From assembly GCA_963514005.1 (NCBI GenBank), contig OY740798.1, positions 51,398,001 to 51,462,000 on the forward strand: a stretch of 64,000 bases of DNA, read 5' to 3'. Both the position numbers and the translations under genes were made by a program. The notes below the pieces were generated by a model. The model had not been told where the DNA came from, searched no databases, and worked only from the letters and a program-made list of their open reading frames with translations. The stretch is from Raja brachyura (lineage: Eukaryota). Of the stretch, positions 1-64,000 are shown piece after piece; within the stretch, counting starts at the first letter, position 1, and the number at the start of each line of letters is the position of its first letter.

Positions 1-11200: not shown

Positions 11201-14200
11201 AGGGGGTATGGAGAGAAGGCAGGTACGGGATACTGAGTTGGATGATCAGCCATGATCACATTGAATGGCGGTGCAGGCTCGAAGGGCCGAATGGCCTACT
11301 CCTGCACCTATTTTCTATGTTTCTATGTTTCTATCACCACCAGAGTCACTGACAGTACGGTCAGCAGCTCCCACACCGCTGTGGTCCTCAGGACATGGGT
11401 TATAATCAACCATAAAGTGGTCAGGCCTATGGGCTCGGGATGAGTTGGGCCGGGCCGGTTCCCCTCTGGTGATAATAACAGTTTGGGCTAAACTAGATGG
11501 AGCTCCTAATGGAAAGGATGTTCCACCAAGACATACTCTAACTGGAGGATTTGTGTCAGCGCCGGCCTAGGCCTACGGGAGAGCCCGCGCCAGCAGCGCC
11601 TATTCAGGGATGCTTAATTGGACGGTTGTCCAGGATGGAGCTCCTAATTGAGAGGATGTTCCACTAACACACACTCCAACAGGAGGAGTATTGTCAGCGC
11701 CAGCCTATGGGAGTGCCCGCGTCAGCAGCGCCTATTCAGGGCTGCTTAATGTCTCCCTCTTGGAGGAGGAGAGCATGCAGGGCAGAATTATTCTGCCGCC
11801 GAGAATGTTCCATTCTGGTATAGGTCTGTTGGGAGGACATATCAGCGCAGGCACCCTCAGGGGCCTGAGCCAGCACCTGTTCAGGGCTGCCTACGATCTC
11901 CCCCTTTATGGAGTGGAGTACGAATGGTCAGTAGATAACTGACTTCAAATTCTAAAGATGTCCGTGGAACAGAGTGGAGCACATGTGTATGGGTTCAAGG
12001 CAATCCTCGCAGCGAAGGTGTTGCTGCCAGAAGTTGGTTACCAGCCGTTGGCAGAATGCGTGGAAGGGGTCAGAGTTCCCCTCACGCTACAAGTGCCGGC
12101 AGTGAACAGAGCTCTAGCCACAGAATCTTCTATTCAGGTGAGACCTATTCAACAGGCAAAACTTGGATGAGGAAGCAAAAGCTGTCGGACCAATAAGGTA
12201 CAAAATAGAGAGAGTACAGAGGAGATTTACTAGAATGTTGCCTGGGTTCCAGCAACTAAGTTACAGAGAAAGGTTGAACAAGTTAGGTCTTTATTCTTTG
12301 GAGCGCAGAAGGTTAAGGGGGGACTTGATTGAGGTCTTTAAAATGATGAAAGGGATAGACAGAGTTGACGTGGATAAGCTTTTCCCATTGAGGGTAGGGA
12401 AGATTCAAACAAGAGGGCATGACATGAGAATTAAGGGACAGAAGTTTAGGGGTAACATGAGGGGGAACTTCTTTACTCAGAGAGTGGTGGCTGTGTGGAA
12501 TGATCTTCCTGCAGAGGTGGAGGAGGCAGGATTGATTTTAACATTTAAAAGTAAAGTGGATAGGTATATGGACGGGAAGGGAATGGAGGGGTATGGTCTG
12601 AGTGCAGGTAGATGGGACTAGGGGAAAATAAATGGTCGGCACGGACTGGAAGGGCCGAGAAGGCCTGTTTCCGTGCTGTAATTGTTATATGGTTATATGG
12701 TACCAACGACAAACAAAGCTTCATCGGTTCGGCGACAACACACTCCATGCCTCCATTGGCAGTGAGCGGTTCACTGAAGCCATGGCAGCATGAAAACTGG
12801 ACAGACGTTCCACGCAACCTGCCAGTCCTACTCTATACCCAGGCATGGGGTAAGTGGACCACTTACAAGTTGTTAATTTACACTTGTTTGTACAACACAC
12901 GTATGATTAAGGCATTGTCACCTAACCATGTAAAACTGCACAATACTAATATTCCAAGCAGGGTTTGGAATTAGGGCCAGCCCTAATTTTAAGGCAGGCT
13001 CAGTATTATGGCCAGTATTATGGCTTCGAGACAGGATCAAAATATGGCCAGAGTTGTTTCACAAAAGGCTTAGAATTATGGCCAGAGTTGCCTTTAGAGG
13101 CAGCTTCGGAATTATGAGGTAGTCTCATTTTTTATGGCCAGGGTTGTCTTCCAAGACAGGCTCGAATATCGGGCCACAGTTGTCATTCCAGGCACAGAAT
13201 TATGGCATACGTGGCCATTCATTGTTAAATTTGTTTCATTGGAGAGGGTCGTGTAACACGTATGTACAGTATAAACTTTCTGAATAGGAAACTTCGTTAC
13301 TGACTAACAACTGATTTTCATAAGGATCTCAAAGATACATTCTATTCAGTTCCCATTTACAGGGATCACCGGAGACATTTGAAATTATCAGAAGAATGAT
13401 AACAGTAATGATAATATGCTAATGATAAGACAATGAGAACAGTAAAACATTGCAAGATGGGCTAAATTATTTACCCAGGTATTTACCAAATTACAAAAAT
13501 AAGTGCTTTGGCTACTCAGAGTCTAAACTTGTTATATCTAGCCTGGATGATATTCTAAGCTCTATTTTGCAAAAATCAATTGTTCAGCTTCAAACTATAT
13601 TTGAGAAATTCAAAGATAGGACGGGCTTTGTAGGATCCCTCATCCATCCAGTTAAAATTAAGTAGTTACCGATATACTTGTTGGCCATTGGGATTTATCT
13701 TCAACTATTTATTAGCCTGTGACTCCGCCCTGGGACAAGAGATTGGAGTTAATGGGAATTTGTAACAACCTTGTTGTTATAAGCCATTCATCAAGAGTAA
13801 TTGGCAATATAGTAGCTGTGGGTCAGCTGTGAAGTGGCAACCTCTCAAGTGTCAGCTATGTCATTATTAAGAGACCTATGCTATTACTAGCTGAAGCAAA
13901 TAAAATCATAATGATGGACGAACATTATTCAGCATTGCTCCACTAGTTTGGTCAGTAAAAACTCAGGTATATTACAAACTGATGCGAAGTGCTCTAAGGT
14001 GGAAAATAACCATATATAACAATTACAGCACGGAAACAGGCCCTCTCCGCCCTTCCAGGCCATGCCAACCATTTATTTTCCCCTAGTCCCATTTACCTGC
14101 ACTCAGACCATAACTCTCCATTCCCTTCCCGTCCATATACCTATCCATTTTACTTTTAAATGTTAAAATCGATCCTGCCTCCACCACTTCTGCTGGAAGC

Positions 14201-17200
14201 TCATTCCACACAGCCACCACTCTCTGAGTAAAGAAGTTCCCCCTCATGTTAGCCTTAAACTTCTGTCCCTTAATTCTCATGTCATGCCCTCTTGGTTGAA
14301 TCTTCCCTACCCTCAATGGGAAAAGCTTATCCACGTCAACTCTGTCTATCCCTTTCATCATTTTAAAGACCTCAATCAAGTCCCCCATTAACATTCTGCG
14401 CTCCAAAGAATAAAGACCTAACTTGTTCAACCTTTCTCTGCAACTTAGTTGCTGGAACCCAGGCAACATTCTAGTAAATCTCCTCTGTGCTCTCTATTTT
14501 GTTGACATCCTTCCTATAATTAGGCGACCAAAAGTGTACACCATACTCCAGAATTGCTCTTACCAATGCTTTGTACAATTTTAACATTACTTCCCTACTC
14601 CTATATTCAATGCTCTGATTTATAAAGGCCAGCACACCAAAAGCTTTATTTACCACCCTATCTACATGCGATTCCACCTTCAGGGAACTATGCACAGTTA
14701 TTCCTAGATCCCTCTGTTCCACAGCATTCCTCAATTCCCTACCATTTACCATGTACATCCTATTTTGATTTGTCCTGCCAAGATGTAGCACTTCACACTT
14801 ATCAGCATTAAACTCGATCTGCCATCTTTCAGCCCACTTTTCCAAATGGCCCAAATCTCTCTGTAGACTTAGAAAATCTACTTCATTATCCACACACCAC
14901 CTATCTTGTTATCATCTGCATACTTACTTATCCAATTTTCCACCCCATCATCCAGATCATTGATGTACATGACAAACAACAGTGGACCCAACACAGATCC
15001 CTGAGGCACCCCACTGGCCACCGGCTTCCAACCTGACAAACTGCCATCCACCATTACTCTCTGACATGTCCCATTCAGCCACTGTTGAATCCATCTTGCT
15101 ACTCCGCCATTAACACCCAAAGATTGAACCTTCTTAACCAACCTTCCATGGGGAACCTTGTCAAAGGCCTTACTGAAATCCATATAGACAACATCCACTG
15201 CTTTACCCTCATCAATTTCCCTAGTAACCTCTTCAAAAAATTCAAGGTTTGTCAAACATGACCTTCCAGGCACAAATCCATGTTGACTGTTCCTGATCAG
15301 ACCCTGTTTATCCAGATGCTTATATATATTATCTCTAAGTATCCTTTCCATTAATTTGCCCACCACTGACGTCAAACTAACCGGTCTATAATTGCTAGGT
15401 TTATTCTTTGAACCCTTTTTAAACAATGGACCAACATGCGCAGTACGCCAATCCTCCGGCACTATTCCCGTTTCTAATGACATTTGAAATATTTCTGTCA
15501 TAGCTCCTGCTATTTCTATACTAACTTCCCTCAATGTCCTACGGAATATCCTGTCAGGACCTGGAGACTTATTCACTTTTATATTTTTCAAAAGTGTCAG
15601 TACTTCCTCCTCTTTGAATCTCATAGTTTCCATAGCTACTCTACTTTTTTCCCTTACCTCACAGAGTTCAATATCCTTCTCCTTGGTGAATACCGAAGAA
15701 AATAAATTGTTCAATATCTCCCCCATCTCTTTTGGCTCTGCAGACAGCTGTCCATTCTGGCTCTCTAATGGTCCAATTTTACAACACACTTTTTACAAAC
15801 TCCAAACCATCCATCTATTTTTGGAAAATTGAAATCTCCCACAATCAAGAGGTCTCAGTGATCAAGAAACTTGAATTCCTGCCTACTGCACCAGTCCCTC
15901 AACCAATTGCGAATGTTACCTCTAGTCGGAGGTGGAGCAGATTTATATCAGTTGCCAATTCTTCAGTTATTGCAATCAACTATCTATAAACCCTAGGTGC
16001 ATTATATGGGTAAAGGGTTATGACCCAAATATGCATAATCTGCATGCTCAACTGCAGGTTGATACACAATGATGGTGGCATATGTTAGTCACATGGGTGC
16101 AATCAAGTAAACGCATCCTATACTAATTTTACATAATCTCATTTGCCACTGGTGTATCATCAAGTACAGATCAATGACAACACAGAATGAGTGTTGGATC
16201 ACAAAGTGTTTATGAAATTATGGTTCGATGGGACACCAAATGTTGACGCCTATTCAAATGTTCATGCCTATTCACGGCTGCAAAACTATGAGGCATAACA
16301 GTGGCGGGAGATACATTATCGCTACAACAAGGAGGAATGTTCGTTATGTCTTCCTCCATTTTGCCCATCAGTCGGATCTTGAAATAAAGTAAGCAAGATT
16401 CCGCTTAGGCTTTTGTACTGGCTGACTGGACTATGCAGCCTTGATTCCTGTTTGTCAGGAATATTAATACTACCTTATACGGTTATTCTAAATGTAAATC
16501 TTTGCTGGTCAGCCTGTGGCTCAGAAAACCAGCCTCTGCATGATAAAATGAATTTATTCTTTTGCACATTCTGAGTAGACTGCTCCTACGGCTCGGATTG
16601 TCACACCAACCTATGTATGGACTCACTGCTGACGGCAGGGATAGCATCCCAAAAAAGCAGTACAGTTTTTGCCAGGAGATGGGAAGAGCATTATTTAATG
16701 CTATGTTACATTTAATACAGTACAGATACTGATGACTTTAAGTTCATTTTCCAATAGGTCTTTGACAATAATTGAGTTATAGGACCATTAACTGTGCTTA
16801 ATGTGCATTCCCATCATATTTGCTGCAGCGAATTGGATCCACTCTATCGGGTTTACCCCGGATATCGAGTTTGTAAAGGATCATTAACACAAGTTCCCCC
16901 AGGACAAGTACAGGGCAGTGTGGGATACTGATATTGTGCTGGCACTGCTTCACCATGGGGCTCCAGCTACATCCTAGCTTTGGCCATCTCATAAGGTGGT
17001 TATCCTCATGGTGCTGGTCCCAGCACAACGGGTCCAGTCACTACATAATTGTGACTGGACAGAATGGTTACATCTGCAAATAATATTATATTTAAGCAGA
17101 ACAGAAGGGAAGTCAGGTCCCAAATTAGTTCATGCCATATTCAAGGACCTTCAGTTATGTGAGGTCACACATATGTCAAGATCACCAAGAGCCTAGAGGC

Positions 17201-20200
17201 TCTGAACTAGCAATGTTGTTAATTCCAGAAAAGATTTATAAGAAGGTGTCAGTTCAGACCATACCCAGGCGGTGAAACAGGCTTTGATTTATATGGGAGT
17301 GGATACGAATTAAATCACTCCACCAGGTCTGCTACAACATCAGTAGCGAGGGTTATTTACATTCCGCTGGATTACATCCTAGCAGCTGCAGGACGGTCGA
17401 ACGAGCGAACCTTCCAAACACTTATAATAACCCATTGTCAGACCAGGGTTTTTTTACCAACTCTATTTTATGTTCAGTTGTATAGTCCCTCTCGGATAAG
17501 AGTGGTTACTATTATGATTATTTATTCATTATGAATGTTTCCCTCAGACTGTCAATGAAGCAGCTGTGGTTGTGTAGACTCGTTTCTCACAGCATGAAAT
17601 CGCAGAGCTTTGAAATCTTCACGGAATCACTCACGTGACTCCGAAGTAAAATAGTAAGATTAAATGAGAACTTACCAGTTTGAAGTTTGATCTTTATTTT
17701 ATGAGGAGTTACGTTGGTGATTACATGCCCTCCACTCCCAACCCTCATATCACAAAGATCATCTGGTAGTTCTAGGTTTATAATGTCACTTCAATTACTG
17801 TTTTCTGTGATTTCACACTGTTGCTTTGAAGATTGACAAGCATGCACAATGGCGGGGTTCTTCACGTGAACACCAACGTAACTCCTCATAAAATAAAGAT
17901 CAAACTTCAAACTGGTAAGCTCGTTTAATCTTACTACTCTGTCTTATTTCACAATTTAAATCATAGTCACACTTGTGACATTTCAATAACATAAAACACA
18001 TGCTTTCTTCTCATAAGCATGTAGGTACATCACAACAAAACACATTACTCCATGACATACTCGCTGTACCTCTCCGGCGGTCTGACGGCTCTTCCTGCCC
18101 ATGTCTTTGTGATGGTGTTTCGTTCAAAAGTGTCTTCTTTTCAGTCTGTACATTCTGTGCTTCACTTCTAGTTTCTTCTCTTGTGTCACCATGTTTTTGT
18201 TTAGATTTCTCTGTGTTATGAGATTCACGAGTTGCATATTTTTCTGGTGATGCATGTTGTGTTGGTATTTTCTGTGTCAGCTGATGTTGCAAAGGTTTCT
18301 CAGTCTTCTCCGCATCTGGTGGTTTCTCTGGAGTTATGTGTGGGGGTAGTTCTCCGGTCTTCTTCAGATCCACTCGATTATGTCGGATTAGAAGTCCTGA
18401 CTCTGTCTCGACTTCGTATGATCACTCATCCAGTCATTTCTGAACTGTTGCTCTCTGCCATCCGGTATCTCCTAGTTTATAGGGTTTGAGTCTTACAACA
18501 TCACCTTCTTCCAGGATTGGCAGATCGTTGGCATATCGGTTGTAGGTTTTTGACTGTTTTCCTTGCAAATCCTTCATCTTTTTCCTCTTCAGTGAGTATC
18601 TCTGCCCACGTGGTTTGAGCAGGTTTGATGTAGTTGGAAGTGTCGTTCTTGTTCTCCTTCCATGTAGTCTTTGTTCAGGACTACTGTTCACTCCCTCAAG
18701 TTCAAACATATCGGTTCCCACTTTCTCCCATGGGCGATCTGGGAGGTCATGGGGCATCAGAGTTTCTTTCTGATTCTGTTGTTCCTACGTCCTGCAGGCT
18801 TCACAGTTTGAAATTAACTGTTTCACATCAGAGTGTTAAAGAAGGAACTGCAGATGCTGGAGAATCGAGGGTTACACAAAAAGCTGGAGAAACTCAGCGG
18901 GTGCAGCAGCATCTAAGGAGCGAAGGAGATAGGCGACGTTTCGGGTCGAGACCCTTCTTCAGACTGGTCAGGGATCAGGGAAACGAGAGATATAAACAGT
19001 GATATGGAGAGATAAAGCAAGAACAATGAGTGAAAGATATGCAAAAAAGTATTGGTGATAAGGGAAGCAAGCCATTGTAAGCTGTTTCTGGTGTGAAAAT
19101 GAGAAGCTAGTGCAACTTGGGGGGGGGGGGGGAGATGGAGAAGGAATGTCAGGGCCCGAGGGCTGAGGGAGAGGTGGGGGGGGGGGGGGGGGAAGGGAGC
19201 AGTCTGGGTTAACAGAATTGAGAAAATTCAATGTTTAAGCCCAGAGGATGCAAACTCCCCAAGCGGAATATGAGATGTTGTTCCTCAAACTTGCGGTGTT
19301 GTTCACTCTGGCCATGGAGGAGGCCCAGGACCGAGAGGTCGGATACGGAGTGGGAGGGGGAGTTGAAGTGCTGAGCCACCGGGAGGTCGGGTTGGTTATT
19401 GCGGACCGAGCGGAGGTGTTCGGCGAAACGATCGCCTAGCCTCCGCTTGGTCTCACCAATGTAGATTAGCTGGCATCTGGAGCAACGGATGCAGTAGACG
19501 AGGTTGGAGGAGGTGCAGGTGAACCTCTGTCGGACTTGGAATGACTGCTTGGGTCCCTGAAAGGAGTGGATGGGGGAGGTGAAGGGACAAGTGTAGCATC
19601 TCTTGCGGTTGCAAGGGAAAGTGCCCGGGGAAGGAGTGGAGCGGGAGGGAAGGGAAGAATTGACGAGGGAGTTGCGGAGGGAGCGGTCTTTGCGGAAGGC
19701 AGACAGGGGGGGAGATGGGAAGATGTGGCGAGTGGAGGGGTCACGTTGGAGGTGGCGAAACTGGCGGAGGACTATCTGTTGTATGCGCTGGCTGGTGGGG
19801 TGAAAGGTGAGGACCAGGGGGACTCGGCCCTTGTTGTGAGTGGGGGAATGGGGAGAGAGGGCAGTGTTGCGGGGTATGGAGGAGACCCTGGTGCGAGCCT
19901 CATCGATAGTGGGGGAGGGGAAACCCCGTTCTCTGAAGAACGAGGACATTTGCGATGACCTGGTGTGGAACAAGTCATCCTGGGAGCAGATGCGGCGTAG
20001 TCGGAGGAATTGGGAATAGGGGATGGAGTCCTTACAGGAAGCAGGGTCGGAGGAAGAGTAGTCCAGGTAGCTGTGGGAGTCAGTTGGTTTGTAGTGGATG
20101 TCAGTCAGGAGTGTGTCACCTGCAATAGAGATGGTGAGGTCAAGGAATGGTAGGGAAATGTCGGAAATGGTCCAAGTGTATTTGAGTGCCGGATGGAAGT

Positions 20201-23200
20201 TGGTGGTGAAATGGATAAAGTCAGTCAGTTCTGCGTGGGTGCAGGAGGTGACACCAAAGCAGTCGTCAATGTAACGGAGGTAAAGGTCGGGGGTGGGGCC
20301 CTGGTACGCCGAGAACAAAGATTGTTCGACGTACCCGACAAAGAGGCAGGCGTAGCTAGGGCCCATGCGTGTGCCCATAGCTACGCCTTGTGTTTGGAGG
20401 AAATGGGAGGAGTCAAAAGAGAAGTTGTTTAGGGTAAGGACCAACTCCGCTAGGCGGAGGAGGGTGTCAGTGGATGGGTATGGGTTGCTCCTCTGGTCGA
20501 GGAAGTACCGGAGGGCTTTGAGACCATCCTGGTGGGGGATGCAGGTGTATAGTGACTGGACGTCCATGGTGAAGATGAGAGGATGGGGGCCTGGACAACG
20601 GAATGTGCGGAGCCGACGGAGAGTGTCTGAGGTGTCTTGAACATAGGTGGGGAGGGATTTAACAAAGGGGGATAGGATGGAGTCAAGGTATGTGGAAATG
20701 TGTTCGGTGGGGCACGAACAGGCAGAGACAATGGGTCTGCCGGGGCAGTCGGGTTTGTGGATTTTGGGGAGAAGGTAAAATCGGGCTGTGCGGGGCTGTG
20801 AAACGATGAGGTTGGAGGCTCGGGGGGGTAGGGAGCCGGAGTTAATGAAGTCAGTTATGGTGCTCGAGATGGTGGCCTGGTGCTCGTCAGTGGGGTCATG
20901 GTCCAGGGGTAAGTAGGAGGAGGTGTCCGAGAGTTGGCGCGTGGCCTCTGCTTTGTAGAGATCGACGCGCCAGACTACCACGGCACCTCCCTTGTCGGCG
21001 GGTTTGATAACCCAGTCTGGGTTGTTGCGGAGTGAGTCGGTGGCAGTACGTTCGGAGGGGGAGAGATTGGAGTGAGACAGGGGAGTGGAGAAGTCGAGGC
21101 GGTTGATGTCCCGACGGCAGTTTTGTATAAATAGTTCTAAAGCTGGAGGGCCACGAGGGGGGGTCCACGAGGAGGGGGTACGTGGGAGACAGGAAAAGGG
21201 ATCATCAGTGGGGGGCGAGGACTTGTTCCCGTGGAAAAACGCTGTGAGGCGGAGGCGACGGTAGAAAAGCTCCAAGTCGTGGTGGGCGCGGAACTCATTG
21301 AGGTGGGGACGGAGGGGGACAAAGGTAAGACCTCTGCTGAGGACCGACCTTTCGGTGTCGGAGAGGGGGAGGTCCGGGGGAATGGTGAACACATGGCAGG
21401 GATGGGGGTTGTGGCTGGAGGAAGGCAGGTGAGTGGACTGAGGACGGGGTGTTGTGTGATGGGGGGGTGGAGGGTGGTCAGGGGGTGGGGGGGTATGTGG
21501 GCTGTGGTGTGGGTGGGAAAGAGCAGGGGTTACATGGTAGGAGGGGAATGGGGAAGACCCAGTGGAATAGCCACTGAGGTCACCGGGGCTGGGGAGACGG
21601 GCACTAGGACCCAGTTCCGTTAACAACAGAGTGGTGGGAGGAGTGAGCAACGTGGAGGCTTCAGGCCCGCTGCACAGTCCAGTCTGTAGGTGAGGCGACG
21701 GCTGCGGGCTGCTGGACGGCGGTGGAGTGTCGCGGGTCGGCGGGCCCGAAGGTAGGAGTCCGCAGGCAGTGGAGTCGGTGTCGGCGGGCGATGCGTGGGT
21801 GGTCCTGGTGGGCGAGTGGTCGGTGGGGCAGCAAGGTTCAGCCCGCCCGGTGAGGCGGCGAGATGAGTGGGGTGCGGTGCGGCGGCCATGTTCGGAGGGC
21901 CCCGGTCCGGCGGCGATGCAAGGTGAGACGGGTGCGGCTGTGATCTTTGGCGGGCCCAGTACAGCGGCGATGCTGGATGGGCCCGGTGCGGCAATGAGGG
22001 TAGGTGGTCCTGGGGGGCAGCGAGGTTCGGCGGTCGCGTTGTGCTGGAGATCAGCGGTGGAATCGGGAAGGGTGAGATAAACAAAGTTACCGGGTAGGCA
22101 GCGAGGCTGGGCGTCATCGGTAGGCAGGTGGGGGTCGGCGGCAGCATCGGCATGGAGGTCGGTGAAGGCGGCGTCCCGGTGAGTCCTGGAGGCGCTACTT
22201 GTGGCCAAGATGGCGTCGGGGGACTCAGGCCAGCGACTCGGGCCAGAGTTGGGGCCCGGGGCCTGCGGGCGGTGGAGTCGGGGATTGTCGGTGGCTGGAA
22301 CGGCCTGGAGGCGGGCTAACTTCACACCAGAGTTCATTCCGGGCCAGAAAATGCATTCTCTAGCACGTCTGTGGGTTCCTTCCACTCCTAGGTGAGAGGT
22401 GTGGAGTGTGTCCTTCATATCTTTGTGTAGAGTGACAGGGATTACAACTCTCTCTGCACACTCAACTCATCTCTGACGTTGAAGTATGGTTGTGCTGCCT
22501 CTGGGACTTCTGCCCTGTGTTCTGGCCATCCATTTTGGATTACTCTCTTAACTGTTTGTATTGTTTCGTCTTCACTGATATGAGCTTGGATGCGTTTGAC
22601 CTTGTCCTCATCCGTGCTCAAGGACTCAACTACGTTGACATCAGTGAATCTGGTTGAACCTGTGGTGTCAGGGAGGTATGCTCGGCAGACCATATCTGCT
22701 AGATGCATGTCTTCTCTGTTTACCCATTTGATCTCGATGTCATAGTGTAGCATCCTCGTCATCATGCTCTGGAGACGTCTTGGTGCTCTATGCAGAGGCT
22801 TTTTAACGATGACTTCCAATGGCTTGTGGTCACTCTCCACAATCACTCTCTGTCCGTAGGTGTACTGATGGAAGCGCTCAAGGGCAAACACTATTGCTAG
22901 TGCCTCCTTCTCAATGTGAGCACGTCTCTGCTCGGTTGGCGTCAATGCTCGACTCACATAGGGCAGTGGTTGTCCTTTCTGCATAAGTGTTGCACCTAGA
23001 CCTGCCTTGCTTGCATCACATTGCATGGTCAGCTGTTCGTCTGGTGTGTAGTACGCCAGGATAGGTGCCGTTGTCAACAGCTCCTTGATCTTTGACATCG
23101 CCATGTCATGTTGTGATGACCATTCCCACTCTGCTTCCTTGTGGGTCAATCTCCTCAAAGGCTCGAATGTGTCCGACAACCTTGGCAGGAATCTTGCCAA

Positions 23201-26200
23201 GTAGTTTCCACTGCCTTGTAATCTTTGGATTTCTGTTGGATTGGTTGGGTTGGGCATCTCTAGGATAGCTTGGATCTTCTTCAGATCCGGTTTCAAGCCA
23301 CGATCTGTAACTACATGTCCTTGAAATGTGATACACGTAGTTTTCACTACCGACTTCTTCTGGTTCAGCTTGATGCCTCTGTCTCTGCATCGCTGAAGAA
23401 GATCTTGCAGTCTTGCATCGTGATTCCCTTCTGCATCTTCTCTGGTCTCCCCTACTCCGAATAAGATGATGTCAACTGCAACACATTCCACTCCCTTTAA
23501 TCCTTCTCGTGCTAGTTGCAGCTTCTTCTGGAAGATCTGTGCACTTACTTTCAGTCCAAATGGCAACCTCTTCCAGTGATATCTCCCAACAGGTGTGTTC
23601 ATGATTGTTAGGAAACTGCTCTCCTCATCTAGTTCACTGTGGAGGTATCCTGACTTCAGATTGAATTTGGAGAAAATCTTTGCCTTGGACAACTCAGGGA
23701 GTACATCCTCTATGACTGGTAGTCTGTGGATCTCCCTTTTCAGGACTTTGTTCAGGGGTCTAGGATCTATGCAGAACCTCAACTCTGTGCTGTCCTTTTT
23801 CTCCGTAATGACCAGCCTGCTACACCACTCAGTTGGTTCCTCGACTTTAGTCAAGATGTCCTGCTCGACCAGCATCATGAGACCATTCATGACCTTCTCT
23901 TTCATGGCTACAGGTACCGGCTTTGCAGAACACTGTGATGGGGTCACATCCTCCGTCCTAGTTCCCAACTTGACCTTGCCAGGCAGTCTCCCAGGTCTTT
24001 AGTCGTCAAAGACATCTTTGTATTTCTTGATAAATGAGCCGGCCTCGCTAACAGCATTCAGGCTCTTGAAGTTCTCGTAGTGAACCGCGATGAGTTTCAT
24101 CTGTTGTGCAGCTTTGCCGCTCAGGAGCGGTGTGAGCCAGCCTTCCTCTACCACTATGAAGTGAACCCGGTACTTCTTGTTGTTCGGCTCGTTCCGGAGT
24201 ACAACTTTCGTCCTATCTTGCGCCAGCAGGTTGGATCCGTTGTACATCTTTCAGACCGTTTTCTATCGTCTAATGTCCTCTTTGTTGGGTACACGATCCT
24301 TGGGAATCACATTAACACTGGCACCAGAGTCAACCTGAAATTTGATGGCTGCTGTGCCGACCTGCATCTCAGCAAATAGGCCTGAAGTGGAATTGTTTCC
24401 AGCTGCATTGATCTCAATGCAACTCACAGACCCTGTGTCGGAAGTGGACGTTGAGTCAGATGTCTCTACGGCCTTGTGCAGACCCCGTTTCTGCGTGCTC
24501 TCCTTTCTCTGCTTGCTGCAGCAGGTGAAGTGGTTTTGTCGTCCGCATCTGTTGCAGTCCTTCCCATACACTGGGCATTCCTCCTTCCTACGCTTGTGCA
24601 TCCTTGCACAAATTTTGCACTTGACTAGTCCCTGATTCTTCCTCTGCGAAGGAAAATCAACCATCTTTCCCCTCGGTTTGAATCGTTCCACCTTGTGTAT
24701 TGTCGGCTCTTCGCCGATGTCCTGCATTCTTCCCGCTGTTACCTCCGAGGATCTACATATGTCCCTGCAGTGTCAGATTCCTCTTCTGAAGGAGTGTCTT
24801 CCTTGTTGACTGGTCCTCAACACCAATGATGATGCAATCTCGAATAAGGCTTTCTCTCAGCCAATCACAGAAGTTGCATGTTTTAGCAAGCTCCTTCAGC
24901 TCTGCAACACACGATTCATTGCTTTCCCCTGATTTCTGGTCTCGTTTATTGAAAATGAATCTTTTATATGTTTCATTCGTCTCTCCTATGATGATGGTGG
25001 ACATCTTGTCGATGGTGACTTTCACATCCGTCTCATCTGCTACTGATTCGAACGTCAGGGTATTGTAGATTTGCAGTATTTCCGGCCAACAGAATGCAGG
25101 AATATGCTTTTTTGATACTATTTCTCTTTATTATCCAGTTCTGTTATCACTGCATAACTTTCATACATATGTCTGCTTACAAAATAAGTAAACTAGCACA
25201 TAATATACAGAGAAAGATGGCTGCACACACACTCGTGTTGTGATCAAAAACAGGAATGATTTATTTCCAAGTCAAGGGTCACTGACTGACTTACTGAGCA
25301 TTTGCGAGAATGAGTCCAGCTCATACGCATAAATTACATGGATATTGTCACAAAATCCCTCCAAACCTGTCGAACAGTTTCTTAAATGTTGTGATAGTCC
25401 CCATCTTCACTACCTCCTCTGGCAGCTTGTTCCATACACCCACCACCCTCTGTGTAAAAAAATTATCCCTCAGATCTTTTCCTTTTCACCTTAAACCTAT
25501 CTCCTCTGGTTCTCGATTCATCTAATCTGGGCAAGAGACTCTGTGCATCTACCCGATCTATTCCACTCATGATCCTATACACCCCTGTAAGATCACCCAT
25601 CATCCTCCTGCAGTCCAAGGAATAGAGTCCCAGAGCACTCAACCTCTCCATGTAGCTCACACCCTCTAGTGTTCCACACTCTATGACTCTATGACTGTGA
25701 CTATATGTGGGGCAGGTTTTATGCACAGAGAGTGGTGGGTGGTGGGTGACAGGAACGCGTTTCCCGGGGTGGTGGTGGAGGCAGATATGATAATGGCATT
25801 TATGAGGCTTTTGGCTAAATGCACAGATATGCTGGGAATAGAGGGATATGGGTTATGTGCAATTGGATAAGTGATGGTCTTGGCATCCAAATCTGAGGAA
25901 AGACATTCTTGCCATAGAGGGGGTACAGAGAAGATTCACCAGACTGATTCCTGGGATGTCAGGACAGGGGGGATCTTATAGAAACGTACAAAATTCTTAA
26001 GGGGTTGGACAAGCTAGACGCTGGAAGATTGTTCCCGATGTTGGGGGAGTCCAGAACAAGGGGTCACAGTCTAAGGATAAGGGGGAATTCCTTTAGGACC
26101 GAGATGAGGAAAACATTCTTTACACAGAGAGTGGTGAGTCTTTGGAATTCTCTGCCACAGAAGGTAGTTGAGGCCAGTTCATTGGCTATATTTAAGAGGG

Positions 26201-29200
26201 CGTTAGATGTGGCACTTATGGCGAAAGGGATCAGGGGGTATGGAGAGAAGGCAGGTACGGGATACTGAGTTGGATGATCAGCCATGATCATATTGAATGG
26301 CGGTGCAGGCTTGAAGGGCCGAATGGCCTACTCCTGCACCTATTTTTCTATGTTTCTATGTTCAGCCCAGCATTGGGCTGAAGGGCCTGTTCCTGTGCTG
26401 TACGTTTCTGTGTTCCATATATCAGCAAAAGCATTACCTTCCTGTTTTCCAACACTTTGATTTTCCAGATACTCTTTTTCCATTTCACCCTCATCGGTAC
26501 TTCTTGTTGTGACATCTGAATCCGGCGCTGTATTAAAACACAGCAAGGTGACAACAACTGAACTTGAATGCGTGGAGTTCCAAACAGAAAATTCCACTTA
26601 TTTGAGCAATGGCCTGAATATTGTGTATAATATTTGCAGGGAATAACTAAATATAAATCATGTACAGTCTGCAGGCAATGATTGGACATCAAATGCCACT
26701 GAAAGGCCAACAATACTCTGGATGCTTTGAGAAATGACTTACCTTCACTTGCTCCTGCATTTTGGGAATCCTGCCTCTCTATCTCCTGTTCACCTTCATC
26801 ACAACTCCGTGTGGCAGCATCTGACTTGGGCACTGTATTTAAACAAAAGAAAGTCTCTCAGATGTGATAATGGCAACACAGACTGAGACAAGGTATGTGA
26901 GAAGCTGGATCACACCTCAAGGAACTTTATTATTCTTCCCCACAGTGAAGTCTTCATCTGCCGAAGGATCTGTATCTCACTCCTGCAGAAAATACCTTCA
27001 ACTCTTCTTCACTTTAAACCTCATTTGTCTTTAGACTTTAGGGACACGGCCCTTCGGCCCACCGAGTCCGCGACAACCAGTGATCACCCCGTACACTAGC
27101 GCTATCCTACACATTAATGACTATTTACAATTTTACCAAATGCAAATTAGGAGTGGCACGATGGAGCAGTGGACAAGTTGTTGCCTTACAGCACCAGTGA
27201 CCCGGGATCTATTCTGACTATGGACGCTGTCTGTATGGAGTTTGTACGTTCTCCCCGTGACCGCATTGGTTTTCTCCGGATGCTCCGGTTTGCTAACGCG
27301 CTCCAAAGACGTACAGGTTTGTAGGTTAATTGGCTTTGGTACAAATTGATCCTGATGTGTGGGATAGTGCTACGTATGGGGATCACTGGTCGGCACGGAC
27401 TGGGGAAGCTTGGAATACAAGAGATATTGTGGTTCCGGCCAGAGAAAAGGAGGAGTGGACCAGGAAGAAGAGCTGGGATCACGTGAATCCCTGGAGGAGC
27501 ATTGGGATGTAGGAGTTACTTCAGAAGGAAATTGGAACGACTAAGAGAAAGCATGAGTTCGCTTTGGATGAGAAGATTAAGGAGAATGCAACAAGTTTGT
27601 ATAAGTATATGAAGGGGAATAGTAAGATTGAACGAGAACTTACCAGTTCGAAGGTTGATCTTTATTTTATGAGGAGTCGAAGTGAGGGATTTCGTGAAGA
27701 GCCCGCCGGCGCGCATACTCGACATACTTCAAAGTAGCGGTGTGGAATCACAGAAACCAACAAAGAAATGACTTCGCATAGTAAGATTGAAGTGACTAAG
27801 ATTACCAGATGAAGGTGATTGAGGGTTGGGCGAGGAGGGCACGAAATCCCTCACTTCGACTCCTCATAAAATAAAGATCAACCTTCGAACTGGTAAGTTC
27901 TCGTTCAATCTTACTATTTCATTTCGGAGTCACGTGAGTGACTTCGTGAAGACTTCAAAGCTTCTGTGATTACACGCCCTGGACCACGTCCATGCTGACA
28001 CACCACTACCAGGGATGGATGGGAGGAACAAACTTGCTCAATAGTTCATACTGCAAAACAAGAGCAGAGTTATTAATAACAAATCAAAACCCCTCATGCG
28101 GGGACATCTCCACGTTCGTGACCTGCATTCAGCACGGCTTCTGCAAACTGTAGAGGAGCAGCAACAGGCTTGTTATAAAAACGCTGGAACACAGCTTCAT
28201 TAGCCCATCCTGCTGTGGCGAGAATTTGGTCCATGGGCACCTCCATGACCCTCGCCGTTGACGTCGATGCAGCCCTGTTGGAAAGAGACTTGAACACATT
28301 AGTGTCGATACCTGACTTACCCAAAACGACTGGAAGCCACATGGATATCGTCTGGACTGTCACTCGATGATGAGGTCTCTTATGAGTGACAAGCAGGTAT
28401 CTCTCCATTCCTCTGATGCGTGCCGTCACCTTGACATAGTGGCGGATATGTGAGGCTACACATAGCCTAGCATCTGCGGGGTATGCTGGGAACTTCAGCT
28501 GCAGCCCTGTGCACCCAGGTCCATGCTGCTTTAGTAGCTCGTCAATGAAAAAGACTACTTCTGTGGGGGTAGACGTCATTCTGTCGACACGAAGTTTGTG
28601 TAGTGTCTGTACCCTCTGAGCTGAAGTCAGCGCTAGTAACATCACCAGCTTCATGGTGCGTTGGTCCAGTTGGAGCCCTTCCATGGGTGACCACGTCCTG
28701 AGCAGGGTTAATACGTCCCTGACATCCCAGGTGATATTATAGCGTGGTGTAGGCGGATTCATATTGAATATACCCCGCATGAGTCTGGACACTAGCCTGT
28801 TGGATCCTACCTCCAAACTGAGGTAGAATGATAGCGCACTTCTGGCGCTGTTGATGGCACTGTAACTCAAGTGTTCATCATGGTGCAACCCCGCGAGGAA
28901 TTCCAGGACGTCGGTTGTTGTCACGTCATCGTACGTGATGCGAGAGCGGCTGCAGTAGGCTTCCCACTTCTTAATATGCGAGCAGTATCTTTGCCTTGTA
29001 GACTCTCGACACGACGCCCCGGTGGTATCCATGGTCCGAGCCGAGAGGCCGTATTGGACTAACGGCCTGTTCAGAACCTGCAAGCCAACAAATTTAAATA
29101 GCCATGGCAGGGATGCGGCTCCCCTGAGACAGGGTGAGTAACCAATTGTGGGCAACCCTTCAAAAGGACCCAAGGTTCGTTGAGCATGTCAAAGACCACC

Positions 29201-32200
29201 GGATACCAAGGCTGTGTGGGCCAGTCGGGTATAATAAGGATGCCCTTGGCAGCATCTGCCTGAATCTTTCCCAATACCCGACTGATGAGGCAAAATGGGG
29301 GGAAGGCATAGAAAAACCACTTCCCCCAGTCCAGCGAGAATGCATCTAGCGCTATTGCCCCAGGATCTGGTTCCCATGAAACGTAGGTTGGTACCTGATG
29401 GTTCCACCGTGACGCAAAGAGGTCAATGTCCGGTTTACCAAATTTGGCTGTGACTTTAGAAAAGATCTCAGGATGCAACATCCATTCAATATTGTCATTA
29501 AATTTGCGTGACCTGGTGTCCGCCACCGTATTAAGCTCACCTGGCAAATAGGTAGCTGAAATCCAAATGTCTCTTTGAACACACCAGAGCCAAATTGAGT
29601 TTGCCAATTTGTCACACGAAACTGGCCTGGTACCACCCATATGGTTTAAATATGCTACTGCTGTGGTGTTGTCTATTTGGAGACGGACATGTGCTCCAAC
29701 AAGCTTAGAACAATACGCACGAAGTCCGTAGAATGCTGCCAGCAACTCCAAATAGTTAATCCCTTGAGTTAACAACATCGTTGATTCAAGGGTGTCCCAT
29801 CTGCCACCACAACTAGAGCAATTATTCGTGGATCCCCAACCATTGGAGCTTGCATCAGTTTGCAAATATACCACCGGATTAGCCTCCCTAATAGGCTTGA
29901 ATGAGTTGCTAATGTGACACACCCACCATTGCAACTCATTTATCGCTTCGGGCGGCAGCTGCATGGACCGATCATAATGACCAGCGTTCTGTTTTAACGC
30001 AGCAATTTTAGCTCTTTGCAAATTCTGATAATGCAAAGGTCCATATCGCACTGCCGAAAACAAAGCTACCAGCTTCCCAATTATTGTAGCTAAGTGCCGA
30101 ATCGATGGTATATTGGTGCGGATTAAATCTTGACACACCTGGGTAACCTCCTCAATCTTGTTAATTGGAATGGTAACCCTCATGCTTATAGAGTTCACCG
30201 TGAACCCTAGGTAATTAATCACCTGGGCAGGGTAGAACTTTGATTTCTCTGGATGGACAATAAACCCCAATTGTTGAAATATATTGACAGCAGCTGCAAC
30301 ACCCTGTTCAGCCAATTCCAGGGTGTGGCCCACAATTAAGACATCATCTAAATAGGCCATACTATATGGTGTCGTTGTCTCAAATAAGCCATAATTGGCT
30401 TCACTAATTTAGTGAACAATCTAGGGCTGTGGTGAGCCCATTAGGCAAAGCCTTGTACTGCCAGAGTTGCCCCATCCAGATGAATTTTAAAACCTTCTGT
30501 CACATTTCTGGACGGATACGGAATAATATGCGTCTTTTAAATCGATGCATGCCATAAAGCAACCACGAGAAATCAATGATTTGGTTGTTTCAACGTATCC
30601 ATTTTAAAATGAGAATATGTTACAAAAGCATTCAAACGGGTTAGATCAATAATGACACGACAACTTCCATCCTTCTTAGGTCTGGTGAATATGTTCGAAA
30701 CAAATTCAACTGGCTCATGCACCACTCTCTTAATCACTCCTTTGCTCAAGACTTAACAATTCCTTATAGCCGGCTGCCTGTTCTGCAGCAGATAATTTTA
30801 AATGTTCGAGCGGGCATGTGCTGGGATGGAGGAATGTCGCCATTAATAAACTCAATTTTATGCCCCTGAATATTCTGCAACACATACTCGTCACCAGTGA
30901 AATTACCTCATGCACCCAAAAAACCACCGAAGGTGACCACCAACATGTGAAGTTAAACAGAGAGAAAAGAGAGAACCAGACCCCCTCACCTCCGTGGTTA
31001 CCGGCGGTCCTTGACACGCGTGTGTGGACGTGGAGGTGCTGGGTTGGCTTGAGGGCGCGGCGTCTTCGTTTTCCACCAGGGTCTCTGCCGACCCTGTCCT
31101 AAAAAAGACCCCTGGTGCTGTGTCTGATGTTGCTGTCATTGTGGAGCTTGAGGGTGGGTCCTCGTCGAGGTACTGGCAGACCCTCGTGATCGAATGTATG
31201 GAGACTTTGAGCCTGACGGTGTGGGGGCACTCTGAGGGCGCATGATCCCCACCGTTTTGGCTTGCTCGTCAAGCTCTTTGACTCTCTTCGAGAGGTCCTT
31301 CCCAAAGAGCTGACGGGGCGGGGGCGGCGGCGGTGGTTTGCACACTCCTGCAAACTTTGGATTGAGCGCTGGGCGGATGCTGGTTTTGCGAAACCCGTTA
31401 ATTTCGTGCTGGGTCGCGCACAGGAGGGCCAGGGCATCTCCCTGGTCCAAATTCAATTCGTCCCCCTCCACCGACCGCACAAAGGCGGTAATACCGGCCG
31501 TGAGGAGCTTCAGGATCCGCTGCAGTTTTACCTCCTGTTGACGGATAGCCGCACTGATGTCGCCCCATATCGGCGTATTGACCACAGGCACGTTGAGGGA
31601 GTTGCAATTGGATGGAGCCTTGTGACGGCTCTTTGCCTGGATGAGGACTTCTTCCTGCTGCTCCAGGCTGATAGTAGATGTTTGTGAAGACGCCCTGTGC
31701 CTGTTGCTGCCCTGCTGGTGTTGACGTTGAAGCAGGAGCTCCAGCAGCCGCTCCATACGGTCAATACGCCCTTCACCCTGAACACTCAGGTGGTCGGAGT
31801 CCTCCGGCTCTGAAAAGAAAACCGGGCTCCTGTCATCGGCCCGCACCTCGTCGAGGCCCTGCCGGTGCCGGTAGTTGTCGCTAACAGCCGCCGAGGCGAA
31901 CTGCGAGATTCCTGCGCGGGCGTGTTCAACCGCCTCCGTTTAGCGGGAGCTGAAGCCGCTGCCACTAAGGGCACTTGCAGCGAGGTGTCGGCACCAGCCG
32001 AAGCATGGCTGCCTGGGGCCCGCGCAGTCTTGCCGGCTGCCCACATCGTGGACGTTGCCGACGCATGGTCTCGCCCACCCATCCATGGGGGGCTCGGCGA
32101 CCGTGACGAGACCCGACTCGACCGACCCGTCCCGGCGTCGAGAGTCGGGGTGTGCCGGCTGGACCTCACAGCCGCCCCGGGTCTCTCCCTGGAACCTGAC

Positions 32201-35200
32201 CGCTCCTCCGTGTCAGGCAATGCCTTAGCCCTGGTAGGGTTAGGCTTCTGGGCTCCTGCCCTTCCCCTACTCGGAGGGCTGAGTGGAACGGGCCGTGCAG
32301 CCGCACGCACCCTGCTCGAGGTCGCCAGCGAGCTCGCTGACGACCTGACTGCCATGGCAGGGTCCCCCTGCTCTGGCGGCACACCACACTCCTCCTCGTC
32401 GAACTCCTCCGAGCTGTGGTGTGCTGGCGGATCTGGACCTGTGAACACAGGGCTTACCCACATCTCCGCCTGAGTCCCGGCCTGCGATGCAGGTACTGCC
32501 GATGGTGAAGGCCCCGGAACTGTTGACCAGCGAACTCGTCCTGACGTCCTCCGGCCCTTGGAACTCCCATCCATGTCCTTGCTGCAAGACAAAACCAACA
32601 ACAAGGACCACCAACTAAAGGTAGAATACTTACCTCCGTGGCCCCTTCTGAAGGGCTGGTGAGGAGCGCGCTCCACCGCCAGCCGTCGCAGCAACGCGGT
32701 ACGACGATATGTCGAGCATGCGCGCCGGCGGGCTCTTCACGAAGTCACTCACGTGACTCCGAAATGAAATAGAGAATTGGATTAGTATAGGATGTGGAAT
32801 TGGCCTGAAGTTCATAAGTTCTTGGAGCAGAATTAGGCCATTCAGCCCATCAGAAGCAGAGGGTGACAGTGAAAGATACAAGGAACTGTAGATGCTGGTT
32901 TACAAAAACATGGACACAAAGTGTTGGAGTAAGTGGTTCAAGTAGCATCTGTGGAAAACATGGATAGGTCATCTTTTGAGTTGGGACCTTTTTTGGACTA
33001 GAGACCCTGTTTAGTGGTGTGCCTCCCATTGCTGTTTGTTATCTATATCAATGATTTAGATGAGAATGTACAAGGCATTATTAGATATTACCTGGGGTAA
33101 CTTTGAGGACTGTAGTGTGCACTTCAGACCAAGTGGCGTCTGGAGTGTTTGATTTGTGTTCAATATTGATCTGAGCGGCATCGTCCGTGGATAAATTAGG
33201 CTGCACCTTAATACAGCAGTGAATGTGTGAAAGACCCGTATCGGTAGTTTGTAATTCAGGCTGATCAGCAGAGAAGGATATACAGGTATCTTGATTGCAT
33301 GAATGAGGTATAGTTTTCAGAGGTTGTGTCACCCTTTTTGGACCCTGCAATTGTTCTGCTGACAACTGCCAGTGAAATAATTTAATTGTTTTCCGCTCTC
33401 CCCTCTTCAGTGATATAACAATATCCATTGGCAGCAGAGTAGTCATGGTCACATCCCAGCTCACATCAGCAGTTTCACCATGTACGACTTCATACTGATT
33501 CTTCATACCACTAATTGCAGGAGCTGAAAGATAGACACAAAAAAAATCAAATGCAATGTAAACGTAATGATACATTTTACTCCATTATTGTCCAGCACAT
33601 TATTCCTTGCATATAATTTACAAACTTCATTAATTTAAACTTAGTTTAGTTTAGAGATACAGCACGGGAACAGTTCTTCGACCCACTGAGTCCACGCCCA
33701 CCAGTAACCACTCCATACACTAGTCCTATCCTAAACACTGGGGGCATTTACAGAAGCCAGCACGTAGCCCAATGAGTCCACACTGACCACCGATCACCCA
33801 GTAGTTCTGTGTTGCCCAACTTTCTCATCGACTCCCTCCACACTAGGGGCAATTCCAGTTTTTCCAGAGGGCCAATTTACCGACAAACCTGCATGTCTTA
33901 GGGATGTGTGAGGAAAACCATAGAAAACGGCGTCAAGGGCTACGGGGAGAAAGCAAGAGATTGGGGTTGAGAGGGAAACATAGAAACATAGAACATAGAA
34001 ACATAGAAAATAGGTGCAGGAGTAGGCCATTCGGCCCTTCGAGCCTGCACCGCCATTCAATGTGATCATGGCTGATCATCCAACTCAGTATCCCTTACCT
34101 GCCTTCTCTCCATACCCCCTGATCCCTTTAGCCACAAGTGCCACATCTAACGCCCTCTTAAATATAGCCAATGAACTGGCCTCAACTACCTTCTGTGGCA
34201 GAGAATTCCAGAGACTCACCACTCTCTGTGTAAAGATAGAATTGAATGGCGGAGTAAACTTGAAGTGTATAGTGTATAGTGCAAATGTATACAAATGTAT
34301 AGTGTCTGCAGGTAGACAAAACTCCAGGGCCTGATCAGATATATCCATGGACATTGTGGGAAACCAGACAGGAAATTGTGGGAGCCCTGGTTGAAATTTA
34401 CGAGTCTTCTTTAAATACAGGAGAGGTGCCGGAAGAGGGGAGGGTGCCTCTATTCAAGAAGGGCTGCAGGGATAATGCTGGGATCTGTAGGACAGTGGGC
34501 TTAACAGTGGGCTTAGTTGGAAAGTTACTAGATAGTATTCTGAGGGATAGGATATACAGACATTTAGACAGACAAGGGCTTATTTGGGATAGTCAGTATG
34601 GTTTTGTACGTGGGAGATTGTGTCCCTCCGTTGAAGGAACGATCTTGACTCCCGTAGCCGGCGGTATTCGGGCCCTCCGCATCGAGGCGATCAGCTCTCG
34701 CATCGAGGGGATTGTCAGCTTCCCTGTGCTGGGCGATCGAACCTTGCGTCGGGGCTGGACGAATCTTCCGCGACGTTGGAGCCCCCGACTCAGCCTCTCC
34801 CGAGACTGCGAGCCCTGGATGGTAAGTCCACAGGCAAGGGATCCGCTCCGTTGTTAAGTCCGCGCCCCGCGGTGGGGCTCACGACAGTCCGAGGAGGCCT
34901 CCAGTTCCATCGATGGTAGGCCGCAGAGCCCGGAGAATGTGATCCGAAAATTGATCACATCTACGGGAAGGTAAGAACTTGAAAAAAAGTTTCCCCAGAT
35001 CCCACCCCCCCCCCCCCCCCCCCACATAAAACAAACCTAAGAACATTAAAACAAAACTTTTAACAAAAAAAAATAACAAAAGGAAAGAAAAAACGAACAG
35101 ACTGCCGGCAGGGCTGCCATCTCCCCGGCGCCCCTGGACCTCAGTGCACCATTCAACAAGGTTCCGCGTTAATTGCAAATGCTCTGGAAGGTTAGATCGC

Positions 35201-38200
35201 ATGGGACCCAAGGAGAGATAGTTGAATGGTTAGAAAATTGGCTTAATGGAAGGAAGCAGAGGGTGATGGTGGAAGGTTGCTTCTCAGATTGGAGGCCTGT
35301 GACTAGTGGTGTGCCTCTTTGTTTTGCAGGCAACTAGCAGATCAGATGTACACAGACACAAAATGCTGGAGTAACTCAATGGGTCAGGAGGCATCTCTGG
35401 ATAGAAGGAATGGGTGATGTTTCGAGTGAGACACAGATCAGATGTACCAGGCATAAATGTGTGGGGTTCCAAACAGTAAATTTGGCATATTTGCGAATTT
35501 TCCTGATAGAAGTATATAAAATTATACGTGGATAGACTATCAGCAGCTTTTTCCCAGGATGGAAAATACATATACTAGAGGGATCAGCTTTAAGATGAGA
35601 AGGGCAAATGTTGAAGATGTGTGGGGTAGGTTTTATAAACAGTGGATGGTGGGTGACTAGAATGCACGGCCAGGGGTGGTGGTGGAGGCTGACACAACAG
35701 TAATGTTTAAGAGGCTTTTGGATAGACACACGGATATGCTGGGAATGGAGGGATATGGGTTATGTGCAGTTAGCTAATGCTGTGGTTTTCAATACTCAAA
35801 TTAATTCAGATCACGGGGAAATTCTTCAAGAAGTTTAAACTTTTATTTGCAAACAAAAGTTGGTTTCCCCACATCATCAAATCACATGGAACTCTCTCCC
35901 TCCTCTTCTCCCGTTACAAACAAAGGATTGTCTCGTGTTATACCATTTTCAAATCAACATGCCCCACCCCTGTTACATTTCCATATCCAATCATTTTCTG
36001 ACATTCCCTCATCATCAGCCAATCATTTGCTCCCACTTATCTCCTCCTTCCCAATACATTTCCATTTTTGCAACTGATGTAGGTGGTCACATGACTCCCC
36101 TTTATGGCCCCTTTACTAGCCTCATGGCTTTGCATTCTTTGTTCTGAATTGCTTTATTTTAACCACGTGAAACCAAAGGAAAGTGGTCTCAATTCTCAGA
36201 GATCGTTCGTCAAAATAAGATACATGTGATACAGTGGTCACCCAATTTATATATACAAGACATTGTTCCCATTAAACCTATACATCTTGGGAAAGAATGG
36301 AGCTTCTTAAACTACAGATCTAAATACAAGGATCTAATGTATTTAATCCTAAATAAAACACAATATATTTCCCAGATTATCTCATTATAATTCATATTAT
36401 TAACTAACATTATCTTACATTACAGACTTTTAAGTATAAATTTACTCTGTCTTTGCAAACTCACAACTCCTATCTTCCCAGCACACAAGGGTCATATAAA
36501 TGTCCAACTTGATTAATGATAATGTTTTCTTGGCCAGCTCTGACTCCCTCTCCCTTTCTTGTTATCTCTAGGGGGATGGAATTCCAGCATCATCCTTGGG
36601 CCTCTTTATGGCTTTGTTTTTAAAATGACAACATTTCTCAAAGGATTGTTACATCTACAGACCCACATCTCTGTCTCAAAGACTAGTCATCTCAGGTTTG
36701 ATAAACATAAGAAATCCAACATGCAAAGATCACATATTCCTCACCCAACCACCTTTTGCCCTTCCCTTATATATTTCCTCTTATCCCAACATGAGTATAA
36801 TTGAACGTATCAAGCTTAAAACAGAATCCATTATTATTCCAGCCTTGTGATCTTGGATGTGTAAACAGTCCATAAATCTTGCGTCATGTCATTACAACAC
36901 TTCACAAGAATGTAACATCGAGAAAGAGCAACTGACCTATGACCAAATGGTCTGAGAGGCCCAGCCCCCTGCCTAATCAGACTTTTAAATACAGATTATA
37001 TAAGATACATTTAATATAGAATGGTAAATGGTAGGGAATTGAGGAATGCTGTGGAACAGAGGGATCTAGGAATAACTGTGCATAGTTCTCTGAAGGTGGA
37101 ATCGCATGTAGATAGGGTGGTAAAGAAAGCTTTTGGTGTGCTGGCCTTTATAAATCAGAGCATTGTATATAGGAGTAGGGAAGTAATGTTAAAATTGTAC
37201 AAAGCATTGGTAAGACCAATTCTGGAGTATGGTGTACAATTTTGGTCGCCTAATTATAGGAAGGATGTCAACAAAATAGAGAGAGTTCAGAGGAGATTTA
37301 CTAGAATGTTGCCTGGGTTCCAGCAACTAAGTTACAGAGAAAAGTTGAACAAGTTAGGTCTTTATTCTTTGGAGCGCAGAAGGTTAAGGGGGGACTTGAT
37401 TGAGGTCTTTAAAATGATGAAAGGGATAGACAGAGTTGACGTGGATAAGCTTTTCCCATTGAGGGTAGGAAAGATTCAAACAAGAGGGCATGACATGAGA
37501 ATTAAGGGACAGAAGTTTAGGGGTAACATGAGGGGGAACGTCTTTACTCAGAGAGTGGTGGCTGTGTGGAATAATCTTCCTGCAGAAGTGGTGAAGGCAG
37601 GATCGATTTTAACATTTAAAAGTAAAGTGGATAGGTATATGGACGGGAAGGGAATGGAGGGGTATGGTCTGAGTGCAGGTAGATGGGACTAGGGAAAAAT
37701 AAATGGTCGGCACGGACTGGAGGGGCCGAGAAGGCCTGTTTCCGTGCTGTAATTGTTATATGGTTATAGAAGATAATATTTACTATACTAATTGATGTTC
37801 TTGGCTTCATGTTCAGCACAGACATTGTGGGCTGAAGGGCCTGTTCCTGTGCTGTACAGTTCTATGATCTATGTTTCATAGTCGGCATATCACTTGGATC
37901 AAGTGATCACCCTTCTCTGTTTTTCGTGCGGATAGAACGGAAGAGTCCGGAAAATCCAAGGGTGGAGGGATTTGGTTCATGACCAACAACAACTGGTGCA
38001 ACCATAAGGATATTAAGATGCTTTCCCGTTCCTGCTCGGCGGACCTGGAGCATCTGACGATCTTATGCCGTTCATTCTACCTTCCCCGGGAGTTCAGCTG
38101 AGTCATCATAACAGCCGTCTACAATCCACCAATGCAGACACCGACGCGGCACTATCGGTCCGACATCGACGTGTTACATTGGCATCAGAACAAGCATCCT

Positions 38201-41200
38201 GACGCGGCTATGGTGGTGGCTGGGGATTTTCATAGGGAGAACCTCAAAAATATTATGCTTAACATCTGCCAACTCATCACGTGTGTCACCGGATGGAAAG
38301 AGCTTTGGACCACTGTTACACACCGTTCAGGAAAGGATACAAGGCCGTTTCCTTTTGGAAAATCTGACCACGCTGCCATTTTCCTGCTGTCGGAGTATAA
38401 ACAACAGATAGTACGGGAAGCGGCAGTGACGAGGGACGTAAAGCGGTGGTCTGACCATTCAGAGGCCATGCTACAGGATGCACTGAGTGACGTTGACTGG
38501 AATATGTTCCAAACAAGTTCCAGAGACGTCAGTGAGTTTGCGGAAGCTGTCACAGACTTCATAGCATCACGAGCCGACAACATCATCCCCACGGTAAGGG
38601 TTAGCATCTTTCCTAACCAAAAACCCTGGGTGGAAAGGTCCATCCGCGTTGCTTTGAATGCTCGCACTGAACTCCAGCCTGACATCCGGCAACATGGATG
38701 ACTACATGGCAGAGTCCTATAGACTGTGAAGGGCGGTGAAGGACACAAAAAGGAGGTACAGGGACAGGATGGAGTCACAGATGGAGCAGCGTGACACCAG
38801 ACGCTTATGGCAGGGGTTACGAACTATAACAAATTACCCGAGCAGCCCCCCCTCAACCGGGAGTGGTGGCACCTCCTTCGCTGATGACCTGAACTCTTCC
38901 TATGCACGATTTGAGGCGGCAACAACACCCCTAGCTCGCCGGCTAACAACAACATCAGCGCGCTGGCTAACACGGCTGCAGTGAGTTCCACCGCTGGGGA
39001 TGTACACACAATTTCGGTGTCCGAGCACAACATGAGGAGGGCTCTGACACGTGTGAACACGAGGAAAGCTGTAGGCCCACATGGTATATCTGGGCAAGTC
39101 TAATGTAGCTAATCAGCTAGCTCCAGTGTTCACCACAATATTCAACCTCTCCCTGGCCAAGTCCCTGGTCCCTGCCTGCTTCAAGTGATCCACTATTGTC
39201 CCATTGCCTAAGAATGCCTCTCCAGCCAGCTTGATGACTACCGACCAGTGGCCCTCACCTCAGTGGTCATGAAATGCTTCGACAGACTGATCAAGGACTA
39301 CATCTGTGCCTTCCTCCCTCGCACCATGGATCCGCTGCAGTTCGCATACCGTCCAAGCAGATCCACGGATGATGCGGTCTCCCAGGTTCTGCACACCATT
39401 CTCTCTCTCTCTCTCACCTTGACAGCCAGAAGGGGGGCTATGTGAGGATGCTGTTCATTGACTTCAGTTCAGCTTTCAACACCATAGTCCCCACCAGACT
39501 TGCTGAGAAGCTGCTGGAACTGGGACTGAACACTCCCCTGTGCCTGGGTCCTGGACTTTCTGACCGCCAGGCCCCAGGTGGTCAAGATGGGGAGACATAC
39601 CTCCAACCCCCTCACCCTGAACACAGGATCCCCCCAGGGTTGTGTCCTCAGCCCCCTACTGTACTCCCTGTACACACAGGACTGTGTGGCCAGGTTCAGC
39701 TCCAACTCTATAATCAAGTTTGCTGATGACACTGTGGTGGTGGGCCTGATCTCCGACAACGATGAGAAGGCCTACCTGCACTCTGGTGTCAGGACAACAG
39801 CCTCCTCTTGAATGTCACAAAAACTAAGGAGCTGATTGTGGACTTTAGAAGGGCACAACAACCGAGGACGTACACGCCATTGGGGATTAATGGGACCACA
39901 GTGGATAGGGTGAGCAGCTTTAAATACCTGGGAGTCCACATCACAGAGGATCTGACATGGACAACACACAATACCACGCTGGTGAGAAAGGCAAGGCAGC
40001 GCCTTTACCACCTCAGGCAGCTGAGGAAATTCAGAGTCTCTCTGAGGATCCTTCATCCCTTCTACTCTGGTGCTGTAGAAAGCATCCTGCCAGATACATC
40101 TCCATCTGGGGTTACACAAAAAGCTGGAGAAACTCAGCGGGTGCAGCAGCATCTAAGGAGCGAAGGAGATAGGCGACGTTTCGGGTCGAGACCCTTCTTC
40201 AGACTGGTCAGGGATCAGGGAAACAAGAGATATAAACAGTGATGTGGAGAGATAAGGAACAATGAGTGAAAGAAATGCAAAAAAGTATTGGTGATAAAGG
40301 AAGCAGGCCATTGTAAGCTGTTTGTGGTGTGAAAATGAGAAGCTAGTGCGACTGGGGGGGGGGGGGGGGAGATGGAGACGGAATGTCAGGGCCAGAGGGC
40401 TGAGGGAGAGGTGGGGGGGAGGCAGTCTGGGTTAACAGAATTGAGAAAATTCAATGTTTAAGCCCAGTGGATGCAGACTCCCCAAGCGGAATATGAGGTG
40501 CTGTTCCTCCAACTTGCGGTGTTGATCACTCTGGCCGTGGAGGAGGCCCAGGACCGAGAGGTCGGATACGCAGTGGGAGGGGGAGTTGAAGTGCTGAGCC
40601 ACCGGGAGGTCGGGTTGGTTATTGCGGACCGAGCGGAGGTGTTCGGTGAAACGATCGCCCAGCCTACGCTTGGTCTCACCGATGTAGATCAGCTGGCATC
40701 TGGAGCAACGGATGCAGTAGATGAGGTTGGAGGAGGTGCAGGTGAACCTCTGTCGGACTTGGAATGACTGCTTGGGTCCCTGAAAGGATTGGATGGGGGA
40801 GGTGAAGGGACAAGTGTAGCATCTCTTGCGGTTGCAAGGGAAAGTGCCCGGGGAAGGAGTGGAGCGGGAGGGAAGGGAAGCATTGACAAGGGAGTTGCGG
40901 AGGGAGCGGTCTTTGCGGAAGGCAGACAGGGGGGGAGATGGGAAGATGTGGCGAGTGGAGGGGTCACGTTGGAGGTGACGAAACTGGCGGAGGACTATCT
41001 GTTGTATGCGCTGGCTGGTGGGGTGAAAGGTGAGGACCAGGGGGACTCGGCCCTTGTTGTGAGTGGGGGAATGGGGAGAGAGGGCAGTGTTGCGGGGTAT
41101 GGAGGAGACCCTGGTGCGAGCCTCATCGATAGTGGGGGAGGGGAAACCCCGTTCTCTGAAGAACGAGGACATTTGCGATGACTCCCAGGATGACGTGTTC

Positions 41201-44200
41201 CACACCAGAATAAACTACAAACCAACTGACTCCCACAGCTACCTGGACTACTCTTCCTCCCACCCTGCTTCCTGTAAGGACACCATCCCCTATTCCCAAT
41301 TCCTCCGTCTACGCCGCATCTGCTCCCAGGATGACGTGTTCCACACCAGAATATTAACACTACATCTCCATCTGGTTTGGCAACAGCTCTGCCCAGGACA
41401 GGAAGGCTCTGCAGAGAGTAGTGTGTTCTGCCGAACACACCAGGGGAACTACACCCCCCCCCCCCCCCCCCCCACCCCTTCAGGACTTGTACACCAGGAG
41501 GTGCAGATCCAGAGCCAGCAGGATCATGAAGGACCCCTACTACCCCAGCAACGGACTGTTCCAGCAGCTGCGGTCAGGCAAGCGCCTCCGCTGTCACACT
41601 GCGAAAACAGAGAGGATGAGACGGAGTTTCTTCCCACAGGCCATTAGGACTGTAAACTCTGATCTCACCAGGGCGTAAATGTTGCGTCTACTTTTTTAAA
41701 TGTAAATACTGGTTATATTCTGTTCTTTTCTGTTGTTTTGCACAATCTGCAAGCATTGCCACTCTCATTTCACTGGACATCTTCACTTGATGTTTCAGTA
41801 AAAGCTTTACCTTCCCATTTTCCTGCACTTTGATTTTCCAGATTCATTGCTTCCCATTCACCCTCATTGGGACTAATGTAGCGGAGACATGTTGGCCGGT
41901 GTGGGCAAGGTGGGCCGAAGGGCCTGTTTCCAAGTTGTATCACTGTGTGGCTCTTTGATTATGAATGGCCAAGTTCTGCACCTATAACCTATGAACATGG
42001 AGAAAACCCGCACAGTCACAGAGAGAACGTGCAAACTCCATACAGACAGCAGCCGTGGTTTTGTGCTAATGTTTCTAAACTTGGTTTAAAACTTCATCTA
42101 ATTGTGTGTGTTGTGGGAAGAAAAGGAATCTTGTATTGGATATAATTAATCACTATAATCAATTACCTGGTGTAGTTTGTGAGCCCGTCTTGGCGATAAG
42201 TGGTGTACGGTTTGGGTCTTCAACGTCTGTTGTATATACCTGTCCTGAACAACATAAACAAGACAATTAGGCAGGAAACAAGCTGACCAGGTGCCAGTTT
42301 AAAAAGTATAAAAATACACTGATCAATTCCAGCTTTCTGGACAATATATCTTTCTCTGGAACGCCAGAGGTCGAGGGGAGATCTGATGGAAGTATATCAA
42401 ATGATGAGAGGCATAGACGGGATAGACAGTCAGAATTTTCACTTTTTTGATGATTGCTATAAGATGGAAAAGCGTTTACCTTTACATTTCTTCTTCCAGG
42501 TATAAAATGCTACGCACACAACACAGAGAACTATGCCGATGCCACAGATGCATCCAATAATCAGCCCAGTTTTTCCATGTCCTGTTAAAACAGGCAGAGA
42601 TCGATGAAAACGTGAATAATAAATATACTGGGCTATTTACAACATTCATCAGAGACACTAGAATCTGCAGATGCTGGAATCTTGATTAAAACACAAAGTG
42701 CTGGGGAAACTCAGTGGGTCAGGCAGCATCTGTGGAGGAAATGAACAGACGATGTTTAGGGTCAGGAACATCACCTCTCCATTCCTTCCACAGATGCTGC
42801 CTGACCCGTTGAGTTCCTCCAGCACTTTGATTTATGTACAATATTCCACAGAATGTATCACTAACTTATTCTACTTATCAGATTGGTTTATTCCCTGATG
42901 GAATTGGTGTAGTTCTGGTCACCCCATAACAGGAAGGATGTGGAGGCTTTGCAAAGGGTGCAGAAGAGTGCTTGCTTGGATTAGGGGTATCAGCTACACT
43001 GAGAGATTGGACAGATTTGGATTGTTTTCTTTGGAATGACGGAAGTGGATGGGAGAACTGATGGAAGTATATACGATTATGAGAGACATAGATAAGGTAG
43101 ACAGTCAGGACATTTACCCAGGGTGTAATAGTGAGAATGTGGAGAGCATAGTTTTAATGTGAGAAGAGTAAAGTTTAAACGAGATGTACAGGGCAAGTTT
43201 TTAAACAGAGAGTGGATGTCGAGACTGTACTGGTAGTATGGTGGAGGCAGATACGATAGTGGCGTTTGGGAAGTTTATAAATAGGCACATGGATATGCAG
43301 GGAATGGAGGGACATGGACCACACACAGGCAGAGGAGATTTGTTTATCTTGGCATCATGTACAACACTGTGGGCCGAAGGGCCTGCTCCTGTGCTGTACT
43401 GTTCTAGGTTCTGTACTTAACTGGTACCTATTGTGTTTACTTCCCAGGTGTCAAACAGCCGTAGCATTTAAAATTCCAAGGATTATACATATCATCTCCA
43501 TGATGCAGATTATAATTAAAGCGTAATTTGATTTCTGGGTGTTGTCAATTTAAAAAAATATAAAATTGCACAGACTTTGAATAAAAGAAGCAATAGATTG
43601 ACTTAAATGTTCAGGAATATATTAATAATCTTTGATTTGATGAATTGTATTGAATTGAATTGATTGAACAGACCCTAAATCCCACCAAGACCACGCTGAC
43701 ATTGATTACGTGTTCACACTAGTTCTATGTGATCCCACATTCTCATCTTCTCCCTACAAACTAGGGGCAATTTACAGAGGGCCAATCAACCTACAATCCT
43801 GCACGTTCTTGTGATGCTGGTGGAAACTGGAGCACCCGGAGGAAACCCACGAGGTCACAGGGAGCACGGGCAAACTCCACACAGACGGCACCCGTGGTCA
43901 GGATTGAACCGCAGTCTCTGGAGCCATGAGGCAGAAACTCTACTTGATGCAATTCTGTGCTGCCCCAGACCCTGGGAATGATCAGAGGTCCTTTATGTAC
44001 ATGTTTCTAGACATGTGGCAATCTGCAAAGTTGTATTATCTAGATTAATATTCTAGAACCTGACAACTTGTCAGACATAACCAGACAAGCATTGAACCGG
44101 TGGTGATTCAACTGTGGAACACTGCTCATTGCCCTGAATCCATTTTGCCACTGAGCCACCCACCGACTCCATTAGTGAAGCGGTTATCTCCAGAGCTGAG

Positions 44201-47200
44201 AGTCCTGATGCACTTCACATCTGACCCCTCACTTTATTCAAGGACGATGTACATCAGCGCTCATTACAAAAGGCTGACACCTCTAATTATTTAATTCTTA
44301 AATGTGTATTGAATCATGAGGGGAATAGATGGGGTGGATGCAGAGACTTTTACCCCCTCAGCACAGGGGGAATCAAGAACCAGGGGACATAGGTGAGTGG
44401 GGGAAAATTTAATAGGAAGCTGAGGGGAAACACTCACACTCAGAGGGTGGTGGGTAAATGGAACAAGCTGCCAGAGGAGGGAGTTGGGGCTGGTACTATA
44501 ACAGCATTTAAAAGATTTTTGTACAGTACATGGATAGGAAACGTTTAGAGGGATACGGGCCAAATGCTTAGATAAGTTCAAATTCATATGATTGGAGCAG
44601 AATTAGGCCATTCAGCCCATCAAGTTTACTCCACCTTTCAATTGTGGCTGATCTATCTTTCCCACCCAATCCCAATCTCCTACCTTCTCCCCATAACCCT
44701 GACACCCGCACTAATCAAGACTCTGACAATCTGTCTTAAAAATGCCCAATGACTTGGCCTCCACAGCTGTCCGTGGCAATGAATTCCACAGATTCACCAT
44801 CCTCTGACTACAGAAATTCCTCCGCATCTCCTGTCTAAAGGTGCGTCCTTTATTCTGAGGCTGTGGCCTCTGGTCCTAGATCTCCCACTGTGTTCCACTC
44901 ACCTGGCACGGTGAGAGAATGTCCTATTATGAAACCATTCAGGAACGTTTGATGTCTCACTACGCATCTGTATTCATCACCATTATCGTTCAATGTCGGG
45001 TGAATCTTCAGCTCACTCTCAGCATTGAAAGTGCGATCACCATTGGCAGTGATTTGAGTTCTATAGTTATTCGTGGAAACATTTCTTCTTCCAGTTATCT
45101 TCACCCAGGTGATGTTTATCGGTCGAGGATAAAATCCACTGACTTTGCATGTCATAGACACTTCTGGACCTTTCTCATTTGTGATGGACTGTGTCGATAA
45201 ACTAACGTTTGGTCGAGCTGCATTAAAAAATGTACATTTAAATATTAGAGGAAGTGACTGCAGGTGCTGGAGATAGAAAACAAAAGCAGACAACACTGGA
45301 AGCACTAAGCAGGTCCAAAAACATTGGCAGGGTATGGAACAGGGTCATTTCTTCAGGCTGGTGTCTCTTCAATAGAGTTAGGAATGCTAGAACCAATAGC
45401 ATCTGAAGACATTAATATGATAAAGTAGGCACATGGTGTGCTTGCATTCATTGGTTGGGGCATTGAGTATAAGAGTCAGGAAGTCATGATTCAGCTTCAT
45501 AGGACTTTGTTTCACCTGCATTTAGACTGTTGTGGGCAGTTCTGTTTCAGTTCAATTTAGTTTATTGTCACATGTAATGAGGTACATAAAATGCTTTGGT
45601 TGCGTGCTAACCAGTGAGTGGAAAGACGATACATGATTACAACCAAACCATTCACAGTGTACAGATGCATGATAAGGGACTTACGCTTAGTGCAAAATAA
45701 AGCCAGTAAAGTCCGATTAAAGATAGTCCAAAGGTCACGAATGAAGTAGAGAGTAGTTCAGGACTGCCCTCTACTTGTGATAGGATGGTTCTGCTGCCTG
45801 ATAATAGCTGGCAAGAAACTGTCCCTGAATCTGGAGGTGTGCGTTTTCACACTTCTGGTCACCCCATTACAGGAAGGGTCTGGAGGTTTTGGAAAGGATG
45901 CAGAGGAGGTTTACCAGAATGGATGGATTAGAGGGCATTAGCTACAGGGAGAGTTTGGACAGACTTGGATTGTTTTCTCTGGAATGCCAGAGGTTGTAGA
46001 AAGACCTGATTGAAGTATATCAAATTATGAGAGGCGCAGGTGGGGAAGACAGTCAGAACCATTTTCCCAGGATGAAAATATCAAATACTAGAAGCCGCTG
46101 CTTTAAGGTGAGAGGAGCAAAGTTTAAAGGAGATGTGTGGGGCAAGTTTTGTTACACAGAGGGTGGTAGATGCCTGGAATGCACTTTAACAGGGGTGGTG
46201 GTGGAGGCAGATACAATAGTGACATTTAGGAGACTTTATGATAGGCACATCCAAAAACATCCCCTACAACTCCCACCAACTTCTACAGATACACTGTGGG
46301 AAGCATTTTATCGCCTTGTTTGGGAACAGCTGGAACCAAGACTGCACGATATTGCAGCGAATTGTGGACACAACTCAGACCATCAAACAAACCAACCTCC
46401 CTTCCATTGACTCCATTTATATCACATTGCCTCGGCAAGGCCAGCAGCATAATCAAGGACGAGTCGCACCCTGGCCACTCCCTCTTCTCCCCTCTCCCAT
46501 CAGACAAAGGATATAGAAGTGTGAAAACACACACCTCCAGATTCAGGGACAGTTTCTTCCCAGCTGTTATCAGGCAACTGAACCATCCTATCATTAACTA
46601 GAGAACAGTGCTGAACTACTATCTACCTCTTTGATGATCCACGGACTATCTTTGATTGGACTTCACTGGCTTTATCTTGCACTGAACGTTATTCTCTGAT
46701 CATGTATCTGTTGTTGTTGTTTGTCCTTTGTAGTCGAAGAAGACCATGACTTCAGTGTTTTTGTTTGTGGGTCTGGAGGTGACTGGTGAGTCCGATCCGG
46801 GCCCAGAAGGCTCGCCCGCATATGGGACACAGCTGGTGGGTGCCACAGTAGAAGCCAAAGTGGCCCGAGCCCCGTGCGCGGCGCGTTCCCTTTGTGCTTC
46901 TGCGGCGCGCCCCTTCCCAGCTGCACGCGTCCCGTGGTGATCCTGCTTCACCCAGTTGTACACGATGAATGGCTCAATTGTAATTGTCTTTCCACTGATT
47001 GGTTAGCATACAACAAAAACAACAACATGCACATCTTGATATGACAATAAACTAAATCTGCTGCACTGATAAACACATGGATATGCAGGGAATGGAGGGA
47101 TATGGATTACACATAAGTGCAGGTAGATAAGAGAGGGTCTTGGCATTATGTTAAAAACAGACATTGTGGGCTGAATAGCTTGCACCTGCGCTGTTCAGTT

Positions 47201-50200
47201 AAGTTGCAGAGAGGAGAGAATTCATCGCATGGAATGTCTGCATCATTGAAAATCAAAATTGGTGAAGTAACAATTGTTTTAAAAAACACGAATTAAAAGA
47301 AAAATTCCAAGAATGAAAACACAATGATCCAGCTTCATTAATAGAAAGATTAAACAAGAACTTACCGTTTGATCTTTATTTTATGAGAAGTTGCGATGAG
47401 GGATTACGTGAAGAAGCCCGCCAGCCCGCATGCGCGTCAACCCTTAAAGCAGCCATATGAAATCACAGTACAATCGCTGACCTAACAATAGGAAGATAAG
47501 AAACTAGAACTACCGAATGATCTTTATGAGAATAGGGTTGGGAGTGAAGGGCACGTAATCCCTCATCGCAACTTCTCATAAAATAAAGATCAAACTTCAA
47601 ACGGTAAGTTCTCGTTTAATCTTTCTATTTTATTTTGAAGTCACGTGAGTGACTACGTTAATATTTCAAAGCTCTGTGATTTCATGCCGTGAACCCGAGT
47701 CCATGCAAACACATTCCATCAGTTGACCAGATATGGTTGAAAAAATAGTGCATTCAGACATGATATAGATTAAAAACATGCTGATGCTTTTAATGAATAT
47801 AATAATGGTCCTTACATCCGGGAAAAGAAAAATGTATTTAACAGAACTCAAAATTGTGTTGGCAAACGAACCAGGCCTGGCAATAGGCTTATTGTAAAAG
47901 GCTTGGAAAGTCTGCTCATTCGACCATCCTGCTGTCGCTCGGATGCGGTCCTGCGGAACCTCCATGAATCTCGCTGCTAACGTGGTTGCAGCCCTGGTGG
48001 AGTGAGATTTAAAAACATCAGTTTCCATTCCTGCGAAAGCCAATACATGTCTCAACCACCTAGAGATGGTCTGCACCGATACCCTCTTGTGTGGTTTCCT
48101 ATGACTGATGAACATAGCCAGTTCAGTGCCTCTAAGGTTCTTCATAGTCTTTATATATTGTTGAATATATGTGACAACACATAATCTACGATCCGTTGGA
48201 AATGCCAAAAACTCCAACTTCGGACCTAACACACCTAACATTTATATGGAACGTTATCTTATTGGTAGACATAACTGTCCTGTCCAGCCTTAGCTTATGC
48301 AACGACTGGACACGTTGCGCTAAAGCTAGCGCCATGAGCATTATTCCCTTATAGGTGAGCCGGACCAAAGATAAAGATGCAGCTGGAGCCCAACCGCAAA
48401 ACAGTGTTAACACAACGTTAACGTTCCATACTTCCGTGTTAAAGATACCCCTCATGAATTTGGATATCAAAGGGTGAGACCCAACAGAGTGGTGTCCCGA
48501 TCCCAGCAGCAAGTACGATGCTAAGGCACTTTTGGCAGTGTTGATGGCACTATAACTTAATCTTTTATCAAAACATAACATTGAAAGAAACTCTAAGACA
48601 TCAGCTATACGTGCCGTATTCTAAGTTATATTTGAATTTACACAAAACACTTCCCATCTCTTGATTTAGGAAATGTGATGCTTCTTGGTACTGTCCCGCC
48701 AAGCTGCAGTGATCAAGTCCACCGTTCGGTCGGATAATCCGAGCCCCAGAAAAGGTCTTCTTAAACTCTGCAAATTAATAGTAAGATTAAATGAGAACTT
48801 ACCAGTTTGAACTTTGATCTTTATTTTATGAGGAGTTACATTGGTGATTACGTGAAGAACCCCACCAGTTCGCATGCGCTGCAATCAATGAGAGAGGATT
48901 GTACGTGGAGGGCGCGTAATCACCAACGTAACTCCTCATGAAATAAAGATCAAACTTCAAACTGGTAAGTTCTCATTTAATCTTACTATTTTACTTCGGA
49001 AGTCATGTGACTGATTCCGTGAAGGGTTCAAAGCCCTGTGATATCATTCCAAAGATTCAAATCCCGGCGTCTCACTGCATTGATTGACTCAGGATAAGTG
49101 AATAATCAAAATGCATTAAGCATGACATTGATTCAAATGTATTAATGGTTTACGTTTATAAATAAATCAATGGCAACCCCTCTATCTCAGGGGAGGCTAA
49201 AGTGGACGCAAAACAGAATGGGCAAATAGCCCGGGTCAGTAACTGGCCTATAGTAAAAAATAAAAAATAAATCAATTCAGTTGACCATCCTGCGTCCGTG
49301 AGGATATGGTTGATGGGAATGTCCATTGCCCTGGCCGCTGACGTTGATGCTTCCCTGGTGGAATGAGATGTACAATCGTCAGTGTTAATACCTGCATAAA
49401 CCAGAACCTGCTGCAGCCACCTTGAAGTAGACTGAACCGACCTTTCCTTGTGTGGTTGTTTGCTGCTTAATAAACAATGCTGATTCCACACTTCTTAGGA
49501 TTCTGCTGGCCTTGATATAATATAGCAAGCCTGCTCTCCCACATAGACATGAGTCCGTGGGGTATGCCAAAATATGATCTTAAATCCTGCCACCCCTGGT
49601 CTGCTCTGCTTGTGTAGATCTGAAATGTAAAATGTAATGGTACCTGCAGCCAATAATCAAAATTAAATTAAACTACAATTTAATTTTGTAGTGTAGAGCT
49701 TCACCTGTGAAGGGTTAAAAGCACTACAGCATACATGCAAAAAATACCCTTATTATTAGAGAGAAAATCCTTGCAGCCCGACTCACCCAAGTCCCATAGG
49801 GCTGAACGAGTCCTCTCCTCCACCAATTTTACTCCCTGCCTGGGGGCCAACGTGTCTGTGAGCCGCTGTCAGCGACTCTGGCGTTACTTGCTTGTCACTC
49901 CACGGCATCCCCGCAGGCTGAAAGCCACTGACTGCCTTGTCAGCTGCTAGTTATCGCGAAACCCGACCTTTTAGCGGCTATCCGTTTCCACGGTCGGACC
50001 GGGGTTTCCCCACAGCCCATAGCCGGCTCACTCATCGGGCTCTGCAATAAATCTGGCAGGAAACCTCTGTGAAGAGAGGCTCCTGTTTGAACAAGAAACC
50101 CTGGTAAGTAAAAGAAATTTACCTTCTAGGTTTAACTTACCGTCGGCAAGAGCGCTGCCCTGCCAGTCCGGTGCTTGCGTCAATGCGGCTGACTGGCGGG

Positions 50201-53200
50201 GTTCTTCACGGAATCACTCACGTGACTCCAAAGTAAAATAAGCTGATTTTATCATGCAGAGGGTCGGATTCACGGGATGAATAAGCAAATCTTTATGCTT
50301 ACTAATGACCATGTATGGTTCCGTTAACATTCCTAACATCAACGGGAACCATGGGTGCGTAGGCCAGTCAGGCACTACTAAAATGCCTGAAGCAGAATCT
50401 TGGTTGATTTTTAGCAAGCACCGGCTGATGAGGCAAAATTGAGGAAAGGCATAAAAGAACATCCCTCCCCAGTGTAACGAGAATGCTCTATCGCTACTGC
50501 CCCTGGGTCTGGCTCCCATGCAACATATTTTGGCAACTGGTAATTAAGCCTAGATGCAAACAAATCAATATCCGCCATTCCACATCGAGCAATAACGTCT
50601 TTAACCACATTGTGATCTAACATCCATCCAAATAAAGTTGGCTAAACTATCACAGGATACTGACTTGATTCCACCCATGTGATTGATATATGCCACCGCT
50701 GTAGTGTTATCAATTTGCAGTCAAACATGCAGATTATGCATATTCCCACAGTAAGCCTTCAACCCAGATGCCCCCAGCATCTCCAGGAAGTTGATCCCAT
50801 ATAGATGGATAAATGGCAACTCGTGCATATCCCATCTGCCACCGCAACCAGAGATAGTATTAGTAGCTCCCCATCCTTGTGAAATTGCATCAGTTTGTAG
50901 TATAACTGAAGGTTTACTGATCAAAATGTCACTGGAGCAATGCTGAATAATGGTCGTCCATCATTGTAACTCTGATATAGCTTCAGCCGATAATAGCATA
51001 GGTCTATTAAAAAGACCTAAATGGGACTTAAGTGCTTGCTCCTTTGCACGCTGCAAATTTTGATAATGCAAGGGCCCAAATTGGGCAGCTGGAAAAGCAG
51101 CCACTATTTTGCCAATTACACTAGCCACCTGGCAAATAGATGGCTGCTCCATAACAACAAGGTTAGCACAGGCTTCTATTAAATCTAATCTGTTGCCCCA
51201 GGGAAGAGTCACAGACATTTCAATAGAGTTAATAGTAAATCCTAAATAATCAATAGCCCTAGTTTGTATCAACCTGGATTTAACTGGATGGATGAGAAAC
51301 CCCAATTTCTATAATATATAAGTTTTGTGGCTGAAACAGCTAGATTAGCCAAATTCCCTATAATTAGAATATCATCCAAATAGGCCATAACAATGTGCTC
51401 TTGAGCTCTGAGCAGGCCGAGCACAGGCTTCAGTAATTTGGTAAATAACCTGGGAGCTGAAGTTAATCAATTAGGCATTGCTTTAAACTGCCATAGCTGC
51501 CCCATCCAGCTAACTTTCAAATATCTCCAGTGATCCTTGTGAATTTGGAACTGAATAATATGCATCTTTGAGATCGTTGCATGCCATAAAGCATCCTTTA
51601 GAAATTAGTTGTTTAGCAGTAAAGAAGTTCTCCATTTTAAAATGTCTATACTGCACGTATGAGTTAAATCAAGGATGAACCGACATCCCCACCTATCTTT
51701 TGCCTAGAGAATATATTGGAGAAGAATTGATGACTTTCATGATTTGATCTCTCAATTACCCCTTTTTTGTGTAATGTATGAATTTCTGCTTGCATATCCA
51801 AACCCCCTTGTTTGGAATGAATATACGACCGACTTGGCGTATGTTGTGTGAGTGGCAATGAGTTAGGTAAAAATTCAATTTTGAACCCCTTTACACTGTG
51901 CAGTATAAACGGGTCTGAAGTTATCCACCGCCATTCATGCAAAAATAAGTGTAATATACCACCAACTTGTAACTGGTCCACACACCCCATGTTCCGGAAA
52001 GAACCAGACCCCATGGTTAGCGGTGGGCTGATAGCAGGCCCAACGGGCCCTAATACGGGTTCTGTTTCCGTCCTCTGGGTTTGGAGGATTGAACTGCTGG
52101 GGTGCGAAAATTGCGCATTTTATAAACATATCACCATATAACAATTACAGCATAGGAAACAGGCCCTCTCGGCCCTTCCAATCTGTCTGACCATTTATTT
52201 TCCCCTAGTTCCATCTACCTGCACTCAGACTATACCCCTCCATTCCCTTCCCGTCCATATATCTATTTACTTTTAAATGTTAAAATCGATCCTGCCTCCA
52301 CCACTTCTGCTGGAAGCTCATTCCACACAGCCACCACTCTCTGAGTAAAGAAGATCCCTCTCATGTTACTCCTAAACTTCTGTCCCTTAATTCTCATGTC
52401 ATGCCCTCTTGTTTGAATTTTCCCTACCCTCAATGGGAAAAGCTTATCCACATCAACTCTGTCTATCCCTTTCATCATTTTAAAGACCTCAATCAAGTCC
52501 CCCCTTAACCTTCTGCGCTCCAAAGAATAAAGACCTAACTTGTTCAACCTTTCTCTGTAACTTAGTTGCTGGAACCCAGGCAACATTCTAGTAAATCTCC
52601 TCTGTACTCTCTCTATTTTGTTGACATCCTTCCTATGATTAGGCGACCAAAATTGTACACCATACTCCAGAATTGGTCTTACCAATGCTTTGTACAATTT
52701 TAACATTACTTCCCTACTCCTATATTCAATGCTCTGATTTATAAAGGCCAGCACACCAAAAGCTTTCTTTACCACCCTATCTACATGCGATCCCACCTTC
52801 ATGGAACTATGCACAGTTGTTCCTAGATCCCTCTGTTCCACAGCATTCCTCAATTCCCTACCATTTACCATGTACATCCTATTTTGATTTGTCCTGCCAA
52901 GATGTAGCACATCACACTTATCAGCATTAAACTCCATCTGCCATCTTTCAGCCCACTTTTCCAAATGTCCCAAATCTCTCTGTAGACTTTGAAAATCTAC
53001 TTCATTACCCACAACACCACCTATCTTAGTATCATCTGCATACTTACTTATCCAATTTTCCACCCCATCATCCAGATCATTGATGTACATGACAAACAAC
53101 AGTGGACCCAACACAGATCCCTGAGGCACCCCACTGGTCACCGGCCTCCAACCTGACAAACAGCCATCCACCATTACTCTCTGACATCTCCCATTTAGCC

Positions 53201-56200
53201 ACTGTTGAATCCATCTTGCTACTCCGCCATTAGCACCCAAGGATTGAACCTTCTTAACCAACCTTCCATGGGGAACCTTGTCAAAGGCCTTACTGCAATC
53301 CATATAGACGACATCCACTGCTTTACCCTCATCAATTTTCCTAGTAACCTCTTCAAAAAATTCAAGAAGGTTTGTCAAACATGACCTTCCAGGCACAAAT
53401 CCATGTTGACTGTTCCTGATCAGACCCTGTTTATCCAGATGCTTATATATATTATCTCTAAGTATCCTTTCCATTAATTTTCCCACCACTGATGTCAAAC
53501 TAACCGGTCTATAATTGCTAGGTTTATTCTTTGAACCCTTTTTAAACAATGGAACAACATGCGCATTACGCCAATCCTCCGGCACTATTCCCGTTTCTAA
53601 TGACATTTGAAATATTTTTGTCATAGCCCCTGCTATTTCTACACTAACTTCCCTTAATGTCCTACGGAATATCCTGTCAGGACCTGGAGACTTATCCGCT
53701 TTTCTATTTTTCAAAAGTGTAAGTACTTCCTCCTCTTTGAATCTCATAGTTTCCATAGCTACTCTACTTTTTTCCCTTACCCCACAGAGTTCAATATCCT
53801 TCTTCTTGGTGAATCCAGAAGAAAATAAATTGTTCAATATCTCCCCATCTCTTTTGGCTCTGCAGATAGCTCTCTAATGGTCCAATTTTATCCCTCATTA
53901 TCCTTTTGCTATTAATATAGCTGTAGAAACACTTTGGATTTACTTTCACCTTTCTTGCCAAAGCAACCTCATATCTTCTTTTAGCCTTTCTAATTTCTTT
54001 CTTAAGATTCTTTTTACATTCTTTATACTCCTCTAGCACCTCATTTACTCCATGCCTCCTATAATTATTGTAGATATCTCTCTTTTTTCAGATTCAGATT
54101 CAGATTCAGATTCAATTTTAATTGCCATTGTCAGTGTACAGTACAGAGACAACGAAATGCATTTTTTCGAAACAAGTGTCCAATTTCCCTTGAAAACCAT
54201 GGCTCTTTCCAATTTTTACTATTTCCTTTCAACCAAACAGGGACATAAAGATTCTGTACTCTTACAATTTCCCCTTTAAATGTCCTCCATTTCTCTTCTA
54301 CATCCTTCCCATAAAACAAAATGTCCCAATTCACTCCTTTTAAATCCTTACGCATTCCCTCAAAGTTAGCCTTTCTCCAATCAAAAATCTCAACCCTAGG
54401 TCCAGTTCTGACTCTCTCCATAATTATATTGAAACTAGTGGTATTTTGATCACTGGTCCCGAAGTGCTCACCAACACATACCTCCGTCACCTGACCTGCC
54501 TCATTTCCTAACAGGAGGTCCAGCACTGCCCCTTCTCTGGTCGATACCTCTATGTATTGCTGCAAAAAACTATCCTGCACACATTTTACAAACTCCAAAC
54601 CATCTAACCCATTTACAGAATGTGTTTCCCAGTCTATTTTTGGAAAATTGAAATCTCCCACAATCACTACCTTGTGCTTACTACTAATATCTGCTATCTC
54701 CTTACATATTTGCTCTTCCAATTCTCGCTCCCCATTTGGCGGTCTATAATACACCCCTAAAAGTGTTGCTACACCGTTCCCACTTCTCAGTTCCACCCAA
54801 ATAACCTCACTAGACGAGCCCTCTAATCTATCCTGCCAAAGCACTGCTGTAATATCTTCTCTGACAAGCATTGCAACACCTCCACCTCTGGCCCTCCAAT
54901 TCTATCACACCTGAAGTAGCAATGTTACAAAATTTTGAGATTTTAAAAATCAAGTCTGCAATTTATCCCATCAGATAAAGCATAAAAAGAAGTTTAATTT
55001 GACACCTAATTCACTTTCATATCTTCAGTATTAAGAAAGTTATGACCATTTTCATACTCGGAAATTAGCATCTTGTTCCCCATTGCCTTTCAATTGACTT
55101 AACTCAAAAGCTGTGATCTAGAACAGTTAAAATCCCATACATTTCTTAAAAATTAAGAGAACTCAATGAAATTTTCAGTTATTGTAGATTGAAGCATTCT
55201 GAAACAAATATGAAACAATCTTACTTGGATGACATGAAATTAAAGCATATAATTAGTTAGTTATCTAATTGTAGATAACTAACTGGTAGATTTTCCCAGT
55301 CTACCTGCATATTGAAATCTCCCATAACCACAATGGCATTACCTTTGTTACATGCCAATTTTAACTCCTGCTGCAACTTGCACCCTATATCCAGGCTTCT
55401 ATTTGGGGGCCTGTAGATAACTCCCATTAGTGTCTTCTTACCTTTACAATTCCTCAATTCTATCCACAGCGACTCTACATCGTCAGTCCCTGTCACCCCT
55501 CGCAAGGGACTGAATTTCATCCCTCAACAACAGAGCTACCCCACCTCCCCTGCCCACTTGCCTATCTTTTCTATATTTATAACCCTGAATATTCAGTTCC
55601 CAGTCACGATCCTCCTGCAGCCACGTCTCTGTAATCCCCACTATGTCATATCTATCTCTAACTGAGCCTCAAGCTCATCCACTTCTTATACTACATATAT
55701 AATAATTTTAACCAATTGCTCTCCTCACCTTTCACATTGATTCCTATTTCACTTGACCATACTTTCCTATCCCTTTGTGAGCTTTCTGCCCCGTTAGTTC
55801 TTGTGTCTTTCTTAACTTTTCCTGTACTCTCCCTTTAGCTCCATCCTTGTATTTCCAATTTGTCTCCCCACCCCCCCCCCCCCCCCCACTATTTAGTTTA
55901 AACCCACCCGTGTCGCAGTGACAAACCTGTCTGCCAGAATGCTGGTTCCCCGCCTGTTAAAGTGCAACCCGTCCCTTTTGTACAATTCACCTTTATCCCA
56001 AAGCAGATCCCAGTGGTCTAAGAATCTAAATCCCTGTTCATCCTTGTTTCAAACTTCCAAAACATTTCCTTGTAATTATATTCCTGAATGTTGTTGTTAA
56101 TCTTACCCAACACTTGCATTGTTGAAAAGCGACTGGCACTTTCAGGGACGATAAACACAGTACACGTGTAGATTCCTTCGTCAGAGATCTGGACTTTTGG

Positions 56201-56439
56201 AAGATGAATTGAAGCGTTTCCCTTCAGTAATTCAGCCTCAGAAATATTGGCACCAGATCGATTTCGCTCTTTAGTTCCTCCTTCAAAGGAAAACACTTCT
56301 GTTTTCTCATTAAGGGTCCATCTGACTGCCATCTTTTTTAAGTCAATGATTCCAGACCCAGTAACCATGCATTTCAGAGTCACATTGTCATTTAATAATA
56401 CCATCAGTGGACTTGCAAATATCTCCAGCTCAAAGGTAT
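8143..56439 (-). CDS. NCR3LG1: Multi-exon NCR3LG1/B7-H6-like type I membrane protein, 5'-partial: V - C1 - TM - cytoplasmic tail with an Ig-like domain and acidic repeats
   Basis: Nine GT-AG phase 1-1 exons (333, 315, 102, 78, 432, 90, 90, 90, 90 nt) splice into one open frame. V and C1 motifs match B7-H6 (LNDNVT, GFYPxxINITWxK, NxDxTFN, YxCVVRH). Linkage of the post-TM exons to this transcript is inferred from order and phase only. Confidence 0.75.
8448..8537 (-). CDS. 90-nt acidic repeat exon A' ([30 protein letters not shown])
   Basis: aaatacAG...GTAAGG, phase 1-1, open. Confidence 0.65.
8633..10480 (+). mobile_element. Gypsy LTR retrotransposon pol remnant (RT-RNaseH-integrase), frameshifted
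   Basis: [57 protein letters not shown]. Confidence 0.85.
9497..10074. mobile_element. PIF/Harbinger-type MITE inserted in Gypsy pol
   Basis: Imperfect TIRs of about 45 bp starting AGGGCCTGTCC; 3-bp TSD TAC (9494-9496 and 10075-10077). Removing it restores Gypsy QAY|HTAVSDLRL. Confidence 0.75.
10497..10986. repeat. 84-bp minisatellite, about 5.8 copies, alternating variants (168-bp higher-order unit)
   Basis: Units start at 10501, 10585, 10669, 10753, 10837, 10921. AGCGGC and AGCGAC alternate strictly. Confidence 0.95.
10991..11333 (+). mobile_element. CR1 family A 3' end
   Basis: [18 protein letters not shown]; (TTCTATGT)n tail. Confidence 0.9.
12201..12700 (+). mobile_element. CR1 family B 3' end
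   Basis: [27 protein letters not shown]; (GGTTATAT)n tail. Confidence 0.9.
12906..13255. mobile_element. Unclassified 350-bp insertion with degenerate ~35-bp internal repeats and a 9-bp TSD
   Basis: ACACGTATG at 12897-12905 and 13256-13264; TTATGGCCAG-type subrepeats. Confidence 0.5.
14006..15847 (-). mobile_element. CR1 family B ORF2 (RT), internally deleted and frameshifted
   Basis: ORFs 14083-15789: [26 protein letters not shown]. Confidence 0.9.
18835..22320 (-). mobile_element. Penelope-like element, 5'-truncated, with uninterrupted RT and GIY-YIG endonuclease
   Basis: [58 protein letters not shown]. 13-bp TSD with one mismatch, TTCACAYCAGAGT (18822-18834 and 22321-22333). Confidence 0.92.
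18935..18962 (-). ncRNA. Minimal hammerhead ribozyme core (Penelope 3' region)
   Basis: CUGAAGA-A-GGGUCUCGACCC-GAAA-C-GUC; helix II well paired, helix I weak. Confidence 0.55.
19209..22418 (-). CDS. 1069-aa ORF: 33 aa from the Gypsy integrase Zn-binding region fused in frame to Penelope RT-GIY-YIG
   Basis: ORF track; junction [12 protein letters not shown]|LARLQ coincides with the TSD. Confidence 0.7.
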   Translation of the reverse strand: MKDTLHTSHLGVEGTHRRARECIFWPGMNSGVKLARLQAVPATDNPRLHRPQAPGPNSGPSRWPESPDAILATSSASRTHRDAAFTDLHADAAADPHLPTDDAQPRCLPGNFVYLTLPDSTADLQHNATAEPRCPPGPPTLIAAPGPSSIAAVLGPPKITAAPVSPCIAAGPGPSEHGRRTAPHSSRRLTGRAEPCCPTDHSPTRTTHASPADTDSTACGLLPSGPPTRDTPPPSSSPQPSPHLQTGLCSGPEASTLLTPPTTLLLTELGPSARLPSPGDLSGYSTGSSPFPSYHVTPALSHPHHSPHTPPPPDHPPPPHHTTPRPQSTHLPSSSHNPHPCHVFTIPPDLPLSDTERSVLSRGLTFVPLRPHLNEFRAHHDLELFYRRLRLTAFFHGNKSSPPTDDPFSCLPRTPSSWTPPRGPPALELFIQNCRRDINRLDFSTPLSHSNLSPSERTATDSLRNNPDWVIKPADKGGAVVVWRVDLYKAEATRQLSDTSSYLPLDHDPTDEHQATISSTITDFINSGSLPPRASNLIVSQPRTARFYLLPKIHKPDCPGRPIVSACSCPTEHISTYLDSILSPFVKSLPTYVQDTSDTLRRLRTFRCPGPHPLIFTMDVQSLYTCIPHQDGLKALRYFLDQRSNPYPSTDTLLRLAELVLTLNNFSFDSSHFLQTQGVAMGTRMGPSYACLFVGYVEQSLFSAYQGPTPDLYLRYIDDCFGVTSCTHAELTDFIHFTTNFHPALKYTWTISDISLPFLDLTISIAGDTLLTDIHYKPTDSHSYLDYSSSDPASCKDSIPYSQFLRLRRICSQDDLFHTRSSQMSSFFRERGFPSPTIDEARTRVSSIPRNTALSPHSPTHNKGRVPLVLTFHPTSQRIQQIVLRQFRHLQRDPSTRHIFPSPPLSAFRKDRSLRNSLVNSSLPSRSTPSPGTFPCNRKRCYTCPFTSPIHSFQGPKQSFQVRQRFTCTSSNLVYCIRCSRCQLIYIGETKRRLGDRFAEHLRSVRNNQPDLPVAQHFNSPSHSVSDLSVLGLLHGQSEQHRKFEEQHLIFRLGSLHPLGLNIEFSQFC
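25360..26420. mobile_element. CR1 fragments: minus-strand 25360-25670, plus an old plus-strand remnant split by a young family A copy (25888-26360)
   Basis: CR1 ORF2 C-terminal motifs and (TTCTATGT)n tail. Confidence 0.8.
26438..26527 (-). CDS. 90-nt acidic repeat exon B ([30 protein letters not shown])
   Basis: taatacAG...GTAATG, phase 1-1, open. Paralogous to exon A and to 8143-8232. Confidence 0.65.
26743..26832 (-). CDS. 90-nt acidic repeat exon A ([30 protein letters not shown])
   Basis: aaatacAG...GTAAGT, phase 1-1, open. Near-identical copy at 8448-8537. Confidence 0.65.
27150..27400 (+). mobile_element. tRNA-derived SINE (V-SINE/HE1-like); related copies at about 33650-33930 (-) and 43700-43965 (-)
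   Basis: A/B-box-like head followed by a GGAGTTTGTACGTTCTCCCCGTG..TTTTCTCCGG core. Confidence 0.65.
28094..29173 (-). CDS. DIRS tyrosine recombinase (probably inactive: HxxR reads LSNR)
   Basis: [44 protein letters not shown]. Confidence 0.85.
   Translation of the reverse strand: MGPFEGLPTIGYSPCLRGAASLPWLFKFVGLQVLNRPLVQYGLSARTMDTTGASCRESTRQRYCSHIKKWEAYCSRSRITYDDVTTTDVLEFLAGLHHDEHLSYSAINSARSALSFYLSLEVGSNRLVSRLMRGIFNMNPPTPRYNITWDVRDVLTLLRTWSPMEGLQLDQRTMKLVMLLALTSAQRVQTLHKLRVDRMTSTPTEVVFFIDELLKQHGPGCTGLQLKFPAYPADARLCVASHIRHYVKVTARIRGMERYLLVTHKRPHHRVTVQTISMWLPVVLGKSGIDTNVFKSLSNRAASTSTARVMEVPMDQILATAGWANEAVFQRFYNKPVAAPLQFAEAVLNAGHERGDVPA
29071..30360 (-). CDS. DIRS RT C-terminus, RNase H and DNA N6-adenine methyltransferase-like domain
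   Basis: [62 protein letters not shown]. The N-terminal part of RT (30361-31000) is frameshifted. Confidence 0.9.
   Translation of the reverse strand: MAYLDDVLIVGHTLELAEQGVAAAVNIFQQLGFIVHPEKSKFYPAQVINYLGFTVNSISMRVTIPINKIEEVTQVCQDLIRTNIPSIRHLATIIGKLVALFSAVRYGPLHYQNLQRAKIAALKQNAGHYDRSMQLPPEAINELQWWVCHISNSFKPIREANPVVYLQTDASSNGWGSTNNCSSCGGRWDTLESTMLLTQGINYLELLAAFYGLRAYCSKLVGAHVRLQIDNTTAVAYLNHMGGTRPVSCDKLANSIWLWCVQRDIWISATYLPGELNTVADTRSRKFNDNIEWMLHPEIFSKVTAKFGKPDIDLFASRWNHQVPTYVSWEPDPGAIALDAFSLDWGKWFFYAFPPFCLISRVLGKIQADAAKGILIIPDWPTQPWYPVVFDMLNEPWVLLKGCPQLVTHPVSGEPHPCHGYLNLLACRF
31099..32576 (-). pseudogene. DIRS gag-like ORF1, frameshifted
   Basis: [39 protein letters not shown]; lies upstream of RT inside the ITRs. 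Confidence 0.7.
33092..33523 (-). CDS. Divergent Ig C1-like domain exon lacking canonical Cys, located after the TM exon
   Basis: Acceptor ttgtgtctatctttcAG, donor GTAATA. 432 nt open, phase 1-1, non-repetitive. Aligns by eye to the gene's own C1 exon ([19 protein letters not shown] vs [20 protein letters not shown]). Confidence 0.7.
33976..34233 (-). mobile_element. CR1 family A 3' end
   Basis: Reverse complement of the 10991-11333-type tail. Confidence 0.9.
34315..35320 (+). mobile_element. Old CR1 RT fragment interrupted by an unclassified CpG-rich insert (34622-35140)
   Basis: [25 protein letters not shown]; resumes with [15 protein letters not shown] after 35145. Confidence 0.65.
35778..37787 (-). 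mobile_element. Probable solo LTR (~1.25 kb) containing a later CR1 family B insertion
   Basis: Flanked by a CTAA(T) duplication (35774-35778 and 37788-37792); TG start; minus-strand AATAAA near 35843; CCAAT motifs; splits an old CR1 remnant. Confidence 0.45.
37021..37768 (+). mobile_element. CR1 family B 3' fragment
   Basis: ORF 37021..37692; TATAGAA direct repeat at the flanks. Confidence 0.9.
40110..41360 (-). mobile_element. Penelope-like element 3' fragment with inverted 5' segment and 15-bp TSD
   Basis: ORF 40432..41205 (GIY-YIG); plus-strand RT piece at 41182-41352; TACATCTCCATCTGG at 40095-40109 and 41361-41375. Confidence 0.88.
40175..40202 (-). ncRNA. Minimal hammerhead ribozyme core (Penelope 3' region)
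   Basis: Identical core to 18935-18962. Confidence 0.55.
41811..41874 (-). pseudogene. Truncated fifth copy of the 90-nt acidic repeat exon ([21 protein letters not shown])
   Basis: Homologous to the 3' two-thirds of exons 8143-8232 and 26438-26527 and keeps the donor GTAAAG. Its 5' part and acceptor are replaced by a CR1 3' fragment. Confidence 0.65.
42167..42244 (-). CDS. First cytoplasmic exon ([26 protein letters not shown])
   Basis: Acceptor tttatgttgttcAG, donor GTAATT. 78 nt, phase 1-1, open, non-repeat sequence about 235 bp downstream of the TM exon. Confidence 0.7.
42480..42581 (-). CDS. Transmembrane exon ([34 protein letters not shown])
   Basis: Acceptor ctgttttaacAG, donor GTAAAC. 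102 nt, phase 1-1. Hydrophobic helix followed by a basic stop-transfer KKK. Not in the ORF track; translated by hand. Confidence 0.85.
44903..45217 (-). CDS. NCR3LG1: IgC1 exon of B7-H6-like gene (ARPNVSL...[19 protein letters not shown]...[16 protein letters not shown]...YRCVVRH...LTVP)
   Basis: Acceptor ttttttaatgcAG, donor GTGAGT. 315 nt. C1-set signature CxxxGFYP..W and YxCxVxH. Confidence 0.9.
46710..46955 (-). mobile_element. RTE-clade LINE 3' end
   Basis: C2H2-like [21 protein letters not shown] and GGTCTTCTTCGACTACAAAGGACA followed by a short (ACA)n tail; inserted in an older Rex-like fragment (about 46250-47050). Confidence 0.7.
47340..52130 (-). mobile_element. Degenerate DIRS element (RT, RNaseH, MTase, YR, ICR, right terminus), host to a nested DIRS
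   Basis: [33 protein letters not shown]. Terminal/ICR inverted repeat at about 47340-47410 vs 47552-47630. Confidence 0.85.
48777..50240 (-). mobile_element. Internally deleted non-autonomous DIRS (both termini, ICR, YR tail) nested in another DIRS
   Basis: Right terminus at 48777, ICR about 48915-49025, left terminus ending at 50240; AATA duplicated. Excision restores [13 protein letters not shown] of the host. Confidence 0.8.
52133..54915 (-). mobile_element. CR1 family B, near-complete ORF2 (APE and RT), with an ~80-bp LINE tail (GAATCT)n inserted at about 54087-54165
   Basis: GVYYRPP, VGDFNFP, LDLLL and the 524-aa RT ORF 52263..53837. Confidence 0.92.
55287..56035 (-). mobile_element. 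CR1 5' ORF2 (APE) fragment with upstream region
   Basis: [21 protein letters not shown]. Confidence 0.75.
56107..56439 (-). CDS. NCR3LG1: IgV exon of B7-H6-like gene ([24 protein letters not shown]...VRW...[27 protein letters not shown]...TMQVL)
   Basis: Acceptor tttttttAG at 56440-56441, donor GTAAGA at 56106. 333 nt. V-set Cys/Trp/DxGxYxC motifs; LNDNVT is shared with B7-H6. Confidence 0.9.
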
Positions 56440-56529
56440 CTAAAAAAAGCATAAAAACATAAATCATGAAAGACGTATAAAATGATGACCTGATAACAGT
56501 ATATAAAATTATGAGAAGCATTGGCAGCG

Positions 56530-57110
56530 CCCACATGGGAACCCACACCACGGACTGGGAACACGTGAACACACATCACGGACCGGGAACATGGGAACAC
56601 ACGCCACGGACTGGGAACACGGGAACACATGCCACGGACCAGGAACACGTGAACACGCATCACAGACCGGGACAATGGGAACACACGCCATGGACCGGGA
56701 ACATGGGAACACACGCCACGGACTGGGAACACGTGAACACGGATCACGGACTGGGAACATGGGAACACACGCCATGGACTGGGAACACATGCCACGGACC
56801 GGGAACACGTGAACACGCATCACAGACCGGGAACATGGGAACACACGCCACGGACCGGGAACATGGGAACACACGCCACGGACTGGGAACACGTGAACAC
56901 GGATCACGGACCGGGAACATGGGAACACGCCACGGACTGGGAACACGTGGACACACGCCACGGACCGGGAACACGTGAACACGCATCACGGACTGGGAAC
57001 ATGGGAACATACGCCATGGACTGGGAACACGGGAACACATGCCACGGACTAGGAACATGGACTGGGAACATGGGAATCCACACCATGGACTGGGGACACA
57101 GGAACATGTG
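56530..57110. repeat. ~28-30-bp minisatellite (CACGGACYGGGAACAYGGGAACACACGC and variants)
   Basis: Visible tandem array ending about 90 bp from the IgV exon acceptor. Confidence 0.9.
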
Positions 57111-57574
57111 AACCAGCCTGGATGGCCCACCCTGATAGGAGGGCCAGTGAGCATGCAGGCTGCGGGAGGGAGTGCATAGCTTCGACGGGGGAGTAGGCCG
57201 CTGGAGGCCCTGCAACAGCCTGGGGCTCGGTTGGACCGGGCACCGCTTCCAGAGGCAGAGCTCGTGCACCGGATGCGGCCTATAGCCGTGGAGCAGTGGC
57301 GGAGATCACCACAGCTACACTTGGCCAGGCTGACCCTGCAACACGTCAGCACAACGGGCCTTCATAGACGGGTCAAGAACCCTGCACTCACAACAACTGG
57401 GACTTGGAAATGGTGCCAAACTGGTGACTCTAAACTGCCTCAGTGGACCACTGCTATACTGTTCATATCTCCTCGTTATCACCTCCTCCACAGCCAAAAA
57501 TAGACCATGGTGCTGGCTCTGATCTGTTCTGAACCTCTTCATATCTCTAGTTTCCCTCTCCCTTGAATCTCAAT

Positions 57575-57602
57575 CTGAAGAAGGGATTCGACCCGAAACG
57601 TC
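57575..57602 (+). ncRNA. Hammerhead-like core in a short Penelope-derived repeat (about 57540-57700)
   Basis: CUGAAGAAGGGAUUCGACCCGAAACGUC. Confidence 0.45.
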
Positions 57603-57720
57603 ACCTGTCCATGTTCTCCAGAGATGCTGCCTGGCACGCTGAGTTACTCCAGCACTTTGTGTCCACCTTCGGTATAAACCAGCATCTGCGGTTCCTTCCT
57701 ACACAGTGGAGACTTCCTAC

Positions 57721-60198
57721 ATGGGTGACTTCAATCTACATGTAGATTGGGTGAATCAAATTGCCTGGGGTGCTGAGGAAGAGGATTTCTTGGAATGTAT
57801 GCGGGATAGTTTTCTAAACCAACATGTAGAGGAACCAACGAGTGAGTAGGCTATTCTAGACTGGGTATTGAGTATTGAGGAAGAGTTGGTTGGCAGTCTT
57901 GATGTGCGTGGCCCCTTGGGCAAGAGTGACCATAATATGGTTGAGTTCTTCATTAGGATGGAGAGTGACATCATCAATTCAGAAACAAGGGTTCGGAAAT
58001 TGCAGAAAGGTAACTTTGAGGGTATGATACGTGAATTGGCCAAGATAGACTGGCAATTGATTCTTAAAGGGTTGACAGTGGATGTGCAATGGAAGGCATT
58101 TAAAGACTGCATGGATGAACTACAACAATTGTTCATCCCAGTTTGGCAAAAGAATAAATCAGGGAAGGTAGTGCATCCATGGATAACAAGGGAAATGAGG
58201 GATAGTGTCACAACAAAAGATGAAGCATACAAATTAGCCAGAAAAAGAAGCCTACCAGAGGACTGGGAGAAATTCCGAGTCCAGCAGAGGAGGACAAAGG
58301 GCTTAATTAGGAAAAGGAAAATAGATTATGAAAGAAAACTGGCAGGGAACATAAAAACTGACTGCAAATGGTTTTATAGAAGAGAAAAATATTAGTTAAA
58401 ACAAATGTAGGTCCCTTGCAGTCAGAAACGGGTGAATTGATCATGGGGAACAAGGACATGGCAGACCAATTGAATAACTACTTTGGTTCTGTCTTCACTA
58501 AGGAAGACATAAATAATCTGCCGGAAATAGCAGGGGACCGGGGGCCAATTAAGATGGAGGAACTGAGAGAAAACCAGGTTAGCCGGGAAGTGGTGTTGGG
58601 TAAATGGAATGGATTAAAGGGCCATAAATCCCCAGGGCCAGATAGGCTGCATCCCATAGTATTCATGAAGTAGGCACAGAAATAGTGGATGCATTGGTGA
58701 TAATTTTTCAAAACTCTTTAGAATCTGGAGTCGTTCCTGACCATTGGAGAGTAGCTAATGTAACCCCACTTTTTGAAAAAGAGAGAAAATGGGGAATTAC
58801 AGTCCAGTTAGTCTAACATCGGTAGCGGGGAAACTGCTAGTCAGTTATTAAAGATGGGATAGCAGCACATTTGGAAAGTGGTGAAATCATTGGACAAAGT
58901 CAGCATGGATTTACGAAAGGTAAATCACGTCTGACGAATCTTATAGAATTTTTCGAGGATGTAACTAGTAGAGTGGATAAGGGAGAACCAGTGGATGTGT
59001 TATATCTGGACTTTCAAAAGGCTTTCGAAAAGGTCCCACATAAGAGATTAGTATACATAAAGCACATGGTATTGGGGGTTCAGTAGTGATGTGGATAGAG
59101 AACTGGCTGGCAGACAGGAAGCAAAGGGTAGGAGTAAACTGGTCCTTTTCAGAATGGCAGGCAGTGACTAGTGGGGTACCGCAAGGCTCAGTGCTGGGAC
59201 CCCAGCTATTTATAATATATATTAATGATTTGGACGAGGGAAATGAATGCAACATCTCCAAGTTTGCGGATGACACGAAGCTGGGGGGCAGTGTTAGGTG
59301 TGAGGAGGATGCAAGGAGGCTGCAAGGTGACTTGGATAGGTTGGGTGAGTGGGCAAATGCATGGCAGATGCAGTATAATGTGGGTAAATGTGATGTTATC
59401 TACTTTGGTGGCAAAAACAGGAGGATAGACTATTATCTGAATGGTGGCCGATTAGGAAAAGGGGAGATGCAACGAGACCTGGGTGTCATGGTACACCAGT
59501 CATTGAAAGTAGGCATGCAGGTGCAGCAGGTAGTGAAGAAAGTCAATGGTATGTTAGCATTCATAGCAAAAGGATTTGAGTATAGGAGCAGGGAGGTTCT
59601 ACTGCAGTTGTACAGGGTTTTGGTGAGACCACACCTGGAGTATTGCGTACAGTTTTGGTCTCCAAATCTGAGGAAAGACATTCTTGCCATAGAGGGGGTA
59701 CAGAGAAGGTTCACCAGACTGATTCCTGGGATGTCAGGACTTTCATATGAGGAAAGATTGGATAGACTCGGCTTGTACTCGCGGGAATTTAGAAGATTGA
59801 GGGGGGATCTTATAGCAACTTACAAAATTCTTAAGGGGTTGGACAAGCTAGATGCTGGAAGATTGTTCCCGATGTTGGGGAAGTCCAGAACAAGGGGTCA
59901 CAGTCTAAGGATAAGGGGGAATTCCTTTAGGACCGAGATGAGGAAAACATTTTTCACACAGAGAGTGGTGAGTCTCTGGAATTCTCTGCCACAGAAGATA
60001 GTTCAGGCCAGTTCATTGGCTATATTTAAGAGAGAGTTGGATTTGGCCCTTGTGGCTAAAGGGATCAGGGGGTATGGAGAGAAGGCAGGTACGGGATACT
60101 GAGTTGAATGATCGGCCATGATCACATTGAATGGTGGTGCAGGCTCGAAGGGCCGAATGGCCTACTCCTGCACCTATTTTCTATGTTTCTATGTTTCT
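57721..60198 (+). mobile_element. CR1 family A ORF2 (APE end and RT), frameshifted, with intact 3' tail
   Basis: [28 protein letters not shown]; (TTCTATGT)n. Confidence 0.92.
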
Positions 60199-60362
60199 AC
60201 GTTACACTAGTATGAACTTGTGCTGTGCCTGAGATATTTATCTACAAACTTATGTGGAGTGATACTTGTACTGAACTGTAAACAAAGATGGATGTCACTG
60301 ATCCTCACTGTGACATTTATCACAGATCATGTTACACTTGACTTGTAACTTTGCCAATCAGT

Positions 60363-60861
60363 AAAGAGAGTACAGAGGAGATTTACTAGAATGTTGCCTG
60401 GGCTCCAGCAACTACGTTACAGAGAAAGGTTGAACAAGTTAAGTCTTTATTCTTTGGAGTGCAGAAGGTTAAGGGGGGACTTGATTGAGGTCTTTAAAAT
60501 GATGAAAGTGATAGACAGAGTTGACGTGGATAAGCTTTTCCCATTGAGGGTAGGGAAGATTCAAACAAGAGAGCATGACATGAGAATTAAGGGACAGAGG
60601 TTTAGGGGTAACATGAGGGGGAACTTCTTTACTCAGAGAGTGGTGGCTGTGTGGAATGAGCTTCCAGTAGAAGTGGTGGAGGCAGGATCGATTTTAACAT
60701 TTAAAAGTAAAGTGGATAGGTATATGGATGGGAAGGGAATGGAGGGACATGGTCTGAGTGCAGGTAGATGGGACTAGGGGAAAATAAATGGTCGGCACAG
60801 ACTGGAATGGCCGAGAAGTCCTGTTTCCGTGCTGTAATTGTTATATGGTTATATGGTTATA
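60363..60861 (+). mobile_element. CR1 family B 3' end
   Basis: ORF 60391..60777; (GGTTATAT)n tail. Confidence 0.9.
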
Positions 60862-61324
60862 TAAAGAGTGGATTTTGATAAGAAATGTATAAATAGGCTG
60901 TAAAACCTTTCCACTTGTACTTTGCCATGCAAATACTTATTGCTACATACCAAGCACGTGCGGGCTTGTAGGTTAAATGGCCCCCGGTGTGCAGGAAGTG
61001 GATGCCAAAGTGGGATTACACAGAGCTACTGTGAACGGGTGATCGATGGTCAGCATGGACTCGGTGGGCCAAAGGGCTGCAGCTTTCAATCAATCAATAT
61101 GCAGAAGGCCATTCAGCCCATGTGTCTATGGCAGCTAGCACAGAGGAAAGCTGTCAGTGTGGAGGGATGCTGCCTCAGTATTCCCCCCTCCCTTATAATC
61201 TATTAATCAATACATACACCATCTCCCTCCCTGTATTCCCTCCACCCACCTACACTGAGGGGTACACAAAAAGCTGGAGAAACTCAGCGGGTGCAGCAGA
61301 ATCTAAGGAGCGAAGGAGATAGGC

Positions 61325-61352
61325 GACGTTTCGGGTCGAGACCCTTCTTCAG
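61325..61352 (-). ncRNA. Minimal hammerhead ribozyme core in a ~100-bp Penelope-derived insert (61260-61356)
   Basis: Identical core to 18935-18962. Confidence 0.5.
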
Positions 61353-61732
61353 ACTGAGGGGTAATTTGTAGTTGCCAATTAACCAGCCCACACAGTCACA
61401 AGGAGAACATGCAAACTCCACACAGTCAGCACTTAAACATAGAACAGTACAGCATGGGAACAGACCCTTCAGCCACAGTGTCCGTGACAAATATGATGCT
61501 AAATTGAACTAATCTCTTCTGCCAGCCATGATCCCTCCATTCCCTGCATATCCATGTGCCTCCAAAAGCCTCTTAAACACCACTGTCATATCTTGAAGTC
61601 AGGATCAAAGCCAGGACTCCAATGCACCACTATTTCACCACTATGCAACCCTTAACCAAATGTCGAACCTAGGCTGCAGGACCTGAACTACAGGGAGAGG
61701 TTGGGCAGGCTAGAACAGGAAGATGAGTGGTG

Positions 61733-63143
61733 ATAGAAACATAGAAACATAGAAAATAGGTGCAGGAGTAGGCCATTCGGCCCTTCGAGCCTGCACCGCC
61801 ATTCAATGTGATCATGGCTGATCATCCAACTCAGTATCCCGTACCTGCCTTCTCTCCATACCCCCTGATCCCTTTAGCCACAAGTGCCACATCTAACGCC
61901 CTCTTAAATATAGCCAATGAACTGGCCTCAACTACCTTCTGTGGCAGAGAATTCCAGAGACTCACCACTCTCTGTGTAAAGAATGTTTTCCTCATTTCGG
62001 TCCTAAAGGAATTCCCCCTTATCCTTAGACTGTGACCCCTTGTTCTGGACTCCCCCAACATCGGGAACAATCTTCCAGCATCTAGCTTGTCCAACCCCTT
62101 AAGAATTTTGTAGGTTTCTATAAGATCCCCCCTCAATCTTCTAAATTCCATCGAGTACAAACCGAGTCTATCCAATCTTTCCTCATATGAAAGTCCTGAC
62201 ATCCCAGGAATCAGTCTGGTGAATCTTCTCTGTACCCCTCTATGGCAAGGATGTCTTTCCTCAGATTTGGAGACCAAAACTGTACGCAGTACTCCAGGTG
62301 TGGCCTCACCAAAACCCTGTACAACTGCAGTAGAACCTCCCTGCTCCTATACTCAAATCCTTTCGCTATGAATGCTAACATACCATTTGCTTTCTTCACT
62401 GCCTGCTGCACCTGCATGCCTACTTTCAATGACTGGTGTACCATGACACCCAGGTCTCGTTGCATCTCCCCCTTACCTAATCTGCCACCATTCAGATAAT
62501 AGTCTACCCTCATGTTTTTGCCACCAAAGTGGATAACCTCACATTTATCCACATTGTACTGCATCTGCCATGCATCTGCCCATTCACTCAGCCTATCCAA
62601 ATCACCCTGCAGCCTCCAAGCATCCTCCTCACACCTAACTATACCCCCCAGCTTGGTATCATCTGCAAATTTGGAGATGTTGCATTGAATTCCCTCGTCC
62701 AAATCATTAATATATATTGTAAATAGCTGGGGTCCCAGCACTGAGCCTTGCGGCACCCCACTAGTCACTGCCTGCCATTCTGAAAAGGACCCGTTTACTC
62801 CTACCCTTTGCCTCCTGTCTGCTAGCCAGTTCTCTATCCACATCAATACTGAACCCCCAATACCGTGTGCTTTAAGTTTGTATGCTAATCTCTTATGCGG
62901 GACCTTGTCGAAAGCCTTCTGAAAGTCTAGATATAACACATCCACTGGTTCTCCCTTATCCACTCTACTAGTTACATCCTCGAAAAATTCTATCAGATTT
63001 GTCAGACATGATTTACCTTTCGTAAATCCATGCTGACTTTGTCCAATGATTTCACCACTTTCCAAATGCGCTGCTATCCCATCTTTAATAACTGACTCTA
63101 GCAGTTTCCCCACTACCGATGTTAGACTAACTGGTCTGTAATT
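61733..63143 (-). mobile_element. CR1 family A RT and 3' end
   Basis: ORFs 61831..63113. Confidence 0.92.
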
Positions 63144-63229
63144 CTTACAAAGGTCTTACAAAGGTGTATCAGATCCTGAGGGGAATAGATAGGATGAATG
63201 CACAGAGTCTTTTACCCAGAGTAGGGGAA

Positions 63230-63680
63230 TCACTTTATCTCCCACTCCCATTCCCACACTGACCTTTCTGTCCTGGGCCTCCTCCATTGTCAGAGTGAGG
63301 CCCAGCATATATTGGAGGAACAGCTTACACCCCAGCGGTATGAACATTGACTTCTCTAACTTCAAGTGGCTCTTACATTCCCTCTCTCTCCATCCGTCTC
63401 CTTTCCCAGTTCTCCAACCAGTCTTATATCTCCATCTTTTATCTCTGTTTGTTTTCTTGTTACTTTCATTGTTCCAGCTAACAATGATCTATTCTGCATT
63501 GTCCTTGATCTACATTCCCTTTGTCCTATTTTCACACCTTACACTTCCTTATCAATGTATCACCCTCTCCCCTGACATTAGTCTGAAGAAGGGTCTTGCC
63601 CCGAAACATCACCCATTCTGTCTCTCCAGAGATGCTGCCTGTCTCGTTGCGTTATTCCTGCATTTTGTGTCTATCTTCAA
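63230..63680 (+). mobile_element. Older Penelope-like 3' fragment with degenerate hammerhead core (63583-63610)
   Basis: Remnants of [13 protein letters not shown] and GMNIDFSNF; CTGAAGAAGGGTCTTGCCCCGAAACATC. Confidence 0.65.
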
Positions 63681-64000
63681 TAACCAGGGAACAGAGGTTT
63701 AAGTGAGAGGGGTAAGATTTAATAGAAACTTGAGAAGCAACTTTTTCACACAGGATGGTGGGTGTATGGAACAAACAGCCAGAGGGGGTAGTCGAAGCAG
63801 GTACTACAAAGCAACATTTAAAAGACATTTGGACAGTTGCATGGATGGGAAAAGGTTTAGAGGAATATGGGCCAAACTCGGGCAGGTGGGACCAGTGTAG
63901 ATGGGACGTCTAGGTCGGTGTGGATGAGTCTAGACGGGCCTGTTTTTGTGCTGTCTGGCAGTATAACTATGATAGACAATGCAGGAACAGGCCCTTTGGC

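Follow-up and report, generated by a model that had tools for sequence, protein, structure and literature searches.

An exon at positions 33092–33523 on the minus strand of the Raja brachyura window (the whole 64-kb stretch of DNA that was analysed) encodes what is, judging from its predicted structure, a genuine Ig-fold domain. The label IgX is coined here for this previously unnamed Ig-like domain of 143 aa. The favoured reading, to which a probability of roughly 0.6 is given, is that IgX is a C1-derived, disulfide-free Ig domain that forms a module of the cytoplasmic tail of a B7-H6-like ligand. As far as sequence searches reach, the domain is restricted to B7-H6-like type I membrane proteins of cartilaginous fish. 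In the full-text literature searched, no B7-H6-like protein was described as having an Ig domain in its tail, an earlier mention being possible.

The exon is 432 nt long, its reading frame is open and both of its ends are in phase 1. Read from 33523 to 33092, its borders are ...ctatctttcag/CTCCTGCA...ACCCCAG/gtaata, the acceptor being AG and the donor GT. No second copy is present within the 64-kb window; a single copy with intact splice sites agrees with the sequence-only reading, in which this open, phase 1-1 exon was described as non-repetitive. The surrounding gene also lies on the minus strand. It comprises an IgV exon (56107–56439; phase 1-1, 111 codons, Pfam V-set 3.2e-9, splice sites intact), an IgC1 exon (44903–45217; phase 1-1, 105 codons, canonical Cys pair, Pfam C1-set 5.1e-14), a transmembrane exon (42480–42581; phase 1-1, a 22-residue stretch and then the basic stop-transfer WKKKCK) and a first cytoplasmic exon (42167–42244; 78 nt, phase 1-1), whose donor at 42167 is able to join 33523 in frame. 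These coordinates bear out the place claimed for the IgX exon, 3' of the transmembrane and first cytoplasmic exons. Beyond it follow two acidic tail exons of 90 nt and 30 residues each (26743–26832 and 26438–26527), and both are present again as duplicates, the former at 8448–8537 (93% aa identity to the 26743–26832 copy) and the latter at 8143–8232. All nine exons are open, with AG/GT sites intact. Searches with the skate gene were made with each exon individually, not with the joined protein. The transmembrane exon is 60% identical to that of Rhinoraja P0002 and the first cytoplasmic exon 64% identical to residues 266–293 of the same protein; in the Rhinoraja and Leucoraja models the acidic tail exon seen here at 26743–26832 comes after the IgX exon.

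The IgX exon is no chance ORF, because a phmmer search with its product against 1.84 billion representatives gave 13 matches below E 1e-10; these strong homologues in annotated genes, together with the single copy in the window, likewise exclude a transposon fragment. The matches are exclusively cartilaginous-fish proteins, all named 'uncharacterized', and belong to horn shark, catsharks, zebra shark, sevengill shark, skates, rays and elephant shark. The top match, from Heterodontus (9.4e-201), carries seven IgX copies; Rhinoraja XP_078271721 is matched at 1.9e-72 with 79% identity, and the elephant-shark copies match the exon at E 1e-16 to 1e-29. All of these homologues are computational gene models. 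The number of IgX copies per protein ranges from 1 to 8, always 3' of the transmembrane segment wherever one is modelled. The architecture proposed from the skate sequence, a V-C1-transmembrane protein with a C1-derived domain behind the membrane segment, recurs in full-length annotated models of seven cartilaginous-fish species, in the order signal peptide, V, C1, transmembrane segment and IgX, and none of the full-length models from these species has a hydrophobic segment C-terminal to the transmembrane one. As the elephant shark keeps recognisable IgX copies, the domain has been retained on both sides of the deepest split among cartilaginous fish. Across eight family members, pairwise identity averages 47% in IgX, 44% in C1 and 55% in V. 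Word-indexed homologue searches returned only the query itself for the Rhinoraja domain region, and tail-only isoforms alone for Leucoraja P0015.

The AlphaFold2 model of IgX (pLDDT 83.7, pTM 0.76) is all-beta with ten strands and has the two-sheet Greek-key beta-sandwich of ~100–140 residues that characterizes the Ig fold. Foldseek returned 393 matches at E ≤ 1e-3, those listed being all Ig V-type (TM 0.5–0.6), and VIA-align gave Z values of 10.3–12.2 with rmsd 2.5–3.0 over 101–122 residues, the best match reaching Z 12.2 with rmsd 2.6 over 116 residues; its best 50 rows are essentially all Ig V-type domains. A confident model and structural matches that are all Ig domains bear out the expectation of an Ig fold. 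V-set clusters are also the named ones nearest to IgX in a protein language model. The seven-strand C1 topology, which is devoid of C' and C'', is not what the model displays: extra strands occupy residues 46–53 and 63–70. The predicted topology is V-like despite the C1 ancestry set out below, because an insertion of ~30 residues appears to form the C' and C'' strands. IgX may be pictured as a C1-set domain that was extended by ~30 residues in the C–D interval and became a nine-to-ten-strand V-like sandwich; the B–F disulfide and the C-strand Trp would have been lost, with a Trp at the former B-strand Cys position filling the core. A prediction of self-association between two copies scored 0.01, a value that counts neither way.

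The descent of IgX from the C1-set is supported by profile comparisons. With hhalign, the IgX profile matches the family's own C1 domain with a probability of 90.5% (E 1.4e-6, 101 columns), against 2.7% for the family's V domain, and the Pfam C1-set model scores 45.7, 38.5 and 32.8 bits on elephant-shark IgX copies, the curated cut-off being 21. Both results sustain the likeness to the gene's own C1 domain noted in the sequence-only reading. IgX and Pfam C1-set (PF07654; Ig, TCR, MHC, beta-2-microglobulin) would share a common ancestry, and their strand motifs align as L-x-C/W-x-V-x-G-F-x-P, G-T-F-x-V-x-S/C and x-V-x-H. Unlike C1-set domains, IgX has no B–F disulfide and no C-strand Trp, contains a 30-residue C–D insertion and is located after a transmembrane helix; elasmobranch copies, including that of the skate, no longer score on the Pfam model. 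For the skate exon alone, Pfam gave no match up to E 10 and a PDB sequence search gave none; current membership of Pfam C1-set is not upheld for this copy.

The cysteines of IgX depart from the canonical pattern in the way claimed by the sequence-only reading. The B-strand Cys position is taken by Trp in 20 of 22 non-redundant copies (W22 in the skate), the F-strand position by Ile or Val (I120 in the skate) and by Cys in no copy, and the C-strand Trp is absent. The disulfide between strands B and F that packs on the C-strand Trp in canonical Ig domains is missing in 24/24 non-redundant copies. IgX has an odd number of cysteines, at variable positions, in 13 of 22 copies; the V and C1 domains contain exactly two in 15 of 16 cases. 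N-x-S/T sites amount to 0.67 per 100 aa in IgX, against 1.92 in V and 2.43 in C1, a density about one third of that of the ectodomain, and their positions are conserved in V and C1 but not in IgX. The lost disulfide, odd cysteine counts and sparse sequons look like the marks of a reducing, unglycosylated compartment. As IgX follows the membrane anchor in chimaeras as well as in sharks and rays, its most likely site of folding is intracellular, on the cytoplasmic side of the membrane isoform. Ig domains of this C1-derived kind are not known to occur inside the cell.

The topology proposed for the family follows the same lines. The proteins have a signal peptide and a single transmembrane helix, with a positively charged stretch directly after it; given these three elements, IgX and the acidic 30-residue repeats around it are expected to be cytoplasmic in the membrane isoform. 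There IgX would probably serve the tail of an NK-receptor-type ligand as a folded module for protein binding, tethering or clustering the ligand or coupling it to an intracellular partner, and the number of copies (1 to 8) could set the length or the valency of the tail. A second product may be made by a splice form that skips the transmembrane exon and exports the chain, otherwise unchanged, in soluble form. A signalling or scaffold role for IgX, and binding to an NKp30-like receptor, are putative extensions of this scheme.

The ectodomain provides the link to known ligands. Human B7-H6 (NCR3LG1), a ligand of NKp30, consists of an IgV and a C1-type IgC domain, one transmembrane segment and a long tail, and the skate gene resembles it in all of these: V-set, C1-set and a single type I membrane segment with a basic flank. 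The ectodomain of the closest homologue, Rhinoraja P0002, finds its best solved-structure match in human B7-H6 (2.5e-23), with CD276 at 9.2e-14. For the skate V exon, the best single-domain matches in the PDB are human B7-H6 (9.4e-13) and CD276 (2-Ig form, 1.7e-8), the 4-Ig form of CD276 reaching 1.1e-17 when summed over two stretches; matches of the C1 exon include UrIg2, Ig heavy-chain constant domains and B7-H6 (2.6e-12). An elephant-shark family member is named by NCBI 'natural cytotoxicity triggering receptor 3 ligand 1-like'. The tails differ: that of human B7-H6 has no Ig domain, its Gag-related segment bearing short signalling motifs, whereas that of the skate family contains folded Ig domains of C1 origin together with acidic repeats of 30 residues.

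Functionally, butyrophilins (BTN/BTNL, IgV-IgC-TM-B30.2) are the closest parallel to a B7-type ligand that has a folded module inside the cell. They are type I proteins related to B7 and carry a folded beta-sandwich on the cytoplasmic side, as proposed for the IgX proteins. The B30.2 domain of BTN3A1 senses an intracellular ligand and alters what is presented by the ectodomain to a lymphocyte receptor; butyrophilin B30.2 reports intracellular state to gamma-delta T cells. IgX differs in being of C1-set rather than B30.2/SPRY ancestry and in its frequent tandem arrangement; Pfam detected no SPRY/PRY match in the IgX exon or in eight full-length homologues. By this analogy one could imagine, as a distinctly speculative option, that IgX is an intracellular sensor or coupling module and that the B7-H6-like proteins of cartilaginous fish are inside-out signalling ligands. 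A C1-set domain would then have become cytosolic at an early stage of jawed-vertebrate evolution; it would bind a partner there, for example a stress, cytoskeletal or viral factor, and would control the display of the V-C1 ectodomain to NKp30-like receptors. Integrin beta-4 sets a precedent for the reuse, in tandem and inside the cell, of a beta-sandwich module that is typically extracellular: the cytoplasmic tail of this type I protein has tandem FN3 repeats that form a scaffold for cytoskeletal linkers. Its modules are FN3 and not Ig C1, however, and the protein belongs to a different family without an immune-ligand ectodomain.

C1-set Ig domains are regarded as extracellular modules of adaptive immunity, found in Ig, TCR, MHC, beta-2-microglobulin, tapasin and B7-H6. 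IgX appears to be a C1-derived domain that lost its disulfide, sits behind a membrane anchor, has been kept in sharks, rays and chimaeras and has been amplified up to eight-fold. If the favoured reading is true, it would represent a rare reuse of a C1-set-derived module inside the cell. The oldest known family of NKp30-ligand type would gain a structured tail whose partners can be searched for, and the role of B7-H6-like ligands on their own cell would become directly testable.

The main alternative to a cytoplasmic location is that the principal product is secreted: the transmembrane exon would be skipped and V-C1-IgX with the acidic repeats would be released as a soluble multi-Ig chain, for instance a decoy or opsonin-like ligand. 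The sequence-only reading had named such an isoform as an option, and it does exist as a horn-shark gene model: in Heterodontus isoform X3 (P0020), ...DTDPVE is joined straight to GKTIPKEIEDD..., the transmembrane exon alone being missing. As the model omits exactly this exon, part of the product may be secreted. Skipping it keeps the frame in the skate as well, because all exons in the window begin and end in phase 1. Outside the cell IgX would be held by a non-canonical disulfide involving a conserved E-strand Cys. This residue, C102, is conserved in 23 of 24 copies, and a second Cys occupies either of two alternative positions, one column in 16/24 and a D-strand column in 8/24, the latter lying roughly opposite in the D–E hairpin; C102 and the second Cys could form an alternative disulfide fitting extracellular life. 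Were this true, a new class of soluble multi-Ig proteins would have been found in cartilaginous fish. Such a principal product is nonetheless considered unlikely, as the transmembrane segment is retained in most models, the canonical disulfide that is near-universal in secreted C1 domains is lost throughout IgX, and the odd cysteine counts and the thin, unconserved sequons described above run against it. In many receptors, moreover, isoforms that skip the transmembrane segment carry the tail along without any extracellular role for it. Seven public sequence runs were returned, none of them registered as RNA; over 32300–34300, a span that leaves 42167 and 26832 outside, four of these supplied contigs only and no usable expression signal. 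The run guessed to be RNA (X1) gave two short contigs at 33135–33266 and 33240–33345, both ending inside the exon and showing neither a junction nor strand information, and the flanks of the exon are dominated by repeat copies.

Two further readings concern the status of the gene itself. The skate exon could be a relic, part of a decaying paralogue in a transposon-saturated cluster that is intact by recency and not by use. The introns are full of retroelement ORFs, a 90-nt tail exon at 41812–41874 has lost its 5' half and no longer keeps phase, and neither a leader exon, with the signal peptide present in homologues, nor a terminal exon was found across the window, so that this gene copy may be incomplete. 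The skate copy also strays from the family consensus, lacking one residue of the KRKGEQE loop and having two residues inserted, and nine exon positions in eight codons differ from a contig of a close relative (organism C): five amino-acid-changing codons, two silent and one double-hit, too few to call constraint. Decay is nevertheless judged improbable in view of the nine open exons and of the retention of all residues invariant in the family (V24, I34, R40, L48, F49, W51, A85, P108 and S111); moreover, identity to Rhinoraja is higher for the IgX exon (79%) than for the V (41–46%) and C1 (29%) exons. The remaining possibility, that IgX and the acidic exons make up a separate gene, with a start of its own, for a soluble cytosolic protein to which annotation pipelines misjoin V-C1-transmembrane exons, draws on models that consist of IgX and acidic repeats only (Leucoraja LOC129705962 isoforms, Scyliorhinus canicula P0005, Mobula hypostoma P0004, Callorhinchus P0007 and P0012). 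Several of these tail-only models start inside IgX, two of them at Met (MTIVTSVKRK... and MVIIIFLKRK...), and look like truncated models rather than true starts. A separate gene is made very improbable by this, by an exon that opens in phase 1 without an initiator of its own and by the joined models in seven species; in elephant shark P0014 and P0026, IgX begins seven residues past the basic anchor of the transmembrane segment within one model.

Sequence comparison and structural modelling reveal a conserved, predicted-foldable, C1-derived Ig-like domain, IgX, encoded after the transmembrane (TM) exon of a B7-H6-like gene of Raja brachyura. The V, C1, TM, first cytoplasmic, IgX and acidic exons all lie on the minus strand and are all phase 1-1. 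The series runs from the IgV exon (56107–56439; Pfam V-set 3.2e-9) and the C1 exon (44903–45217; Pfam C1-set 5.1e-14) through the TM exon (42480–42581), read from the sequence as 22 residues followed by WKKKCK, to a 78-nt first cytoplasmic exon (42167–42244), IgX (33523–33092) and two acidic tail exons of 90 nt each (26743–26832 and 26438–26527). The junctions 42167->33523 and 33092->26832, proposed in the sequence-only reading, both keep the frame. Neither a leader exon nor a terminal exon was found within the 64-kb window.

The 432-nt IgX exon has borders read from its splice sites (minus strand, ...ctatctttcag/CTCCTGCAATT...GTTACCCCAG/gtaata). It opens with two codon-completing bases and ends with one surplus base, and is therefore phase 1-1; between them 143 full codons are open. 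As the only tblastn match of its product in the 64-kb window is the exon itself, it is not repetitive, and its initial description as an open, non-repetitive exon is upheld. A search of public runs yielded none recorded as RNA that contained the exon, and the contig sets of four runs displayed no joints or loose ends at its borders. The exon is putatively spliced in R. brachyura, with indirect support from the gene models of other species.

A phmmer search of the 143-aa product against 1.84 billion representatives returned 17 matches at E <= 1e-3, 13 of them below 1e-10 and six below 1e-30. Of these, P0016 and P0017 score lowest; both are repetitive proteins with no relation to IgX and were rejected. 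All genuine matches are cartilaginous-fish proteins, nearly all labelled 'uncharacterized': they derive from Heterodontus francisci (seven tandem copies), Rhinoraja longicauda (79% identity), Scyliorhinus torazame, S. canicula, Stegostoma tigrinum, Heptranchias perlo, Hemitrygon akajei, Mobula birostris, M. hypostoma, Leucoraja erinacea (93% across the final 30 residues) and Callorhinchus milii, the elephant shark (up to eight copies). Full-length models share the V-C1-TM architecture anticipated for the skate gene, consisting of a signal peptide, a V-set and a C1-set domain, one hydrophobic helix, basic residues and at least one IgX, with acidic repeats between copies. In the elephant shark IgX begins seven residues past the anchor (...FWKKWNQ/APPKITEI...). 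In the Heterodontus models P0001 and P0018–P0021 (XP_067902347-52), seven near-identical 167-residue tandem units, each an acidic linker plus IgX, look like a very recent amplification of an exon pair; these isoform models vary in the TM exon (X3) and in the N-terminal exons. The Rhinoraja model P0002 (XP_078271721) carries at residues 294–323 a separate 30-residue piece equivalent to the last two IgX strands, which comes after the first cytoplasmic exon and before an acidic one. This piece represents either a shortened copy of the exon or an error of annotation, and the matching place in the window has no AG acceptor.

The ectodomain likeness to B7-H6 was examined by searching the window exons singly. 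With the V exon, human B7-H6 is matched at 9.4e-13, against 1.7e-8 for two-Ig CD276 and 1.1e-17, summed across two stretches, for four-Ig CD276; the C1 exon matches C1-type domains, B7-H6 among them at 2.6e-12. For the ectodomain of the closest homologue the best solved-structure match is human B7-H6 (2.5e-23 versus 9.2e-14 for CD276), and the name given to one Callorhinchus model is 'natural cytotoxicity triggering receptor 3 ligand 1-like'. These proteins are best described as a family of B7-H6-like ligands in which a new Ig domain has been relocated.

The origin of this domain was traced with 24 non-redundant IgX copies, excised from homologues and aligned. With hhalign the resulting profile matches the family's own C1 domain with a probability of 90.5% (E 1.4e-6, 101 columns) versus 2.7% for the family's V domains, in an alignment that covers strands A to G and is interrupted by a single gap of ~30 residues between C and D. 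Elephant-shark copies P0007, P0012 and P0024 score 45.7, 38.5 and 32.8 bits with Pfam C1-set (cut-off 21); the elasmobranch copies and the window exon fall short of this threshold. Taken together, the profile match and the elephant-shark scores indicate descent from a C1-set domain, as had been suspected. The B-strand cysteine is retained in two elephant-shark copies (ELQCAVTGFTP) and is tryptophan in the others (20 of 22), while the F-strand position holds isoleucine or valine, both losses being as first read from the skate exon.

An AlphaFold2 model based on an alignment of the exon product with 13 homologues comprises ten strands and two short helices (mean pLDDT 83.7, pTM 0.76) and is weak only at residues 71–80. 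Foldseek retrieved 393 PDB matches at E <= 1e-3, the best among those listed being V domains of TCRs and antibodies, together with myelin P0 and PD-1. An independent VIA-align comparison with 48,161 representative chains placed myelin P0 at the top (Z 12.2, rmsd 2.6, 116 residues), essentially all of the best 50 being Ig V-type domains, and a language-model search agrees. The predicted Ig beta-sandwich, expected from the outset, is therefore well supported. The insertion gained between C and D is modelled as strands C' and C'', which explains the V-type structural neighbours despite C1 descent.

On which side of the membrane IgX resides is a matter of weighing several signs. Those for the cytoplasm begin with the type I layout of the proteins, in which positively charged residues follow a single TM; no second hydrophobic segment follows in full-length homologue models. 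The canonical disulfide is missing in all 24 copies. Cysteines number 2 to 6 per copy, odd in 13 of 22 and at varying positions, against exactly two in 15 of 16 V and C1 domains. N-x-S/T motifs occur at 0.67 per 100 residues in IgX and are never conserved; the rates in V (1.92) and C1 (2.43) are higher, and sites there are conserved. A membrane form with cytoplasmic IgX is accordingly favoured, with a probability of about 0.6. A secreted splice form produced alongside it, the TM-skipping isoform envisaged earlier, is a real possibility: Heterodontus isoform X3 (P0020) exists as a gene model lacking exactly the TM exon (...DTDPVE joined to GKTIPKE...), the E-strand cysteine is retained in 23 of 24 IgX copies, and a second cysteine occupies one of two alternative columns.

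If cytoplasmic, IgX may act as a protein-binding module, its copy number setting the length or valency of the tail. Because C1 domains usually pair, IgX might self-associate. The nearest analogies to such a tail are the butyrophilin B30.2 domain and, in integrin beta-4, the FN3 repeats on the cytoplasmic side. IgX-bearing proteins are already in public databases as uncharacterized models; a full-text literature search, covering subscription literature incompletely, found no description of such an Ig-bearing tail.

Among eight family members, mean pairwise identity amounts to 47% in IgX, 44% in C1 and 55% in V. When the window is compared with the Rhinoraja model, identity reaches 78–79% in IgX and 60–64% in the TM and first cytoplasmic exon, compared with 41–46% in V and 29% in C1: at the level of sequence the tail is far better conserved than the ectodomain. 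As the window V and C1 are nearest to the S. torazame model (55–56%) and not to that of Rhinoraja, the gene looks mosaic. This pattern suggests that paralogues have exchanged exons by shuffling or gene conversion, or that the ectodomain has evolved fast. The contig of a close relative differs from the IgX exon at nine positions in eight codons (five amino-acid-changing, two silent, one with two changes), too few for a verdict on selection.

The acidic pair, with its ~215-nt intron, is present twice on the minus strand, 18 kb apart (26438–26832 and 8143–8537, the latter with exons 8448–8537 and 8143–8232). The first acidic exon and its duplicate share 93% amino acid identity, and the arrangement is a segmental duplication within the tail region. 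At 41812–41874 (-) lies a remnant of a further 90-nt acidic exon, with 22 residues and an intact GT donor, whose 5' half has been swapped for unrelated sequence, probably a transposon; it is probably dead, because the sole nearby AG gives the wrong phase. Directly upstream of the V exon, in an intron or the 5' region, a tandem array occupies 56533–57057 (28/84-nt unit, ~19 copies of 28 nt, 77–85% matches). Two further arrays, at 6102–6929 and 10497–10979, comprise a G-rich minisatellite (19–29-nt unit, ~28–42 copies) and an 84-nt repeat of high regularity (5.8 copies, 97% matches). The introns are filled with long retroelement-type ORFs, all on the minus strand (19212–24772, 28097–30408, 52266–54901, 2–1361 and 62214–63155). 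Named by eye from their translations, these include a 1085-aa ORF with pol-like and gag-like ORFs upstream, LINE-type reverse-transcriptase ORFs and ORFs that resemble recombinase elements of DIRS or Crypton type.
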